Position numbers and translations under genes: made by a program. DNA of 64,000 bases from an uncultured beta proteobacterium (lineage in GTDB: Bacteria; Pseudomonadota; Gammaproteobacteria; Burkholderiales; Casimicrobiaceae): assembly GCA_963828595.1 (NCBI GenBank), contig CAWHEN010000010.1, forward strand, positions 29,048-93,047. Reading direction: 5' to 3'. The notes below the pieces were generated by a model. That model saw only the letters and a list, made by a program, of their open reading frames with translations, made no database searches and was not told where the DNA came from. Every line of letters starts with the position of its first letter. Positions within the stretch are counted from its first letter, which is position 1. Below are positions 1 to 64,000 of this stretch, piece by piece.

Positions 1-1
1 G

Positions 2-238
2 ATCTTTCGTGATCTTGCCGAAGACGGGCGCTTTGTCGAGCGCTACATCATTGCTTCGTGGGCAGAATATATTCGATTGCGGTCAAGGATGACGACGGGG
101 GACCGAAAGCTCCAGCAACACGTTGAGCAGTTCCAGCGGCCGGGTGCTCCCATCCGCATCTCGCGACTGATCGGCCTCAAAGCGTTGGATGTCGAATCGG
201 CTGCCAGCGACCAAAGTTCGGAGCGGCCGTCGAGCTAG
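2..238 (+). CDS. 3' end of a transporter gene (probable MFS-type C-terminal tail), 5' truncated by the window edge
   Basis: Frame 2 is open from the window edge to TAG 236-238. The peptide ..DGRFVERYIIASWAEYIRLRSRMTTGDRKLQQHVEQF.. resembles the cytoplasmic tail of one MFS subfamily (from memory, not searched). A small hairpin follows at 249-263. Confidence 0.4.
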   Translation: MFRDLAEDGRFVERYIIASWAEYIRLRSRMTTGDRKLQQHVEQFQRPGAPIRISRLIGLKALDVESAASDQSSERPSS

Positions 239-405
239 GTTCCACCAAGCGGCAAATTGCCGCATCCGGGTTTGCGATGTTCGGACGTCGTCGCCCGAAG
301 TACCAAGGCCTGCTAACAGATCGTTTCGGGTCGAAAGCCTAACGCTTCGCGACTCGTTAAGCATCCCGTCCATATTAGGGTTGCAGCCCCCAATTTGATT
401 GGTTT

Positions 406-501
406 GCGGAGCAGAGTTTAGACTACGTGCATGATCCGATGTATCTCTCCGACAGACTGTTAATCCGCAGGTTCCAGGTTCGAGCCCTGGTCGGGGAGCC
501 A
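406..501 (+). ncRNA. tRNA-Asn(GUU)-derived tRNA-like element lacking a D-arm; 446-501 folds as acceptor stem + anticodon arm + T-arm + CCA
   Basis: T-arm CCAGG-TTCGAGC-CCTGG (474-490). The 3' acceptor strand TCGGGGA-G-CCA (491-501) pairs with TCTCCGA (446-452). The loop CTGTTAA (457-463) has anticodon GTT and the 3' stem strand TCCGC, as in bacterial tRNA-Asn. There is no D-arm and no canonical 5' half. A terminator follows directly. Confidence 0.45.
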
Positions 502-509
502 ATCTACAT

Positions 510-545
510 GCGGCCCGCAGCGATGCGGGCCGCTTTCCTTTTGCT
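510..545 (+). terminator. Rho-independent terminator directly after the tRNA-like element (could also act bidirectionally for the 568-762 gene)
   Basis: GCGGCCCGCA-gcga-TGCGGGCCGC, a perfect 10-bp stem, followed by TTTCCTTTTGC. Confidence 0.6.
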
Positions 546-567
546 CCGCAACATCAGACAGGAGCGG

Positions 568-762
568 CTAGTTCACCGTTGTGGTAGCGACCTGCGTCGC
601 GGCTGGCGACAAATCGCCAGGTTGCAGCACCGCGATGGCGGCTACGACGGACAACAATACCGCGATCGCTCCCGCGCTTGCCATCGCGCGCCAGCGAGCG
701 ACCAAGCGTTGATCTTCAGGCGACAGGTGGTCGTATATGGAGTTCATGTTGGCGGATCTCAT
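568..762 (-). CDS. small hypothetical membrane protein (64 aa, one predicted TM helix)
   Basis: ORF with a GAGGAA-like RBS upstream and the hydrophobic stretch AGAIAVLLSVVAAIAVL. No family recognised. Confidence 0.35.
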   Translation of the reverse strand: MRSANMNSIYDHLSPEDQRLVARWRAMASAGAIAVLLSVVAAIAVLQPGDLSPAATQVATTTVN

Positions 763-1032
763 GTTGGCGTTCCTCGTAAGAGAAAATGGCCCAAACGGCT
801 TGCGCTGTATCGCAAGTCGCTTGCAACACAGACTCTATCGGTGAGCGTTGTCGGATGACAGCGACAATTCCGGCCTGGAAATGCGGAAAACTCACATTGC
901 CAAACGCAAAGCCAGCCGCGCCGCAGGCCGAATCTCTGCCCGCATGAGTGATGGCCGAGGGGGCTCGCGGTAGCTGTGACGCCGACAGGATTTCGCTGTT
1001 TCGCCAGTTTCGAATCGCACGCGCTTCAGCCG

Positions 1033-2136
1033 TCATGCCCTTAGCGCCAGCATCGCCTTCATCACTTCCGGGTCGTCCCAAGGGGCGTCGACGCGGAAGT
1101 CCTGCAGATAGCGGCTTTGAGGGTCGCGAAGCCACTCCTGTGGAAAGTGGGCGATCAAATGTTCTTCACCTGGGGCGAGGTCTCGGCGGCCCGACTGCGG
1201 CTGGCCGTTGACCGCGGCATATAGCGCAGCACAGAGATCGACGGCGATCATGCCGCCCAGAGGCGTCGCGGGCGTGGCTCGCCGATTAATTTCGAGAAGG
1301 TAGGCCCTGCCAGTGTGGGCGTCGACGATGTATTCGAGGCCAAAAAACCCGCTCATGCCGAGGCCGATCGCAAGCCGCTCAGAGAACTGCCGAATTTCTG
1401 GCATGTGCAGGCAGCGAACCACCGTTGCCGGTCCAAGTGGCGGATGCGTTACCAGCTTCTCGCGCACAAAGCCGGCCAGCACCGTCCCCTCCCAAGCCGT
1501 CATCGCTTGAGAGAAAACCTTTCCCGACACATGCGCTTGAACCAGCATGCGCGCGTCCCCCGCGCTCTCGAGATCCGTCGTTTCTGCCGCGGCAAAGCGC
1601 GCATAGGTACTTGCGAGCTCGACGGGGTCGGAAGCGATTGCCACCCACTCTCCGGCCGCGCCGTGGCTTCGCTTCAGGACGACCGGGTAACCACAAATTG
1701 CCGCAAAGGCGTGTGCCTCATTAACGTCGGCAGCGATAGCGTACTGCGGAACGCGCACGCCCAGCGCTTCAGCGGCCGCCGGCAGCCGTGCTTTATCGAC
1801 ACTTGTACGAAAATACTCAGGGTTACCCAACGACTCACGCACCAACGCGGAGAGTTCAGCGTGAACCCCTGGCTGCACGCCGGGCGGCGGCGACAACGCG
1901 AGCAGTTGCATCAGCCGGACCGCGGTGTCGTCGCACGGAACAACCAGACGCGGCGAGGTGGTCTTGACCATGGCCGCGAACGCAACCATCCAGTCCCGCG
2001 CCGTCGCATCGGCGGCGAGATGCCCGATCTTTGCAACGTAGCGGCTCTTTTCCGCCAGCGACCCGCGTGGCACAAGCAGCGCGACTTTGATCCCGCCCGA
2101 CTCAGCGCGCTCGGCATTCGTGCCGCAGCGAGCCAC
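1033..2136 (-). CDS. ATP-grasp domain protein
   Basis: Intact 367-aa ORF. ..GYPVVLKRSHGAAGEWV.. and ..FFGLEYIVDAHTGRAYLLEINRR.. are typical ATP-grasp nucleotide-binding segments. Confidence 0.8.
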   Translation of the reverse strand: MARCGTNAERAESGGIKVALLVPRGSLAEKSRYVAKIGHLAADATARDWMVAFAAMVKTTSPRLVVPCDDTAVRLMQLLALSPPPGVQPGVHAELSALVRESLGNPEYFRTSVDKARLPAAAEALGVRVPQYAIAADVNEAHAFAAICGYPVVLKRSHGAAGEWVAIASDPVELASTYARFAAAETTDLESAGDARMLVQAHVSGKVFSQAMTAWEGTVLAGFVREKLVTHPPLGPATVVRCLHMPEIRQFSERLAIGLGMSGFFGLEYIVDAHTGRAYLLEINRRATPATPLGGMIAVDLCAALYAAVNGQPQSGRRDLAPGEEHLIAHFPQEWLRDPQSRYLQDFRVDAPWDDPEVMKAMLALRA

Positions 2137-2407
2137 TTTGTTGCGGTCGCGACCAACAGTACGAACTGCCCCTTCACCGGTCGACGACCAGATGGTTCAT
2201 TGGTTGCACGCTGAGGCCCCCTGTTCTTCCCGGTTGCTGCGCGGCGGTGCTCCCGCTGCCGGGCCTTAGTGAAAATTATCGCTGATCCACGTCGCAGATG
2301 CGAGGTCTAACCGCCGGTACGCGCACCCGCGACGACATTGAGCTGTTTGCCGCGCTGTTCGGCCTGCCTTCATCAGAAACAGCATCCAATGTCCATTCCC
2401 GGCACGG

Positions 2408-2608
2408 TCAGCAGCCTTCGCGCGCGCCCAGCTTGCGCACGATGGTTTCCATCAGGCACCACTGGGTAAGCGCGCTTTGCAGCAGGTTGGCGCCGACGAA
2501 GGCGGTGAACGCGAGCCACCACTGGCTGACGAATATCGGGCTGCCCGGGATGCCCAGTGCGAGCGACAGCAGGATAAAGTGCCGGCGACGAGGCGGACGA
2601 TTTGCCAA
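2408..2608 (-). CDS. DUF2892 (YgaP-like) small inner-membrane protein
   Basis: Two hydrophobic segments and a ..LLQSALTQWCLMETIVRKLG tail typical of DUF2892. Lies 4 bp downstream of the RND gene. Confidence 0.6.
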   Translation of the reverse strand: MANRPPRRRHFILLSLALGIPGSPIFVSQWWLAFTAFVGANLLQSALTQWCLMETIVRKLGAREGC

Positions 2609-2612
2609 GAGG

Positions 2613-5600
2613 TCATGCGGGTTCTCCTTGAAGGGTTGGGCCGATGCGGTTGCGATAGGCCACGTAGTAAAGGACGGGAATGACCACCAGAGTCAGCAGG
2701 GTGGAGACAAAGATGCCGAAGATCAGCGAAATGGCCAGGCCGTTGAAGATGGGGTCGTCAAGGATGAAGAAGGCGCCGAGCATCGCGGCCAGGCCGGTCA
2801 GCATGATCGGCTGCGCGCGCGTGATCGCGGAGTGGACGACCGCTTCCTTGAAGGCGACGCCTTCGCGCACCTGGATGTTGATGAAATCGACCAGCAGGAT
2901 CGAGTTGCGCACGATGATCCCGGCCAGTGCGATCATTCCGATCATGCTGGTCGCCGTGTACTGCGCACCGAGCAGGGCATGGCCGGGCATTACGCCGATA
3001 ATCGTCAGCGGGATCGGCGCCATGATGATCAGCGGGTGAGGTAGGAGCCGAACTGCGCGACCACCAGCAGATAGATCAGGACAAGGCCGACCGCATAGGC
3101 GGCGCCCATGTCGCGAAAGGTTTCGTAAGTGATTTGCGATTCTCCGTCCCATTTGATCGAGTAATCGCGATAGGGATCATCGGGCTGACGAATGAAGTAC
3201 TCGACCAGCGAACCGCCGCCAGGCGTTGCGATTGCATTCACTTCGCTGCGCATAGCGAACACTCCGTAGAGCGGGCTGTCGATGCGGCCAGCCATGTCGG
3301 CTACGACGTAGTTCACTGGCAGCAGGTCCTTGTGGTAGATCGGCTGTTCGCGCTGCGCGTCACTCACGGTCACCAGTTCGCGAATCGGGACCAGCTTCCC
3401 CGAGGCGGAGCGCACGCCTAGTTGCAGCAACGAGTCGAGATCGCCTTGTTGCTCGGCGGGCAGTTGCACGGTCGCCGCCGCTGGATATTTGGTCTCGTCA
3501 TGCAGGTAGCTCGTTGCCTCGCCGGCCAGTCCGGCCCGCAAGGTGCTGACGATGACGTCCTGCGGCACACCGAGCATCGCGGCCTTGCGGCGATCGACGA
3601 GCAGGAGCGTCTTCGGCGCTGCGGCGATGCTGCTGTCGTCGACATCGACGATTCCCGCGGTCTGGTCGAATTTCGCACGTACAGCCTTGGCAACGTCGCG
3701 GCGGCCTTTCGCCTCGGGGCCGTAGATTTCCGCGACAATCGGTGCCTGCACCGGCGGACCCGGCGGCACTTCTACGACTTTCACATTGGCGCTGAAACGC
3801 TCGCCGATCTTCTGCAGCCCCGGCCGCACCCGCGTCGCGATGGCGTGGCTCTGTTCGCTGCGGTGATGCTTGTCGACCAGATTGACCTGGATATCGCCGA
3901 CGTCGCCCCCGCACGCAGGTAATACTGGCGCACGAGACCGTTGAAGTTGATCGGCGCGGCGGTGCCGGCATAGGCCTGGTAGTCGATGACCTCGGGTACG
4001 GTGGCCAGGTAATTGCCGAGTTCGTGCAGAACCGCCGCGGTTTGTTCCACCGGCGTGCCTGCGGGCATGTCGACGACGACCTGGAACTCCGACTTGTTGT
4101 CGAACGGCAGCATCTTCAGCTGCACCAGCCCGACGGCCGGCAGCACAAGGGAAACGGCGATCATCACTGCGACACCCAATCCCAACAGTCTGCGGTTGCG
4201 CTTGCCGCGGACGTCATCGAGCAGCGGGCGAAAGATGCGGGCGAAGACCGGAGCGATCTTGGCCGCAAGGCCGTGCGGCTTCGCCGGATCCGCGACGCGT
4301 GCGGCGCCTTGAGCCATAGCCGCGACAGCCACGGCGTAACGACGAAGGCAATCGCGAGCGACAGCAGCATGCCCATGCTTGCGTTGATCGGAATGGGACT
4401 CATGTACGGCCCCATGAGGCCGGAGACGAAGGCCATCGGCAGCAGCGCTGCAATGACCGTCAGCGTCGCCAGAATCGTCGGCCCGCCGACTTCATCGACT
4501 GCGCCGGGAATGATCTCCTCGAGCGGCTTGCCGGGGAACAGCTGCTGGTGGCGATGGATGTTCTCGACGACCACGATGGCGTCGTCCACCAGGATGCCGA
4601 TGGAGAAGATCAACGCGAACAGCGACACGCGGTTCAGCGTGAATCCCCACGCCCACGAGGCGAACAGCGTCGCCGCCAGCGTCAGTATCACCGCGCTGCC
4701 GACGATGGCGGCTTCGCGTCTGCCGAGCGCGAGGAACACCAGTGCGACGACCGACGCGGTGGCGAACAGCAGCTTCTGGATGAGCTTCTGCGCCTTGTCA
4801 TTGGCGGTGGCGCCGTAGTTGCGCGTTTCTGCGACCTCGACGTCGTGCGGGATCGACGGTGTTGCGCAACATCTCCACGCGACGCATCACGGCGTTGGCT
4901 ACGTCGATGGCGTTCTCGCCCGGTTTCTTGGTGATGGCGATGGTCACGGCCGGATACTCGCCGCCGTCCTTGCCGGCGACGCCCTGCCAGACATAGCGAC
5001 TCGGCGGAAGGGGGCCGTCACGAATGGTGGCCACGTCTTGCAGGAAGATCGGCTTGCCGTCGCGCACGCCGACCACCAGTTCCGCGACATCGTGGGCATC
5101 CTTGAGAAACGGACCCGATTCGACCGCGACCGCGCGATTGGCCACCAGCAATTCGCCCACCGGCAGACCGAGATTGGCCGACTGCAGCGCCGTCCGAAGA
5201 TCGGGAACGGTCACGCCGCTGCCGGCCATTCGCGCCGGGTCGATTTCGACCACCACAGCACGCCCGGGTCCACCTATCGTATTCACTTCGCGCGTACCCG
5301 GCGACCCGCTTGAGATCGGCCTCGATGCTGTGGGCGACCCGCTCGAGGTCAAAGGCGCTGATCGCGGCGTTCTTGCTGTAGAGCGTCAGCGTCACGATCG
5401 GGACGTCATCGATGCCCTTGGGCTTGATCAGCGGGCTCTGGACCCCCAAGCCCTTGGGCAGCCAATCAGCATTGGAATTGACGGTGTCGTAGAGTCGCAC
5501 CAACGCCTCAGTGCGCGGTACTCCCACCTTGTATTGCACCGTCACTATGGCGAGGCCGGGCCGCGAGACCGACATCACGTGTTCGATGCCGGCGATCTGC

Positions 5601-5836
5601 GACAGCACCTGCTCCGCGGGCGCGGCCACCATCTGTTCCACATCACGTGCCGATGCGCCGGGAAACGGGATCAGCACGTTGGCCATGGTCACGTTGATCT
5701 GTGGCTCCTCCTCGCGCGGCGTCACGAGCACGGCGAATATGCCCAGGAGCAAGGCGCCGATGGCCAGCAGCGGCGTGATCTGCGCCGTCTGGAAATAGGC
5801 GGCGATACGACCGGATATACCGAGCGTCTTGCGCAT
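2613..5836 (-). pseudogene. RND efflux permease (AcrB/CzcA superfamily), one gene split into 6 ORF fragments by about 5 frameshifts
   Basis: Track ORFs 5018-5905, 4798-5352, 4164-4739, 3781-4332, 3029-3829 and 2613-3152 join colinearly into one ~1070-aa RND protein (N-term MRKTLGISGRIAAYF.., C-term ..VIPVLYYVAYRNR). Breaks near 5297, 4865, 4325, 3915 and 3035. Confidence 0.85.
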
Positions 5837-5846
5837 ATCGTGGCGT

Positions 5847-6897
5847 TCAGCGCTCACGGGCAGCGGCCTGTGGATCCAATGCGACGCGTTCACCCGCGGT
5901 GACACCGCTCAATATCTCCACGGTGTCGTCGACGGCGCGGCCGAGCCGCACCTGCCGGAGGATGGGATGCCCGTTCGAATCGAGGACGTACAGCCGGTCA
6001 TTTCCGCGCGGCGGACAATGGTCCCGCCGGGTACGTAAAGCCGGGGCGTGGCCAGCACCTTGCATCGGTAGCCAGACGCGCGCAAAGGTGCCCGGTGTCA
6101 GGTTTCCGGCCTGCGCAGGAAGGTCGAGCCGGATCTGTGCGGTGTGGGTGCCCGGATCGGCCGTGGGCAGCACGGTTACGTCGAGCCGGCGCAACCCATT
6201 GGCGATCTGCCGGCAGGCCGGGGAACTGGATCTTCGCTGGCTTGCCCGGGGCGATCCTTGCAATGTCCGTCTGTGGAACCGCGGCGGTAACACGCAATGC
6301 GGCGGGATCGTAAAGAGTCAGCAGCGCGCGGCCAGGCATCGCCATGTCGCCGAGCGTGATGGGAACGTCCGCAATCACGCCGCCATAGGGTGCCCTGACC
6401 ACGAAGAAACCCGATTGCGCGCGCGCGGCGCCGGCTTGAGCCAATTGCGCCGAAACCTGCGCCTGGGTCGCCTTGAACTGCGCTTCGGCGCGCTCCAGGG
6501 CGGCCTGGCTGGTGTAGTTCTTCTCGAAGAGCTGCTTCTGGCGCTCGAATTCCTTGGTCGCCACTTCGAGCGTGGCGCGCGCGGACTGGACCTGCGCGTC
6601 GCTGGCGGCGACGTTCTGCTCGGCCGCGCGCGCGTCGATCCGTGCCAGCAGCTGACCGGCTTTGACGACATCGCCAGCCTTCACCTCGATCGCGACGACC
6701 GCGCCAGGCACCTGCGCGGACACGACCGTTTGCCGGACGGCTTCGACGACACCATCAAAGCTGGCGGACTCGCCCGTGCCCGGCGATTGCACGACGGCGG
6801 TCGCCAGTGCGGGCGCGGCAGCCGTGCCGGTGGCAGGGCCGAGCAAAGCCGCGAAAACCGCGAAAACCGCTGCACCCAACAGCCAGGCCTTCAACAT
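5847..6897 (-). pseudogene. RND-system periplasmic adaptor (membrane fusion protein, HlyD family), frameshifted
   Basis: Signal peptide plus a coiled-coil region (..ARIDARAAEQNVAASDAQVQSARATLEVATKEFERQKQLF..) in 5998-6897. The C-terminal beta-barrel part (..LYVLDSNGHPILRQVRLGRAVDDTVEILSGV..) is in frame 5847-6293. Breaks near 6230 and 6000-6060. Confidence 0.8.
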
Positions 6898-7047
6898 CCC
6901 ACTACTCCTCGTCGACCCATCTACGCCGGCAGCTAATACCGGCAGGGTTGCTATCCGTCATCGGTTGATATATTATTTAGCTAATCACGCAAATAGTCAA
7001 TAACAAGTTTAGCCAACAATGCCAATACAACGACCTTTTGAGGCATC

Positions 7048-7440
7048 ATGAGCGTCAGCCAACCACTGAATTGTCCCGGTATGAAAGGTCTGCCCCCCGA
7101 AGCGCTGGAGGAGGTTGCGGCGTATTTCCAGACGCTGTCCGAGCCGACCCGCCTGAAAATCCTGAACTACCTGCGTGAGGGCGAGCGCAACGTCGGAGAA
7201 TTGGCGGAGCTGTGTGGCTACACCGCGGCGAACGTTTCGAGGCACCTGGCCATGCTGTCCAAGCACGGCATGGTCGCGCGCGAAAGCCGCGGGACCAGCG
7301 TTTATTACCGCATCGCTGATGACCAGATCTATGCGCTCTGCGACCTGGTCTGCGGCAATATCGCGCGCCAGTTCGAGCAAGCGGCGCGCGACCGCAGAGC
7401 ATTCGTCCGGACAGCGGCACGCGCCGGCAGGCAGAAGTGA
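7048..7440 (+). CDS. ArsR/SmtB-family transcriptional regulator
   Basis: ..FQTLSEPTRLKILNYLREGERNVGELAELCGYTAANVSRHLAMLSKHGMV.. is a canonical ArsR winged HTH. Divergent from the MFP-RND operon across an AT-rich 150-bp spacer. Confidence 0.9.
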   Translation: MSVSQPLNCPGMKGLPPEALEEVAAYFQTLSEPTRLKILNYLREGERNVGELAELCGYTAANVSRHLAMLSKHGMVARESRGTSVYYRIADDQIYALCDLVCGNIARQFEQAARDRRAFVRTAARAGRQK

Positions 7441-7473
7441 CGATCCCGCCGAATGGCGCCGAAACTTGGGCCG

Positions 7474-8720
7474 TCAATCGCTTGTCGACACGCGCCGCAC
7501 TTCGAGACGCGCATCTGGCAGCCGACCGGGCGTCTCGTCCAGCAGAGGCGAGGGCTTTCCCTTCAGATAGCGGTTGAAGAAGGCGAGCGTGTAGGCGTTG
7601 GTTTCGGCAAAACCCCGATAGGGGTCGATGGGACCTGCAAGTCCGATCCAGCGAACGATCGGTGTCCAGATCGGCGCATCGGTCCAATTGACGTGAAACA
7701 TCCCGTTCATGCTGACGTAATAGGCATCGGCAAGGTTGTGCTCGAACAAGGCGCGCTGGGTGTCGACGGTGTGCACGATCTCGAACTCAGGCCACCCGCC
7801 GACCTTGCTGCGCTCGGCCCGGATGACGTCGGCGTCACGACCGATGATCATCAGCGGCTGCACCAGCCCATCTCGCGCGACGGCCGCTGTCTTTCCGGCG
7901 TCACCGCAAGACAGGCGCGGAATCTTCGATCGCGATAGCACGCTTCAGGAGCGACATAGCCGCCCAGTGACACGCCGAAGGCGCCGGCTCGGCCGGCGTC
8001 GATGTGACCTGCCAGGATGGGGTCGTCGTGGTCGAGGATCTCGACCTGATCGAGAACAAACCGCAGATCATCCGCGAGGAACGGGATAATGCCGCCCGGA
8101 AGCACGACGCCATTCAAGATCGGTGACTGGCTGGACGCATGCGACAGAGCGATCGGCATGTAGCGATCGAGCACAGGCTTATCGATGACCCGGATCACCC
8201 GCCCGCCCGGGAGCACGGTTGCCGCCGCGGTTCCAGGCTGGTCAAGCCCGACGACGACATAGCCATGCGAGGCGAGTTCTTCGATCCAGAACAGGCTCGA
8301 GTCTCGAAATACCGTAAACCCCGCCGGGTTGACGAGAACGGGGAAGCGCCCCTCCGCGGCGGGTGCGTCTCGCACTGCGTGCGTTGGCGCGTGCTCGACG
8401 TTGGCAAGCAGGAACGCCGGGACATGTAGACGCATGGCCAGCACCCGGAGGGGCTCGCTCGAATCCATATAGGGCTGCGGCGTGCCCCGGCCGGTCGTCG
8501 GATACCAGATCTGCACCACCAGCTCGCGGTGATCGCCGGGGCCGGCCGTAAACGGCTCGGGTCGCGTCGGGTCGGTCCAGGAATAGGTGCGCGTGCCGAC
8601 GCCATAGGCGCCGGTCGGCCGCGGGAACCGCGGCGTCGGAAAGACAAGCACCCACAACGCAACGCCCACCGCTATCGTTGCAAGCAAGCCAACGATGACC
8701 ACTCTGACCGCTGAGATCAT
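7474..8720 (-). CDS. alpha/beta hydrolase, PAF-acetylhydrolase-like / dienelactone-hydrolase-like, one frameshift near 7890
   Basis: N-terminal TM helix, nucleophile elbow GVSLGG, ..RFRACLAV.. then continuation in frame 7474-7941 (..PLMIIGRDADVI..). Confidence 0.7.
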
Positions 8721-8758
8721 CACAACATCGCGACGGCAGCCGTGGTCCGTTGCGGCAT

Positions 8759-9673
8759 CTAGGCCTCGCCCATCTGCGCCAACATTCGTGGCCATCCATC
8801 GCGAACACTCGGAAAGCGCGGCGCCCAACCCGTCGCGCTGCGGAGCTTGCGGTTGGACAGGCGAAGGGACCGAGCCATGGCTTCGCCAACGGATCCGAAG
8901 AGCGGCGTCGCCCAGCTCGGCAGGAATCGCGGTGGCTTAAGTCCGAGGTCTTCTGCGAGCGATCCGAAGTAGACCGCGCGCAGAACCGGCTCGTCGTCGG
9001 CCACCGTGTACGCGCCGGAGGGGGCGTTCAACGCGGCGACGACCGCGGCTGCAGCGTCATCGTGCGCGATCGAGGAGATATATCGGTCGGGTCCTCCGGG
9101 TAAGGCTGCCCAGCCGATGCGCAGGATGTCGATGTAGCTCCTGACCTGCATCGCATCCGGGCCGTAGAAAGCGGCAAACCGCAGGGCGACGCCTTTGCCG
9201 CCGCCGGCGGAAAATCGTTCGACCGATTTCTCCGCGTCGACAACGGTCCTGTTGTAGTCCGCCGGTTCGAGAGGCGTCTGCTCGTCGATCCAGCGGTCTC
9301 CACGATCCGGATAAGTGAGTGCGAAAGACTCCTGCACGAGCGTGCCGATGCCACAGCGAAGCGCGGCCTCGACGACGTTCGCGACCCCTTCGCGCCTGAG
9401 CCGATCGTTGAGACGCCAGGCAGTGCGAAACAACATCTTCCACGTTGGGGAGGGCATGTGCGTCGCGAGATTGATGACCGCGTCGTGGCCCGACACCGCC
9501 TGCTTGAGTTGGTCGACATCGAAGAGGTCGACCTGCACGAATGTGGCACCGACCTTCTCCGATGGAGAAGGCTCGTTATGTGCCATGGCGGTAACGGAGT
9601 GTCCCTGAGCCAGCAGCAAGGGAACGACCCGCCGGCCGATGACACCGGTGGCCCCGCTGACAAAGATACGCAC
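8759..9673 (-). CDS. NAD-dependent epimerase/dehydratase family (extended SDR) protein
   Basis: MRIFVSGATGVIGRRVV.. Rossmann motif GxxGxxG; intact 304-aa ORF. Confidence 0.85.
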   Translation of the reverse strand: MRIFVSGATGVIGRRVVPLLLAQGHSVTAMAHNEPSPSEKVGATFVQVDLFDVDQLKQAVSGHDAVINLATHMPSPTWKMLFRTAWRLNDRLRREGVANVVEAALRCGIGTLVQESFALTYPDRGDRWIDEQTPLEPADYNRTVVDAEKSVERFSAGGGKGVALRFAAFYGPDAMQVRSYIDILRIGWAALPGGPDRYISSIAHDDAAAAVVAALNAPSGAYTVADDEPVLRAVYFGSLAEDLGLKPPRFLPSWATPLFGSVGEAMARSLRLSNRKLRSATGWAPRFPSVRDGWPRMLAQMGEA

Positions 9674-9854
9674 TGACTTTGGTCCCTAAACCGTAGCGAC
9701 CGTCCGCTCTCGAATAGGTTCCGTCACCGTGCAGTCCTACGTCAAATTCGGACCCGTGCCGATGGACGATATTGCGGGATCGACGTAGATTTTGATGGCA
9801 GGGACGGGGCCCGTGGGCTTAGGGATTCTCGGTATTTCCGACAGAGGAAGGTCT

Positions 9855-10064
9855 ATGAGAACGATGACATGCAAGGAACTTGGCGGAAAGTGTGACCAGA
9901 AGCTTTCCGCTGCATCATGGGAGGAAATGGTCAAGGTTATGACAAAGCACGTCATGGAAAAACATCCGGATGTGGCGAAGCAGATGGAAAAGATGCACGA
10001 GGACGATCCGAAGAAATGGGGCAGGGAAATGAAGCCCAAATGGGAAGCGACGCCGCAGACTTGA
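9855..10064 (+). CDS. DUF1059 small protein
   Basis: MRTMTCKELGGKCDQKLSAASWEEMVKVMTKHVMEKHPD.. matches the DUF1059 pattern. GAGGAAG RBS at 9844-9850. Locally lower GC. Confidence 0.75.
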   Translation: MRTMTCKELGGKCDQKLSAASWEEMVKVMTKHVMEKHPDVAKQMEKMHEDDPKKWGREMKPKWEATPQT

Positions 10065-10068
10065 TACT

Positions 10069-10515
10069 GTGATGGTCGAACAGAGCCAAACGTCCGACGA
10101 AGCTCAGATCCGGTTACTGCTGGACGAATTCAGAAACCTGCTTCGGGTCAAGGACAGTGACAGGTTCATGTCGCTCTATTCACCGGAAATCGTGGTGTTC
10201 GACATTCCGCCACCACTTCAACGCGTAGGCAGTAAGACCTACGGCAAAGCTGTTCGGGAGTGGTTCGACTCGTATCGAGGTCCAATCGCGTTTGAGACTC
10301 GTCACTTGAGCATTGCCGTGGGTGCTGATGTGGCATTCAGCCACAGTCTGATCCGGACAAGCGGAACCATGAAGAGTGGGCAGGTAATCGATCGCTGGCA
10401 ACGCTGGACCCTTGGTTTGCGCAAGATCGGCGGTAAATGGCTGATCGCGCACGAGCACGTGTCGTTGCCCGTCGAGCGGAAGTCCGGCAACGCGGTGCAG
10501 GACTTGCAACCGTAA
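10069..10515 (+). CDS. SnoaL-like / NTF2-fold (DUF4440-like) protein
   Basis: 148 aa; ..IRLLLDEFRNLLRVKDSDRFMSLYSPEIVVFD.. and ..GKWLIAHEHVS.. are typical of the ketosteroid-isomerase-like fold. Confidence 0.65.
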   Translation: MMVEQSQTSDEAQIRLLLDEFRNLLRVKDSDRFMSLYSPEIVVFDIPPPLQRVGSKTYGKAVREWFDSYRGPIAFETRHLSIAVGADVAFSHSLIRTSGTMKSGQVIDRWQRWTLGLRKIGGKWLIAHEHVSLPVERKSGNAVQDLQP

Positions 10516-10597
10516 CAGATCGGCGGCGTCTTCGCTCGCGCAACCCCGCCAGCACGTTATCGCTTGCGAATCGGAGCGGGTCTCGTCGTTGCGCCGA

Positions 10598-11924
10598 CTA
10601 CGTCGGCGTCCATTCGCGGGCGAGCCTCTGCGCCTCGGCGATCTGGGACAGCGTCATCTTTTTGGCCACGATGTCGCGGTTCTTGCTGGCATGGCTGCGC
10701 TTCTCGGCTTCGGAAGGCAGAAACCGGGAGGCGGCGAGGTTGAGCCACCGATGGCCTTCGACATAGTTCTGCGGAACGCCTCGGCCATAGTAGTACATGA
10801 TGCCGAGATTGAGCTGAGCGGCGGCGTCCCCCTGATCGGCCGCCTTGCGATACCACTGCACCGCCTCGGCGTAGTCTTGTTTCACGCCATAGCCGTTTTC
10901 GTACGCGGCTCCCAGACTGAACTGGGCGCTCGCATTGTTTTGATCGGCCGCGGCGCGGAACCACTTGAGGGCCTCCAAATAGTCCCTGGGCGCACCCTGA
11001 CCGATCTCGCACATGACGCCGAGGTTGTATTGGGCAACGGCGAATCCCTGCTCGGCCGCCTTGCGAAACCACTCGCGTGCCTCGGCGTAGTCCTGCTCAG
11101 CGCCCTGGCCACTTTCGTACAAGACCCCAAGGTTGTTCTGGGCGTGAGCGTAGCCTTGCTCGGCGGCCTTGCGATACCACTTCGCTGCCTCCGCATGGTC
11201 CTGCGGCGTTCCGCGTCCGCGCTCGTACAGGTAGGCGAGACTGTTCTGGGCGAGTGCGAAGCCACGATCGGCCGCTTTGCGGAACCACTGAGGGCCTCGG
11301 CGTAGTTTTGAGCCACACCGCGACCGCGCTCGTACATGACGCCGAGATTGTGCTGGGCGCGGGGAATCCCCTGGTCAGCGGCCCGGCGATACCACCTGAC
11401 CGCCTCGACGTCGTCCTGTGGCAGCCCGCGCCCGCTTCGTACATGAAACCAAGGTCGTTCTGGGCTCGAGCATGGTCCTGATCCGCGGCCTTGCGATACC
11501 AGGTGACGGCCTCGCCATAATCCGGTGGTAAGCCCTGACCGCTTTCGTAATCACACCGAGGTCATTCTGCGCGTGCGCGTAACCCAGCAGCGCGGCTTTG
11601 CGATACCACTTCGCGGCTTCGGCATGGTCCTGAGGCATGCCCTCGCCAACGCTGTACATTTTGGCGAGCGCGTACTGGGCGCGGTCTGATAACCCTGGTG
11701 GGCGGCCTTGCGATACCACGAAAGCGCTTCGTCAGCGTCCTTCGGCACGCCCTGGCCGGCGCTGTACATGCGGGCGAGCGCGTACTGGGCGGGGGCATAA
11801 TCCTATCGGCAGCCTTGCGATACCACAACATCGCTTCGGCCGCGTCCTGCGGCACGCCCTTGCCCTGCGCATACATCAAGGCGAGGTCATAGTGCAAGCT
11901 GGCTTCGCCCGGGATGGAGAGCAC
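10598..11924 (-). pseudogene. Sel1-like repeat (SLR/TPR-like) protein, about 12 repeats, split by about 6 frameshifts
   Basis: Repeated 36-aa units (..AQ.NLG.MYE.G.GV.QDYAEA..WYRKAA.QG..) recur in all three minus frames from 11924 down to the intact tail ORF 10598-1122. Confidence 0.8.
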
Positions 11925-12072
11925 CAGTCGCAGCGGGGGGAAGTTCGAAATCAGGTGATCTGGGTCACGGTCGGGCTTTCCACATCAGTATCGATCGTTC
12001 AGAGGCGCGACGGCAACTCGGATCGATCGACAATTCTGACCACATCCATTTCTGTGGTCAACTAATTATTCG

Positions 12073-14099
12073 CTACGAGATCGATGGCGAATCGCATTCG
12101 TTCGGTGCTTGTCGCCAGCCGCGAGGAGCCGCGTGGCTGGCCTGCATGTACATGAGGTGGATCGCCCCGATTGTTCCGGCTTTGGTCCACCGGCTGACGT
12201 CAGTCGACGCTATCGGTGGTACGCAGGCGCTCGCATTGGGCATGCGATGCCCACCGGCGCTGGCTGCACTGCATTTGCATGCAGCGGTACAGCGAGAATT
12301 GCGTGCGCGGACCGCAGGCCTCGCGCGGACTGGCCGGGGCGCGCGAGGCATGTCGCTGTGCCACGCGCGTTGGGGGCGGGGCAAGGGCAGGCGGCTGCGC
12401 GACTGCAGCCGGTTCGGCCGTCGCGGCGATAGCTGCGGCCGCCAGCGTCGCGCGGTTGGGGCTGGCAGAGGACGCAGGCGCGGTGGCGCCGGCGGTGAGT
12501 CCGCGGCGGTTGGCTCCTTCGGCGTCGGTTTCGTACCCGGCGTCCGCGGCAATCGGGGCGCTGGCAGGAGATGCGGGCGCCGTGGCGCTCGACGACTCCG
12601 CGGCGGTGGTCTCTATCGGCGTCGAATTCGCAGCCCCGGCGTTCGCGGCAATCGGGGCGCTGGCAGGAGAAGCGGGCGCGGTGGCGCTCGAGTCCGCGGC
12701 GGTTGGCTCCGCCGGCATGGGCTTCGCGCCTCCGGCGTCCGCAGCAATCGGCGGTGTCACCGGCGCTGCAGGGCCACGGGGGACGCGGACTCCGCGGCGC
12801 TGTCCCCGGCACCCGTGCCGCGGCTGATGCCAAGGACATCGAGCACGCGCCCGAACTGGCGTTCCTGATGAAACTCATCCATGCCGATAAGCAGCAGCGC
12901 CACCAGCACCAGCACCGCACCGCTCCACCTCGCGATGCGTCCAGGCTTGGGCGCTTGGCGTGCGAAGCCGACCGCAACGATGGATCAAGATCGATGCGAG
13001 CGATGCCGGAGTTGCCAGAGGGTCGGGATCGGGCGAGAGCGCCACCAGGGTATCGAAATCTTGCGCCACAGGGGGCGGCTCCGCGGGCTGCGGGGCCTCG
13101 GGGCCGGCGACGATGGCACAGCATCGATCAGCACAGGGGCGGGGGTCCGTGCCGCGCTGGCGGGCCACCTGCGGCCGGACGGCGCGACCCCAAGCGTGCG
13201 CGCATCTGCGCGACGCTTTGGGGCCGCTCGGCGGGATAGATGGACAAAGCGCTGTCGAGCGCGTCCAGCAGCGATGCGCTGTAGTGCAGCCGCGGCCAGG
13301 TCAGGCGCAGCCGTTGCACGGTGTCTGCGAGTCTTTCGCGCCGTGGGGTGCGGGGCGCGCCGAAGGCCGGCGCGGGCAACTGCCCGCTCATCCAGTAGCG
13401 CGCGACGCCGGCCAACGCGTAGAGGTCGACCGAGGGACGGAGCGGAATGTCGGCCGATTCGACCATCTGCTCGATCGGCGCGAAGCAGGGTTCCGCGCTG
13501 GTCATCAGCGCGTCGATCCGGTCGCCGGCGATGCCCGGCCCGCCGCGGCGGGGCCCAGCAGCAGCGGTCGGTTGTCGGCCAGCAGCAAAATATTCGACGG
13601 CGTGACCTTGCCGTGACCTCCCCCTGCGTGGTGAAACGCCTCCAGCGCGCCTAGCAGCGCGTCGAGCAGCGCGCGCACTGCCTCCTCGTCGGGTGGTTCG
13701 TTCATGCTCCCGCGCACCTCGAGGAGCCGCCTGCCCAGGTAGCGCGGCATGACGCGGTAGGCGGTTCCATTGGCTTCCCATAGGCGCGCGATGCGCACCA
13801 GCGACGGATGGGCGCATCGGGCCAGCGTTCGGGTTTCATTGATGAAGGCCTTCAGCCCTTTTGCAAAGGCATCGGCCTGCGCGGAGGTCCGTGGCGTGAC
13901 CTGTCGCTTCATGATTACGCTGCGCAAGTCTCGCCGGCATGTACTCCGCGATCGCCACCGGGGCCGCGCGAGCGCGGTCCGTGGCCGCGTAGACGATCAC
14001 GGCGCTGCCCTCGCCGATGACTTCCCCAACCTCGAACTCGTCCAGCCAAGCACCTGCGGGTAAGGCGCGGGCAGCCGACGCGATGGGGCTGTCAGGCAC
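12073..14099 (-). pseudogene. membrane-anchored Ser/Thr protein kinase homolog with degenerate catalytic motifs and a Pro/Ala-rich repeat ectodomain; several frameshifts, 3' end uncertain
   Basis: Kinase-fold segments in 13836-14099, 13505-13927 and 13128-13817 (..EFEVGEVIGEGSAVIVY..VAIAEYMP..; ..HHAGGGHGKVTPSNILL..; ..FAPIEQMVES..DLYALAGV..). TM helix WSGAVLVLVALLLIGM encoded near 12880-12930. PA-rich repeats at 12440-12775. Confidence 0.65.
12440..12775. repeat. about 3.4 tandem copies of a 96-99 bp (33 aa) coding repeat
   Basis: GCGGCAATCGGGGCGCTGGCAGGAGA recurs at 12546 and 12645, with a variant at 12741. Translated on the minus strand it gives ..ATAPASPASAPIAA(N/D)AG... Confidence 0.75.
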
Positions 14100-14525
14100 T
14101 CTTCGTTCAATGCAGCGGGTGGCGGCTCTGGAAAGTTCATGCGTATCGATCGGCCAAGACTTGGATTCAGCTTGGTCCCGCTTGGTTCGACTCGATGCCG
14201 TGCGGGAGCCATAAATTTCCTGGGCTAAAGGGTCATGCTTGCCGCGCTGGGCCCGACAATCCTAGCAAAAACATCGGAGCCTGCCTCTTCAATGGCCGCC
14301 TCGCTCTATTCGATGGGCCAAGATTGGGCTATCGTGGGTCCCTCCGCTCACACGCTCAAGCTGTTTTCAAAGATCCGAATCAGCATGAAATTGACCAGCG
14401 AAGGCAAATTCGACCAGCAAAAGGCTTCTGCTCCGTTCCGCGTAGGCGGATGCAGCAGATCCGCTTCGTCAACGGCAGGCGGCCTCCGGACTTCACCGCG
14501 GCATCCGACAACGGCGAATTAACCG

Positions 14526-15015
14526 ATGCCACACGGCGCGTCCGCTCCGGCTATCGCGCGTTCCGACGGCGTGGACACTGCGAAAACGCCGGTCGTCGTC
14601 ACCGGCGTGATCGGCTCCGATACGCACATCGTCGGCAACCGCATCCTGTCGATGGCGCTCGAGCAGGCGGGGTACAAGGTCGTCGCGCTGGGCGCGCTCA
14701 CGCCGGCGACCGAATTCATCAAGGCGGCCATCGAGACAAACGCCGACGCGATTCTCGTGTCGTCGCTCTACGGCCAGGGCGAGCTCGATTGCCGCGGGTT
14801 CCGCGACCTGTGCATCGAAGCAGGGCTCGACGGCCATCCTCCTCTACGTCGGCGGCAATCTCGTCGTCGGCAAGCAGGCGTGGCCCGAGGTCGAGAAACG
14901 GTTTCTCGACATGGGATTCGACCGCGCGGCGTCGCCGGGAACGCGCATCGAAACGGTTCTCGCGTGGCTCGCCGAGGACCTCGCGCAGTCGCAAGCGCGC
15001 AACGCGGACGGGTGA
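14526..15015 (+). CDS. glmS: glutamate mutase (methylaspartate mutase) sigma subunit, B12-binding; one frameshift near 14832
   Basis: ..[31 protein letters not shown].. (DxHxxG-type B12 loop). After LDG the homology continues in the +1 frame as [30 protein letters not shown].. to TGA 15013-15015. Confidence 0.85.
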
Positions 15016-15019
15016 GGCG

Positions 15020-16439
15020 ATGACGACAGCCGCGCTGTTGATCGACTTCGGCAGCACGTACACGAAGCTGCGCGCGATCGACCTCGATCGGCGGCGCATC
15101 CTCGGCTCGGGCCAGGGCCCGTCGACCGTCACGACCGACATCATGATCGGCATGAAGGCGAGCCTCGCCGACCTCGAACGGCGCCTCGGCGGCTTGCCGC
15201 GCTTCAAGTACCGGCTCGCCTCGAGCAGCGCGGCGGGGGGGTTGCGCATGGTGACCGTCGGGCTCGTGCGCGAGCTCACCGCCGAGGCGGCGCGCCGCGC
15301 GGCGCTCGGCGCCGGCGCGAAGCTCGTCGGCGCGTTCGCGTACCGGCTCACCGAAAGCGACGTCGAGCGCATCGTCGCGCTCGCACCCGACATCCTGCTG
15401 CTTGCCGGCGGCACGGACGGCGGCAACAGCGACGTCATTCTGCACAACGCCGAAGTGCTCGGCCGCAGCGCGCTGGCGTGCACTGTCGTGCTCGCCGGCA
15501 ACCGCAACGCGGCCGACGACGCGCGGGCGGCGCTCGCCGGCAGGGAAGTGCTGGCGACCGAGAACGTGATGCCGGAGTTCAACGTGCTCCACATCGAGCC
15601 CGCGCGCGCGGCGATCCGCCAGGTATTCATCGACCGCATCGTGCACGCCAAAGGGATCGACCGCGCGCACGCGGAATTCGATCGCGTGCTGATGCCCACG
15701 CCGGCGGCGGTGCTCGAAGGCGCGCGGATGCTCGCCGACGGCTGCGACGGGATCTCCGGCCTCGGTCCGTTGCTCGTCGTCGATCCGGGCGGCGCCACGA
15801 CCGACGTGCATTCGGTGGCGAGCGGAGAGCCTTCCGCTCCCGGCGTGATCGTGCAGGGCTTGCCCGAGCCGCGCGTGAAGCGCACCGTCGAAGGCGACCT
15901 CGGGATGCGTCACAACGCGGCGAACATCGTCGAGCTCGTCGGCGTCGATGCGATCGCCGCGGAAGCGGGGCTCGACGCCGCGGCGCGTCAACGCGCTGGT
16001 TACCGAGATCTCGGACGATTTCGACCGCCTTCCGCGGACGGCCGACGAGATCGCCCTCGACCAGGCGCTGGTCTGTGCCGCCGTCAAACATGCGGTGATG
16101 CGGCATTGCGGCACGGTGGACACCGTCTACACGGTGACCGGTCCGGTTGCCGTGCAGCACGGGAAGGACCTGTCCGAGGTCAGCGCGGTGATCGGCACCG
16201 GCGGTGCGCTGGTCCACAGTCCGGATCCCCGCTCGGTGCTGGAGACGGCGCTCGCCGACCCCGCCATGCCCCGTTCGCTGCGGCCGAAAGCGCCGAAGCT
16301 CTTGCTCGACCGGCACTATTTGCTGTATGCCTGCGGCTTGCTCGGGACCGTCGAGCCGCAGGCGGCGCTCGAGCTCGCGCTCGCAAACCTCGATGCCATG
16401 GAAAGGAGTCCCTCGGTTGAACGCGCCGTCATCGCCTGA
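15020..16439 (+). CDS. glmL: glutamate mutase accessory/reactivating protein GlmL (MutL); one frameshift near 15985
   Basis: [22 protein letters not shown].. and ..[15 protein letters not shown].. (ASKHA-fold motifs). Continues in frame 15948-16439. Confidence 0.85.
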
Positions 16440-17914
16440 AGCGACGCGCCGCCCGCTGTCCGAGGAGCGGATCCCGGACGACGTGTTCGCGGAGATGCGG
16501 CGCGAGAACCTCGCGCGCTGGTCTACCGGCAATGGCGTCGACTTCGACGAGGCCGTCGCGTTGCAGCGGGCGCTCCCCGAGCACAAGCAGCTCGGCCGCG
16601 TCATGCGCCGCGCGGTCGCCGAGAGGCGCTGCCTCACGCAGCCGCGCGGCGGCTTCGGCACATTCGAGATGCAGCGCGAGTTGATGGTGACGCTCGATCG
16701 CGACGGCCACGCCGACATCGTGCCGACGACGACCGACAGCTACACGCGCAACGAGCAATGGGACCTCGCGCAAAAAGGCATCGAGGAATCCGAGCGCCTG
16801 GGGCGCTCGATGCTCAACGGCTACCCGATGGTCAACTACGGTGTGGCGCGCGCGCGCGAGCTGATCGCGGCGATCGACAAGCCGGCGATCATGCTGACCG
16901 GCACGACGATGCCGAAGCTCACCAGCGAAATCGCTTTCGCCGGCGGGTACTCGGGTTACCTCGGCTCCGGCATCGCGTACACGACCTCGTACATCAAGGA
17001 GCTGTCGATCGAGGACGGCGTCCGCAACTACCAGTACCTCGATCGTCTCGCCGCGATGTACGCCGAACACGGCGTCGAGCTGCACCGGCGCCAGCCGGGC
17101 TTTCTCACCGGCACCAACATTCCGCCGTGCATCGCGATCGCGACCTGCGTGCTCGATTGCCTGCTCGCGGCCGCGCAGGGCGTGAAGAACTACGGCCTCG
17201 AGATGGGCGAGACGATGCACCTCGTGCAGGACGCCGCCGCGGTCGCCGCCTGTCGCGAGCTGTGCCAGGAGTACCTCGCGCGAAAAGGCTATTGCCGACG
17301 TCTTCACCTCGGTGACGCTGCTGCACTGGATGAGCGCGTGGCCGCAGGACGAGGCGCAGGCGGCGGCGCTGCTCTGCTACGGCGGCACGCTCGCGGCGGT
17401 GAGCGGCGCCGCGAGCGTCACGACCAAGTCGACCCACGAGGCGTTCGGCATTCCGACGCCGCAGGCCAACGCGGAAGGCCTGCGGATGACCCGGATGGCG
17501 ATCTATCTCGCGCGCGATATCCGGCTCGACGGGCTGCCGGCGTACGAGCAGGAAAGGACGCTGATCGGCCGTGAAGTGCGCGCGATCGTCGACAAGGTGC
17601 TCGAGATGGGCGACGGCGACGCCGCGGTCGGCTCCGTGCGCGCCTTCGAGGCGGGCGTCATGGACGTGCCGTGGTCGCCGAACCGGCATTGCAAAAGCCG
17701 CGTGCTGCCGGCGCGCGACGTCGATGGATGCCTGCGCATTCTCGATCCCGGGCTGATGCCGTTTCCGCGCGACATTCTCGAGTTGCACGAGGAGCGGCTG
17801 CGCAAGCGCGCGGAACGCGACCGGATCGCGTTCGGGCCGGATCTCGCCGTGCAAAGCGTCTACGAAATGTCGGAGCCGGTCGAAAAGCTGCTGCCGGACC
17901 GGTGGATGCGATGA
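16417..17914 (+). CDS. glmE: glutamate mutase epsilon (catalytic) subunit; TTG start after GAAAGGAG; one frameshift near 17291
   Basis: ..WSTGNGVDFDEAV..TQPRGGF..TTDSYTRNEQWDLAQKGIEESERLGRSMLNGYPMVNYGV.. parallels Clostridium GlmE as I recall it. The C-terminal half is in frame 17312-17914. Confidence 0.9.
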
Positions 17915-19032
17915 GCGACATCGCGCTGTTCGACCGCATCGACGTTCACCGGCTCCGCATCCCGCTGGTCACGCCCTACCGGCTTGCGTTCGGCCCGGTC
18001 GACCATTTCGACACCATCGTCGTCGAGATCACCGATCGCGATGGACGCGTGGGCCTGGGCGAAGCCACGGTGCTGACCGGGTATACCGACGAGACGATCG
18101 ACGACAGCTGGCGCGTCGCGCGCGACTTCGCGTCGCAACTTGCGACCATGGACGCCGGTTTCGCGTTCGATACCATCGCCACGCTGGGCGCTCGATACCC
18201 GTTCACGGCGACGGCGTTCGGCTCGGCGCTCGAAATGCTCGCCGGCAGTGCCGCGCTCGACGTGCGCGAGACGATGCGCGTCCCGTTGCTGGGGCTGCTC
18301 AATGCGGAGCACGAGGAGGCGATCGCCGCCGAATTCGAGCAGCTTCTCGCCGCGGGATTCCGCACGATCAAGGTCAAAGTGGGCTTCGACGCCGTGCGCG
18401 ACGCGCAGCGCGTGCGCGCCGTGCAGCGCGTCGTCGCCGGTCGGGCTCGCATCCGGGTCGACGCGAACCAGGGCTATACCGCCGACGAAGGCGTCGCGTT
18501 CGTGCAAGCGCTCGATCCCGCCGACATCGAGCTCTTCGAGCAGCCGTGCGCGGCCGGCGACTGGGACGCGCACCTCGCCGTCGCGCGCGCCGCGTCGGTG
18601 CCGATGATGCTCGACGAGTCGATCTACGGGCTCGACGACATCGACCGCGCGGCGGAGCTTGGCGCCGCGCGCTACATCAAGGTCAAGCTGATGAAGCTCG
18701 GCACGCTCGAGCGGCTCGCCGCGGCGATCGCGCGTATCAACGCGCTCGGCATGCGCGCGGTGCTCGGCAACGGCGTCGCGTGCGACCTCGGCTGCTGGAT
18801 GGAAGCGTGCGTCGCCGCGCGCGCGATCGACAACGCGGGCGAGATGAACGGCTTCCTCAAGGCGCGCAGCGGACTTCTCACCACGCCGCTCGAATTCGAG
18901 GCCGGGGCGATCGTGCTCAGGCCCGGGTTCGCGCCGCGCCTCGATCATGGGCGCATCGCGCCATACCGCGTCGACTCCGCCGGTTTCGCGCGCACGGGCG
19001 CCGCGATTGCCGTGCGGGAGACGAACCAGTGA
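17911..19032 (+). CDS. enolase-superfamily enzyme of the MR/MLE (dipeptide-epimerase / muconate-cycloisomerase-like) type, not methylaspartate ammonia-lyase
   Basis: ATGA overlap with the glmE stop. Motifs FRTIKVKVG (KxK), IRVDANQGY, ELFEQP, MMLDES and YIKVKLMKLG match the MLE-subgroup ligand/base pattern. Confidence 0.85.
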   Translation: MSDIALFDRIDVHRLRIPLVTPYRLAFGPVDHFDTIVVEITDRDGRVGLGEATVLTGYTDETIDDSWRVARDFASQLATMDAGFAFDTIATLGARYPFTATAFGSALEMLAGSAALDVRETMRVPLLGLLNAEHEEAIAAEFEQLLAAGFRTIKVKVGFDAVRDAQRVRAVQRVVAGRARIRVDANQGYTADEGVAFVQALDPADIELFEQPCAAGDWDAHLAVARAASVPMMLDESIYGLDDIDRAAELGAARYIKVKLMKLGTLERLAAAIARINALGMRAVLGNGVACDLGCWMEACVAARAIDNAGEMNGFLKARSGLLTTPLEFEAGAIVLRPGFAPRLDHGRIAPYRVDSAGFARTGAAIAVRETNQ

Positions 19033-20016
19033 AGGCGGTGACGATCGCCCGCTTCGGCGGTCCGGACGTGCTCGAATTGAGCGACGTCGCACACGCCGGC
19101 GCCGCGCCCGGGCGAGGCGCTGGTCGAGCTCGAATGTGCAGGCGTCAACTTCATCGACATCTACATGCGCAGCGGCCAGTACGCGCGCTCGCACACCTAT
19201 CAGACGCCGCTGCCGATGACGCTCGGCATGGAAGGCGGCGGCGTCGTGGCCGCGCTGGGTGAGGGCGTGACCGATTTCTCGGTCGGCGATCGCGTCGCGT
19301 ACTGCATCGTGCGGGGCAGCTATGCCCAGTTCGCCTCGGTGCCGGCCGCGCGGCTGGTCCCGATTCCGGCCCACGTGCCGATGACGATCGCGACCGCGCT
19401 GATGCTGCAGGGGTTGACCGCGCATTACCTGTCGCATTCAGCGTATTCGCTCGGCCCGGGGAAGACCTGCCTCATCCACGCCGGCGCGGGGGGCGTCGGT
19501 CAGCTGCTGATCCAGCTCGCGAAGCTGCGCGGCGCGACGGTGATCGCGACCGTGGGCAGCGAGGAAAAGGCGGCGGTCGCCCGCGAACGCGGCGCCGACC
19601 ACGTGGTTCTCTATCGGGACGTGGATTTCCGCGACGAGGTGAAGCGACTCACCGACGGCCGCGGCGTCGATGTCGTCTACGACGCGGTCGGCCGCGACAC
19701 GATCGCGCTCAGCATCCGCAGCCTCGCGCGGCGCGGCCTGTGCGTAAACTACGGCGGCGCGTCGGGACTGGTCGCGTCGATCGAGCCGCTCGAGCTGGCC
19801 GAAGCGGGGTCGGTATACTTTACGCGCCCGCACCTTGCGGACTATATTGCGTCGGCGGCCGAGTTGCGTGGACGTGCGGCCGACCTGTTTGCTGCGTACG
19901 CGGCCGGCACGCTCGCCGTGACGATCGACCAGGAGCTGCCGCTCGCCAACGTGGCCGACGCGCATCGCTGGCTCGAGGCGCGCCACACGAAGGGGAAGCT
20001 GCTGCTGGACGTGTGA
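19029..20016 (+). CDS. NADPH:quinone oxidoreductase / zeta-crystallin-like MDR; GTG start overlapping the upstream stop; one frameshift near 19100
   Basis: VKAVTIARFGGPDVLELSDV.. then, after the shift, ..PGEALVELECAGVNFIDIYMRSGQY.. and AGAGGVGQLLIQLAKLRGA (Rossmann motif). Confidence 0.85.
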
Positions 20017-20078
20017 GACCGGGCATTTCGCAGCAGAGGGCGGGCAACGAACGAGATACATACACGAAGGAGGAGAGA

Positions 20079-21050
20079 ATGAGACTTGCCAGATTGTCAC
20101 AGCGTGCGATGCGCGTGCTTCTCGCTTGCGTTGTCGCGTTCATGGCGTGCGTCGCAACAGCGCAGGAGAAATATCCGTCGCGCCCGATCGAGTTCATCGT
20201 TCCGTGGGGTCCCGGTGGCGGCGCCGACCAGGTCGCTCGCAAGTCCGGCAAGATGATGGAGGATGATCTCAAAGTGTCGTTCCCGGTGGTCAACGTTCCG
20301 GGCGCTACGGGCAATACCGGCATGGCCAAGCTGCTCGCCGCGCAGCCGGACGGCTATTCGATCTCGGTGATGACGTGGGACACGTATGCACTCCTCGCGA
20401 CGAATCCGGCGACGCGCTGGTCGCTCAAGGACATCATCCCGGTCGCGCTGATGATCAAGCAGCCGTCGGCGTTCATGACTGCAACGAACGGCAATCTGAA
20501 GACGTGGGCCGATGTCGAGCGCGAGGCAAAGACGCGGCCGCTGAAGGTGGCCGTAACCGGTTTCGGAAGCCCCGACGACATCACCGTCAATTATTTCGTC
20601 GCGCGCGGGCTTAAATTGATCGCGGTCCCGTTCGCCAATCCCGGCGAGCGCTATACCGCCGTTCTCGGTGGACACGCCGACCTCCTGTACGAGCAACTCG
20701 GAGACGTGCGCAGCTTTCTCGACAGCAAGCAGATCCAGCCGGTGATCATTTTTGCCGAGAAGCGCTTCAGTGTATTCCCGGACGTGCCCGCATCGAAGGA
20801 GCTCGGCTTCGACATCACGCTGCCGCAGCGGCGAGCGGTGATCATGAAGGCGGGTACGGATCCCGCGAAAGTGAAGGTCATTTCCGACGCGCTCGCGAAG
20901 GTCGCGGCGAGCCCGGAGTACAAGACGTACCTGCAGGAACAATACGCAACCGACGACAGCTACTTCGCCGCGGCGGACGCGGCGAAGATCATGGAGGAAG
21001 ATCTCGCGCAGATGAAGCGGTTCGCCGCGGAGACCGCGGCGAAGAAATGA
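20079..21050 (+). CDS. tctC: tripartite tricarboxylate transporter (TTT) substrate-binding protein, Bug/TctC family
   Basis: Signal peptide, then ..YPSRPIEFIVPWGPGGGADQVARK.. and ..VVNVPGATGNTG.., hallmarks of Bug proteins. GAAGGAGG RBS at 20066-20073. Confidence 0.9.
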   Translation: MRLARLSQRAMRVLLACVVAFMACVATAQEKYPSRPIEFIVPWGPGGGADQVARKSGKMMEDDLKVSFPVVNVPGATGNTGMAKLLAAQPDGYSISVMTWDTYALLATNPATRWSLKDIIPVALMIKQPSAFMTATNGNLKTWADVEREAKTRPLKVAVTGFGSPDDITVNYFVARGLKLIAVPFANPGERYTAVLGGHADLLYEQLGDVRSFLDSKQIQPVIIFAEKRFSVFPDVPASKELGFDITLPQRRAVIMKAGTDPAKVKVISDALAKVAASPEYKTYLQEQYATDDSYFAAADAAKIMEEDLAQMKRFAAETAAKK

Positions 21051-21078
21051 CTTTTGTAATCCCTATACCCCGCATGCG

Positions 21079-21639
21079 ATGCTGACTCGACTGCGGCGCA
21101 CGGTCCCGTACGTGATCGTCTTCGCGGCGACCATCGTTCTGTTCGTCTTCGCGAAACAGATCACTTTCATCGCACCGGGCGGGCGCATCGGTCCGGACAT
21201 CTGGCCGAAGGCGATCCTGGCGCTGGCGATGCTCACCTGCGTATTCCAGATCGTGAAGATCCTCTTCTTCGACGAGACGGGCGAGCAGGTGCCGGGCGTG
21301 CTCGAAAGCATCATCGAGGAGGCGCCGGCAGGCGAGATTGTCGAGGCCGCGCCCGAGGCCAGGTATCCGCACCTGATCGTCGGCGGGATCGTCCTCACCG
21401 TGGCGTACGTGGTGCTGATCGAGCGGCTCGGCTTCTTCCTCTGCACGTTCGCCTACCTTGCTGCGTTCGCATGGATCGGCCGCTACCGGCGGCCGCTGGT
21501 GGTGCTCGCGGCGAGCCTCGTCGGCAGCCTCCTTTTCATGTTCGTGTTCATGAAGGTCGTCTACGTTTCCCTGCCGCTCGGGCAGGAACCGTTCTCGCAG
21601 GTCACTTTCCTGCTGATGCGACTGATGGGTATCCGGTAG
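21079..21639 (+). CDS. tctB: TTT small membrane subunit TctB
   Basis: 186 aa, 4 TM segments, positioned between tctC and tctA. Confidence 0.8.
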   Translation: MLTRLRRTVPYVIVFAATIVLFVFAKQITFIAPGGRIGPDIWPKAILALAMLTCVFQIVKILFFDETGEQVPGVLESIIEEAPAGEIVEAAPEARYPHLIVGGIVLTVAYVVLIERLGFFLCTFAYLAAFAWIGRYRRPLVVLAASLVGSLLFMFVFMKVVYVSLPLGQEPFSQVTFLLMRLMGIR

Positions 21640-21645
21640 GGCCAC

Positions 21646-23268
21646 GTGCTCGACGTCGCGCTTTCGTTCCTCGCGGCGTTCCATACCGTATTCCAGCCGA
21701 CCAACCTGATCGCGCTGGTCGTCGGTCTGGTGGTCGGCATGATCGTCGCGGTGCTGCCGGGGCTCACGCTCGTGATGGGCGTCGTGCTGGCGTTGCCGTT
21801 CACCTACGGCATGGCGATCACGCCATCGATCATCCTGCTCACCGCGATGTATATCTCCGGAACGTATGGCGGTGCGTTCACGGCCATCTTGTTTCGCATT
21901 CCGGGCGAACCGCTCGACGTGCCGCTGCTTTGGGACGGGTACGCGATGGCGCACAAGGGCGAGCCCGCGAAGGCCCTCGGGTGGACGCTGTTCGCGGCGT
22001 TTTTCGGCGGAATCCTCTCGACGCTCGCGGCTGTTGCGATGGCGCATCCATTCGCCACGTTCGCGCTGAAGTTCGACTCGCCCGAGTATTTCGCGATCAT
22101 TCTGTTCGGTCTGACCAGCGTGGTCGCGCTGAGCGGCGCGTCGCTGGTAAACGGCTTCATCAGCCTGTTCCTCGGACTGATGATCGCGTGCGTCGGCGTC
22201 GACTCGATCTATGGCGCCGAGCGCTTCACGTTCGGGGTGCCGATGCTCGCCGACGGCATCGAATACCTGACGGTGATGGTGGGCGCGTACGGCGTCGGCG
22301 AAGTGCTCGTGCGGCTGGAGCAGGGGTTCCAGACGCCGCCGGTGCAAGCCGGCGGGCGCGTGGCGACCCGCTTCCCTTCGATCCGGGAAGCCTGGGCGGT
22401 CAGGGCGACGCTCGCGCGAAGCTCGATTCTGGGAATCATTCTCGGCATCATCCCGGGCGCCGGCGCGACGATCGCATCGTTCGTGTCGTATGGCACCGAG
22501 GCGCAGTACGGCAAGCGGCGCGACCTCCTCGGCACGGGCATCGCCGAAGGAATCGTCGCGCCGCAGACCGCCTCCACGGCAACGGTCGCCGGTCACATGG
22601 TGCCGCTGATCACGCTGGGCATTCCGGGCAGCGGCGCGACCGCTGTGATCCTCGGCGCGTTTCTGCTGCACGGCGTCCAGCCGGGTCCGCAGGTTTTCGT
22701 CAAGGACCCGGGCCTGGTCTACGCGATCTTCGCCTCGCTGTTCGTCGGCGTGATCGGCATGTGCCTGATGGGCTATTTCGCGATCAAGAGCCTGATCAAG
22801 GTACTCTACCTTCCGGAGGCGGTTACTTCGGCATTCGTCGTGATGTTCTGTTTCATCGGCGCGTTCTCTGCGCGCAACAACATCACCGATCTCTGGATGA
22901 TCGTGACCTTCGGTATCGTCGGCTACGTGTTCGAACGCTTCCGCTTTCCCATCGCACCGATGGTGCTGGGCTGCATCCTCGGCGAGCAGGCGGAGAGCGC
23001 GTTCATGACGAGCATGATCAGCTATCAGAACGACTGGACGGTCTTCTTCAGGCGGCCGATCAGCGGTGTCGTGATGGTGTTCGTCGTCATCGCACTGGGC
23101 TACCCGCTGCTGCGCCACTTGCGCCAGAAGCGCGACCAGCAGCAACCGGCGACGTCTCAGGTGCGCGGCGCTGAGGGGGCCAGGTCGGCAAGCTGCAGGC
23201 GCTGCACCTTGCCTGACGGTCCTTTGGGCAACTCGGCGACGAAGCGCACGAAACGCGGCGCCTTGTAG
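21646..23268 (+). CDS. tctA: TTT large membrane subunit TctA (the last ~35 codons overlap the convergent ligase gene and may not be real)
   Basis: ..LPGLTLVMGVVLALPFTYGM..ISGTYGGAFTAILFRIPGEP..IIPGAGATIASFVSYG.. are typical TctA segments. Confidence 0.9.
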   Translation: MLDVALSFLAAFHTVFQPTNLIALVVGLVVGMIVAVLPGLTLVMGVVLALPFTYGMAITPSIILLTAMYISGTYGGAFTAILFRIPGEPLDVPLLWDGYAMAHKGEPAKALGWTLFAAFFGGILSTLAAVAMAHPFATFALKFDSPEYFAIILFGLTSVVALSGASLVNGFISLFLGLMIACVGVDSIYGAERFTFGVPMLADGIEYLTVMVGAYGVGEVLVRLEQGFQTPPVQAGGRVATRFPSIREAWAVRATLARSSILGIILGIIPGAGATIASFVSYGTEAQYGKRRDLLGTGIAEGIVAPQTASTATVAGHMVPLITLGIPGSGATAVILGAFLLHGVQPGPQVFVKDPGLVYAIFASLFVGVIGMCLMGYFAIKSLIKVLYLPEAVTSAFVVMFCFIGAFSARNNITDLWMIVTFGIVGYVFERFRFPIAPMVLGCILGEQAESAFMTSMISYQNDWTVFFRRPISGVVMVFVVIALGYPLLRHLRQKRDQQQPATSQVRGAEGARSASCRRCTLPDGPLGNSATKRTKRGAL

Positions 23269-24719
23269 CGGCCGAGGAGGCGCTCACAGTGCTCGCGCAA
23301 CGCTGCCTCGCTGCACGTACAGCCGGGCTTGAGAACGACGCAGGCGAGGATCTCCTGGCCGTACATCGCGTCGGCAACGCCGACCGCCGCGCCCTCGAGC
23401 ACGGACGGGTGTGCCAGCAATGCCTCATCGATCTCGCGCGGGGCGATGTTCTCGCCGCCCTTGATGATCAGCTCCTTCAGGCGCCCGGTGATGAAGTAGC
23501 GGCCTTCGCCGTCGCGGTAGCCCAGGTCGCCGGTCGAAAGCCATCCGTCGCGATCCACGGCTTGCGCGGTCGCGTCCGGCGGCCTGTAGTAACCGATCAT
23601 CACGTTGTCGCCGCGCAGCTGGATCTCGCCGCGCTCGCCGGCTGCAAGCACTCGTCCGTCCGGGGCAACGACACGCGCTTCCATGCCGATCGGCCGGCCC
23701 GGCGAGCCGATCGTTCGCTCTGTGGGATCGAGCGAATTGCAGAACGCCACCGACGCGCACTCGGTGAGCCCCATCGCCTCGATCACCGGCACCCCGAAGC
23801 GTTCCTCGAACGCGCGATGCTGCTCCGGCGGCAGCGGGGCGGAGGCCGAGCGCGCGAAGCGCACGCCACGGAGCGCCTCCGTCTGCGCAGGCGTCGGCGC
23901 CGCCGCGTTCAGAAGATACGCGATGATCGTCGGCACGACATTGAGCCAGGTCGGGCGGTAGCGTTCGACCAGAGGCCACCATCGGGATACGCTGAAACGG
24001 TGCGGAAGCACGATGCTGCCCCCCGATACCAGCGGGGTGACGACACCGATGCACTGACCGTTGATGTGGTAGAGCGGAAGCGACGAAAGAACGCGATCGT
24101 CCGGGGTCAGCAGATGCGCGGCGGTCACCGTGCGACCGGCATGCAGCATGTTCGCGTGCGAGAGCAGAACGCCTTTGGGCTTGCCCGTGGTGCCGGAGGT
24201 GTACATCAGCATCGCGGGACTTTGTCCTTCGAGCGAGTCAACGGCATCGGCCTCGTCGTCCGGCAGGACGAGGCGGTCGGGGTCGGTCGATAGGATCGCC
24301 GCCTTGAGTCCGATGCGCGCGACGAGCGCGGACAGCCGGTCGAAGAACTCGGGCGCCACGAAGATCGCATGCGGCGCCGCGTGCGCGAGCGTGTACTCGA
24401 GCACGGCATCCTGAGCGAGCAGGTTGATGGGCGATACGATACGGCCGGCCGTCATCGACCCGATGAAGATCGTGGCCGCCGCGAGCCCGTTGGGCAGCAT
24501 GAACGCGACAATACCCTGCTCGGGCACCCGCAAGGCGCGCAGGAGCGCGCCGAAGCGGCGCGTCGTGCGGTGCAGGTCCGCAAAAGTGAGTGAGGCGTCG
24601 GGCTCCGGGGCCAGCAGGAAAGTCGCGTGCGGCTGCTTGTCCGCGTGCTGCTCGACGACCTGCCGGAATGTCTGAAAGCGCACAGCGCCCGGACTCACGT
24701 CCCGAACTTGCGCCGCCAT
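23157..24719 (-). CDS. AMP-forming acyl-CoA synthetase/ligase (ANL superfamily)
   Basis: Intact 520-aa ORF; MYTSGTTGKPKGV (AMP-binding motif), ..YRDGEGRYFITGRLKELIIKGGENI... Confidence 0.9.
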   Translation of the reverse strand: MAAQVRDVSPGAVRFQTFRQVVEQHADKQPHATFLLAPEPDASLTFADLHRTTRRFGALLRALRVPEQGIVAFMLPNGLAAATIFIGSMTAGRIVSPINLLAQDAVLEYTLAHAAPHAIFVAPEFFDRLSALVARIGLKAAILSTDPDRLVLPDDEADAVDSLEGQSPAMLMYTSGTTGKPKGVLLSHANMLHAGRTVTAAHLLTPDDRVLSSLPLYHINGQCIGVVTPLVSGGSIVLPHRFSVSRWWPLVERYRPTWLNVVPTIIAYLLNAAAPTPAQTEALRGVRFARSASAPLPPEQHRAFEERFGVPVIEAMGLTECASVAFCNSLDPTERTIGSPGRPIGMEARVVAPDGRVLAAGERGEIQLRGDNVMIGYYRPPDATAQAVDRDGWLSTGDLGYRDGEGRYFITGRLKELIIKGGENIAPREIDEALLAHPSVLEGAAVGVADAMYGQEILACVVLKPGCTCSEAALREHCERLLGRYKAPRFVRFVAELPKGPSGKVQRLQLADLAPSAPRT

Positions 24720-26128
24720 GCGCCAAACAGCTCGTCTTCGGTCGGCTCGTGCACGGACCCGGAGGGAAGCGGACGCACGACGCTCGTGATGTTGAGGAAG
24801 TGCCGGTAGTTCAGGTTGTCCGAGAGGCTATTGCCACCCCAGGTACCGCAACCCATCGACAGCGAGAATGGCAGCGCGTTGTCGAAGCTGCCTCCGGTTG
24901 CGAAGCAGTGCGCCTGGTTGACGATGACACGGCATACGGGCAGCGTGAGCCCGAGCTCGAGCGCGCGGTTCTCGTCGCGCGAATGCAGGCCGACCGAGTG
25001 ACCGGCGCCCTGATAGTCCAGCAGCCGCCGCGCGAGCGCGGCCGCGGCGGCGAAATCGGGCACCCGGTACAGCGCGAGGACCGGTGCGAGCTTCTCGCCC
25101 GAGAACGGATGCTCGGGCCCCACGCCGGTCTGCGCCACCATCAGGAAGCGCGCCTGCTCAAGCGCGGGCCGCGCGAAGCCCGCCAGCGAGGCAATCGCCG
25201 GGGCGGACTGGGCGATGAACGCGGACGAGAGCTTGCCGCCGGCGAACATCGTGCGCTCGAGCGCGCGCGTTTCATCGGCGGACAGCAGCACGCCGCCTTG
25301 CGCTATGAGCGCCTCCACGAGCCGGCCGTAGACCGCTTCCACCGCGATCACGGCGTTCTCCGACGAGCAGCTGGTCGCGTTGTCGAAAGTCTTCGAGCGC
25401 GCGATCAGTTCGGCGGCGGCTTTGACATCGGCCGTCTCGTCGACAATCACGCTGACGTTGCCGGCGCCGACACCCAGCGCCGGCGTCCCGCTCGAGTACG
25501 CCGCCTTGACGTTGGTCTGCGAGCCCGTCGCGACGACGAGATCGGCCTGGCGCATCAGCTCGAAAGTCTGCTCGCGCCTTATCGGCGCCGGCAGCGCCTG
25601 CACCAGATCGCGCGGGGCGCCCACGCGGTCGAGCTCGGCATGGACGTAGTCGAGCAGCAGCGCAAGCGTCGAATAGCCCTTGGGCGATGGCGCCAACACG
25701 ATCGCGTTGCGGCCCTTGAGCGCGTTGATGATGTTGTTCGCCGGCGTCGCGCCGGGGTTGGTGGAAGGCGTGATTGCGGCGACGACGCCGACCGGGCGCG
25801 CGATCTCGACGATTCCGCGCTCGCGATCCTCCGCGATCACGCCGACCGACCGCGCGTGCTGCAGGTCGCGCAGCAGGCCCATCGTCTTGCGCCGGTTCTT
25901 CGCGATCTTGTCCGCCACGTTGCCCAGGCCGGTGTCGCGCACCGCGATCTCCGCGAGCGCGCGATTGCGGGCCGGCTCGACGATCGCCCAGCCGGCGGCC
26001 GTTACAACCTCGTCGATGCGCTCCTGCGACCAGTCATCGGCAATGCGTTGCGCGGCGCGCGCGCGCAGGACGAGCTCGCGAACTACCGTCGCCGGCTCAT
26101 CGCGTGTCCGGAGTTTCTCCTGCTGCAT
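24695..26128 (-). CDS. CoA-acylating aldehyde dehydrogenase (SucD/SauS/PduP-like)
   Basis: ..ITPSTNPGATPANNIINALKGRNAIVLAPSP.. and catalytic-Cys region ..FDNATSCSSENAVI... Start placed at MQQEKL (ATG 26128); the track ORF extends to 26218. Confidence 0.85.
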   Translation of the reverse strand: MQQEKLRTRDEPATVVRELVLRARAAQRIADDWSQERIDEVVTAAGWAIVEPARNRALAEIAVRDTGLGNVADKIAKNRRKTMGLLRDLQHARSVGVIAEDRERGIVEIARPVGVVAAITPSTNPGATPANNIINALKGRNAIVLAPSPKGYSTLALLLDYVHAELDRVGAPRDLVQALPAPIRREQTFELMRQADLVVATGSQTNVKAAYSSGTPALGVGAGNVSVIVDETADVKAAAELIARSKTFDNATSCSSENAVIAVEAVYGRLVEALIAQGGVLLSADETRALERTMFAGGKLSSAFIAQSAPAIASLAGFARPALEQARFLMVAQTGVGPEHPFSGEKLAPVLALYRVPDFAAAAALARRLLDYQGAGHSVGLHSRDENRALELGLTLPVCRVIVNQAHCFATGGSFDNALPFSLSMGCGTWGGNSLSDNLNYRHFLNITSVVRPLPSGSVHEPTEDELFGAWRRKFGT

Positions 26129-26214
26129 CGAAGCTGCCTTAACCGATGAAGTGTTCCACAGCGGTGCGCCCGGCGCAACCATCTCGCCCAGGAGGCGGGG
26201 GTCGCGAGCGCGAC

Positions 26215-26940
26215 TCACGCCGGTTTACGCAGCAGATCGACGCGCATGGGCTGGAGGAATTTGACGCCCTGCGGCGTGACATGGCGCATGAAGCGCTCGC
26301 GCACTGCGCTCAATTGTGACTCCGACAGCCGATGCTGCGTATGGGTCACGCCCAGGACGCGCTCCTCGAAATGGGCGAAGTCATCGAAGCGAAGCGGAGT
26401 GTTGAAAAAACGCTCGGTGACGAATTCCAGCGCACCGCTTTCCACGCTGCGGGCGATCGCGGAGAAAGCCGCTGCGCGCACGCGCTCTTCGTCGTGAAAG
26501 ATGCGCATGATTTCGTTGTACTCGCCGGCGAAAACGGGCTCCGAGATGTACGCCAGGCCGCCCGGCACGAGAACGCGGCGCACCTCCGCAAGCGCGGTAT
26601 CAAGAAGATGGCCCGGTACGTGATGCAACGACTTGAACATCAATACCAGGTCGACACTGTCGTCTTCGAGCGGCAGGGCTTCTGCGCCGCCGGCGACGAA
26701 GCGGACGTTAGGCAGGTCGGTGATCGCGAGATTGCGCGCGTGCTGGATGGCGTCCACCTCCAGCGCGATGATCTGCGCGGTCGGGAACTCTTCGGCGATC
26801 GCCCGCGTGAGCTCGGCGCGACCGCACCCAAGCTCGGCAATGCGGGCATCCGCAAGCGGCAGCAGCTCGCTGTAAACGTCGCGCTCCGAGCAGACAGTGC
26901 GCGAGTCGGGGTCTCGTAGCCGCATGTCAGAAAAATCCAT
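26215..26940 (-). CDS. class I SAM-dependent methyltransferase
   Basis: ..IAELGCGRAELT.. (motif I) and ..LVLMFKSLHHV..LVPGGLAYISEP... Start placed at MDFSDM (26940), because 26941-27048 overlaps the conserved non-coding repeat. Confidence 0.8.
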   Translation of the reverse strand: MDFSDMRLRDPDSRTVCSERDVYSELLPLADARIAELGCGRAELTRAIAEEFPTAQIIALEVDAIQHARNLAITDLPNVRFVAGGAEALPLEDDSVDLVLMFKSLHHVPGHLLDTALAEVRRVLVPGGLAYISEPVFAGEYNEIMRIFHDEERVRAAAFSAIARSVESGALEFVTERFFNTPLRFDDFAHFEERVLGVTHTQHRLSESQLSAVRERFMRHVTPQGVKFLQPMRVDLLRKPA

Positions 26941-27060
26941 CAAAGGCTCGGGAGACGGGCTCTCCGGGGAGGAAACCACGAGCCGTTCGTTGGCGATGCT
27001 CCACGAATTTGATAAGCACCGCGCCGGTATTAGGGTTGCGGCGAACATGATTGACCTAAT

Positions 27061-27156
27061 GCGGAGCAGAATTTAGACTAACTATATGATAAACCATAAC
27101 TCTCCGACAGGCTGTTAGCCCGCAGGTCCCGGGTTCGGGACCTGGTCGGGCACCGG
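27061..27156 (+). ncRNA. diverged second copy of the tRNA-Asn-derived element (no CCA, one acceptor mismatch)
   Basis: Aligns base-for-base without gaps to 406-501. Blocks GCGGAGCAGAnTTTAGACTA, CTCTCCGACAG, CTGTTA, CCGCAGGT, GGTTCG and CCTGGTCGGG are conserved. Confidence 0.35.
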
Positions 27157-27366
27157 GCTGGACATTACACTGCAAGGGCTTGCTTGCGTTCGCTTCCTGC
27201 TGCGATTGCATACGAGACTTCCGGCTGAATGATGCGGTAAAGCGAAACGGTAGGGAGGAAACAAGCTCAATCTGTTGAGCATCCGCAGGCCCGGGCGAGG
27301 CATAATCCTTCCTGGCCGTAGGTCGCGCTACCTATATCGTCCGCTTTCGTCCAGGGAGACTTCGCG

Positions 27367-28968
27367 ATGAACAAATGCTCCGCACTGCTTCGTTCAATGG
27401 CCGCTGTGATGGGCACCGTTGCGTTGGTTGCGGTTCTGGGTGCTCCGGTGGCAACGGCGCAAGGGCAGAAAGTGCTCAAGTTCATTCCGCAGGCGGACCT
27501 GCGCATTCTCGATCCGATCACGACCACCGCGTACATCACCCGCAATCACGGGTACATGGTCTACGACACGCTGTTCGCCACCGATGCCAAGTTCCAGGTC
27601 CAGCCGCAGATGGTGGACAAGTACGAGCTCAGCAAGGACAACTGACCTACACCTTCACGCTGCGCGACGGGCTCAAGTTCCACGACGGCCAGCCGGTGCG
27701 CTCGGCCGATTGCATCGCGTCGATCGAGCGCTGGGCGAAGCGCGACGCGCTGGGCCAGAAGATGGCGGAATCGACCGAAGCGTGGAACGCCGTCAACGAC
27801 AAGACCTTCACGCTCAAGCTGAAGAAGCCGTTTCCGCTGGCGCTCGAAGCGCTGGCGAAGCCCTCGTCGAACGTGCCGTTCATCATGCCCGAGCGCATCG
27901 CCAAGACCGACGCCTCCACCAACATCACCGACCCGATCGGCTCCGGGCCGTTCAAGTTCGTCAAGGCCGAGTGGGTGCCGGGCAGCAAGGTGGTCTACGT
28001 CAAGAACACCGACTACGTGCCGCGCAAGGAGCCGCCGTCGTGGGCGGCCGGAGGCAAGGTCGTCAAGGTCGACCGCGTCGAGTGGATCTACATCCCGGAC
28101 TCGGCCACCGCCGCGGCGGCGCTCAACGCCGGCGAAGTCGACTGGTGGGAGCAGATGCCGCCCGACCTGATTCCGGTGCTGGCCAAGAACAAGGACGTCA
28201 AGGTCGAGAACATCGATCCGCTGGGCTCGATGGGGCTGCTCCGCTTCAACTTCATGTATCCGCCGTTCAACAATCAGAAGATGCGCCAGGCGGTCCTCTA
28301 TGCCCTCGATCAGAACGACTACGTGCTCGGCATCGCGGGCAACCTGAAGAACGGCCATCCCTGCTATTCGTTTTTCACCTGCGGCACTCCGCTGTCGAGC
28401 GAAGTCGGCGCCGCAGCCGCTGAAGGGCAAGCGCGACTTCGACAAGGCGAAGGAGCTGATCAAGGAAGCCGGCTACAAGGGCGAGAAGATCGTCATCATC
28501 GACGCGACCGACCAGCCGATCGTGCATTCGCAATCGCTGCTGACCGCGGAGATGCTGCGCAAGCTCGGGCTCAACGTCGAGTTGCAGGCAGGCGACTGGG
28601 GCACGCTGATCACGCGCCGGACGTCGAAGGAGCCGATCGAAAAGGGCGGCTGGTCGATCTTCCACACCTGGCTGGTCGGCCCCGACGTCACGTCGCCGGC
28701 GGTCAACTTCGCGATCCGCGGCTCGGGCCAGAAAGCGTGGTTCGGCTGGCCGGACGACCCGAAGATCGAGGAGCTGCGCGATGCGTGGTTCGCGGCGACG
28801 GATGCCGCCAGCTCGAAGAAGGCGGCGGAAGCGGTGCAGCTGCGCGCGTTCGAGTTCGTGCCCTACGTTCCGACCGCGCAGTTCATCCTGCCGACCGCGT
28901 ACCGCACGAATCTGTCCGGCGTGATCATTGCGCCGATCACGCTGATGTGGAACGTCGAGAAGAAATAG
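27367..28968 (+). CDS. ABC transporter substrate-binding protein, family 5 (peptide/nickel, DppA/OppA-like); frameshifts near 27642 and 28405
   Basis: Signal peptide plus ..KVLKFIPQADLRILDP..; continues ..LTYTFTLRDGLKFHDGQPV.. in frame 27375 and ..KGKRDFDKAKELIKEAGYKGEKIVII.. in frame 28522. Confidence 0.85.
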
Positions 28969-29005
28969 CGGCTTCCGCGCTTACGTCCAGCCTGCCAGGC
29001 GGCGG

Positions 29006-29950
29006 ATGATCGCCTACATCGTCCGGCGCCTGTTCTCGACCATCGTCGTCATGGCGGTGGTCGCGTTCGTCGTGTTCTCGCTGCTGTACCTTACGCCGGG
29101 CGATCCCGCCGCGATCATCGCCGGCGACATCGCGACCGACGAGGACATCCGGCGCATCCACGCCCGGCTCGGGCTCGACGAGCCGTTCCTGGTGCAGTTC
29201 GGGCGCTGGGTCTGGGCGCTGGTGCACGGCGATCTCGGCACGTCGATCTTCACCAACCTTCCGGTCACGCAGCTGATCGGGCAGCGCGTCGAGCCGACGC
29301 TTTCGCTGACGCTGTGCACGCTGGTGGTAGCGATCCTGGTCGCGGTGCCGCTGGGCGTCGTTGCCGCCGCCAAGGCGGGCACGTGGCTCGATCGCGCCGT
29401 GATGTCGTTCTCGGTGCTGGGCTTCTCGGTTCCCGTGTTCGTGTTCGCCTATATCCTGATCCTCACCTTCTCGGTCCAGCTCGACTGGCTGCCGGTGCAG
29501 GGCTATCGCAGCTTCCGCGACGGCGTGTGGGAATGGCTGCGGCACCTGATCCTGCCGAGCATCGCGCTGGGCACGGTCTACGTCGCGCTGATCACGCGCA
29601 TGACGCGCGCCAGCATGCTCGACGTGCTCGCGCAGGACTACATCCGCACCGCGGAGGCGAAAGGGCTCGCGCCGAAGCAGGTGCTGATCGGCCACGCGCT
29701 CAAGAACGCGGCGATTCCGGTGATGACGATCATCGGCATCGGCGTCGCGCTCCTGATCAGCGGCGCGATCGTCACCGAGACGGTGTTCGCGCTGCCCGGC
29801 ATCGGGCGGCTCACCGTCGACGCGATCCTGCGCCGCGACTATCCGATCATCCAGGGCGTGATCCTGATTTTTTCCGCGGTCTACGTGCTGGTCAATCTGG
29901 CGGTCGATCTGTCGTACGTGCTGTTCGACCCGCGGATCCGGTTGACATGA
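29006..29950 (+). CDS. ABC transporter permease (DppB/OppB-like)
   Basis: Intact 314-aa ORF; ..DYIRTAEAKGL..VLIGHALKNA.. (EAA loop). Confidence 0.9.
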   Translation: MIAYIVRRLFSTIVVMAVVAFVVFSLLYLTPGDPAAIIAGDIATDEDIRRIHARLGLDEPFLVQFGRWVWALVHGDLGTSIFTNLPVTQLIGQRVEPTLSLTLCTLVVAILVAVPLGVVAAAKAGTWLDRAVMSFSVLGFSVPVFVFAYILILTFSVQLDWLPVQGYRSFRDGVWEWLRHLILPSIALGTVYVALITRMTRASMLDVLAQDYIRTAEAKGLAPKQVLIGHALKNAAIPVMTIIGIGVALLISGAIVTETVFALPGIGRLTVDAILRRDYPIIQGVILIFSAVYVLVNLAVDLSYVLFDPRIRLT

Positions 29951-30842
29951 GCTCGACGACACTCGCTCCGCCGCCGATCGCCGGCAAGTCGCGATCCATG
30001 TCGCCGACGTGGCAGCGCTTTCGCGACGCGTTCCGCCGTCATCCGACCGCGCTCGTCGGCGGCGTCATCCTGATCGCGATGGTCGCCATCGCGATCCTCG
30101 CGCCCTGGCTGGGAACGGTCGACCCGCAGGCGGTATCGCCCTCAAGCGGCTGCATCCGCCGTCGGCCGAGTACTGGTTCGGCACCGACATGCTCGGCCGC
30201 GACGTCTACAGCCGCGTCGTGTACGGCGCGCGGGTGTCGCTGATCGTCGGCCTCGCGGTCGCGGCGCTGTCGACCTTGCTCGGGCTCGCGATCGGGCTCG
30301 TCACCGGCTACGTCCGCCGGCTCGACGCCGTCGTCATGCGCGTGATGGACGGCCTGATGTCGATTCCGTCGGTGCTGCTCGCCATCGCGCTGATGGCGCT
30401 CACCAAGGCCAGCATCGGCAACGTGATCGTCGCCATCACGCTGGCCGAAGTGCCGCGCGTCGTGCGCCTGGTGCGGAGCCTCGTGCTGACCCTGCGCGAG
30501 CAGCCCTACGTCGAGGCCGCGATCGCGGCCGGCACGACCTTGCCGCGCATCCTCGTGCGCCACATCCTGCCGAACATCGTCGCGCCGCTGCTGGTGCAGG
30601 GCACGTACGTCTGCGGCTCGGCGATGATCACCGAGGCGATCCTGTCGTTCATCGGCGCCGGCACGCCGCCCAACATTCCGAGCTGGGGCAACATCATGGC
30701 CGAAGGCCGGAGCCTGATCCAGATCGCGGGCTACCTGATCATCTTTCCCGGCATCTGCCTGTCGCTGACCGTGCTCGCGGTGAATCTGCTCGGCGACGGC
30801 ATGCGCGACGCGCTCGATCCGCGGCTCGCGCGGCGGATGTGA
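29947..30842 (+). CDS. ABC transporter permease (DppC/OppC-like); ATGA-coupled; frameshift near 30130
   Basis: ..HPPSAEYWFGTDMLGRDVYSRVVYGARVSL.. and ..REQPYVEAAIAAGT... Confidence 0.85.
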
Positions 30843-30846
30843 TGCG

Positions 30847-31897
30847 ATGACGCGAATCTGCCGCAGCCGCTGCTCGAAGTCGAGGGCCTGAAGACCTATT
30901 TCTTCACGCGCGACGGCGTCGTGCGCGCCGTCGACGGCGTGTCGTTTTCGGTCGGTCGCGGCGAGACGCTCGCCGTCGTCGGCGAATCCGGCTGCGGCAA
31001 GAGCGTCACGTCGCTGTCGATCCTGCGCCTGATCGCGTCGCCTCCGGGGCGAACGGTCGACGGGCGGGTGCTCTTCGAGGGCCGCGATCTGCTCGCGCTG
31101 CCGGAACCCGAGATGCGCAAGATCCGCGGCGATGCGATCTCGATGATCTTCCAGGAGCCGATGACGTCGCTCAATCCGGTGCTGACCATCGGCCATCAGA
31201 TCGCCGAGGCGCTGGTCCTGCACCGCGGGCTTGTCGCGCGAGGCACGCGGAGCTGCGCGCGGTCGAGATGCTGCGGCTGGTCCGCATGCCCGAGCCGGAG
31301 CGCCGCGTCACGCAGTATCCGCATCAGCTCTCCGGCGGAATGCGCCAGCGGGTGATGATCGCGATGGCGCTCGCCTGCGAGCCGCGGCTCCTGATCGCCG
31401 ACGAGCCGACGACCGCGCTCGACGTCACGATCCAGGCGCAGATCCTCGACCTGATGCGCGAGCTCAAGAACCGGACCGGCGCCGCGATCATGCTGATCAC
31501 GCACGACCTCGGCGTGGTCGCGGAGATGGCGCAGCGCGTCATCGTGATGTACGCGGGACGCAAGGTCGAGGAAGCCTCGGTCACGGCCTTGTTCGCGCGG
31601 CCGCGCCACCCCTACACGCGCGGGCTGCTCGACTCGATCCCGAAGCTCGGCGCCGCGAGCCGGGCCAGCGACGGCGCGGCAGGCGCGCGCCTCGCGGAAA
31701 TCGCCGGCACCGTGCCATCGCTTCTCCAACCGATCGTCGGCTGCGCGTTCGCGCCGCGCTGCGCCTATGCGAGAGAGCGCTGCCGCGGCGAATACCCGCC
31801 GCTCGAGGAAAAGGCGCGCGGGCACTGGGCCGCGTGCTGGGAATCGGAGCGGCTGGTGGCGAATGAAGCAACCGATGCGGCGCAGGCGATGGCATGA
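30847..31897 (+). CDS. ABC transporter ATP-binding protein (DppD/OppD-like); frameshifts near 30852 and 31235
   Basis: Walker A GESGCGKS, signature LSGGMRQRV, Walker [13 protein letters not shown]. Confidence 0.85.
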
Positions 31898-32922
31898 GCG
31901 TAATCGCCGAAGGCATGGCCGTCGCACCGACGCTGCTCGAGGTCGGGCACCTGACCAAGCATTACCCGGTGCGCGGCGGCGTTTTCGGTCGCGGACGGGG
32001 CGAAGTGCACGCGGTGGACGACGTCAGCTTCGCGATTCGCCAGGGCGAGACGCTCGGCCTCGTCGGCGAATCCGGCTGCGGCAAGTCGACCATCGGCAAG
32101 ACGGTGCTGCGGCTCGTGGAGCCGACCGCCGGGACGATCGCGTGGCGCGGGCAGCGCATCGACGGGCTCCATGGCCGCGCGATGCGGCCCTATCGCCGCG
32201 AGCTGCAGGCGGTTTTCCAGGACCCCTATGCGTCGCTCAATCCGCGGATGCGCGCGGCGGACATCGTCGCCGAGCCGATCCGCAACTTCGAGAACATCTC
32301 CGCGGCTGAAATGGGCGACCGTGTGGTGTCGCTGTTCGAGAAGGTCGGCTTGCGCCCCGACCAGATGCCTCGCTATCCGTACGAATTTTCTGGCGGCCAG
32401 CGCCAGCGCTTCGGGATAGCGCGAGCGCTGGCACCGCGGCCGAAGCTCATCGTCTGCGACGAGCCGGTCTCCGCGCTCGACGTCTCGGTGCAGGCGCAGG
32501 TGATCAATCTGCTCGTCGATCTGCAGCGCGAGTTCGGCCTGTCGTATCTGTTCGTCGCGCACGATCTGGCGGTGGTCGAGCACATCAGCCACCGCGTCGC
32601 GGTGATGTATCTGGGCAGAATCGTCGAGCTCGCGCCAACGCGCGCGGTGTTCGCCCATCCGCAGCACCCGTACACCGAAGCGCTGCTTTCCGCCGTTCCG
32701 GTGCCGGACCCTACGGTGCAGAGAAAGCGCATCATTCTCGCCGGCGACGTGCCGAGCCCGATCGAGCTGCCCAAGGGCTGCCGCTTCCACACGCGCTGCC
32801 CGTATGCGTTCGATCGCTGCCGGGTCGAGGAGCCGGTGCTCAAGGAAGTCTTGCCCGGGCATTTCGCCGCGTGCCACTTGCGCGATGCGCCGCCTGTAGC
32901 CGATAGTTCCGTGCGGTACTGA
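31894..32922 (+). CDS. ABC transporter ATP-binding protein (DppF/OppF-like)
   Basis: Intact; [33 protein letters not shown] overlap with the upstream gene. Confidence 0.9.
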
Positions 32923-32943
32923 GCTTGGGAAGGAATCCGTTTC

Positions 32944-34248
32944 ATGAGTGGCCTCAACCGCCTGAGCGCAACTGCCGCCGCGCGCAAGCTGGCGACGCGG
33001 GAGGTTACCGCGGTATCCCTGCTCGAGGACTGCCTCGAGCGCATCTCCGTGCGAGAATTCGCGGTCCACGCCTGGACCTTCCTCGATTCCGACGGCGCGA
33101 TGCGGCGTGCGCGCGAGCTCGATGCGCAAGCCTCGATGGGGTTGCTGCACGGGCTTCCGATCGGCGTCAAGGATCTGTTCGACACCTGCGACATGCCGTC
33201 TTCTTACGGTTCGCCGATTTACGCCAACCATCGACCCGCGGCCGATGCCGCGTGCGTCGCCCTGGCGCGGGCGGCAGGCGCGATCGTCGTTGGCAAGACA
33301 GTCACGACCGAGTTCGCGACCTTTCATCCCGGGCCGACCTGTAACCCCCACAATCCGCTGCACACGCCGGGAGGATCGTCCTCGGGCTCGGCGGCGGCCG
33401 TTGCCGATTGGATGGTCCCTCTCGCCTTCGGCACGCAGACCGCCGGCTCGATCGTTCGTCCGGCGGCGTATTGCGGCGTCGTCGGGTACAAGCCGACGTT
33501 CGGTACCGTCAACCGTGTCGGCGTAAAAATGATTTCCGATACACTGGACACGGTTGGCGCGCTGGCTCGCAGCGTGCCGGATGTCGCACTTTTCGTGGCT
33601 GCGCTGGCCGACCGGCCGCAGCTCATGATCGAGCGCCCGCTTGGCCGCCCGCCGCGAGTCGGCCTGTGCAGGACCCATCAGTGGGACCGTGCCCATCCCG
33701 AAACGGTGACCGCGTTCGAGGATGCGGCGCGCTGTCTGGGAAAGGCCGGCGCGAGCCTCCGCGATGTCGTGTTGCCGCCGCAATTCGCGGAACTGGTCGA
33801 CGCGCAAATCGCCATCATGGTGCATGAGGTGGCGAAATCATTGTCGTACGAACGTTTCGTCCATCGCGAGAAGCTGAGCAGCGAAATGATCGCCATGATC
33901 GACGCGGGCCTTGCGGTGTCGCCAGCGCGCTACGACGCCGCCCGGCTATCGGCGCAAAGAGGTCGCTCGGCCCTGGCTGAGGTTTTTGCCGACGTCGACG
34001 TCCTGCTTGCACCGAGCACCATCGGCGAGGCGCCGCGTGGGATTGCAGCGACCGGCGATCCGCTGTTCAATCGGATCTGGACGCTGCTGCACACCCCCGT
34101 CGTGCATCTCCCCTCCGCAATCGGGCCGCAGGGATTGCCGGTTGGCATTACGATCGTGGGGCCAATCGGAGGCGATCAGGTGATGTTGCTGGCCGCGGAC
34201 TGGATTCATGCCCGGCTTGGTCGATCCGACTCATTAGCTCCGGCCTAG
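32944..34248 (+). CDS. amidase (amidase-signature family, GatA-like)
   Basis: ..GLPIGVKDLFD.. and ..GGSSSGSAAAVA..GTQTAGSIVRPAAYCGVVGYKPTFG.. (Ser-cisSer-Lys signature region). Confidence 0.9.
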   Translation: MSGLNRLSATAAARKLATREVTAVSLLEDCLERISVREFAVHAWTFLDSDGAMRRARELDAQASMGLLHGLPIGVKDLFDTCDMPSSYGSPIYANHRPAADAACVALARAAGAIVVGKTVTTEFATFHPGPTCNPHNPLHTPGGSSSGSAAAVADWMVPLAFGTQTAGSIVRPAAYCGVVGYKPTFGTVNRVGVKMISDTLDTVGALARSVPDVALFVAALADRPQLMIERPLGRPPRVGLCRTHQWDRAHPETVTAFEDAARCLGKAGASLRDVVLPPQFAELVDAQIAIMVHEVAKSLSYERFVHREKLSSEMIAMIDAGLAVSPARYDAARLSAQRGRSALAEVFADVDVLLAPSTIGEAPRGIAATGDPLFNRIWTLLHTPVVHLPSAIGPQGLPVGITIVGPIGGDQVMLLAADWIHARLGRSDSLAPA

Positions 34249-34260
34249 AAGAGGCGACAG

Positions 34261-35580
34261 ATGAATACGCGATCCGAAATACTCGATTCGTTACCCGTTG
34301 CGACGACATCGCTCCGCGTCGATGGGGCTCGACTCTGGCAATCGCTGATGCAACTGGCCGAAATCGGGGCAACACCGAAGGGGGGCGTGTGCCGCCTCGC
34401 GCTGACCGATCTCGACCGGCAAGGCCGCGATCTCGTTGTCAGCTGGCTGCGCGGCGCCGGCGCCAGCATAGAGATCGATGGCGCAGGCAACATCATCGCC
34501 ACCCGCCCGGGGCGCAACACCGGTCTGCCCACGGTGCTCACCGGAAGCCACATCGACACGCAGCCATCGGGCGGCAAATTCGACGGCAATTACGGCGTCC
34601 TCGCCGGGTTGGAAGTGCTGCGCACGCTCAACGATGCCGGCGTCGTGACTGAGAAGCCGGTCGCCGTGGCGATCTGGACTAACGAGGAGGGCAGCCGGTT
34701 TGTTCCGGTGATGGGTGGATCCGGCGCGTTTACCGGTGTGTTCACGATCGAACACCTGCTGCAGCAGCGCGACATCGATGGCATTGCGTTCGGCGAGGCG
34801 CTCGATCGCATCGGGTATGCCGGTGCCGCACCCGTCGGAGGACGTGCACTCGACGCGTATTTCGAGGCCCACATCGAGCAGGGACCCATACTCGAGCGCG
34901 AGGACAAGATCATCGGTGTGGTCACCGGCGCGCTGGGCCTACGCTGGTATGACTGCATCTGGTCGGGGCGGGATGCGCATGCCGGCCCGACCCCGATGGA
35001 ATCGCGCCACGATGCACTGCGCGGGGCATCCAGGCTGGTCGAGGCGGTCAACGAAATCGCGATGCGGCACGCACCGGATGGCCGCGCCACCGTCGGATTT
35101 ATGCAGGTAAAGCCCAACTCGCGCAATGTGATTCCTGGACGCGTCGTGATGAGCGTCGACATGAGGCACCCGGAGGACGAGCACCTCTCGGGCATGGACC
35201 GGGAACTCCGCGCTGCGGCGGACGCGATTGCCAACGACCTTCGCCTCGAGTGCGAAGTGCGGCAAGTCGATCAATTTCCGGCGTCGCGCTTCCATGCCGA
35301 CTGCGTCGGTGCGGTCCGCGCTGCGACGCGAGCGCTCGGCTATACGCATCGCGAGATGGTCAGCGGTGCGGGCCACGATGCGATCTATCTTGCGCGCATT
35401 GCGCCCACCTCCATGATCTTCGTGCCGTGCAAAGATGGCATCAGCCACAACGAGATCGAGGATGCCCGACCCGAGCACCTCGAGGCGGGGGCCAATGTAC
35501 TGCTCTACGCCGTGCTTGCGCGTGCCGGCGGAACGAGCGTTGTTCCAGCTCCCCGATCCGCTTCGCGATCTCCGCCGTGA
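34261..35580 (+). CDS. M20-family Zn hydrolase: N-carbamoyl-L-amino-acid hydrolase / allantoate amidohydrolase / beta-ureidopropionase type
   Basis: ..TGSHIDTQPSGGKFDGNYGVLAGLEVL.. and ..WTNEEGSRF..GSG.F.., typical of the AmaB/AllC family. Confidence 0.85.
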   Translation: MNTRSEILDSLPVATTSLRVDGARLWQSLMQLAEIGATPKGGVCRLALTDLDRQGRDLVVSWLRGAGASIEIDGAGNIIATRPGRNTGLPTVLTGSHIDTQPSGGKFDGNYGVLAGLEVLRTLNDAGVVTEKPVAVAIWTNEEGSRFVPVMGGSGAFTGVFTIEHLLQQRDIDGIAFGEALDRIGYAGAAPVGGRALDAYFEAHIEQGPILEREDKIIGVVTGALGLRWYDCIWSGRDAHAGPTPMESRHDALRGASRLVEAVNEIAMRHAPDGRATVGFMQVKPNSRNVIPGRVVMSVDMRHPEDEHLSGMDRELRAAADAIANDLRLECEVRQVDQFPASRFHADCVGAVRAATRALGYTHREMVSGAGHDAIYLARIAPTSMIFVPCKDGISHNEIEDARPEHLEAGANVLLYAVLARAGGTSVVPAPRSASRSPP

Positions 35581-35588
35581 CGCCGAAC

Positions 35589-36476
35589 CTACCGTGTCTG
35601 CCGCCGGATGGTCATCGCAGCTACTCCGACGATGACGCAGACAAGGCCGAGCAAGGTCGCGGGCCCGAGCTTCTCTCCAAGAAATACAATGCCTATCGCG
35701 ACTCCGATCGGAACCCGAAGATAAGCCTGGGACGTCACGCCCACGGACCCTAGCGTCCGGATAAGCCGGAAATAGATTGTGAAGGCAAGTGCCGTTGAAA
35801 AGATCGACAGGCACAGCAAGCCCAGGATCGAACGGCTGGATGGCGCGAGTGTCCATGGGTGATCCAAAACCACACTGATTGGAATGAGAACGATCGCGCC
35901 ACAGAGCAGCGAACCGGTGGCGGGCAACATGGGATCGAGTTCCTGAAAGCTTCGCCCGAAGATTGCCGCGCCTGCATAGCAGACGGTAGCCGCAATGATG
36001 GCCAGCTCGGCGGTCAGCTGCTGTCCAATACCGGAGAGGGCCTGTACGCCCACGATCAGGCAAATGCCGATCAATCCCGAGATAACGCCAAATAATTGTC
36101 GGCCAGTTGCGGATTGTTGATGCGCCAGACACGTAGTCAGAATAAATGCAAAGATCGGGGCTGACGAATTCAATATCGTTGCAAGTCCTGCGTCCACGGA
36201 CTGCTCTGCCCAGGCGATCAATGTAAAGGGAATCACGCTGTTGAGGCAGGCCTGAAACAGGAAGCGGCGCCAAAGCACGACGTCAGTCGGCATCCTCACG
36301 CCGCGCCAATGCAGAACGCCCAGCAGTACGACGGCCGCGATCGTGGTGCGCGCCGCAATGAATGTCACCGGGGGAATGGATGCGACGCCTAGCTTGATGA
36401 AGGTATAAGACGCCCCCCAGAGCGTGGCGAGCAGCAACAGCAGCAGAAGTTCAGCAAGGTAGCCGAATGAGTGCAT
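35589..36476 (-). CDS. DMT-superfamily (EamA) transporter
   Basis: 10-TM profile; ..LWGASYTFIKLGVASIPPVTFIAAR... Start placed at MHSFGYL (ATG 36476). Confidence 0.85.
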   Translation of the reverse strand: MHSFGYLAELLLLLLLATLWGASYTFIKLGVASIPPVTFIAARTTIAAVVLLGVLHWRGVRMPTDVVLWRRFLFQACLNSVIPFTLIAWAEQSVDAGLATILNSSAPIFAFILTTCLAHQQSATGRQLFGVISGLIGICLIVGVQALSGIGQQLTAELAIIAATVCYAGAAIFGRSFQELDPMLPATGSLLCGAIVLIPISVVLDHPWTLAPSSRSILGLLCLSIFSTALAFTIYFRLIRTLGSVGVTSQAYLRVPIGVAIGIVFLGEKLGPATLLGLVCVIVGVAAMTIRRQTR

Positions 36477-36855
36477 GCCGTATTCAGCGATGAAATTGCG
36501 CCGGTCGTCTGGCACGTGCACAAAAGCAGTCGTCCGACAGCAGCTGCAACGCTTAGTGGGCAACGCCAGCTGCGATCCCACTCTGTCGTTGCACTAAGCG
36601 TAAGGCTTGCAGGAAAAGTAAGGTTCGTTCACGATCGAACTATAAAAGAAGAGAACTCTCATGCAGCAGCTCAGGGTTGTCCCACCGGCCTGCACTGACG
36701 ACCCCGTGTAGAAAAATGGCCCTTGGCTGTGGATCCGGCCCAGTCTATTATTCAGGCAAACCCGGAACCCACCGGGCTGCAACTGCGTGGAACGGCTCAA
36801 AACTGCTCCGGCGAGCGCCGTCGGATTCCAGTTCTGCCTAGAGACGGAGTCTAAC

Positions 36856-37539
36856 GTGAACGCTTCAAGATTCGTCCGCGTCGTTACCTTGCTCGCCTCG
36901 ACGCTTCTATCGACCACCGCTTTTGCCGCGACCAAGGCAGATCTCGAAGCAGCGATGAGCTACGACGGGCTCCAGAAGATCAGCGTCAAGGGGATCGACC
37001 TTGCCTATGCGCGCCCCGGTGCGACGCTTGCGGGTTACAACCGGATCAAACTCGAACCAGTGAGTGTCGCGTTCCACAAGGACTGGGATCCGAAAATGAG
37101 CCATAGCCGCATCAAGATGAATGCGGAACAGCGCGAGACCATCAGGACAGGTGTAGCAACGCTGGTTTATGAAGAGTTCGCGCAGGAGCTGCAGAAAAAC
37201 AGCAGCTATCAGCTGGTGAATGAGGCGGGCCCGGATGTACTGCGCGTCAAGGCCAATATCGTCAACCTGTACGTCAACGCCCCTGACACAGGGGCGCCTG
37301 GACGCTCACGGACCTACACGATTGCCGCCGGAGAAATGTCACTCGTTGCAGAACTCTACGATTCCGAGACGGGCGAGGTCATTGCGCGTGTCGTTGACCG
37401 GCGGGAAGCTCGCCGCTCAGGGACGGTGCAGTACACTAACAGCGTGACGAACCAAGATGATTTCCGAGAGATCGCATCGGTTTGGGCGCGCATTCTCCGG
37501 AACAGTCTCGACAAGGCGCACGGAATCGGCAAAAAGTAG
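36856..37539 (+). CDS. DUF3313-type secreted/lipoprotein-like protein
   Basis: GTG start after GACGGAG; signal peptide VNASRFVRVVTLLASTLLSTTAFA. The overall pattern resembles DUF3313 (from memory). Confidence 0.6.
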   Translation: MNASRFVRVVTLLASTLLSTTAFAATKADLEAAMSYDGLQKISVKGIDLAYARPGATLAGYNRIKLEPVSVAFHKDWDPKMSHSRIKMNAEQRETIRTGVATLVYEEFAQELQKNSSYQLVNEAGPDVLRVKANIVNLYVNAPDTGAPGRSRTYTIAAGEMSLVAELYDSETGEVIARVVDRREARRSGTVQYTNSVTNQDDFREIASVWARILRNSLDKAHGIGKK

Positions 37540-37591
37540 CGTAACGGCATTGCGTGAACCTGCGGTAATAGGTCAAAAGGATCGAATCCAC

Positions 37592-38050
37592 ATGAGACTT
37601 TGTTTGAGCTTTCGTAGGGCGAATTTGCTCGTATTACTGAGCGCGCTGACGGTCTCGACGTTCATTGCGGGCGGCGCAGCTGCGGCCCCACCACCGAAGA
37701 TAGACGAAAACGAGCTGTTGTCCTCTGGCTTCAAGGTGCTCGTCGCGAAGACAAGCGCTCAGGAGGAGTGGGTGAAGCGCCTTCCTCCCGGCGAGATCCG
37801 GCCGATGCAGCGCAATGGGCAGAAGTTTTTCATCTACCCCGATGCGGCGCGGAACCAGATCTACGTCGGTGGCCCGTGGGAGTATGAGGCGTATCGCCAG
37901 CTGCACCCGGATAGCAAGCTGGCTGCGCGAGAGGCAGTGAACAAGGGAACTGAATACCGCGGCAAACAGGATGAGGCGACGCGGAAGGCGACCGCTCGCG
38001 ACCTGACCAACCCCTTCCTTGGGGCTGATTGGGTCTATTTCGGCATGTAA
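37592..38050 (+). CDS. secreted hypothetical protein (152 aa)
   Basis: Signal peptide MRLCLSFRRANLLVLLSALTVSTFIAGGAAA; no family recognised. Confidence 0.5.
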   Translation: MRLCLSFRRANLLVLLSALTVSTFIAGGAAAAPPPKIDENELLSSGFKVLVAKTSAQEEWVKRLPPGEIRPMQRNGQKFFIYPDAARNQIYVGGPWEYEAYRQLHPDSKLAAREAVNKGTEYRGKQDEATRKATARDLTNPFLGADWVYFGM

Positions 38051-38095
38051 GTTTTCGGCGCTCCGCGGCTTACCCTGCCGGAGCCGCGAGGCGGT

Positions 38096-39022
38096 TCATT
38101 CGGTCGACTGGCCCATGGTCTCGAAGATCGACTCGAGTTGCGGGCTCATGGCGATGCCCAGGGTCTTGCCCGACGGTAATTTGCGAATGAACCACTGCTC
38201 GTAGATCCGCGCAAGCTCGCGATCCTCGGCCAGGCGTTCGAAGGTCCGCTTGATCAAAGCGTCCAGCGCGGGATCGTTCTTGCGGTAGACGATCCCATAA
38301 GGGTCGTAGGAGAGGAATTCGTCGAGCACCGTGAAATCCCTCGGGTTCCGTGCTTCGGCCGCCGTCGCATACAGTACAGCGTCGTCGCCGGCCCAGGCGT
38401 CCGCTTTTCCCGATTCGACCGCCGCAAAAGCCTGATCGTTTTCCCGAACCGGCAGAATGTTCATGTTGAGGCCCAACTTCGCATCGAGCGACTTGAGCGC
38501 TGCCTCGTTGGTCGTTCCTTCAGTGACGGCGACGGGTCGATTTTTCAGGTCGCGGTAGGACTTCAGCTTCGACGAGCGCTTGACCAGGAGCTTGGTCCCG
38601 CTGACGAACATGATCGGCGAGAACGACACCAGCTTCTGTCGCTCGGCGTTCTTGGTGGTCTGGCCGCACTCCAGATCGACAGAACCATCGACGACGAGGG
38701 GAATCCTGGTCTGCGGATTCACCGGAAGGTACTTGACGTCGATGCTGGACAGGCCGAGCTCCTCCTTGATCGCGTCGACGATGGCAAGGCACAGATCGAT
38801 CGTGTAGCCGATCGGACGCCGCGAAGGATTGAGGTAGGAAAAGGGCACCGAGGCGTCGCGGAAGCCGATCGTGACGGTCTGGGTGTCCTTGATCTTCTTC
38901 AGCGTGCCGGTCAGCCGCTCGACACCAACGGAATCCTGCGCAAGTGACGGCGTGGCGATCGGCCCGGCCAATAGGCAAGCCAAAAGTCCGAGCAGGGCCG
39001 CCTTCGGAATCCTAATATTCAT
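38096..39022 (-). CDS. family-3 periplasmic amino-acid-binding protein (GltI/glutamate-aspartate type), with no cognate ABC permease/ATPase nearby
   Basis: Signal peptide plus ..TVTIGFRDASVPFSYL..IGYTIDLC..LECGQTTKNAERQK... Confidence 0.85.
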   Translation of the reverse strand: MNIRIPKAALLGLLACLLAGPIATPSLAQDSVGVERLTGTLKKIKDTQTVTIGFRDASVPFSYLNPSRRPIGYTIDLCLAIVDAIKEELGLSSIDVKYLPVNPQTRIPLVVDGSVDLECGQTTKNAERQKLVSFSPIMFVSGTKLLVKRSSKLKSYRDLKNRPVAVTEGTTNEAALKSLDAKLGLNMNILPVRENDQAFAAVESGKADAWAGDDAVLYATAAEARNPRDFTVLDEFLSYDPYGIVYRKNDPALDALIKRTFERLAEDRELARIYEQWFIRKLPSGKTLGIAMSPQLESIFETMGQSTE

Positions 39023-39076
39023 GGCCTCTTCCTCATGCACGCAGTAAACGCGGCGCTGATGCCGCCACGTCGCAGG

Positions 39077-40363
39077 TCAGGCAGGTAAACCCGCGATCTC
39101 GACCTCGTCCGCATCGATCTCCGCCTGCGCCTCGCTTTCCGGCCGAAGCTCGCCCTCCCACTTGGCAACGACTGCGGTTGCGATGCTGTTGCCGACGACG
39201 TTGGTGGCCGACCGGCCCATGTCGAGAAACTGGTCGATGCCCATGATCAGCAACAGCCCGGCTTCGGGAATATTGAACGTAGAAAGCGTTGCCGCGATGA
39301 CGACCAGCGACGCGCGCGGCACGCCGGCCATCCCCTTGCTTGTGACCATCAGGATCAGCAACATTGTGATCTGTTGCGCGATATCGAGATTGATCTTGTA
39401 GGCCTGCGCAATGAACAGGACCGCGAACGTGCAATACATCATCGAGCCGTCAAGGTTGAAGGAGTAGCCGAGCGGCAACACGAAGCTCGTTATCTTCTTG
39501 CTGGCGCCAAACCGTTCCAGCTGCTCGAGCGTCTTCGGGTAGGCCGCTTCGCTGCTCGCCGTGCTGAACGCGAGCATGATCGGCTCCTTGATGAGACTGA
39601 TCAGCCGTGTGATGCGTGCTCCGAGAAACAGGAAGCCTGCAAACGCGAGCAGGACCCAGAGGATCAGGATGCCGACGTAGAACTCGCCCATGAATTTGCC
39701 ATACGTCCACAGAATGCCGAGGCCTTGCGTCGTGACGATCGAAGCCATGGCTGCGAAGACGGCGATGGGTGCCAGCGCCATCACGTAGGCAGTCACCTTC
39801 AGCATGACGTGCGAAATCTGCTCAACCCAGTCGATGACGACTCTGCCTTTTTCGCCCAGGGATCCCGCGGCGGCGCCGAAAAACACCGAGAAGATGACGA
39901 TCTGCAGAATCTCGTTGGTGGCCAACGCCTCGAATACGCTCCTAGGAACAAGGTGCGTGACGAACTCCCTTAGCGACAGCGACGCCGTCTTGAGGTTGGT
40001 CGAGGCGCCGACATCGGGCAGCGGCAGGTTCAGTGCGTCGCCCGGCCGCAAGATATTCACGAGAATCATGCCGACGACCAGCGACATCAGCGACGCGCTC
40101 ACGAACCAGCCCATGGTCTTGAGGCCGATCCGGCCCAGCGACGAGGAATCGCCCATATGCGCGATGCCGACGACCAGCGTGGCGAACACGAGAGGGGCAA
40201 TAATCATCTTGATAAGGCGCAGAAAGACATCGGTGAACAGGGAGATGTAACCGGCAACTGTCTTCGCCGTCTCCGGATTGGGCAGAAGCTCATGGCACAT
40301 CCAGCCGACACCGATTCCGGCCAGCATCGCAATCAGGATCCACGTCGTCAGCTTGAATTTCAC
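39077..40363 (-). CDS. dicarboxylate/amino acid:cation symporter (DAACS; GltP/DctA family)
   Basis: Intact 428 aa; ..AFSTASSEAAYP.. and ..TSKGMAGVPRASLVVIAATL..DMGRSATNVVGN.. motifs. Confidence 0.9.
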   Translation of the reverse strand: MKFKLTTWILIAMLAGIGVGWMCHELLPNPETAKTVAGYISLFTDVFLRLIKMIIAPLVFATLVVGIAHMGDSSSLGRIGLKTMGWFVSASLMSLVVGMILVNILRPGDALNLPLPDVGASTNLKTASLSLREFVTHLVPRSVFEALATNEILQIVIFSVFFGAAAGSLGEKGRVVIDWVEQISHVMLKVTAYVMALAPIAVFAAMASIVTTQGLGILWTYGKFMGEFYVGILILWVLLAFAGFLFLGARITRLISLIKEPIMLAFSTASSEAAYPKTLEQLERFGASKKITSFVLPLGYSFNLDGSMMYCTFAVLFIAQAYKINLDIAQQITMLLILMVTSKGMAGVPRASLVVIAATLSTFNIPEAGLLLIMGIDQFLDMGRSATNVVGNSIATAVVAKWEGELRPESEAQAEIDADEVEIAGLPA

Positions 40364-40761
40364 GTTGGTATCTCCTCGTTGCGCCCGGCCTTCGGCCGAA
40401 GCATCGTGTGCAGGCCGCCGACAGCTTGCGACGACTGAAGGTAAGGTGTGCCGGAGGCGTGACGCGCATCCAGGGCGCGGCAGCCGAGGGATCGGCGAAG
40501 ACTAACGGTTTTATGGCTCAGCAAGGCTTCCTCCCGGTCAGCCGCTTTTCGCCTCACACCGATGGGCGTCGAACGCCGGTGCGCCCCGGCGCGTCGATAC
40601 TCCGAGTATCCAGGCCGAAAGCGACCTGGATCGCGGAATGTTAGCCCCCTATTCCGGATCGATCAATTCCTCCGATGATCGATCCTGACACTGCCCGTTC
40701 CGAGGTGCAGTTCGGGGCCGGCACTCTTGCGAAAGATGCAAATCGGGATCAGCATTAAGTC

Positions 40762-42540
40762 ATGCCTCGGTTATCTTTCTCACTCGGCCGTGCAGTCCTT
40801 CTGTGGCTTGGCATTGTGCTATTCGGTGTCGGCAGCCTGAGCTCGCAAGCCGCCGAGCCCAAAAAGATCCTATTGCTCCACTCCTATGGGCAGGAGGGGG
40901 CGCCGCTGGATGCTTTTGTCAATTCGTTTCGAACCGAGATGCTTCGAACGTGGCCAGAAAAGGCGGCGTTGTACGATTTCTCGCTCGAAACGGGGCGACC
41001 CGAAATCGGCGAGAATGAAGGCGCGATCATTCAAGTACTGAGAGCCCGTTTCGCCGCCATGAAGCTGGATCTCGTCGTCATGTTAGGTGCGCAGGCTGCG
41101 CGCTTTTATACCAGGAATCGGGAAGAATTGTTCCCGGAGGTGCCGATGTTGGTCATCGCCGACAAGCGAACTGCGCCCGTCGACACGCTAAAGCGCGGTG
41201 ATTCTGTCGTCGGAATCAGGATATCAGCCCCCCAAGCTGTCAAAGGCATCCTCGAGTTGCTTCCCGAAACTACAACAATCGCCTTGATCTTGGGTAGCTC
41301 GTCGGGAGAGCGATTCTGGGCGGCAGAATTGCGCAAGGATCTTGCATCCTTCGAGGGTCGCGTCAAGTTCGTCTGGCTCGACAACCTCCTGCTTTCGGAG
41401 GTGCGCGAGCAGGTTGCTACGCTGCGCCCGGGAGCCGTTGCGCTGTACGTTGTATTCCAGGTGGATGCGGCCGGCATCCCATATAACCAGGAATACGCAA
41501 TCAGCGAGATCCATGCCGCGTCCAAAGTGCCGTTGTTCGGGCTTTTCGAAAACCAAGTGGGGCAGGGCATGGTTGGCGGCGCCCTCATTTCCGGCGCGGA
41601 ACAGGCCATCGTGGCCGCCGAGACTGCAAGTCGTGTGCTGAGGGGCGAAGCGCCCCAGGAAGCAGCGGTATTCCTGGGCCCGACGGCACCGCAGTTCGAT
41701 TGGAGGGAGCTCCAGCGGTGGCACATCGACGAAAACCTGCTTCCTCCCGGCAGCATAGTGCGGTTTCGACCGCCCTCGATGTGGGAGGAGTATAAATTCA
41801 CAGTGATAGCCAGCTTCGCTGTGCTCCTGTTTCAGGCCGCGCTGATCACCGCATTGATCGTACAGCGCATCCGTCGTCGGCGCGCCGAGCGCGAAGCGTT
41901 TTCCCTCAGTAGGCGATTGCTCACGGCTCACGAGGACGAGCGGCGAAGACTTGCCCGCGAATTGCACGACGATGTGACGCAGCGTCTGGCGCGCCTCGCA
42001 ATCGACGCGGCTCGATTCGAAAAGATTGGTCAGCACGCGCAGGGTAGCGCGCCGCAGTCGCTGCACCGCGGGTTGGTGCGCCTGAGCGAAGACGTGCACG
42101 CGCTCTCGTATCGACTTCATCCGTCGATTCTGGACGACCTGGGCCTGGCGGAGGCTTTGAAAGCAGAGTGCGAGCATGTTTCGCGGCGCGAGCCCGTGCG
42201 GGTCGAGGTCGAGCTGGATCAGGTCCCAGACGGGCTGCCGAACGATGTCGCTTTGTGCGTCTTTCGCGTTGTGCAGGAGGCTTTGCGAAATATCGCGCGT
42301 CACGCCAGGGCCAGTGTTGCGATCGTAAGTCTCGCCTTCAAGGACGGCGGTCTGCTGCTGGCGATACGCGATAACGGGGTCGGCTTCGACGTCGACGCAA
42401 CGCGCTCGCGGCACAGCCTCGGCCGCGCTGGCATGGGCGAAAGGGTGAGGCTCCTCGGCGGAACCTTCGACATAGAGAGCGCGTTCGGGCAAGGAACAAC
42501 CGTATCCGCGTGGGTGCCCCTCAAGGCGGCTTCGTCATGA
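40762..42540 (+). CDS. sensor histidine kinase (HisKA_3/NarX-type) with an N-terminal periplasmic PBP-like domain
   Basis: Signal/TM, periplasmic ..KKILLLHSYGQEG.. domain, TM, H-box ..AHEDERRRLARELHDDVTQRL.., and HATPase ..IRDNGVGFD..GLGRAGMGERV... Confidence 0.9.
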   Translation: MPRLSFSLGRAVLLWLGIVLFGVGSLSSQAAEPKKILLLHSYGQEGAPLDAFVNSFRTEMLRTWPEKAALYDFSLETGRPEIGENEGAIIQVLRARFAAMKLDLVVMLGAQAARFYTRNREELFPEVPMLVIADKRTAPVDTLKRGDSVVGIRISAPQAVKGILELLPETTTIALILGSSSGERFWAAELRKDLASFEGRVKFVWLDNLLLSEVREQVATLRPGAVALYVVFQVDAAGIPYNQEYAISEIHAASKVPLFGLFENQVGQGMVGGALISGAEQAIVAAETASRVLRGEAPQEAAVFLGPTAPQFDWRELQRWHIDENLLPPGSIVRFRPPSMWEEYKFTVIASFAVLLFQAALITALIVQRIRRRRAEREAFSLSRRLLTAHEDERRRLARELHDDVTQRLARLAIDAARFEKIGQHAQGSAPQSLHRGLVRLSEDVHALSYRLHPSILDDLGLAEALKAECEHVSRREPVRVEVELDQVPDGLPNDVALCVFRVVQEALRNIARHARASVAIVSLAFKDGGLLLAIRDNGVGFDVDATRSRHSLGRAGMGERVRLLGGTFDIESAFGQGTTVSAWVPLKAASS

Positions 42541-43178
42541 GTCGTCCACGCGTACTGCTTGCGGATGACCATCGGATGATCGCCGAAGCGCTCAAGAGCC
42601 TGCTCGAGCAGGAGTTCGAGTTGGTAGGGGTTGTAGAAGACGGCCGCCAGCTGGTCGAAACCGCGCGGCATCTGCGTCCGGACGTCATCGTCGCCGACAT
42701 CACGATGCCGCATCTCAACGGGATCGACGCGCTGACGCAATTGAAGCGCGACAATCCCGACGTTCGAGTTGTATTCCTGACGATGCACAAGGATGCGGCG
42801 TACGCGCGCCGGGCGTTGGATGCAGGCGCGCGCGGTTATGTCCTGAAGCACTCGGCACAAGCGGAGCTCTTCCTTGCGGTGCGTGCTGCGCTTGACGGAG
42901 AGACTTATATCTCGCCGACGCTTGCCGGAGAGGTCTTCCACGATTTGAAGGTCAGTCCGGAGCATCCAATCAATCCTGTCGGCGCGCTGACTCCTCGCCA
43001 GCGCGAGATTCTCCAGCTCTTCGCCGAAGGCTTCCCGACCAAGGAGATCGCATCCAGGCTCGACATTTCGCCGCGAACCGTCGAGTTCCACAAATATCAG
43101 CTGATGGATTCGCTCAAGCTGCAAAGCAGCGCCGAGCTGATCCATTTCGCTATAAAAAACGGCATCGTTGCCGTCTGA
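42537..43178 (+). CDS. NarL/FixJ-family response regulator (REC + LuxR-type HTH)
   Basis: ATGA overlap with the kinase stop; ..VLLADDH..VIVADITMP.. and ..LTPRQREILQLFAEGFPTKEIASRLDISPRTVEFHK... Confidence 0.9.
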   Translation: MSRPRVLLADDHRMIAEALKSLLEQEFELVGVVEDGRQLVETARHLRPDVIVADITMPHLNGIDALTQLKRDNPDVRVVFLTMHKDAAYARRALDAGARGYVLKHSAQAELFLAVRAALDGETYISPTLAGEVFHDLKVSPEHPINPVGALTPRQREILQLFAEGFPTKEIASRLDISPRTVEFHKYQLMDSLKLQSSAELIHFAIKNGIVAV

Positions 43179-43242
43179 GCGAACCGGCGCCTCCCGAAGG
43201 CTTGTCGAGTTCGTCGTTACGGCAACGGTCGGCTTGGCCGTT

Positions 43243-43284
43243 CCGTAAATTCCGCTATCGAACCTCGTAACTTTACGAGGTCAC
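43243..43284 (+). promoter_or_regulatory. operator-like motif copy 1 (contains the perfect palindrome ACCTCGTAA-ct-TTACGAGGT), upstream of the OMP gene
   Basis: CCGTAAATTCCGCTATCGAACCTCGTAACTTTACGAGGTCAC. A near-identical 42-bp block recurs at 44272-44314. Confidence 0.4.
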
Positions 43285-43381
43285 AGGTAGTTGTCACGTC
43301 GTTACGCTCTTAGCCTTTGAGCCAAGCGGAATCCGGTCGGCACTGCGGGCGATCGTTTCCTCGGCAAGGGAGAGGACGAAA

Positions 43382-44218
43382 ATGATGCGACGAAATTGCA
43401 GTGCAGCGTTGGGTTTTCCCGGTCGTGCAGCGACCCTGTTCGCTATGACCGTGCTGCTCTCCGGTACTGCTGCAGCGCAAGCGGGTCCGGACGACTGGCA
43501 GTTCCGGGGACTGATTTACGTCTATCTTCCGACTATTAGCGGCTCGACGACGTTTCCCGCCGGCGCGGGCAGCAACGTCAATGCCGACTCGGACAAGATC
43601 CTTGACCATCTGAAGTTCGCGTTCATGGGAACGCTGGAAGCGCAGAAGGGTCGTTGGGGTGGGTTCACCGATGTCATGTATCTCAATGTCAGCGGATCGA
43701 AGTCAGGCACACGTGACCTCACGATCGGCGGCGTTGAACTCCCGGCCGGTGTCAGTTCGAATGCTTCGCTGGACATCAAGGCGACCGTCTGGACCTTGGC
43801 CGCCAATTATCGGCTCCTGGCTGCCCCGGACGCAGCCTACGACGTCTTCGCCGGGGCTCGCCTTGTCGACGTCACGGAAAAGCTTGGCTGGGAATTCAGT
43901 GCGAACGTCGGACCGGTCGTGGGCGCCGGACAGACGGGCAGCGGCCAGACGAAACTCGACAACTGGGACGCCATCGTCGGCCTCAAGGGACGTTTCAGTT
44001 TCGGCCAGAGCCGCGAATGGTTCGTCCCCTATTACGTCGATGTCGGAACAGGCGAATCCAATTTCACCTGGCAGGCACTCGCCGGCATCGGCTATGCGTT
44101 CCGTTGGGGAGAAGTCGTCGCAGCGTGGCGTTATCTTGATTACGACTTCAAGTCGGATAAGAGGATCCAGAGCTTGAATTTGAATGGCCCCGCGATCGGT
44201 GTCGCTTTCCGCTGGTGA
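43382..44218 (+). CDS. outer-membrane beta-barrel protein (uncharacterised family)
   Basis: Signal peptide ..LLSGTAAAQA, alternating-hydrophobicity strands, C-terminal ..GVAFRW aromatic terminus. Confidence 0.6.
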   Translation: MMRRNCSAALGFPGRAATLFAMTVLLSGTAAAQAGPDDWQFRGLIYVYLPTISGSTTFPAGAGSNVNADSDKILDHLKFAFMGTLEAQKGRWGGFTDVMYLNVSGSKSGTRDLTIGGVELPAGVSSNASLDIKATVWTLAANYRLLAAPDAAYDVFAGARLVDVTEKLGWEFSANVGPVVGAGQTGSGQTKLDNWDAIVGLKGRFSFGQSREWFVPYYVDVGTGESNFTWQALAGIGYAFRWGEVVAAWRYLDYDFKSDKRIQSLNLNGPAIGVAFRW

Positions 44219-44271
44219 CCACGAGCGACCGCTGCGTCTGACGCGGGCCTGCAGGAAGGGTCCGCTCGGCA

Positions 44272-44314
44272 CCGGTAATTTCCGCGGCGCAACCTCGTAA
44301 ATTTCCGAGGTCAC
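44272..44314 (+). promoter_or_regulatory. operator-like motif copy 2, upstream of the REC-only gene and the downstream cluster
   Basis: CCGGTAATTTCCGCGGCGCAACCTCGTAAATTTCCGAGGTCAC. Confidence 0.4.
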
Positions 44315-44400
44315 TGCTTGCCCTGCAGCGGCTAGTGTACTGTATCGCAGGCGTGTTTTCGCCGGGCAAAAACGGAAACCAGAACAGTGAAGGCGGGGGA

Positions 44401-44835
44401 GTGACCCTTCGAACCGCGAGGTGTGTGCTGCTGGCGGACAAGCACCACGGCCTGATCGAGGGGGTGCGTGGCCTCCTCGAGACGGCTTTTGGCACGGTCT
44501 TCATGGTGGGTGACGAGGCTTCGCTTATCGAAGGGATAGATCGATTGGAGCCTTCGGTGATCGTCGTCGATCTTGCGATCGCCGGGGGCAATTGGTTGAA
44601 CGTTTTGCGGACACTGCGGGAGCGCTCACCGATGTCGAAAGTGATCGTGCTCAGCATGTACGACGAGCTATCCGTCGTGCGGGCCGCGCTGGGAGCGGGT
44701 GCCGATGGATTTGTACTCAAGCGCACGATCGGAACGGACATGATCGATGCGATCGAGGCGGTACTCGACGACAAGTCGTATGTCTCGCCCTCCGTTCACT
44801 CGCCAGCTGAAGTGAAGCCGCACGGAGGAGCGTGA
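44401..44835 (+). CDS. stand-alone receiver (REC-only) protein, NarL-type receiver without an output domain
   Basis: GTG 44401 after GAAGGCGGGGGA; ..VLLADKHHG..VIVVDLAI..VIVLS..GFVLK... The acidic pocket is ADK rather than ADD. Confidence 0.7.
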   Translation: MTLRTARCVLLADKHHGLIEGVRGLLETAFGTVFMVGDEASLIEGIDRLEPSVIVVDLAIAGGNWLNVLRTLRERSPMSKVIVLSMYDELSVVRAALGAGADGFVLKRTIGTDMIDAIEAVLDDKSYVSPSVHSPAEVKPHGGA

Positions 44836-46298
44836 AGAAGATAGACGACAGGCCGATGGATCGCTTGCGCTTCCAGCTCCTGTTATCGATGGCGGCGCTG
44901 CTCGCGCTGGGGGGCTGCGCAACGCGTCCGATCAATCCGCCGATCACCCAGGCCGACCCTACGACTGGCTACCGTTTCGAGCTTCGCCAGGCGCAGATCA
45001 AGAACAAGGACAACCTGGTCATCCTCGCCTTCTCGGGTGGCGGCACACGCGCCGCCGCCTTTTCGTACGGCGTGCTGGAGTTCCTGCGGCGCACCGAGGT
45101 GATCGGACCGAAGGGCAACAAGGGCCGACTGCTCGATGAAGTCGACGTCATCACCGGCGTATCGGGCGGCAGTTTCACCGCGCTGGCCTATGGCCTTTAC
45201 GGCGACAAACTGTTTGCCGAGTACGAGCAACGCTTCCTCAAGCGCAATGTGCAAGGCGAGATCGTTGCTCGCGCTTTCAATCCTGCCAACTGGGGAAGGC
45301 TGAGTTCAACGGGCTGGGGCCGCTCCGAAATGGCGGCCCAGCTATATGACGAAATTCTCTTCAACGGTGCCACCTTCGGCGATCTCGACCGCGGCACGGG
45401 CCCGCTGATCCTGGCGTCGGCCACCGACATCTCGACCGGCTCGCGTTTCGTCTTCAATCAGCGCACTTTCGACATCATCTGCTCGGATCTCAATGCGGTG
45501 CCATTGTCCCGCGCCGCTGCGGCGTCATCGGCCGTGCCGGTGGTGCTCTCGGCGGTCACGATCAACAACTATGGTGGTACCTGCAACGCGGTCATGCCCT
45601 CGTGGGCGAAGCTGTTCCTCGAGTCCGCGGAGCCGCCGCGACCAGCCGCACGCGCGCTACGTTCGCTCAAGACAGAGCAGGCCCTCGCCGACAGCGTTCA
45701 TCGGCCCTACCTTCACCTGGTCGACGGCGGAGTGTCGGACAACGTGGGCATGCGCGCTGTGCTCGATGCGCTGGAACTACTCGAGGCCTTGCACGAAGGG
45801 GGCCTGCCAACGCCGCTCGACAGCGCCAAGAGGATCATCGTCTTCGTCGTCAACTCGCTGTCGTCGCCGCCGACCAACTGGGATGAGTCGGAGAACCCGC
45901 CCGGCACCGTGGACATTCTGCTCAAAGCGGCGGGCACTCCGATCGATGCCTTCTCCTACGAGTCGGTCGAACTGTTGAGAGATAACGCGGCGCACTGGCG
46001 GACGCTGCGCCTGATCCGCAACTCGGCCGCCTATGCGGCCAACAAGGATCCTGCGGTGGCCGCCGCGGTGCGCGTCCCGGACGCGGAGATCTATGCCATC
46101 GACGTGTCGTTCTCCGCATTGAAGGACAAGGCGGAGTTCGACTACCTGAATCAATTGCCTACCTCGTTTGTCCTGCCCGCCGAGGCCGTCGATCGTCTGC
46201 GTGCCGCGGCGGGGACGATCATCACGGCGTCGGCCGAATTCCAACGTCTCCTGAAAGACGTCGGCGCAAAGGTTGTCCCCGATTCGAGCATCCAATGA
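44832..46298 (+). CDS. patatin-like phospholipase, predicted lipoprotein
   Basis: GTGA overlap with the upstream stop; lipobox LALGGC; oxyanion motif FSGGGTRAA, nucleophile GVSGGS, catalytic VDGGVSDN. Confidence 0.9.
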   Translation: MKKIDDRPMDRLRFQLLLSMAALLALGGCATRPINPPITQADPTTGYRFELRQAQIKNKDNLVILAFSGGGTRAAAFSYGVLEFLRRTEVIGPKGNKGRLLDEVDVITGVSGGSFTALAYGLYGDKLFAEYEQRFLKRNVQGEIVARAFNPANWGRLSSTGWGRSEMAAQLYDEILFNGATFGDLDRGTGPLILASATDISTGSRFVFNQRTFDIICSDLNAVPLSRAAAASSAVPVVLSAVTINNYGGTCNAVMPSWAKLFLESAEPPRPAARALRSLKTEQALADSVHRPYLHLVDGGVSDNVGMRAVLDALELLEALHEGGLPTPLDSAKRIIVFVVNSLSSPPTNWDESENPPGTVDILLKAAGTPIDAFSYESVELLRDNAAHWRTLRLIRNSAAYAANKDPAVAAAVRVPDAEIYAIDVSFSALKDKAEFDYLNQLPTSFVLPAEAVDRLRAAAGTIITASAEFQRLLKDVGAKVVPDSSIQ

Positions 46299-46406
46299 GC
46301 AAACGTCAGAAACCAGCGGCGGAACTGGCGATGTGCGATCCTGACTCGTTTCAGGGATTTGGCAGATCGATTTCCCTTTCAACTCCAATCAAAAGGTGGC
46401 ACCGAA

Positions 46407-46991
46407 ATGCATAGACATCTCCTTATCGCATCGATGATCGCAGCGGCATTCGTGCTGCCGGCCATGGCCCAAACCAGCGGTACCATGGTCGACAAAGCTC
46501 CCGGCACCGCCACCGTCGCTCAGACCGTCAAAGTCACGGCGACGATAGTCGCAATCGATTCGGCGACGCGTGCGATAACTCTGAAAACTCCGAAGGGAAA
46601 GGAAGTCACTCTGACGGCGGGACCGGAAGTCAAGAACTTCGCCCAGATGAAGGTCGGCGATCAGGTCACTGCCGCGTATGTCGAAGCGCTGACGCTCGAG
46701 CTCAAGAAAGGCGGCGGCAAGGCCGTCGCACGGACCGAGCAAGCGGGTGCGGCGGGGGCGAAGGCGGGCGCTCGCCCCGCAGGCATCGTCGGGCAGCAGG
46801 TGACGATCGTGGCCGACGTCGTCGATCTCGACGCCGCGACACAGACGGTCACACTTCGTGGACCGCAGCGCACGGTAGAGCTCAAGGTCCGCGATCCGGA
46901 ACAGTTCAAGCTCATCGCCAAGGGCGATCAAGTCGAGGCGACATACACCGAGGCGGTCGCGATCGAGGTCACGCCCGCGGCGAAGAAATAG
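46407..46991 (+). CDS. periplasmic protein with two tandem CusF/DUF1344-like OB-fold repeats (no Met/His metal ligands seen)
   Basis: Signal peptide. Internal duplication: ..TATIVAIDSATRAITLKTPKGKEVTL..KVGDQVTAAY.. versus ..IVADVVDLDAATQTVTLRGPQRTVEL..AKGDQVEATY... Confidence 0.55.
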   Translation: MHRHLLIASMIAAAFVLPAMAQTSGTMVDKAPGTATVAQTVKVTATIVAIDSATRAITLKTPKGKEVTLTAGPEVKNFAQMKVGDQVTAAYVEALTLELKKGGGKAVARTEQAGAAGAKAGARPAGIVGQQVTIVADVVDLDAATQTVTLRGPQRTVELKVRDPEQFKLIAKGDQVEATYTEAVAIEVTPAAKK

Positions 46992-47050
46992 CCGCCTCGC
47001 GTCGGACGCGCGTTCTGAAGGGATTTTGAGGTAGAGCATCGGAAAAGGAG

Positions 47051-47530
47051 ATGGCAATGCAAGTCACCAACGGTACACAGCGGGCGCTTGCCCTGGTCGC
47101 GGCGGTGTTTTTTGCGGCGAGCGCCTCGGCCCAACAATACGTCTATCCGGCCAAGGGCCAATCTCCGGAGCAGCAGAAGAAGGATGAGGGCGAGTGTCAT
47201 ACCTGGGCCATACAGCAAAGCAAGTACGATCCGGCCAACCCGCCGAAGCAGGCCGCGGCCCCGGCGCCGGCGACCACCGCGACCGGCACCACGCCGGGCG
47301 CGGGCGCGCGCGGGGCGGCGCGAGGCGCAGTTGTCGGCGGAGTCATGGGCGATGCCGGTGCAGGCGCCGCGGCGGGCGCCGTAGCAGCTCGCGGGCAAAG
47401 CCGTCGTCAGAACGCGGCGCAAGGGCAGCAACAACAGCAAGCTGCGACGCAGCAAGACCAGGCCGGCGCGGCCGCGTATCAGAAAGCACGCGGGGCCTGC
47501 CTCGAAGGACGCGGCTATACGGTGAAATAG
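47051..47530 (+). CDS. secreted glycine-zipper family protein
   Basis: Signal peptide; ..YVYPAKGQSPEQQKKDEGECHTWAIQQS..; Gly/Ala zipper GAVVGGVMGDAGAGAAAGAVAA; C-terminal ..ACLEGRGYTVK. Confidence 0.55.
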   Translation: MAMQVTNGTQRALALVAAVFFAASASAQQYVYPAKGQSPEQQKKDEGECHTWAIQQSKYDPANPPKQAAAPAPATTATGTTPGAGARGAARGAVVGGVMGDAGAGAAAGAVAARGQSRRQNAAQGQQQQQAATQQDQAGAAAYQKARGACLEGRGYTVK

Positions 47531-47599
47531 AAACCCGAAACGCCACGATGGCCGTCACAGGATTGGATAGTCGGATCGAACATCAAAAGGAAAGTAACA

Positions 47600-48238
47600 A
47601 TGAGTTTCCGCATTCCGAAACCGTTTGGCGGCGCCATGGCGATGTTTGCCTCAATCGTACTGATCGCCGGGGGCGCCACGTTTGTCGCTCCCGATGCGGC
47701 CGCGCAGAATGAACAGTCAAAGATATCGGCTGCCGACGCCGCGAAAAAGCGTGAGGCAGTGCTCAAGATGCGCGACGACGCGCTGGTGGACTTCTATGCG
47801 ACCAAGCCCGAGATCAAGGAAGAACTGGCGAAGGCCGTCGGTTATGCGGTGTTCGATGCGTCGCAAGTCAATATCGTGCTGTTCGTTGGCGGCTTGGGTG
47901 GAGGCGTGCTGGTCGAGAACGGAACCGGCAAGCAAACGTTCATGAAGATGACACGTGCCGGCACCGGGCCCGGCGTCGGATACAAGAAGTTCCGCCAACT
48001 GATCGTGTTCAAGGATCGAACGCTCTTCGACAACTTCCGCACTGTGGGCGCCGACATCGGAGCCTCCGCTGACGCGACGATGAAGATCGGCGGCACGGGG
48101 GTTGCAGTCGATCCCAATGTTTCGTTCAATCCGCTGCTCTCGATCTATCAGATCACCGACAGTGGCGCGTTGTTGCAGGCCAACTGGGGCGGCGTCGCGT
48201 ATCTGCCCGACGGCGACCTGAACCCGCCCGCACAATGA
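47600..48238 (+). CDS. SYLF (Ysc84/DUF500) lipid-binding-domain protein, secreted
   Basis: Signal peptide; ..AVGYAVFDASQVNIVLFVGGLGGGVLVE..GTGPGVGYKKF..GADIGASADAT.. fits the SYLF pattern. Confidence 0.7.
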   Translation: MSFRIPKPFGGAMAMFASIVLIAGGATFVAPDAAAQNEQSKISAADAAKKREAVLKMRDDALVDFYATKPEIKEELAKAVGYAVFDASQVNIVLFVGGLGGGVLVENGTGKQTFMKMTRAGTGPGVGYKKFRQLIVFKDRTLFDNFRTVGADIGASADATMKIGGTGVAVDPNVSFNPLLSIYQITDSGALLQANWGGVAYLPDGDLNPPAQ

Positions 48239-48299
48239 TCACGGGAGCCCGACCAATGCAATGCTGGAATCGTGCAGGACCGTCACTCGAGGGAGCGGC

Positions 48300-48776
48300 A
48301 TGAAAAAACTTCTGTGGACTATCGTTTGCACCACTGCGCTGCTTGCGGCCTCCGTGTGCGCGCAGAGCAGGTCCGCCGATATGGACATGCAGATCCTGCG
48401 CGACAAGCTCAAAGCGGACAAGAAGGTTATCGTCGCCTCCAACATGCAACTGACCGATGCGGAAGCAAACGCCTTCTGGCCGATCTACGACGCCTACCAG
48501 AACGATTTGAAGGCAATCAATGCGCGTCTGGGCAACGGTATCCTCGCCTACGCGGATGCGTACAAGGCCGGGCCGATCTCGGATGGAGCGGCAAAAACGT
48601 TTCTGGATGAGGCCCTCGCAATCGAGGACGCGGAAGCGAAATTGCGCAAGGATTACGCGGCGAAGTTGACGGCTGCAATTCCCGCAGCCAAGGCGGCGCG
48701 TTATCTGCAAATCGAGAGCAAGATCCGTGCGGTGATCCGCTACGAGCTTGCGGCGAACATTCCCCTAGTCAAATGA
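48300..48776 (+). CDS. secreted helical hypothetical protein (possibly Spy/CpxP-like LTxxQ type; weak)
   Basis: Signal peptide MKKLLWTIVCTTALLAASVCA; ..MQLTDAEANAFWPIYDAYQ... Confidence 0.45.
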   Translation: MKKLLWTIVCTTALLAASVCAQSRSADMDMQILRDKLKADKKVIVASNMQLTDAEANAFWPIYDAYQNDLKAINARLGNGILAYADAYKAGPISDGAAKTFLDEALAIEDAEAKLRKDYAAKLTAAIPAAKAARYLQIESKIRAVIRYELAANIPLVK

Positions 48777-48844
48777 TGACACGCCAGGCGTTTATGTTCA
48801 CGAAAAGCGGGTCCGCGAGACCGAAGGAACAGGAGGCAACGTTG

Positions 48845-50113
48845 ATGGACACGAATAGCAGGCACTTCGCGCCACGGTCGCTGATGTGGCTGGTGTCGTT
48901 GGCCGCATGTGCCGCAATGATCTGCGCGCCGCTGGCCGCGGCGCAGGCCCCTGCGGCTTCCGGCAGCGCCGCGGAGGCGCCGTCGCCCGAGGAGCTCGAC
49001 AAGCTCGTCGGTCCCTTCGCGCTCTATCCCGACGACCTCGTGGCGCTCATCGTGCCCGCGTCGACCAATCCGCTGCAGATCGTTCAAGCCGACCGCTTCC
49101 TCGAGAAGCGAAAGAAGGATCCCAAGACGCCGATCGACGACAGCTGGGACGACTCGGTGAAATCGCTGGTCAACTATCCGGAGGTGATCAGGCAGATGAG
49201 CGCCGACCTCGACTGGACCGCGGCTCTCGGCGAGGCGGTCGTTGCCGACCAGGGCGCGGTGCTCGACGCCGTGCAGGCATTCCGGCGCAAGGCCCAGGCC
49301 GCAGGAAACTTGAAAACGGATACCAAGCAAGTCGTCGAGGTGGAGAAGGAGATCATCAAGATCGTTCCTGCCGACCCGCAGGTCGTCTATGTGCCGCAAT
49401 ACAACCCTTCGAGTGTCGTCGTGTACAGCGCGGCTCCAGTCTACGGCTACTGGCCTGCGCCGTATCCGAGTTACTACTACCCGTACGCACCGGGCGCCGC
49501 ATTGGCCACGGGCTTGATCTGGGGCGCAGCGATCGGCGCGGCCTGGGGCGGAGGCCACTATGGCGCGAACTGGAGCGGTGGCAACAACAACATCACGATC
49601 AACCGCGGCAACAACAACATCAACACCGGCGACATCAACAGGGGTAATGCTGGCAACCGGCCATCGCAGCAACCGAACAGGGGCGGCGGCGGCACGTCCT
49701 CGTGGAAATCCGACAAGAAGCCTGGACAGGTCAGCAGCGGCGCCGGGCGGTCGGCATCGACCGGCCGTGTTGGAGATACTCGCGGGGGCGGCGCCGGCGG
49801 CGGAGCAGGCGCGCGTCCGTCGCAGGGCGGCGGCGGATTCGGACAAGGTGCCGGTGCCGGCGGGGGTCGCCCCGGCGGTGCCAGCACATCGGGCGCCGCG
49901 ACTCGTAGCGGCGGCGGGGGAGGCGGCGGCAGCGCGTTCGGTGGTTATGGATCGGGCAATTCCGCACGCGCCGACAGTTCGCGCGGCGCCTCGAGCCGCA
50001 GCTCGATGTCGGGCGGCGGCGGTAGATCGAGCGGCGGCGCAAGCTCGCGCGGCGGTGGCGGTGGCGGACGCGGGGGCGGTGGTGGCGGACGCGGTGGCGG
50101 CGGTCGTCGCTAG
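48845..50113 (+). CDS. DUF3300 protein with a long Gly/Ser/Arg-rich C-terminal tail
   Basis: ..LDKLVGPFALYPDDLVALIVPASTNPLQIVQADRFL.. is the DUF3300 signature. The tail ends GGGGGGRGGGGGGRGGGGRR. An alternative start at 48773 overlaps the upstream stop. Confidence 0.8.
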   Translation: MDTNSRHFAPRSLMWLVSLAACAAMICAPLAAAQAPAASGSAAEAPSPEELDKLVGPFALYPDDLVALIVPASTNPLQIVQADRFLEKRKKDPKTPIDDSWDDSVKSLVNYPEVIRQMSADLDWTAALGEAVVADQGAVLDAVQAFRRKAQAAGNLKTDTKQVVEVEKEIIKIVPADPQVVYVPQYNPSSVVVYSAAPVYGYWPAPYPSYYYPYAPGAALATGLIWGAAIGAAWGGGHYGANWSGGNNNITINRGNNNINTGDINRGNAGNRPSQQPNRGGGGTSSWKSDKKPGQVSSGAGRSASTGRVGDTRGGGAGGGAGARPSQGGGGFGQGAGAGGGRPGGASTSGAATRSGGGGGGGSAFGGYGSGNSARADSSRGASSRSSMSGGGGRSSGGASSRGGGGGGRGGGGGGRGGGGRR

Positions 50114-50124
50114 GAGAAGGACAA

Positions 50125-51093
50125 ATGAATATCCTTACTGCAAACACACGAGCGATCGACACCATGAATCTCATTGCGAAGTTGAAGCTGATACGCCTTC
50201 TCGCTCTGATCGCCTTCTGCGCGATGCCGATGTTCGCCACGGGCGCAGAGCAGAAGACGTTCGGGACCCCCGACGAGGGAGTCGATGCGTTGCTCACGGC
50301 ACTCAAGGCCGATGACGATGCTGCGATGGTCGCGATCTTCGGCGACAAGCACAAGAACCTGATCGTGACGCCCGACCGGGCCGCGAACTCGGAAATGCGC
50401 GCCAAAGTTGCAGCCGCGATACAGACGTATCGTCTTCTTGAAGAGAAGGGGAAGGATCGCCGCGTACTGCTGATCGGCGATCAGGCGTGGCCGCTGCCGA
50501 TTCCGCTGGTTCGCGTCGGCCAGCGCTGGCGGTTCGCGACGGAGGAAGGAGAGGACGAGATCATCAATCGGCGGATCGGGGCGAACGAGCGCAGCGCGAT
50601 CAAGGTTCTCCACGCGTATCTCGATGCGCAGAAGGACTACGCCGCGCGCGACCGCATCGGCGATGGCGTCCTGCAGTACGCACAGCGGCTCGGCAGCACA
50701 CAGGGCAAGCACGACGGACTGTACTGGCCGGCCGATACGGCAAAGGGCGAGGAAGCGAGCCCATTCGGACCGCTGGTCGCGGAAAGCGCAGCGTATCTGA
50801 AGGGCCACGCGGCGGGCGATCCGTACCGCGGCTATCAATTCCGGATTCTCACGCGCCAGGGCAAGAGCGCGCCCGGCGGCGCGTACAGCTACATCATCAA
50901 TGGCCGCATGATCGCCGGCTTCGCGATGGTGGCTTATCCCGCTCAGTACGGCGATAGCGGCGTGATGACCTTCATCGTCAGCCACAACGGCAAGGTCTTC
51001 GAGAAGGATCTAGGCAAGAATTCCGCAGCGGTCGGTGCCGAACTGACTGCGTTCGACCCCGGTGCCGGCTGGAAGGAAGTGCCGGTTCCATAG
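50125..51093 (+). CDS. DUF2950 protein (usual partner of DUF3300)
   Basis: ..FGTPDEGVDALLTAL..WPLPIPLV..RRIGANERSAIKVLHAYLDAQKDYA..GLYWPA..GYQFRILTRQG..GFAMVAYPAQYGDSGVMTFIV... Confidence 0.8.
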   Translation: MNILTANTRAIDTMNLIAKLKLIRLLALIAFCAMPMFATGAEQKTFGTPDEGVDALLTALKADDDAAMVAIFGDKHKNLIVTPDRAANSEMRAKVAAAIQTYRLLEEKGKDRRVLLIGDQAWPLPIPLVRVGQRWRFATEEGEDEIINRRIGANERSAIKVLHAYLDAQKDYAARDRIGDGVLQYAQRLGSTQGKHDGLYWPADTAKGEEASPFGPLVAESAAYLKGHAAGDPYRGYQFRILTRQGKSAPGGAYSYIINGRMIAGFAMVAYPAQYGDSGVMTFIVSHNGKVFEKDLGKNSAAVGAELTAFDPGAGWKEVPVP

Positions 51094-51101
51094 GTCTGGC
51101 C

Positions 51102-51674
51102 ATGGGGGGAGACGTGAAGGTTCGGGGCAGATTCACCAACACGCGCGGTGCGGCGCGGCTCGCGGCCGCAGGATGTCTGGCGGCGGCAGCCACGCCTGCC
51201 TCCGCATCGTTTCTCTCCGGTGAGGCGCTCGACACGGCGGCGACCGTCATCGCCTGGGTCGTCATTTGCGTCGTCCCGATCGTTTGCATCGTCCTGTTCT
51301 GGCTGGTTCACGTCCTGCCCGAAAAGATCGCCGAGAAGCGGCATCATCCGCAGAAGGACGCGATCCATACGCTGTGCCTGCTGTCGCTGGCGTTCGGCGG
51401 CCTGCTGTGGCCGATCGCGTGGCTGTGGGCGTACACCAAGCCGGTCGGATATCGACTCGCCTACGGCACCGAGAAGCACGACGACTATTACCTCGAGATG
51501 GGAGAAAAGGCGAAATCCGGCGCGCTGTCGCAGGAGGACATCGTCCATCTCCGGCATGAACTCGATGTGATGGCGGCGAAAGGGACGCTCCCCGTGACAC
51601 TCAAGGCCCTGCGAAACGAGCTCGACGCGCGGCCGGTCGAGCCGGCGGTCGGCGTGAGAGCAGGAGGCGCGTAA
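51102..51674 (+). CDS. yiaW: DUF3302 (YiaW-like) inner-membrane protein with an N-terminal extension
   Basis: ..VLFWLVHVLPEKIAEKRHHPQKDAIHTLCLLSLAFGGLLWPIAWLWAY.. matches the YiaW core. Confidence 0.7.
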   Translation: MGGDVKVRGRFTNTRGAARLAAAGCLAAAATPASASFLSGEALDTAATVIAWVVICVVPIVCIVLFWLVHVLPEKIAEKRHHPQKDAIHTLCLLSLAFGGLLWPIAWLWAYTKPVGYRLAYGTEKHDDYYLEMGEKAKSGALSQEDIVHLRHELDVMAAKGTLPVTLKALRNELDARPVEPAVGVRAGGA

Positions 51675-52894
51675 TGGACATTCTCCTGCTCGGAATCTAC
51701 GCGTTCTTCGTCTGGCTGATCTTCATCAAGTTCAAGTGGCTGCCGTGGAACACGACCTCGCAAGTCACCGTCGTCATCATTCCCATCGTCGCGCTCGCGG
51801 TGATGATCCTGACGCTCAATGTGGTCGCACCTTCCTCGAGCGACGTGCGGGTTCTGAAGTACGTCGTGCAGATCGTTCCGCAGGTGAGGGGACGCGTCAT
51901 CGAGGTGCCCGTCGAGCCCAACCGGCTGGTCAAGAAGGGCGAGCTGTTGTTCCGCATCGACCCGACGCCGTATCAGAACGAGCTCAGCATCGCCAAGGCG
52001 AAGCTTGCCGTGGACGAGTCCAAGCTCGCGCAGGCTGGCGCTAACCTCGCCGAAACATCCGCCAGCGCGCGCGAATTGCGCGAGCAGCTCAAATCTGCGA
52101 GCGGACAAGTCGCGGCACTGCGGCCGCAAATCGACCTCGCACAAATGCGGGTCAGACAGAATCGTGAACTGGTGGCCACGGGCGCCGGAGACAAGTTCGC
52201 TCTGGAGCAGGCCGAAGCCAACGTGATCGCGCTCGACGCCCAGCTCGCCACCGCGACCGCCAACGAGGCGCAGGTCACGCAGAGGCTGTCAGGACAGGTG
52301 AACGGCGAACAAGCGTCGGTCGCCGCGTCGCGGGCACAGATCGTCACTGCGAAGGCGCAGGTGGACGCGAGCCGCGTCGACGTCGCGAGCAAGCAGTGGG
52401 ATCTCGACCAGACGTCCGTTTATGCGCCGACAAGCGGTTACGCGATCAACGTACAGCTGCGCCCGGGCTCGTTCGTCGCCGCACTCCCGTTGACTCCGGC
52501 GATGAGCTTCGTCGAGGAGACGTACCAGATCATCGCGCTATACAGCCAGAACGAGCTCGTTGCGGTCGAGCCGGGCAACGAAGCGGAGGTCGCGCTGGCG
52601 ACCAACCCGGGCCGCATCATCAAGGCGAGCGTCGACTCGATCATCTGGGCGCAGGGCCAGGGGCAGGCCTTGCAGTCGGGTGCACTGCCTCAAACGGGCG
52701 CCTACCCGCAGGTTCCGGGCCGGTTCCCGGTCAAGCTCAACGTGGCTGCCAAGGACCTCGAGTTGTTCCTCGCCGCAGGTGCTACCGGTGACGCGGCGAT
52801 CTACACCGATCGCGTCGAGGCCATCCAGATCCTGCGCAAGGTGCTCATTCGCGTCGGCTCGATCATGAATTACCTCGTCCTGAAGCTGCACTGA
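51674..52894 (+). CDS. yiaV: HlyD-family membrane fusion protein, YiaV-like
   Basis: TAATG overlap. The N-terminus MDILLLGIYAFFVWLIFIKFKWLPWN.. and C-terminus ..RKVLIRVGSIMNYLVLKLH parallel E. coli YiaV as I recall it. Confidence 0.85.
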   Translation: MDILLLGIYAFFVWLIFIKFKWLPWNTTSQVTVVIIPIVALAVMILTLNVVAPSSSDVRVLKYVVQIVPQVRGRVIEVPVEPNRLVKKGELLFRIDPTPYQNELSIAKAKLAVDESKLAQAGANLAETSASARELREQLKSASGQVAALRPQIDLAQMRVRQNRELVATGAGDKFALEQAEANVIALDAQLATATANEAQVTQRLSGQVNGEQASVAASRAQIVTAKAQVDASRVDVASKQWDLDQTSVYAPTSGYAINVQLRPGSFVAALPLTPAMSFVEETYQIIALYSQNELVAVEPGNEAEVALATNPGRIIKASVDSIIWAQGQGQALQSGALPQTGAYPQVPGRFPVKLNVAAKDLELFLAAGATGDAAIYTDRVEAIQILRKVLIRVGSIMNYLVLKLH

Positions 52895-54363
52895 TGTCGG
52901 TCGCTCGCATCGTGGGTCGCTGGGTGCTGCTGGTCGGCGCAGCCGGCACGATCGCCGGCTGCATCCTTAAGCGTCCGCCGGATGTGGCCGATCTCCAGCG
53001 CGAAGCGCTTCCCCACACGGCCGTGCCCGCCGAGTGGAAGGGGAAGGGTGGGCTCGCGCAACCGGTCGACGATCGCTGGCTCGCCTCGTTCAACGATCCG
53101 GTGCTGTCCGCACTCGTCGACGAAGCGATCGCCTACAACGCCGATCTGAAGATCGCGGCGGCGCGCGTCGAGCAGGCCGCGGGCTATGTGAAAATCGCCG
53201 GCGCGACGCTTCTGCCCGCGGTGGGCGTGCTTGGTCACGCCGGCGGAAAGTCCGGCGGCGACGGTGGCCTGCAGGGCATCTGGCTCAACGCTTCGCTCGA
53301 GCTCGATGTGTGGGGCCGCATCCGCTATGGCGAGGCCGCGGCGCAGGCCCAGTTCGCATCGGCCGACGCCGACTACGCCTTTGCGCGCCAGTCGCTCGCC
53401 GCAATGGTGGCAAAGAGTTATTTTTTTGCCATCGAAGCCGCGCTGCAGCGTTCGATCGCGCAGGGTGTGCTGGGGTCGTCCAACGAGCTGCTGCGCGTGT
53501 CCCAGGACCGGCTGCGCATCGGCGTCGGCGACGACCAGGCAGTCGCCGAAGCGCGCGCGGACGTCGGCACCTACCGCGACACGCTGCGACAGGTCGAGTA
53601 TTCGCGAGAACAAGCGCTGCGGGCGCTCGAGGTGCTGCTGGGCAGGTATCCCGCGGCGGAAGTCGCAGTCGCGCAACAACTGGCGGCGATGCCGGGGCCC
53701 GCTCCTGTCGGCATGCCCTCGGAGCTGCTCGAGCGCCGTCCCGACGTCATCGCGGCCGAGCGCCGCGTCGCTGCAGCGTTCGACCGGGTCGAGGAAGCGA
53801 AGGCCGCACAGCTTCCGCGCATCGCCCTGACCGCGGGCGGCAGCAGTGTCTCGAGCGAGCTCATCGTGCTAAAGGATCACAGCAATCCGATATGGGGATT
53901 CGGCGCCAATCTGATCGCGCCGCTGTATCAGGGCGGCGCACTGCGGGCGCAAGTCGAGGTGCGCACGGGCGAACAGAAGCAGGCAGTGGCCGAGTATGCC
54001 CGGGCTGCGCAGCGCGCTTTCAGCGACGTCGAAAATGCGCTGTCGGCCGAAGTCGCGTTGCGCGACCGCGATGCGATCCTCGTCGAGAACATCGTGGACA
54101 ATCAGCGGGCCCTGGATCTCGCGCAGATCCAGTTCAAGGTCGGCAAGATCGATTTGCGCGTCGTCGGGCAGCGGCAGCTTGCGCTGTATGGCGCGCGCAC
54201 GTCGCGGCTGCATGTGCAGAGCGAGCAGCTCGCGCAACGCGTCAATCTTTACTTGGCACTCGGCGGGAGTTTCGAGCCCTGCCGAAAAAACGAGCTTCAA
54301 TCAGGTGAACAAGGAATAGGCCCACACACCGGGGATATCACGCGTAGTAATGACGAATCTTGA
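52894..54363 (+). CDS. NodT-family outer-membrane efflux lipoprotein
   Basis: TGATG overlap; lipobox TIAGC; ..WLASFNDPVLSALVDEAIAYNADLKIAAARVEQA.. and ..ELLERRPDVIAAERRVAAA... Confidence 0.9.
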   Translation: MSVARIVGRWVLLVGAAGTIAGCILKRPPDVADLQREALPHTAVPAEWKGKGGLAQPVDDRWLASFNDPVLSALVDEAIAYNADLKIAAARVEQAAGYVKIAGATLLPAVGVLGHAGGKSGGDGGLQGIWLNASLELDVWGRIRYGEAAAQAQFASADADYAFARQSLAAMVAKSYFFAIEAALQRSIAQGVLGSSNELLRVSQDRLRIGVGDDQAVAEARADVGTYRDTLRQVEYSREQALRALEVLLGRYPAAEVAVAQQLAAMPGPAPVGMPSELLERRPDVIAAERRVAAAFDRVEEAKAAQLPRIALTAGGSSVSSELIVLKDHSNPIWGFGANLIAPLYQGGALRAQVEVRTGEQKQAVAEYARAAQRAFSDVENALSAEVALRDRDAILVENIVDNQRALDLAQIQFKVGKIDLRVVGQRQLALYGARTSRLHVQSEQLAQRVNLYLALGGSFEPCRKNELQSGEQGIGPHTGDITRSNDES

Positions 54364-54473
54364 TTTGAGTCAAGGTGTCCGATGCGTCGCAGCGGCACGC
54401 TAACGTCTCAGTCAGAGCACGCCAATTCCGTTACGTTTCAGATAGCACGCGCACCAATTACAGGAGAAATAGC

Positions 54474-57267
54474 ATGGCCACCACATCCTCCCGAGTACCA
54501 AATCTGGATCATTTCTTTTCGAGCTCGGCAGCGAGGCTGGATCGCTGGCGCGATCTGAATGCCAAGGCTCAAGCTTGGGCGGCGGACGCGCGCAGCGGCA
54601 AGCCTGGTGGCGGGCGCGCCGCAGCGGAAGCGGCGCTTGCGGAAGTGCGCCCGCTGGAAGACTTCTTCGCCTTTCCCGGACACCGCCTGATGAAGACACT
54701 GGCCGAGCGCATCGCGAGCGATGACGCGCTCGGAAGCGCGCGACTGGTGCGGCGCATGAGCGGCGCGCTGCTCTCGGGCAGCTATCGCAACGACGCCGGC
54801 GAATGGGAGAGCTCCGACGATAGCGCCGGCAGCGTGCCGGACCGCATGCCGCTCGCTCCCGGCAGTGGCGAGACGCACCGGCCGTACTTCGAAACACTGT
54901 TCGTCACGGCGGCGCCAGCGGCCAACTATCCGCAGATCGCCCACGAACTGCGACGCCTGCGGCGCGCCGAGGATCCGATGATCTATGAACCGGTGCTCGT
55001 CGGCAGCTTCGAGGACGCGATGATGGGCGTCATCATGAACGGCAAAGTCGAGGCCGTTGTCATCTATGACGGCATCCCGGTGCCCTCACAACACGACGTG
55101 CCGCTGCTGCGTGACTTTCTCACCGTCCATCACCAGCTGGATACGTCGAGCCTGGCGCCTCGCGATGTCGGCGTAGCCCTGGCGCGGATGATCAAGCGCG
55201 TTCGCCCCGAGCTCGACATCTACCTGCTGACCGACCGGGAGGTGGAGAAGATGGCCGGCGACCCGGCGGCCTCGATGATCCGGCGCGTGTTCTACGAAGT
55301 CGAGGAGCTGACCGAGGTGCATCTCAACATCCTCGAAGGCGTCGCCGACCGGTTCTCCTCGCCGCATTTCGACAACCTCAAGAAGTACGCCGCTCGCCCG
55401 ATCGCCACCTTCCACGCCCTGCCGATCGCGCGCGGCAAATCGATCATGAAGTCGAACTGGATTCGGGACATGGGTGAGTTCTACGGGCAGAACCTGTTCC
55501 TCGCGGAAAGCTCTTCCACGGCCGGCGGGCTGGACAGCATGCTCGAGCCGACGGGCAACATCAAGATCGCACAAGAGAAGTTCGCGCGCGCCGTCGGAGC
55601 GGACCATGTTTTCTTCGTGACCAATGGCACGTCGACGTCCAACAAGATGGTCTACCAGGCGGTGACCAAGCCGGGCGACATCGTGATCGCCGACCGCAAT
55701 TGTCACAAATCGCACCACTACGGGATGGTGCTGTCGGGCGCGCAGCCGGTGTACGTCGAAGCATTCCCGATGACCGAGTACTCGATGTACGGCGCGGTGC
55801 CGCTGCGCACCATCAAGCAGGCGCTGCTCAATCTGAAGGCCGAAGGACGGCTCGATCGCGTAAAGATGGTGACGCTCACCAATTGCACGTTCGACGGGCA
55901 CGTGTACAACACCCAGCGGGTGATGGAAGAGTGCCTGGCGATCAAGCCGGATCTCATTTTCCTGTGGGACGAGGCATGGTTCGGTTTCGCGCGCTGGTCG
56001 CCGTTCCTGCGCCCGCGCACCGGCTTGGGCGCAGCGGCCGCGCTGGAAGAGTGGCGCGACAGCCCCGCGGCGTTGGCGGCCTGGAAGGCGCAAGCCGCCG
56101 AGCTCGGCGAGGACCTCGACCCGAAGGATTCGCGTCTTCTGGAGCGGCGCCTGGTGCCCGATCCACGCAAGATACACATCCGCGTGTACGAGACCGACTC
56201 GGTGCACAAGTCGATGTCGTGCCTGCGTCAGGGCTCGATCGTAGCGGTGCGCGACGAGGACTACAAACACCACGTCTCGGCCTTCCGCGAAGCCGTTTTC
56301 ATCCACGCCTCGACCTCGCCCAACGCGCAGATCATCGGGTCGCTGGACGTCGCTCGTCGCCAGATGGAGCTGGAAGGCTATGAGTTGGTCATGAAGCTCG
56401 ATCGAGATCGCGCTGTCGATCCGCCGCTCGGTGGCCGAGCACCCGATCATCTCGAAGTATTTCCGCGTGCTCGGCGCCGACAGCATGATTCCAGCAGAGT
56501 TCCGCGCCTCGGGTTTTCGCGACTTCCTCGCCCCCGGCAGCAACTGGGTCACCGCTTTGAAGGCGGTGCGGGAGGACGAGTTCTTCCTCGACCCGACACG
56601 CATGACGCTGGTTTGCGGGTCCGCCGGCTACGACGGCACGTCGTTCAAGAACCTGCTGGCCTCGAAGTACAACATCCAGCTCAACAAGACTTCGCGCAAC
56701 AGCGTGCTGTTCCAGAGCAACATCAACAACACGCGCAGCGACGTCGCGCTCCTGATCAAGGTCTTGCTCGAGATCTCGCAGAAGATCGAGGCCGAACTCG
56801 CGGAGGACGGCGAGCCCGCGCGCGCCGCGTTCGCGGCGCGGGTGAAAAGCCTGATGGAGGATGTTCCAGACCTGCCGAACTTCAGCCGCTTCCACGACGG
56901 CTATCGCGAGGACCCGGGCAGCATCACGCTGGAAGGCGACATGCGCGGCGCGTTCTTTGCCGCCTATGAAGAGGATGACTGCGAGTACCTGCCGCTGATG
57001 AGCCCGAAGATCGACGAGCGGCTGAAGAGCGGTCCGGAGATGGTTTCCGCCAACTTCGTCATCCCGTACCCGCCGGGCTTCCCGATCATGGTGCCGGGAC
57101 AGGTGATCGAGGCCGACACCATCGGGTTCATGCGCAAGCTCGACGTCAAGGAAATCCACGGCTACAACAACACGCGCGGCCTCAAGCTGATCAAGCTGTC
57201 GGCGATTCCCCCAGCGAAATCAGGCGGAAAAGGCACGCCGGCGCGCGGCAAAAGCCAAGGAGTCTGA
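54474..57267 (+). CDS. large fold-I Orn/Lys/Arg decarboxylase with a ~140-aa N-terminal extension; one frameshift near 56398
   Basis: AGGAG RBS; wing domain ..ETLFVTAAP..; PLP region ..FFVTNGTSTSNKMV..DRNCHKSHHYG.. with PLP-Lys in ..DSVHKSMS... The C-terminal part is in frame 56431-57267 (..FVIPYPPGFPIMVPGQ..). Confidence 0.85.
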
Positions 57268-57409
57268 TTCGGAAAGCATGAGCCCATCGCCGGCGCCGTC
57301 CAAGGGCAAGTCTGCGGCCAGGCCTGCGGCCAGGCGTTGAGAGTCATGAAGCGACAAGTGCTGGTTAACGTGTTGGCGTCAACGAAATCATCTTGATTGG
57401 AGAAGGCAA

Positions 57410-59099
57410 ATGGTGGATTTCATCGTCACAACATTGCAGAAATCCCCGGAGCTCGCGATCTTCGCGTCGCTTGCGCTCGGCTATTGGATCGGCGTCATCA
57501 AGTTGGGCAGCTTCAGCCTCGGCACGGTTACCGGCACCCTTCTGGTTGCGATCCTGATCGGTCAGCTGGGTATCGTCGTATCGCCCAACGTCAAGTCGAT
57601 TTTCTTCATCATGTTCCTGTTCGCGGTCGGTTACGGTGTGGGACCGCAGTTCGTTCGCGGTATCGCCACGGACGGGCTGCCGCAGGCCATTTTCGCCGTG
57701 GTGATATCGGTGCTCTGCCTGGTCTCGGTCTATGTGGCGTGCATCGTCGCGGGGTATGACGCGGGGTTCGGCGCAGGCCTTCTGGCGGGTTCCCAAACGA
57801 TTTCGGCGGCCATGGGTCTCGCGACCGACGCGTTCAACGGGCTGGGGTTGGCGCCCGACAAGACCAAGGAACTGGCCGATCACATGCCCGTTGCCTACGC
57901 CATAACCTACATCTGGGGCACGATCGGAACCGGCGTCATTCTCTCGATATTGGGTCCCAAGCTCCTCGGCGTCGATCTCGAGGCCGAATGCAAACGATAC
58001 GAAAAGGAAATGTCGGCCGGGGCGCCTTCCGGCGGCATGCAGTCAGCGTATCGCCGCACCGACATACGAGCCTACAAGATCGGCGATCGGATGCCACGCG
58101 GGATGACCGTGGCCGGCGCCGAGGCCCACCACGGGGACGCTCGCATATTCGTCCAGCGTCTGCGTCGTGACGGCAAGCTGATGGAGTTCACACCGACGAC
58201 GGCCCTGCAGCAGGGGGATGTCGTCGCGGTGGCCGGCAGGACTGAAGCGCTGGTCGAGGTGCTAGGCAAATACGGCAACGAAGTTTCCGATCCCGAGTTG
58301 CTGGATATGCCCGCGGAAGCCGTCGATGTCGTCCTGACCAACAAGGCCTACGACGGCAAGACGCTGCTCGAGTTGATGAAGACCGATTTCGCGAGGGGCG
58401 TCTACCTGAACAAGATCACCCGCGGCGCCACTTCCGTCAACATTCCGATACTGGCGCAGACCAAGGTCAATCGCGGCGACATCCTGCGTATCGCGGGTGC
58501 GGGCGCGAGCCGTAGCCGAGGCCGTCAAGAATCTGGGATACGCAGACCGGCCGACGAATGCAACCGACATGGTCTTTGTCGGTCTGGGCATAGTCGTCGG
58601 CGGCCTGATTGGCGCTATCGTCATGCCGGTCAAAGGTATTCCGATTACGCTGTCGACATCCGGCGGCGCGTTGATCGCCGGCATCATCGTCGGTTGGCTG
58701 CGCGGGGTTCGTCCAACCTTCGGTCGCATTCCGGCGCCCACACTCTGGTTCATGAACAGCGTTGGCCTGAACGTGTTCATCGCCGTCGTGGGGCTTACGG
58801 CCGGTCCGACCTTCGTCGCCGGCATCAAGCAGGCCGGGTTCGGTCTGTTCCTCTGGGGATTGTTCGCGACTACCGTCCCGATGCTGTTGGCGCCATGGAT
58901 CGGAAAGTACATCTTCAAGTTCGATCCTGCCATCAACCTGGGTTGCTGCGGCGGCGCTCGCACGAGTACCGCGTCCGTCGCAATGGTTGCCGACGTGGCC
59001 AAGAGCGACATTCCAATGCTCGGCTATACGGTGCCGTATGCGGTCAGCAACACGCTGCTCACGCTGTGGGGCCTGGTCATCGTTTTGATGCTTTCGTAA
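57410..59099 (+). CDS. aspT: AspT/YidE/YbjL-family (AAEx) antiporter, aspartate:alanine exchanger type; one frameshift near 58498
   Basis: ..[34 protein letters not shown].., central TrkA_C-like domains, second half ..[24 protein letters not shown].. in frame 58497. Confidence 0.8.
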
Positions 59100-59138
59100 A
59101 CCGCGCATCTCCGGTGCCTGAACTCGCAAGGAGAAATC

Positions 59139-60785
59139 ATGGATGACTTGGACCTCACGAAGTACGAGAAGCTGGGCCCGTTCGAGATCAAGGACTTCCT
59201 GCAGAAGGTGGCATCGAAGGCCGCGCTGGAATCTTCGATCTCGTACCTGAACGCCGGCCGTGGCAACCCGAACTGGGTTGCCACGGAACCGCGCGAGGCG
59301 TTCTTCCTGCTCGGGCAGTTCGCGGTCACCGAGAGCAAGCGCGTGCTCGACCTGCCGCCGGGCGTAGGCGGCATGCCCAAGGCACCCGGCATTGCAGGCC
59401 GGCTCGAAACGTGGCTGAAGCAGCACGGCGATATGCCGGGCGCGCCTTTCCTGCAGCGGATGGTGCCGTGGACCGTGAAGAAATTCCACTTCGACGCCGA
59501 CAAGTTCGTGCACGAGCTGGTGGACTCGATCATCGGCGACCACTACCCGGTGCCGGACCGCATGCTGGTGCACAACGAGCAGGTCGTGCACGAGTACCTG
59601 CAGTGGGCGATGTGCGGAAACCCGCGGCCGAAGGGCACGTTCAAGATCTACGCGGTCGAGGGCGGCACCGCCGCGATGTGCTACATCTTCAAGTCGCTGA
59701 AGAGCAACCGGATCATCAACCCCGGCGATACGATCGCGCTCGGCGTGCCGATCTTCACGCCATATATCGAGATGGCGCACCTCGAGGACTACGACCTGCA
59801 TTTCGTCGAGGTGCAGGCGAAGCAGGAGAACCGGTTTCAGTACCCGGACGAAGAGCTGAAGAAGCTCCTCGACCCGAAGGTCAAGGCGTTCTTCATCGTC
59901 AACCCGGGCAACCCGTACGCCGTGGCGATTTCGCAGGAGACGATCGATAAGATCGGCGCCGTGCTCAAGAAGCGGCCGGATCTCATCCTGCTGACGGACG
60001 ACGTCTATGGCACCTTCGTGCCGGGTTTCCGTTCGCTGATGGGGGCGTTTCCGAAAAACACGATCGGCGTCTACTCGTACAGCAAGTACTTCGGCTGCAC
60101 CGGCTGGCGCCTGGGCACGGTCGCGGTCCACGAGGACAACATCTTCGACGAGATGATCGCGAAGCACCCCGAGCCGATCAAGAAGAAGCTGGACAAGCGC
60201 TACGGCGGGCTCACGCTCGAACCGCGCAAGCTTGCCTTCATCGACCGCATCGTGGCGGACAGCCGCGACGTCGCGCTGAATCACACGGCGGGCCTTTCGC
60301 TTCCGCAGCAGGTCATGATGACGCTGTTCTCGCTCGCCGAGCTGATGGACGAAAAGAAGGACTATCAGAAGGCCTGCATCGGCATCGTCAAGAAGCGCGT
60401 CGAGGCGACGCTCGAGGGGCTGGACCTCAAGCTTGATCCGAACGAGCACTTCGACTGGTACTACGGTCTCATCGACTTCGAGTTCTTCGCCCGCAAGCAC
60501 CTGGGCGAGGACATCGTGAAGTGGATGAAGGCGAACGTTCATCCGCTCGACATCGTGTTCCGGCTCGCCGAGGACCACGGCATCGTGCTGCTCAACGGCA
60601 GCGGCTTTGCCGCGCCGGACTGGTCGGTGCGCATATCGTTCGCGAACCTGGACGATCATGTCTACGACGACATCGGCCGGGCGGTGCGCGCCATTGCGCG
60701 CGGCTACCGGCAGGCCTATGAGGCGGCCACAGGGAAGAGCGGCGGGCCGGCCGAGGCGAGGAAAGCACCCGCTGCGAAACGCTAG
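59139..60785 (+). CDS. aspD: L-aspartate 4-(beta-)decarboxylase (AspD/AsdA; PLP fold-I aminotransferase-like)
   Basis: Intact 548 aa; ..ISYLNAGRGNPNWVATEPREAFF..IIGDHYPVPDRML..YSYSKYFGCTGWRLG.. (PLP-Lys SKYFG), characteristic of AsdA. Adjacent to aspT as in the known aspD-aspT pair. Confidence 0.9.
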   Translation: MDDLDLTKYEKLGPFEIKDFLQKVASKAALESSISYLNAGRGNPNWVATEPREAFFLLGQFAVTESKRVLDLPPGVGGMPKAPGIAGRLETWLKQHGDMPGAPFLQRMVPWTVKKFHFDADKFVHELVDSIIGDHYPVPDRMLVHNEQVVHEYLQWAMCGNPRPKGTFKIYAVEGGTAAMCYIFKSLKSNRIINPGDTIALGVPIFTPYIEMAHLEDYDLHFVEVQAKQENRFQYPDEELKKLLDPKVKAFFIVNPGNPYAVAISQETIDKIGAVLKKRPDLILLTDDVYGTFVPGFRSLMGAFPKNTIGVYSYSKYFGCTGWRLGTVAVHEDNIFDEMIAKHPEPIKKKLDKRYGGLTLEPRKLAFIDRIVADSRDVALNHTAGLSLPQQVMMTLFSLAELMDEKKDYQKACIGIVKKRVEATLEGLDLKLDPNEHFDWYYGLIDFEFFARKHLGEDIVKWMKANVHPLDIVFRLAEDHGIVLLNGSGFAAPDWSVRISFANLDDHVYDDIGRAVRAIARGYRQAYEAATGKSGGPAEARKAPAAKR

Positions 60786-60819
60786 CTCGCCATGACGGTG
60801 CGCAATCATCGGCGGCGCG

Positions 60820-61406
60820 ATGTCTCGACGATTGCGAAACGTGAACTTCCTCGCAGGGAAGCGGCAGCGCGACTCGGGGCGGCTCCTCGTGGTCGCCTTG
60901 GCGCTCGCGGCGGCCGCCTGCGGGCCGGCGACCGGAGCCGCCGAAGCCCGTCGCAGCGGCCGGCGAATGGCGGGAATTCGCGGGCTCCTGGAACGCCGCC
61001 GGCACCCGCCGCACCATTCCCCTCGGCGCGGATCGCCGCGGCTCGATCATCGACCTGAGGGGAACGATGCTGCTCGCAGGGCCGGGGCGTCCCGGCGTCG
61101 GATTCCGCTCGGAAGTGATCGCGCTCGTCGACAGCGAAACGGGTCTCGTGGGCCGAAGCGTCTGGACGGACGAGCGCGGCGACCAGGTGTTCAGCGAGCT
61201 CAAGGGCGAAGGCACCGCGGCGCGAAACCGCATCGACGGGGACGATCCTGGGCGGCACGGGCCGGTATGCCGGCGCGACGGGTTCCTACGAGTTCTCCTG
61301 GCAGTTCGTGATCGAGGCGGAGGATGGCTCGATCCAGGGGCGCGCCGTCGGGCTGAAGGGTCGCGTTCGGCTCGGCCAACCGGCCGCGGGAGGCTTCCAA
61401 CCATGA
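60820..61406 (+). CDS. small predicted lipoprotein (hypothetical), about 2 frameshifts (near 60945 and 61245)
   Basis: Lipobox LALAAAAC. The colinear pieces ..WREFAGSWNAAGTRRTIPLG..MLLAGPGRPGVGFRSEVIALVD.. and ..ILGGTGRYAGATGSYEFSWQFV.. lie in three frames. Confidence 0.4.
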
Positions 61407-62810
61407 TCGCGCCCGGTTTGCTCCTGAAACGCGCGGCGCCTTTCGCGATCGCGATCGGCATCTGGTTTACCCCGGTGCCGGCCGGCCTCACGGCGCCGGC
61501 GTGGCACCTGTTCGCGGTCTTCGTCGCCGCGATCGCGTGCGTGCTCCTCGGCTCCTTCCCGCTCCTCACGGCCTCGATGATCGCCGTCGGGGCCGTCGTC
61601 CTCACCGGGACGATCACGCCGGCGCAGGCCTTTTCGGGCTTCGCCAATACGAGCGTCCTGCTCGTGGTGATCGCGTTCATCGTCGCGCAGGCGGTGGTGA
61701 AGTCGGGGCTCGGCCGGCGCGATCAGCCTGTTGATGGTGAGCCGCTTCGGCGGCTCCCCGCTCGGTCTCGCCTACAGCATCGTGCTGACCGACGCGGCCA
61801 TCGCGCCGGCGTTCCCCAGCAACACAGCGCGCGGCGGCGTGCTCTTCCCGATCGTGCTGTCCGTAGCCAAGGGCGCGGGCTCCGAACCCGACGATCCCGA
61901 GGGACGGCGGCTCGGCGGCTATCTGATGTTCTGCGCGATGGCGAGCCTCGCGGTCTCCTCCGCCCTCTGGCTGACGGCCACCTCCTGCAACCCGATCGGC
62001 GTGCAGATCGCGCAGAAAGCCGGGCTCGAGATCGGCTTCGGAAGCTGGCTTCTCGCCTCCTCGCGTGCCGTCGCTCGTCGCGATCGCGATGTTGCCCCTG
62101 CTCGTTTCGAAGATCTTTCCGCCCGGCGTCGGGGCGACGCCCGAGGCCCCCGCGGCGGCACGCAAGGATCTCGCCGGCATGGGAGCGATGTCGCGAGACG
62201 AGTGGATCACGGCGGTGACCTTCGTCGCTGATGGTCGCCGGCTGGGTGTTCGGCAATGCGCTGCAACTCAACGGTACCAGCCGTCGCGTTCATGGGGTTC
62301 GGCGTGCTGCTGGTGACGGGCGTGCTCACGCTCGACGATATCGCCAAGCAGGGCGACACGCTGGCGACCTTCCTCTGGCTCGCGGTCCTTTTCGCCCTGA
62401 GCGCGCAGCTGAACGAGCTCGGCTTCATGGGCTATGTGGGCGAGCGCCTCGCCTCGCGCCTGGGCGGCCTGTCGTGGCCGATGCTGTACCTCACGCTGAT
62501 CGCCCTGTACGTCGGCATCCACTACTTGTTCGTGAGCCAGACCTCGCAGATGCTGGCGCTGCTCGCCGTCTTCCTCGATGTCGGCATTCGCGGCGGGGTG
62601 CCGGCGCCGCTGATGGCCCCGGCCTGCTCTTCGCGAGCAGCTATTTCTCGGTGATCACTCCGCAGGGCGGAAGCCAGAACATCATCTTCGTGGCGAGCGG
62701 TTATCTCAAGCAGGGCGAGCTCTACAAGCTCGGGCTTCATCACCACCATCGCGTTCATGGCGGTGTACCTGCTGATCGGTACGCCCTGGATGCTCTTCGT
62801 CAACAGTTGA
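61403..62810 (+). pseudogene. DASS/SLC13-type anion (di/tricarboxylate or sulfate):cation symporter, about 6 frameshifts
   Basis: Colinear fragments MIAPGLLLKRAAPFAIAIGIWFTPVP.., ..AIAPAFPSNTARGGVLFPIV.., ..FMGFGVLLVTGVLTLDDIAKQ.. and ..SYFSVITPQGGSQNIIF.. alternate among frames. Confidence 0.7.
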
Positions 62811-62819
62811 GGGCTGAAC

Positions 62820-64000
62820 ATGGACTACTTCGTACAGGCACTGCGGCACAATCCCGAGCTGGCGATCTTCCTGACGCTCGCGATCGGCTTCCTGATAGGC
62901 AACGTCAAGTTCGGGAGCTTCAGCCTCGGGATCGTCGTCGGCACGCTGCTGGCCGGCGTGTTGATCGGGCAGCTCGACATCAAGGTCCCGGCGATCGTGA
63001 AGACGGTCTTCTTCGATCTCTTCCTCTTCACCACCGGGTACAAGGTGGGACCGCAATTCTTTCGCGGGCTGAAAGGCGACGCGCTTCCTCAGGTCGCGCT
63101 TACGGTGGTCCTGTGCGTGGCCTGTCTGCTCACGGCATTCGGGTTCGCGAAGGTTCTCGGGTACGACGTCGGGACGGCCGCGGGGCTCCTGGCGGGGGCG
63201 TTCTCGGAGTCCACGGTGATCGGCACCGCTGGCGAGGCGATCCAGCGCCTGGCGATTCCCGATGCGGAGAAGACCGCGCTGGTCAACAACATTCCCGTCG
63301 CGTATGCCGTGACCTACCTGATCGGCACCGCCAGCCTCGTCTGGTTCCTGCCCACCGATCGGGCCGAAGCTGATGAGAATCAACCTGAGGGAAGAAGGTG
63401 CGCGGATGCAGGCCGCGATTGCCGGCGCTGCCCAGCAGGAAATCGGGGTTTTCTCGGCCGCGAGAGCGTTCGACGTCCGCGCGTGTCGCGTGACCAACCC
63501 CGATCTGGTGAACAAGACCGTGGCGGAACTCGAGGCGCTGCCCGGGACGTCGCGGGTCTTCATCGTGCGGGTCCGCCGCGGCGGACGAGATCATCGAGGC
63601 CACGCCCGACACCGTCATTCGCAAGGACGACGTCGTGGCGGTCATCGCACGGCAGGCGGTGCATGTGGAGCGAGGCGACCGGATCGGCCCCGAAGTGGAT
63701 GACAGGGCTTTGCTCGACATCCCGATCGAAACGCTGGATGTCGTGGTCACGAACCGCTCACTGGCGGGAAAATCGCTGGCGGACCTGGCACTCCTCGAGA
63801 GTGCGCGCGGGAGTGTTTCTGCGCCACGTCACGCGCGCCGGGCAGGAAGTCCCCCTCTCTGAGGTAACGCTCGTCGACCGGGGAGACGTGTTGAGCCTCA
63901 TCGGCACCAAGGCCGAGGTCGAGCGCGCGGCGAAGGAAGTGGGATATGCCGATCGCGCCACTACGTCGACGGACATGGTGTTCGTCGGAACCGGCATCGT
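62820..64000 (+). CDS. second AspT/YidE/YbjL-family transporter, 3' truncated by the window end; about 3 frameshifts (near 63360, 63590, 63815)
   Basis: MDYFVQALRHNPELAIFLTLAIGFLIGNVKFGSFSLGIVVGTLLAGVLIGQL.. parallels the aspT N-terminus. Later ..LIGTKAEVERAAKEVGYADRATTSTDMVFVGTGI parallels aspT 58490-58600. Confidence 0.75.
   Translation, partial: MDYFVQALRHNPELAIFLTLAIGFLIGNVKFGSFSLGIVVGTLLAGVLIGQLDIKVPAIVKTVFFDLFLFTTGYKVGPQFFRGLKGDALPQVALTVVLCVACLLTAFGFAKVLGYDVGTAAGLLAGAFSESTVIGTAGEAIQRLAIPDAEKTALVNNIPVAYAVTYLIGTASLVWFLPTDRAEADENQPEGRRCADAGRDCRRCPAGNRGFLGRESVRRPRVSRDQPRSGEQDRGGTRGAARDVAGLHRAGPPRRTRSSRPRPTPSFARTTSWRSSHGRRCMWSEATGSAPKWMTGLCSTSRSKRWMSWSRTAHWRENRWRTWHSSRVRAGVFLRHVTRAGQEVPLSEVTLVDRGDVLSLIGTKAEVERAAKEVGYADRATTSTDMVFVGTGI

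Follow-up and report, generated by a model that had tools for sequence, protein, structure and literature searches.

What does a glutamate-mutase-like operon do in which methylaspartate ammonia-lyase (MAL), the enzyme expected to follow GlmE, is replaced by another member of the enolase superfamily and a quinone-oxidoreductase (QOR)-like reductase? The question is raised by positions 14526-20016 of the window, i.e. the whole stretch of 64,000 nt analysed from an uncultured beta proteobacterium. The operon and its downstream neighbours comprise the following genes:

14526..15012, plus strand: glmS-like cobalamin-binding small subunit (PF02310, NF002612; extra C at 14835)
15020..16439, plus strand: glmL, mutase accessory/reactivase protein of the MutL family (PF13941; extra C at 15979)
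16417..17914, plus strand: glmE-like catalytic subunit with non-canonical pocket (PF06368; extra C at 17296)
17911..19032, plus strand: MLE-subgroup enolase-superfamily enzyme, 373 aa, intact (PF13378, MR_MLE_C, 8.6e-34)
19029..20016, plus strand: QOR/zeta-crystallin-type NADPH oxidoreductase, MDR (ADH_N, ADH_zinc_N, ADH_zinc_N_2; extra C at 19090)
20079..21050, plus strand: tctC, periplasmic binding protein of a TTT transporter (88% identity to the PF03401-bearing gene of locus L002)
21079..21639, plus strand: tctB, small membrane subunit (PF07331 in the orthologue)
21646..23268, plus strand: tctA, large membrane subunit (PF01970 in the orthologue; 93% identity)
23157..24719, minus strand: AMP-forming acyl-CoA ligase in the SauT position (generic NCBIfam ligase families; SauT by context only)
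24695..26218, minus strand: SauS, acylating sulfoacetaldehyde dehydrogenase (NCBIfam equivalog NF047625, 734 bits, cut-off 600)
26215..27048, minus strand: SAM-dependent methyltransferase (kept at the module edge in the closest relatives)

The Pfam and NCBIfam assignments placed the glmS-, glmL- and glmE-like genes, the MR/MLE enzyme, the QOR-like reductase and tctCBA where an earlier, sequence-only reading had located them, and its couplings were correct: the MLE start codon (ATG 17911) overlaps the glmE stop (ATGA), and the QOR start codon (GTG 19029) overlaps the MLE stop (GTGA). The TTT (tripartite tricarboxylate-type) uptake system that it had recognized downstream is complete (TctC, TctB and TctA, 74-93% identical to orthologues with PF03401, PF07331 and PF01970); the similarity of tctA to its orthologue stops near 23145. 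The methyltransferase may lie outside the module proper.

The association of these genes is conserved in both search directions and in many gene orders. Among the 37 species genome loci that were picked by the MLE protein and are flanked by 6 kb or more in both directions, 29 contained glmSLE, in at least ten gene orders, and the QOR-like gene was the usual companion (25/37); conversely, of the 26 metagenome loci that were picked by GlmE and have sufficient flank, 24 contained the MLE gene (many loci stem from related lineages, and the counts do not represent independent events). The glm genes can even stand between tctC and tctBA. A MAL gene just outside the operon was found neither in the window nor in relatives: tblastn with three MAL sequences returned only noise, in the window as in the 10-kb surroundings of about 160 loci.

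That the gene coupled to glmE encodes an MLE-subgroup protein and not MAL is supported by Pfam, BLASTP, Foldseek and the catalytic residues alike. MAL identity of 17911-19032 was ruled out: the HMM assignment yielded MR_MLE_C and no match to MAAL_N or MAAL_C, BLASTP against Salmonella MAL gave E = 7.6, and the top 50 Foldseek matches included no MAL, all of them being other enolase-superfamily proteins, mostly of the MLE subgroup. The AF2 model (pLDDT 85.6) superimposed with a TM of ~0.8 on dipeptide epimerases, N-succinyl-amino-acid racemase and MLE (compare PDB 1jpm, 3q45, 2p88 and 1sja, including OSBS), the nearest solved relatives being N-succinyl-Arg/Lys racemase and dipeptide epimerases. 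The translation contains all the motifs previously read from it (FRTIKVKVG, DANQGY, EQP, LDES, KVKLMKLG), and the catalytic set K154, K156, D184, E210, D235 and K259 corresponds to the MLE-subgroup pattern, coincides in the alignment with that of 2p88 and 1jpm (the acid/base pair KxK + K and the D/E/D metal ligands), and is invariant in 25 homologues and conserved to 97% or more in 114. In contrast to this common fold and catalytic set, identity to these enzymes is only 20-25%, and the family has invariant blocks of its own (TGYTDET, GNGVAC, GEMNG). No NCBIfam equivalog cut-off was reached (OSBS TIGR01927: 116.8 versus 130.6; Ala-Glu epimerase profiles: 81 versus 500 and 44 versus 343; DgcA: 81 versus 400). 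In dipeptide epimerases, a DxD motif after strand 8 binds the N-terminal ammonium; the invariant E311-M-N313 of GEMNG lies roughly in this region and might correspond to it. Since the MLE proteins from eight loci that lack the glm genes showed no residues specific to their group, the mutase product may not be the substrate of the MLE enzyme.

The reductase consists of GroES-like and Rossmann domains (PF08240, PF00107, PF13602). Among solved structures, it is closest to M. tuberculosis Qor, P. syringae QOR, the 2-haloacrylate reductase CAA43 (1wly) and E. coli QOR (PDB matches 1e-66 to 1e-72; 1wly 3e-68), whereas the subfamily level of NCBIfam PRK10754 was not reached (270 versus 348 bits). CAA43 reduces the C=C bond of a free 2-substituted acrylate.

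The mutase is a member of its family by all profiles. GlmS exhibits the cobalamin motif DxHxxG (base-off/His-on) as SDTHIVG and scores 120 bits with NF002612 on its N-terminal part in the window and 186 bits in an intact orthologue (cut-off 110); PF13941 matches both halves of GlmL (NF040745: 566 bits on the intact orthologue, cut-off 475), and PF06368 (Met_asp_mut_E) both halves of GlmE. With TIGR01503 (cut-off 390), the intact GlmE orthologue obtained 446 bits versus 830 bits for a MAL-linked GlmE; the orthologues of all three proteins are above the NCBIfam equivalog cut-offs. The substrate pocket, numbered by gap-free alignment of GlmE to PDB 1CCW chain B, is altered: all 43 MLE-linked GlmE checked have R66, R100, L149, L171, Y177, Y181 and R214, whereas four MAL-linked GlmE have R, R, R, E, Y, Y and E at the same seven positions (R149→L, E171→L and, at a position that may line the pocket, E214→R). 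Hence the arginine claw R66/R100/R149 that grips two carboxylates is incomplete in the window and in 43/43 homologues, and the ammonium hydrogen-bonding residue E171 is Leu in the same 43. In glutamate mutase, R149 and E171 bind the carboxylate and ammonium of the migrating glycyl group (PMC10947579). The clade of the query is set apart by an identity gap (at least 60% versus at most 46%) and is 37-41% identical to canonical GlmE, of which at least 26 representatives (50% clustering) show the signature RRRHDEYYE. According to the alignment, the mutase retains the half-pocket for the -CH2-CH2-COO- ('acrylate') part (R100, Y177, Y181), plus R66; with the grip on the glycyl carboxylate and ammonium lost through R149→L and E171→L, L-glutamate is most likely not its substrate. 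The premise that GlmS/GlmE turn L-glutamate into (2S,3S)-3-methylaspartate is thus not supported, and a non-canonical fate or source of 3-methylaspartate, as the sequence-only reading had it, becomes doubtful in view of Leu at positions 149 and 171 and a TIGR01503 score just over the cut-off.

The gene neighbourhood points elsewhere, since genes of sulfonate metabolism recur at the module loci and no recurring glutamate- or aspartate-related neighbours were found there. In 28/79 genome and 18/80 metagenome loci, SauS is encoded no more than 10 kb from the MLE gene; in the 79 MLE-picked genome loci, a SauT-like ligase was present in 20 (adjoining SauS and the module), a TauD-like dioxygenase gene in 15 and Xsc in nine. 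Locus L047 reads sauT< sauS< MLE tctC glmSLE tctBA tauE< xsc<; xsc-MLE-glmSLE operons are present in L056, L059 and L071 (Xsc equivalog TIGR03457 in L071: 975 bits, cut-off 676), and in L080 a divergent GntR gene stands between xsc and the MLE gene. TauE flanks glmS in L002, L011, L017 and L092, without Xsc or SauS nearby; an IseJ-like GMC oxidoreductase and a TRAP transporter lie beside the module in L071; and in close relatives a TauD-like gene occupies the glmSLE slot. This sulfoacetate/sulfoacetaldehyde/sulfite context of the module and the TTT transporter had been missed before. SauZ, a TctC-family protein, binds sulfoacetate in Bilophila (PMC10413351). SauT, SauS and Xsc, as in Cupriavidus necator, together with a TTT importer such as SauXYZ of Bilophila constitute a complete sulfoacetate route (PMC10413351); the co-location could therefore reflect a shared island rather than a shared pathway. 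The described route needs no B12 mutase, enolase-superfamily enzyme or QOR, whereas in the module all three are interspersed among the genes of the transporter, and SauS, the AMP-ligase, Xsc, TauE and TctCBA flank or interleave the module.

The explanation that we favor, tentatively, is a conserved mutase/MLE/QOR/TTT module whose substrate would be a sulfonated C5 acid without an amino group. From the observed gene content, conservation, pocket changes and context we infer its substrate and every chemical step as follows: The co-transcribed TTT importer would bring in a glutarate-type acid with a neutral or anionic 2-substituent, presumably a sulfonated carboxylate because the module repeatedly lies beside sulfoacetate, sulfoacetaldehyde and sulfite genes. 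In a sulfo-analogue of the methylaspartate route, the mutase would rearrange 2-sulfoglutarate to 3-methyl-2-sulfosuccinate; the MLE enzyme would abstract the alpha-proton, resulting in epimerization and/or beta-elimination of sulfite, comparable to MAL and ammonia; and the QOR-like enzyme would reduce the resulting C=C bond. The full KxK/D/E/D/K set of the MLE protein and the closeness of the reductase to 2-haloacrylate reductase speak for these steps; against them stand the presence of sulfonate genes within 10 kb in only about one third of the loci, the breadth of the permease family of TauE (PF01925) and the Glm proteins still passing their equivalog cut-offs. We know of no sulfonated C5 acid as a natural metabolite. 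Beta-elimination by an MLE-subgroup enzyme with a reductase as the next step has its precedent in cis-3-hydroxy-L-proline dehydratase and pyrroline-2-carboxylate reductase, and the pairing of a racemase with a B12 mutase in methylmalonyl-CoA epimerase and mutase; protein families and substrates of both pairs differ from those of the module, and they serve as analogies only.

The foremost competitor of the sulfonate model, in itself unlikely, is a true but divergent glutamate mutase, with the MLE enzyme epimerizing or deaminating 3-methylaspartate and the QOR-like enzyme reducing the product. The methylaspartate operon of clostridia and Enterobacteriaceae (glmS-glmL-glmE-MAL; e.g. L083, a Salmonella plasmid) has the same mutase genes and order and likewise a glmE-coupled enolase-superfamily follower, and its chemical logic may match, i.e. 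a rearrangement that sets a carboxylate-alpha proton beside a leaving group. MAL itself is an enolase-superfamily enzyme, so that it is chemically reasonable for a non-orthologous enzyme of the MLE subgroup to take its place; the tight glmE-ATGA-MLE-GTGA-QOR coupling would fit successive steps, and the equivalog-level GlmS, GlmL and GlmE orthologues as well as the kept R66, R100, Y177 and Y181 agree with such a function. However, both R149 and E171 are kept in all MAL-linked GlmE and are Leu in every MLE-linked one, and the TIGR01503 score barely exceeds its cut-off. Besides the differing follower and positions 149/171/214 (R/E/E there, L/L/R here), mesaconase and citramalate genes are absent here, where one finds a QOR-like reductase, a TTT importer and sulfonate genes; neither these neighbours nor the TauD-like gene that stands in place of glmSLE in close relatives suit glutamate breakdown.

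Less probable than a divergent glutamate mutase is the rearrangement of an N-acylated glutamate, with the MLE enzyme as an N-acyl-amino-acid or dipeptide racemase/epimerase on substrate or product. An amide nitrogen needs no E171, the loss of E171 and R149 would free space for a neutral acyl group, and N-acyl-glycyl radicals are chemically well precedented by glycyl radicals; the nearest relatives of the MLE protein also suit this chemistry. Against it, an amidohydrolase or acylase is not conserved in the module, the profiles of dipeptide epimerase and N-acetyl-D-Glu racemase score far under their cut-offs (81 versus 400-500), and QOR and the sulfonate context would be left unexplained.

Slightly more doubtful still is an abridged bacterial methylaspartate cycle, formed by mutase, MLE enzyme and QOR, that would assimilate acetyl units with 2-hydroxyglutarate or 2-oxoglutarate as its substrate; loss of the amine-binding Glu would suit either acid. 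C2 sulfonates yield only acetyl phosphate, the common Xsc product of the three sulfoacetaldehyde entries nearby (SauST; the IseJ-like GMC oxidoreductase with TRAP transporter of L071; TauD-like). Yet CoA-transferase, mesaconyl-CoA hydratase and methylmalyl-CoA lyase are absent from all module loci, whereas such anaplerotic enzymes flank the canonical glm-MAL clusters of Alphaproteobacteria (glmS-glmE-MAL-CoA transferase-CoA ester lyase; L084, L085). The latter also show glutamate-mutase-family genes in aerobic/facultative proteobacteria, but keep R149/E171, MAL and the CoA-transferase and lyase genes, all absent here; methylaspartate-cycle-like clusters occur in haloarchaea, too. Furthermore, cleavage to acetate and pyruvate would bring no net carbon gain, and other pathways that yield acetyl-CoA are not particularly linked with the module.

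Relative to locus L001 (93% identical to the window), the single extra C listed for glmS, glmL, glmE and QOR breaks each of them by a +1 frameshift, which the earlier reading had overlooked; the MLE gene is intact. Removal of the four bases restores full-length, stop-free genes. As frameshifts also split other, unrelated genes of the window, and as L002, L003 and L005 have unbroken orthologues that evolve under purifying selection (dN/dS = 0.04-0.25 overall; 0.04-0.19 versus the short-read MAG L005), the four frameshifts are most likely assembly errors and not operon decay. A decaying pseudogene cluster with real frameshifts would account for four of five genes being interrupted while the adjoining tctCBA, ligase and sauS are free of indels versus L001, but is very improbable given the points just named and the four different glmE insertions that L001, itself a metagenome assembly with contig_N names, has of its own.

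In agreement with the sequence-only reading, which knew of no pathway with such a composition, no description of the combination of mutase, MLE enzyme and reductase was found in the literature searched. In Betaproteobacteria of soil and groundwater (Casimicrobiaceae and other Burkholderiales), the genes make up a single conserved module, presumably catabolic, and what they encode is probably a pathway not yet described and not a version of glutamate degradation.

The genes under study form a closely packed operon followed by a tripartite tricarboxylate-type (TTT) uptake system:

14526-20016, forward strand: five closely packed genes (assigned by Pfam and NCBIfam)
First of the five, forward strand: glmS-like gene (Pfam B12-binding; NCBIfam methylaspartate mutase S)
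Within the five, forward strand: glmL (Pfam MutL)
Within the five, forward strand: glmE-like gene (Pfam Met_asp_mut_E)
17911-19032, forward strand: MR_MLE_C protein of 373 aa, here termed the MLE protein
End at 20016, forward strand: quinone-oxidoreductase-like (QOR-type) MDR reductase
20079-23268, forward strand: tctC, tctB and tctA, 3' of the QOR gene

The couplings described in the sequence-only reading were seen in the sequence (the glmE stop is overlapped by the ATG at 17911 in ATGA, the stop of the MLE gene by the GTG at 19029); likewise, every motif quoted for the MLE protein was found in its translation, and the uptake system placed after the reductase corresponds to tctC, tctB and tctA. 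Rfam yielded no match over the whole window and, thus, no cobalamin riboswitch.

The same reading had held that the gene following glmE does not encode methylaspartate ammonia-lyase (MAL). Indeed, the MLE protein fails every test for MAL: it had no Pfam MAAL match, BLASTP comparison with annotated MAL gave an E-value of 7.6, and the catalytic residues are those of the MLE subgroup of the enolase superfamily (K154-x-K156, D184, E210, D235, K259). These columns did not vary among 25 homologues and were conserved to at least 97% in a set of 114, and the same residues are aligned in the N-succinyl-Arg/Lys racemase 2p88 and the Ala-Glu epimerase 1jpm. The AlphaFold model (pLDDT 85.6) matched dipeptide epimerases, N-acyl-amino-acid racemases and muconate-lactonizing enzymes with a TM-score of approximately 0.8 at 20-25% identity. 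The protein stayed below every NCBIfam equivalog cut-off (best: OSBS, 117 versus 131 bits); it conforms to the definition of the MLE subgroup and corresponds to no characterised function of the subgroup. Its homologues number more than 2,600 and form a large, tight family, in which each of the best 120 shares at least 64% identity with the window protein; the look-up of its exact sequence returned no record. MAL itself gave only noise when three MAL sequences were searched by tblastn against the 64-kb window and approximately 160 loci, which excludes a MAL gene close by, including one just outside the operon in relatives.

The substrate pocket of glutamate mutase has been described in a 2022 crystallographic study: the "arginine claw" consists of R66, R100 and R149; R66, R149 and E171 hold the migrating glycyl moiety, with E171 contacting the amine, and the acrylate half is gripped by R100 and Y177 (PMC10947579). 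In the gap-free alignment of the GlmE-like protein with the epsilon subunit of Clostridium cochlearium (PDB 1CCW/1I9C; its numbering is used here), R66, R100, Y177 and Y181 are kept, and R149, E171 and E214 are replaced by Leu, Leu and Arg, respectively. As judged from this alignment, the pocket has been rebuilt where it recognises glutamate's amino-acid end, with an acidic residue out and a basic one in; R149 and E171, both tested as defining features of glutamate mutase, are lacking. The L149/L171/R214 pattern was present in all 43 MLE-linked GlmE proteins of the loci; R/E/E was found at these positions in the four MAL-linked GlmE proteins (C. cochlearium, Salmonella, Gemmobacter, Ensifer). 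When 1.84 billion representatives were scanned by profile-free HMMER, 562 family members were obtained, at least 26 of which carry the canonical pocket signature; the query GlmE clade is isolated by an identity gap (at least 60% within versus at most 46% to all others). The GlmE-like protein is at the edge of the TIGR01503 model: the intact orthologue reaches 446 bits (cut-off 390) versus 830 bits for MAL-linked GlmE, and since this score lies above the cut-off, annotation pipelines will name it methylaspartate mutase.

Within the Met_asp_mut_E family (representatives P0121-P0270), many other clades are non-canonical at positions 66, 149, 171, 177 and 181, with further signatures such as RRRSDVSYE and GRTGEFDHL; several substrate specificities may be hidden under "methylaspartate mutase" annotations. 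The most divergent full-length protein of the LL type (P0122) is located on a contig of only 2 kb, which is uninformative as to its gene context.

The neighbourhood of this MLE clade was followed in both directions, and its adjacency to glmE proved recurrent. A forward search with one genome per species gave 527 loci with an MLE relative; the best 80 of these were nearly all from Betaproteobacteria (Casimicrobiaceae, other Burkholderiales, Pelomicrobium). Among the 37 of these 80 with at least 6 kb of flank on each side, glmS, glmL and glmE were all present at a distance of at most 10 kb from the MLE gene in 29, and the QOR gene was present in 25. In the reverse direction, 80 JGI metagenome loci were chosen by GlmE of this type, and the MLE gene was found in 24 of the 26 with sufficient flank; the counts are not independent, as many loci come from related lineages. 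At least ten gene orders occurred among the glm-carrying MLE-picked loci, and this diversity argues for selection acting on the linkage itself. A candidate distinction, namely that glm-less loci have their own MLE specificity residues, was rejected: no column separates them from glm-linked proteins, and both kinds are interleaved with up to 81% identity.

Unnoticed in the sequence-only reading, four of the five operon genes are interrupted: glmS, glmL, glmE and the QOR gene each contain a +1 reading-frame shift. Base-level alignment with the 93%-identical comparison locus L001 revealed a single extra C at 14835, 15979, 17296 and 19090, always directly after G or C (GGC[C]AT, CGC[C]GC, TGC[C]GA, TCG[C]AC), and deletion of the four bases gives full-length genes without internal stop. 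Genes for SBP_bac_5, an ABC ATPase, an Orn/Lys/Arg decarboxylase, a Na/sulfate-type symporter (in at least three pieces) and an AcrB-type pump (as fragments) are also split between frames:

1000-6000, 27375-29009, 30843-31897, 54375-57267 and 61067-64000: split genes outside the operon

The contig appears error-prone over its whole length. The whole cluster is intact in L005 (a short-read MAG), L003 (a MAG) and L002 (a 4.58-Mb contig), and comparison of the repaired window genes with these three gave dN/dS values of 0.04-0.25 for all ten genes tested. Because the defect is not operon-specific, the relatives are intact and dN/dS is low, the operon frameshifts are treated as assembly errors; the window-wide frameshifts and the purifying selection on the repaired genes rule out a pseudogenisation confined to the operon, and it is highly improbable that the shifts reflect real decay into genuine pseudogenes.

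L001 contains four other single-base insertions, restricted to its glmE; judging by its contig name, it probably comes from a long-read metagenome assembly. The adjoining 6 kb (tctCBA, ligase, sauS) show zero indels relative to L001, and errors of both assemblies are clustered in one and the same operon. The tctA frame extends approximately 120 nt beyond the similarity to its orthologues into the convergent ligase gene (window 23157-23268); this 3' end is possibly a further sequence error.

Elsewhere in the window, the region 27375-35580 encodes the binding protein, permeases and two ATPases of a dipeptide/oligopeptide ABC transporter and, after these, an amidase and an M20 peptidase; no evidence of a link between this region and the module was seen. 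At 57410-60785, a gene for an Asp-Al_Ex family exchanger precedes that of a 548-aa protein of class I/II aminotransferase fold, an order typical of an aspartate:alanine antiporter with aspartate 4-decarboxylase. At 10598-11924 (reverse strand), a 107-110-nt tandem array codes for a Sel1-type repeat protein; a separate 99-nt, three-copy repeat (12461-12751) is located within a stretch of 70% G+C that encodes Ala/Pro-rich sequence, and adjoins protein-kinase-like fragments at 13128-14099 (reverse strand).

Genes of sulfonate metabolism are recurrent near the module. In the window, an AMP-forming ligase gene in the SauT position precedes the following gene:

24695-26218, reverse strand: SauS, acylating sulfoacetaldehyde dehydrogenase (equivalog level, 734 bits versus 600)

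Within 10 kb, SauS-like proteins were encoded in 28 of 79 MLE-picked genome loci, SauT-like in 20, TauD-like dioxygenases in 15 and Xsc in nine (Xsc match 975 bits, cut-off 676); the GlmE-picked metagenome loci contained SauS in 18/80 and Xsc in 13/80. The permease TauE was found in 7/80 of the latter at a stricter threshold and, by a more sensitive two-query search, in 23 of 161 sequences (both locus sets and the window). In L047 and many metagenome loci, the glm genes are inserted among the transporter genes: sauT< sauS< MLE (QOR) tctC glmS glmL glmE tctB tctA tauE< xsc<. The order xsc-MLE-glmSLE occurs in L056, L059 and L071, and in L080 a divergent GntR gene separates xsc from the MLE gene. 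Upstream of this array, L071 carries a TRAP transporter (DctP/DctM) and a GMC oxidoreductase (2747-9842) that resemble isethionate-utilisation clusters. TauE directly adjoins glmS in L002, L011, L017 and L092 as the sole sulfonate-related neighbour.

One chromosomal slot is conserved (dapA-bamC...methyltransferase< MLE> ... HSS-like<): it holds MLE-glmSLE in L046 and L066, and MLE with a TauD-like Fe/2-oxoglutarate dioxygenase in the close relatives L054, L065, L070, L074 and L078. The two slot types differ from approximately 1 kb downstream of MLE, where either glmSLE or the TauD-like gene is present, and between the types the MLE proteins share 79-81% identity, which suggests B12-dependent and O2-dependent alternatives in one slot. 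The HSS-like, small methyltransferase, TauE and TctC neighbours matched no NCBIfam family; the homospermidine-synthase-like (HSS-like) gene may be a mere housekeeping flank. Published sulfoacetate routes run through SauT, SauS and Xsc, and that of Bilophila also has a TTT importer with a TctC-family protein that binds sulfoacetate (PMC10413351); in contrast to the module, these routes contain no B12 mutase, enolase-superfamily enzyme or QOR.

Two further genes adjoin the module in several loci. One encodes an FrdA/SdhA-like flavoprotein of soluble type (573 aa), which matches TfrA or L-aspartate oxidase models best, though below cut-off; the other encodes an SdhB-like Fe-S protein. They lie directly upstream of the MLE gene in L024 and L025 or after glmE or tctA in L049/L050; L025 additionally carries SucCD-like CoA ligase genes.

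The module is conserved and under purifying selection, and sulfonate and sulfite genes are recurrent nearby. It combines a glutamate-mutase-family enzyme with an altered glycyl-binding half, an MLE-subgroup partner with complete two-lysine and metal site, a TTT importer and a reductase that has 2-haloacrylate reductase among its solved relatives. The mutase would perform a 1,2-shift of the same type on X-CH2-CH2-COO-, X being other than a glycyl group that bears a cation; the charge swap (E171 lost, R214 gained) and the genomic context point to an anionic, probably sulfonated X. Such a non-glutamate, probably sulfonated substrate is our tentative preference, at somewhat less than even confidence. 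In the working model, the logic of the methylaspartate pathway is retained and the module would operate as a glmSLE-MAL operon does, but without R149 and E171 and without MAL. A candidate reaction is the conversion of 2-sulfoglutarate to 3-methyl-2-sulfosuccinate: the former, lacking an acidic proton next to its C-S carbon, would be unable to release sulfite; in the latter, the proton alpha to the carboxylate would be adjacent to that carbon. Its removal by the MLE enzyme, as racemase and/or sulfo-lyase, would lead to epimerisation and/or E1cB loss of sulfite, comparable to MAL and ammonia; the enoate would be reduced by the QOR-type enzyme and sulfite exported by TauE. Alternatively, a 1,2-sulfonate shift might convert 3-sulfopropanoate to 2-sulfopropanoate. 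In close relatives, the TauD-like dioxygenase would take the place of the B12 route in the same slot. That the GlmSE-like protein is the first AdoCbl-dependent organosulfonate mutase and forms, with the MLE enzyme, an oxygen-independent route of C-S bond cleavage is a more speculative proposal, which we consider rather doubtful in this specific form.

A genuine glutamate mutase, with R66, R100, Y177 and Y181 kept and a novel fate of 3-methylaspartate, is unlikely given the residues exchanged at the glycyl end. A route via N-acyl-glutamate, in which the MLE enzyme would serve as N-acyl-amino-acid racemase, would agree with its structural matches, and is improbable with the protein below all equivalog cut-offs. 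There is only a slim chance of an acetyl-assimilation variant of the methylaspartate cycle, as the CoA-transferase and lyase genes of the canonical glm-MAL loci L084 and L085 are missing from the module loci. In the sequence-only reading, no described pathway of this composition was known; likewise, full-text searches of the literature on glutamate/methylaspartate mutase found no description of the combination.

There is a realistic chance of new B12 mutase chemistry in sulfonate catabolism. To our knowledge, only a handful of AdoCbl-dependent carbon-skeleton mutases are known, and these would gain a new substrate class from a relative of glutamate mutase whose pocket is re-charged; in hundreds of betaproteobacterial genomes, the annotation "methylaspartate mutase" would then probably be wrong. 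Its MLE partner represents a large MLE-subgroup family without assigned function. If the sulfonate link is true, the module would constitute an undescribed B12-dependent step in the turnover of sulfonates (organic sulfur) in soil and groundwater, accompanied by an apparent oxygen-dependent alternative.

Follow-up and report, generated by a model that had tools for sequence, protein, structure and literature searches.

A twelve-gene envelope locus behind a two-component system in a soil betaproteobacterium: a likely mosaic of mobile modules

Introduction

Do twelve adjacent genes, nearly all encoding exported proteins, form a single envelope machine, or were they gathered piecemeal under a common regulator? 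This question is raised by a locus in the window, i.e., the whole 64-kb stretch of DNA analysed here, which comes from a soil betaproteobacterium (near-identical contigs derive from the rhizosphere). An earlier note, made from the sequence alone, proposed a candidate envelope system that had not been described before; our literature search, too, found no paper describing this combination of envelope modules.

Layout of the locus

An ORF check of the window recovered twelve co-directional ORFs on the plus strand (43382-54363), exactly where the earlier note had placed them. The gaps between the longest ORFs are short (-4 to 116 bp), and the three stop/start overlaps already listed, GTGA at 44832, TAATG at 51672-51676 and TGATG at 52892-52896, are joined by a further one, ATGA at 48773. 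From gene 2 to gene 12 every gap is at most 69 bp, which, together with the four overlaps, leaves little room for independent promoters. Translations also bore out that a signal peptide, lipobox or TM segment is readable in every product but the REC protein. The proposed gene assignments fared unevenly: profile scores or phmmer supported the REC, patatin, SYLF, DUF3300, DUF2950, DUF3302 and NodT OMF genes, and the MFP, tandem OB, Gly-zipper, helical periplasmic and OM beta-barrel labels were weakly supported, with sub-threshold matches or none.

Regulatory genes and operator

The locus adjoins genes for a sensor histidine kinase (40762..42540, plus strand; Pfam HisKA_3 and HATPase_c) and a NarL/FixJ-type response regulator (42510..43178, plus strand; REC and GerE HTH, Pfam Response_reg 103 bits and GerE 66 bits). 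The kinase opens with a signal/TM segment, followed by a periplasmic domain, HisKA_3 and HATPase_c, and its core is closest to MctS/UhpB. Its periplasmic domain weakly resembles periplasmic binding proteins (Pfam ABC_sub_bind only 18.8 bits, below cutoff) and drew no match in a PDB search.

The candidate operator consists of a 16-bp palindrome (consensus CTCGTAAATTTACGAG) and a distal half-site; at a fixed distance from it stands a -10-like box. This arrangement lies before gene 1 (43245..43308, plus strand), with half-site GTAAATTCCG at 43245-43254, core CTCGTAACTTTACGAG at 43264-43279 and TACGCT at 43303-43308, and before gene 2 (44275..44338, plus strand), with half-site GTAATTTCCG at 44275-44284, core CTCGTAAATTTCCGAG at 44294-44309 and TAGTGT at 44333-44338. 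From the centre of the second operator to the inferred start of transcription downstream is ~43 bp, and, judged by its spacing, the operator/-10 arrangement has the geometry of a class II activator site. The pattern ACCTCGTAAnTTTnCGAGGTCAC matched at 43262-43284 and 44292-44314, plus once on the reverse strand overlapping the second site; since this last match is the palindromic second site itself, the 64 kb hold only two operator places. Shuffled sequence gave 0 matches to the pattern.

Aligning nine promoter regions from five contigs of four lineages, window included, revealed a common layout: distal GTA[AG][AT]TTCCG, 8 bp, the palindrome, 21-22 bp and the TA of the -10-like box. Outside the window, homologous genes in four contigs of three lineages, one of them in another phylum, are likewise preceded by the operator. 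It occupies the same two positions (gene 1 and the REC gene) in L082, precedes REC-patatin-DUF3300-DUF2950 and, divergently, OB-Gly-rich-helical in L028, and precedes the OB gene in L104/L105. In L046, a Methylomirabilales MAG, it follows the regulator and stands in front of a SYLF gene, SYLF genes adjoining DUF3300-DUF2950 there, with additional sites before other island genes. Regulator orthologues are 96% (L082), 67% (L028) and 58% (L046) identical, with an operator downstream of each; in L084 and L085 (regulator 80% identical) none was seen in the few kb available. The claim that a shared operator ties the first two promoters to the neighbouring kinase and regulator is thereby upheld, and we consider the regulatory wiring well supported; the NarL/FixJ-type regulator is the presumed operator-binding protein.

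Gene products

Gene 1 (43382..44218, plus strand) encodes a secreted 278-aa protein, a putative OM beta-barrel given its signal peptide and C-terminal GVAFRW beta-signal. It has no Pfam, NCBIfam or PDB match and no family assignment, and its 1224 homologues are all annotated 'hypothetical'. Members of its family frequently lie directly upstream of a patatin gene in other contigs, and paralogues occupy unrelated contexts too. Gene 2 (44335..44835, plus strand) encodes a stand-alone REC protein of the NarL subfamily (Pfam Response_reg 55 bits, residues 31-140; nearest NCBIfam models MctR/NarL, REC part only), which probably starts at GTG 44401, since the longest ORF would begin inside the -10 box. 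The product of gene 3 (44832..46298, plus strand) is a patatin-like phospholipase lipoprotein (Pfam Patatin 77 bits; lipobox LGGC) that keeps the catalytic motifs GGGTR, GVSGG and DGG; its similarity to CapV-type lipases is generic only.

Genes 4, 5 and 7 encode small secreted proteins. The product of gene 4 (46359..46991, plus strand; probable start ATG 46407) is periplasmic, its two putative OB repeats resembling CusF in two stretches of a sub-threshold CusF_Ec match, and its mature sequence is without metal-binding His, Trp or Cys. That of gene 5 (47051..47530, plus strand) is rich in Gly, Ala and Gln and has cysteines conserved near both its N- and its C-terminus; no family model matched significantly, so that the 'Gly-zipper' label, which reflects a G-x3-G-rich stretch, is unconfirmed. 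Gene 7 (48261..48776, plus strand; probable start ATG 48300) encodes a ~140-aa protein, predicted to be helical and periplasmic, without Pfam or PDB match. Its family is large, with 3519 representative clusters at E<=1e-3, and lacks a Pfam model; 2 of 45 relatives weakly match Metal_resist.

Gene 6 (47600..48238, plus strand) encodes a secreted SYLF-domain protein which, by phmmer, is a clear homologue of BefA (PDB 7RFQ, E=2.6e-24) and also matches BPSL1445 (7OFN, E=1.6e-4); it scores 35 bits, below cutoff, against the NCBIfam BPSL1445 family and has no lipobox. BefA permeabilises membranes, as demonstrated on liposomes as well as on bacterial cells, and an antimicrobial function was suggested for it in the same study (bioRxiv 10.1101/2022.03.24.485696). 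Another SYLF relative, Brucella EipA, is a periplasmic envelope-integrity factor (PMC10787603).

Genes 8 (48773..50113, plus strand; Pfam DUF3300 186 bits, E. coli YacH family) and 9 (50125..51093, plus strand; Pfam DUF2950 344 bits) form a conserved core pair: of the 80 related loci with that flank available, essentially all have DUF3300 as the immediate upstream neighbour of DUF2950. The DUF3300 protein has Tyr/Pro-rich and Gly-rich segments and a Gly/Arg-rich C-terminal tail. DUF2950 has more than 6000 homologues, and its AF2 model (mean pLDDT 67.8) contains a confident N-terminal alpha+beta domain; the protein had no significant fold match in the PDB. In the one paper found to discuss the pair, it is induced in microoxic bacteroids and its gene neighbourhood gave no hints (PMC4653623). 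E. coli YacH is under Cpx control and influences sensitivity to protamine (PMC9600279).

The array ends with gene 10 (51102..51674, plus strand), a small inner-membrane DUF3302 protein of the YiaW/YibI type (Pfam 61 bits); gene 11 (51674..52894, plus strand), a putative periplasmic adaptor (membrane-fusion protein) that resembles EmrA, MdtN and YiaV and begins with a TM region; and gene 12 (52894..54363, plus strand), a NodT-family outer-membrane factor lipoprotein (Pfam OEP 122 bits; TIGR01845 243 bits, cutoff 210; lipobox IAGC). The adaptor matches HlyD_D23, HlyD_3 and Biotin_lipoyl_2 below cutoff, and its scores against MdtN (122 bits) and EmrA/EmrK (105 bits) do not reach the equivalog cutoffs. 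DUF3302 is immediately upstream of the MFP in every related locus having it. Profile searches of the twelve genes found no inner-membrane pump or energised transporter to serve this MFP-OMF pair, which goes against the 'trans-envelope conduit' envisaged earlier.

Neighbourhoods in relatives

We compared the surroundings of DUF2950 (+/-10 kb) in 37 species-level betaproteobacterial loci; given the relatedness of these loci, the counts do not represent independent events. Within this range we found the Gly-rich protein at 14/37 loci, the OB protein at 12, DUF3302-MFP-OMF at ~9, the patatin at 8, and the SYLF and barrel proteins at 4 each. In patatin-anchored contigs the barrel gene was directly upstream in 8 and the Gly-rich gene in 6, DUF3302-MFP(-OMF) directly downstream in 3 and HK-RR in 2, and DUF3300/DUF2950 nearby in 4; the gene 5 family was also present at 13 patatin loci. 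L046 unites the regulator (58%), a REC fragment, DUF3300, DUF2950, SYLF and a 50% identical gene 7 copy that adjoins DUF2950. In nine loci an AraC-type gene lies divergently upstream of [patatin]-OB-[CoADR]-DUF3300-DUF2950, i.e., the same outputs under a different regulator. These data support co-localisation of the component families far above chance.

What recurs, however, is not the array as such. Only DUF3300-DUF2950 and DUF3302-MFP-OMF are rigid blocks among the 37 relatives; the patatin, OB, Gly-rich, SYLF, helical and barrel genes turn up around these blocks in widely varying order and orientation, and the DUF3302-MFP-OMF triple by itself takes at least five different arrangements. Every module is also found standing alone: the patatin occurs on long contigs bearing none of its partners, and in Nitrospirota the DUF3300-DUF2950 pair sits alone among housekeeping genes. 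The full array is confined to near-identical rhizosphere contigs (L082 and L083, 87-98% amino-acid identity), so its operon status is without independent comparative support. Co-localisation holds for the families and not for the whole, and the idea of a single conserved system gives way to varying order, orientation and membership. Of note, SulP, PPK2, AckA, Pta, DUF3141, carbonic anhydrase and a PLD-family lipoprotein are also recurrent in these neighbourhoods.

Discussion

Taken together, these results favour, with a probability of roughly 55%, an accreted, lineage-specific operon in which five or more envelope modules, each mobile on its own, have come under one dedicated two-component system. 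The modules would be barrel plus patatin; the OB, Gly-rich and helical proteins; the BefA-like SYLF protein; DUF3300-DUF2950; and DUF3302-MFP-OMF. As only two blocks are rigid and the rest is reshuffled, we regard the array as a co-regulated mosaic and not one conserved machine, and its mosaic evolution is well supported.

In this accreted operon, the periplasmic domain of the kinase would sense a signal, and the kinase would phosphorylate the NarL-type regulator. The regulator would then bind, at both promoters, the palindromic operator whose centre precedes the start of transcription by ~43 bp, activating gene 1 by itself and genes 2-12 as a single long unit. The induced REC-only protein would probably draw off phosphate as a sink or provide feedback. 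The remaining products, all exported, most likely remodel or protect envelope lipid layers: membranes would be the target of the OM-anchored phospholipase A and of the SYLF protein, which is of a membrane-binding and membrane-permeabilising type; buffering or scaffolding may fall to DUF3300/DUF2950 and the small periplasmic proteins; and the pump-less MFP-OMF duct may serve to vent a cargo, or to deliver one, across the outer membrane. Taken alone, this biochemical role is plausible, if distinctly tentative. The co-occurrence of the modules offers an initial lead to the function of several widespread DUFs.

Unlikely, though the best of the alternatives, is a largely fortuitous juxtaposition in a rearrangement-prone region, with the two-component system controlling only gene 1 and the REC/patatin genes. 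It would account for the solitary occurrence of each module, the many unrelated recurrent neighbours (e.g., SulP, PPK2 and carbonic anhydrase) and the restriction of the window's operators to genes 1 and 2. However, these families come together again in five or more arrangements and with two types of regulator, operators in other genomes precede the OB/Gly-rich/helical operon, the DUF3300-DUF2950 operon and a SYLF gene, and genes 2-12 are tightly packed and overlapping.

Somewhat less probable is one integrated trans-envelope machine, the earlier note's 'system', in which barrel, MFP-OMF duct and periplasmic adaptors move lipid or protein cargo and all or most products form one complex or act through it. 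Its tight spacing, translational coupling at four junctions and exported products fit, as does the position of DUF3302-MFP-OMF directly after DUF3300-DUF2950 in the window and L001, and directly after the patatin in L107, L110 and L148. Against this, order, strand and membership differ widely even among close relatives, most DUF3300-DUF2950 loci are without MFP-OMF, patatin, SYLF protein and barrel, and the energised transporter is absent.

We find it less probable again that the locus is an inducible offensive arsenal, its BefA-like disrupter and patatin being toxins against competitors or eukaryotic cells, released through the MFP-OMF duct or vesicles. The activity of BefA agrees with such a role, patatin domains are common toxin/effector modules, and the PLD-family lipoprotein recurs in the same neighbourhoods. 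Yet this patatin is a standard-lipobox lipoprotein and not a recognisable secreted effector, PADLOC and other models match it at domain level only, ABC, T1SS, T2SS and T6SS components and an immunity-like gene are absent, and EipA argues for envelope integrity instead.

Least likely of all is part of a 'survival island' for low oxygen or acid like that of Burkholderia lxa, with the envelope genes carried along in a regulon for hypoxia or acid that also takes in the adjacent decarboxylase and aspartate:alanine antiporter: the bacteroid induction, an Anr/FNR-like box (TTGATTTGAGTCAA) at 54360 before the decarboxylase and relatives' neighbourhoods with acetate kinase, Pta, DUF3141, SDR, SulP transporter, decarboxylase and PPK2 speak for it, but FNR-type boxes lie upstream of DUF3300 in only 4/70 loci, none in the window is at a promoter position for the twelve genes (three are inside coding sequences), and the cluster possesses its own, different operator. 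Compared with these neighbourhoods, the lxa locus (PMC3721108) shares the gene classes except PPK2 and DUF3141, and carries a PHA synthase in place of the latter.

Organization of the gene cluster

The ORF listing returned twelve co-directional genes on the + strand at 43382-54363, exactly as claimed in an earlier note on this DNA, and the short gaps described there were also found (-4 to 116 bp between genes, using longest-ORF starts). The same held for its stop/start overlaps (GTGA at 44832, TAATG at 51672-51676 and TGATG at 52892-52896), and the ORF junctions in the window contained a further one, ATGA at 48773. Judged from these junctions and from predicted export signals, the gene string is tightly packed and partly translationally coupled, with every product but the REC protein exported. 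The closest protein matches came from Casimicrobiaceae MAGs (Burkholderiales).

Curated-threshold family matches backed six of the identities assigned earlier, i.e., the REC-only protein, the patatin, DUF3300, DUF2950, DUF3302 and the NodT outer-membrane factor (OMF), and the SYLF identity of gene 6 was upheld by matches to BefA (7RFQ, E=2.6e-24) and BPSL1445 (7OFN, E=1.6e-4). An outer-membrane barrel, as proposed for gene 1, is possible: the protein carries a signal peptide, and its C-terminus (GVAFRW) has the form of an aromatic beta-signal, but it had no family or structure match in Pfam, NCBIfam or PDB, and a hydrophobic-moment test was not discriminating. For gene 4, described as a tandem OB-fold protein, the CusF_Ec model did match in two stretches, but below threshold. 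A CusF-type metallochaperone was rejected for this gene, which scored 19.4 bits against a cutoff of 27 and whose mature product is devoid of His, Trp and Cys; a PDB sequence/profile search with it was negative. No model supported the "Gly-zipper" label of gene 5, to which we refer as Gly-rich.

The description of gene 7 (48261-48776) as a helical periplasmic protein was only partly sustained, with no family match in Pfam, NCBIfam or PDB searches (sequence and profile). Its relatives form a large family (3519 representative clusters at E<=1e-3, 1166 at E<=1e-10) for which Pfam and NCBIfam hold no model, and two of 45 relatives weakly matched Pfam Metal_resist (best E=1e-4). An hhalign comparison with E. 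coli Spy, using an approximate Spy sequence, was not significant (probability 0.7%). Members are secreted proteins of ~160 aa with an invariant F-W-P-x-Y after an "LT[DE]xEA" turn.

Two-component system, operator and promoters

A HisKA_3/NarL-type two-component system adjoins the cluster, which carries two conserved promoters of predicted activator type. The system is of the NarL/FixJ kind, with a HisKA_3 plus HATPase_c kinase (40762-42540) next to a REC plus GerE regulator (42510-43178), the two genes overlapping at 42510-42540; a PDB sequence/profile search with the kinase's periplasmic domain was negative. The shared operator claimed earlier proved real: its motif, ACCTCGTAAnTTTnCGAGGTCAC, lies before gene 1 at 43262 and before gene 2 at 44292, the only two places in 64 kb, with 0 matches in shuffled sequence. 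Its core is a 16-bp near-perfect palindrome (consensus CTCGTAAATTTACGAG), and owing to this symmetry the second site is also matched on the reverse strand. Across ~2 Mb of related loci, the operator was seen only in cluster-related contigs. It lies at the same two positions in L082 and L083, two near-identical rhizosphere contigs, and before the OB gene in contigs L104 and L105. In the betaproteobacterial locus L028, one copy precedes REC-patatin-DUF3300-DUF2950 and another, on the other strand, an OB/Gly-rich/helical operon, while L046, a Methylomirabilales MAG, has three strong and three weaker sites. The operator accompanied regulator orthologues in five of seven contigs, and none was found in L084 and L085, both of which are short.

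When nine of the operator-bearing promoter regions were aligned, a fixed layout emerged, consisting of a distal GTA[AG][AT]TTCCG element, 8 bp, the palindrome, 21-22 bp and a -10-like TAG[TG][GC]T with an invariant TA. The operator centre is ~43 bp upstream of the inferred transcription start, the classic position of a class II activator, and we infer that the adjacent NarL-type regulator would bind the operator and activate transcription. A start of the REC gene at GTG 44335 is precluded by the -10 box, which occupies 44333-44338; the probable start is the in-frame GTG 44401. Consensus promoter and terminator scans of 40.3-57.5 kb were uninformative, giving no more matches than shuffles, and a de novo search upstream of DUF3300 in 37 loci found no common motif beyond the ribosome-binding region.

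Conservation and neighborhoods

A survey anchored on DUF2950 in a genome collection (one genome per species) comprised 37 betaproteobacterial loci at 57-82% identity and 43 distant loci at 43-51% from many phyla; every anchor was viewed over +/-10 kb, several contigs being short or frameshifted long-read assemblies. Across the surveyed loci DUF3300-DUF2950 was essentially universal and constant in order, the pair being kept in 80 loci of many phyla. Its companions among the 37 loci were far more variable: the Gly-rich protein occurred in 14, the OB protein in 12, DUF3302-MFP-OMF (MFP, the HlyD-like adaptor) in ~9, the patatin in 8, SYLF and barrel genes in 4 each, the helical protein in 2, and the kinase, regulator and REC genes in L028 only, counts that overstate the independent events because the loci are phylogenetically related. 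Three of the 43 distant loci had any partner (L046, L054 and L058), and in three Nitrospirota contigs the pair stood alone among housekeeping genes. The placement of DUF3302-MFP-OMF also varied widely, from straight after DUF2950 (window, L001) to 1-4 kb upstream (L003, L006, L010, L035; same strand), 1-2 kb downstream (L008, L024, L058), 7 kb downstream (L023) or on the opposite strand (L036).

In a second survey, anchored on the patatin in metagenomes, the gene directly upstream was the barrel in eight contigs and the Gly-rich gene in six; the kinase-regulator pair lay directly downstream in two and DUF3302-MFP(-OMF) in three, and DUF3300/DUF2950 was nearby in four. At least seven long patatin contigs had none of these partners, and barrel paralogues at 61-70% identity stood in unrelated contexts. 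L082 and L083 held the entire kinase-to-decarboxylase array with its order kept (87-98% identity), but they share a lineage and are not independent evidence. The single conserved 12-gene "system" proposed earlier was not borne out: the full array was found in these two contigs only, and since order and membership vary elsewhere, it is lineage-specific. What the two anchors did bring out was repeated re-association of its parts, which, by gene order, are a pool of modules with a mosaic evolutionary history in the cluster.

We thus favor reading the cluster as a co-regulated mosaic of envelope modules, with a probability of roughly 0.55. Chance juxtaposition of unrelated genes is unlikely, as the parts re-associate repeatedly and the operators stand before different modules in different genomes. 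A single integrated trans-envelope machine, as the term "system" would imply, is quite unlikely, being contradicted by the variable membership. The mosaic also illustrates how operons accrete: in L028 two operons diverge, each controlled by an operator, and in the window they are fused into one. Related neighborhoods occur in cultured strains as well, namely Sulfurisoma sediminicola BSN1 (L027) and Caballeronia ptereochthonis LMG 29326 (L031). In L031 the DUF3300, DUF2950, Gly-rich and OB genes follow one another, a barrel gene lies on the opposite strand, and two SYLF genes occur within 10 kb.

Alternative regulators

The L046 locus belongs to another phylum and has a CHASE/PAS HisKA_3 kinase, a regulator 58% identical to that of the window and the operators. 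It also has a REC fragment, an HTH-only paralogue, an OmpA-like lipoprotein, DUF3300, DUF2950, a gene 7 homologue (50% identical), a SYLF gene, an MltF-like transglycosylase and, immediately preceded by an operator, another SYLF gene. The stand-alone GerE HTH protein (6802-7120; 99 aa, 64% identical to the regulator's C-terminus) lies directly behind an operator and the REC-like fragment (3819-4475) behind another; therefore, the regulator's two domains also exist as separate operator-controlled genes.

In nine Burkholderiales loci (L005, L006, L010, L011, L017, L019, L023, L036 and L038), a divergent AraC-family gene (Arabinose_bd plus HTH_18) takes the place of the two-component system, upstream of [patatin]-OB-[CoA-disulfide reductase with rhodanese]-DUF3300-DUF2950. 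To judge from these arrangements, the two regulator types, two-component and AraC, are interchangeable and control the same outputs.

The DUF3300-DUF2950 pair

DUF3300 (PF11737, 186 bits, cutoff 25) and DUF2950 (PF11453, 344 bits, cutoff 20.2) are genes 8 and 9, with DUF3300 upstream, an 11-bp gap and a signal peptide on each product. A DUF2950 protein search gave more than 6000 matches at E<=0.001. AF2 modeling of DUF2950 with 24 close homologues was unusable (pLDDT 46.5), whereas 117 sequences raised pLDDT to 67.8 and gave a confident N-terminal alpha+beta domain. A Foldseek comparison of this model with the PDB found nothing significant (best E 0.056, NTF2-like/pilin-like hints only), and a profile-to-PDB sequence search was negative. 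Both in the window (49600-50113) and in L046 (9500-9867), DUF3300 ends in a long Gly/Ser/Arg-rich low-complexity tail (...GGGGRR). Before the tail are two stretches, one Tyr/Pro-rich and one Gly-rich and hydrophobic. An exported protein has thus kept an unusual disordered tail across phyla.

Patatin and SYLF proteins

The patatin (Pfam 77 bits, cutoff 27.7) has an oxyanion motif (GGGTR), a nucleophile motif (GVSGG), a DGG for the catalytic Asp and a lipobox (LGGC); its active site is predicted to be intact, and the lipoprotein to be sorted to the outer membrane. A CBASS/CapV-type defense lipase was rejected, with 23.6 bits against a cutoff of 200 for NCBIfam CBASS_lipase and a lipoprotein signal present, as was anti-phage defense in general, PADLOC yielding only generic "Phospholipase effector" matches and no partner genes. 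That the cluster encodes an offensive toxin set is very unlikely, as it has neither a secretion ATPase nor an immunity gene and the patatin is a lipoprotein. A PLD-family lipoprotein with two HKD motifs lies within 10 kb of DUF3300-DUF2950 in L005, L012, L018 (6947-8491, minus strand), L024 and L028, and is by prediction a second exported phospholipase type in these neighborhoods.

Residues 37-208 of the gene 6 product align to BefA of Aeromonas. The product is secreted and ~200 aa long, with SYLF as its only domain, as in most bacterial homologues (bioRxiv 10.1101/2022.03.24.485696). It differs from the B. pseudomallei lipoprotein BPSL1445, whose family (NF049970) was rejected for it: at 35 bits it falls below the NCBIfam equivalog cutoff of 200, and with no cysteine in its signal region it is not a lipoprotein.

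The DUF3302-MFP-OMF block

The DUF3302 gene (PF11742, 61 bits, cutoff 32) overlaps the adaptor gene downstream by 1 nt, and the OMF matched TIGR01845 (243 bits, cutoff 210) and has an IAGC lipobox. The adaptor is a putative MFP of EmrA/MdtN/HlyD-like kind, but the matches to HlyD_D23, HlyD_3, Biotin_lipoyl_2, MdtN and EmrA each scored under the curated cutoff. Pfam and NCBIfam searches of the genes at 38096-62218 found no inner-membrane transporter (RND, ABC, MFS or AaeB), so the block is not classifiable as an efflux pump; neither was an energized inner-membrane transporter found beside the adaptor in related loci.

The downstream decarboxylase region

An Orn/Lys/Arg decarboxylase gene (54375-57267) follows the cluster, with an apparent frameshift near 56420: the major domain is matched in the 54375 frame at profile positions 2-224 of 417, the ORF tail is Arg-rich nonsense, and the C-terminal domain OKR_DC_1_C is in the frame 56431-57267. 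Either the assembly has an indel here or the gene is a pseudogene; the copy in L015, another DUF3300-DUF2950 locus, breaks at about the same place. Just upstream is an Anr/FNR-like box, TTGATTTGAGTCAA (54360-54373), one mismatch from TTGAT-N4-ATCAA and overlapping the OMF stop codon, which suggests separate, possibly oxygen-responsive control of the decarboxylase. At 57410-60785 come a gene for an aspartate:alanine antiporter (AspT, partial match) and one for a bifunctional aspartate 4-decarboxylase, whose 755 bits exceed the cutoff; such a combination makes up a proton-motive decarboxylation cycle. A second AspT-like gene (62820-64000) continues beyond the window end. Near DUF3300-DUF2950, L001, L015 and L035 likewise have decarboxylase and AspT-family genes. 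Recurrent classes in the flanks of the pair in Burkholderiales MAGs (L001-L038) were SulP (13 loci), PPK2, acetate kinase and SDR (8 each), phosphate acetyltransferase and DUF3141 (7 each) and carbonic anhydrase (5).

The least probable reading is an lxa-like hypoxia/acid island, of which the neighboring gene classes are reminiscent, but FNR boxes are not enriched. Anr/FNR control of the cluster was likewise rejected: a TGA-N6-TCA box was present in 4 of 70 DUF3300 upstream regions, and the window had none at promoter position for the twelve genes and three inside coding sequences.

Proposed function and significance

In the proposed mosaic, the regulator would activate gene 1 by itself and genes 2-12 together as a unit. 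The REC protein, once induced, would feed back on phosphotransfer, and the products would act on envelope membranes. A role in envelope lipid remodeling or protection is a tentative proposal. It draws on the predicted active site and outer-membrane sorting of the patatin; on BefA, which binds, vesiculates and permeabilizes membranes (bioRxiv 10.1101/2022.03.24.485696); on Brucella EipA, an envelope-integrity factor resembling SYLF (PMC10787603); and on the E. coli DUF3300 protein YacH, which is Cpx-regulated and alters protamine sensitivity (PMC9600279). Were it true, outer-membrane lipid homeostasis would gain a new player and the purpose of a pump-less MFP-OMF pair would be explained.

More speculatively, DUF3300-DUF2950, the gene 7 family and a BefA-like SYLF protein could form the core of an unrecognized membrane repair/remodeling module, under a dedicated NarL-type regulator acting via CTCGTAAATTTACGAG, a link observed in Burkholderiales and Methylomirabilota. 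In one operon with this core, Casimicrobiaceae would have added a phospholipase A of the outer membrane and a YiaWV-type MFP-OMF duct that has no pump, making a new envelope lipid-homeostasis system. In that event YacH, YiaWV/YibHI and bacterial SYLF proteins would gain a first physiological role.

On the favored reading of a mosaic, several exported but uncharacterized proteins (DUF2950, DUF3300, the gene 7 family and the DUF3302/HlyD adaptor) gain a shared regulatory and genomic setting, comprising recurrent shuffled co-localization, two types of regulator that can replace each other and a conserved promoter predicted to depend on an activator. The predictions can be tested directly, as operator, regulator and regulon are defined and cultured relatives have similar neighborhoods. 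As the earlier note had supposed, a literature search found no description of this gene combination.

Comparison with known systems

DUF3300 and DUF2950 have been described as universally co-localized and induced in bacteroids, with an uninformative gene neighborhood (PMC4653623). The members and canonical order are the same here, but the neighbors of the pair in the window and in many Burkholderiales are patatin, OB, Gly-rich, SYLF and YiaWV-OMF genes, and its predicted control is by a two-component system or an AraC regulator. The BefA and EipA accounts mention neither a dedicated two-component system nor a DUF3300/DUF2950 neighborhood.

The low-oxygen-activated lxa genes of B. cenocepacia carry an Anr/FNR motif (TGA-N6-TCA), and the wider neighborhoods of the relatives share AckA, Pta, SulP, decarboxylase, MFP/OMP transporter and two-component classes with the locus (PMC3721108). 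The recurrent flank classes resemble those listed there except for PPK2, carbonic anhydrase and DUF3141 (a PHA synthase in lxa). Table 4 of that account, in the passages considered, gives gene classes and unnamed hypothetical proteins, with DUF3300/DUF2950 not named; since these hypotheticals are unnamed, the pair may belong to lxa.

In contrast to EmrAB-TolC-type tripartite pumps, the cluster has no MFS, ABC, RND or AaeB-type transporter in or beside it. The DUF3302 protein with its HlyD adaptor corresponds to what we take to be the E. coli pairs YiaWV and YibIH, with a DUF3302 protein immediately before an EmrA/MdtN-like adaptor, but here a NodT OMF follows; to our knowledge, no OMF gene adjoins the E. 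coli pairs, nor are these linked to yacH. Our literature search found no description of YiaWV function. The cluster presumably resembles the EvgAS acid fitness island and the Cpx, Bae and Rcs systems in its NarL-family pair, clustered exported proteins and adaptor/OMF, and, as we understand EvgAS, in the amino-acid decarboxylase and antiporter genes next door; we assume that it shares no homologous output genes with them and differs in operator sequence and sensor domain. A two-component-controlled envelope regulon with an adaptor/OMF pair is of a familiar kind, whereas its composition, its operator and the recurrent association of its parts are new.
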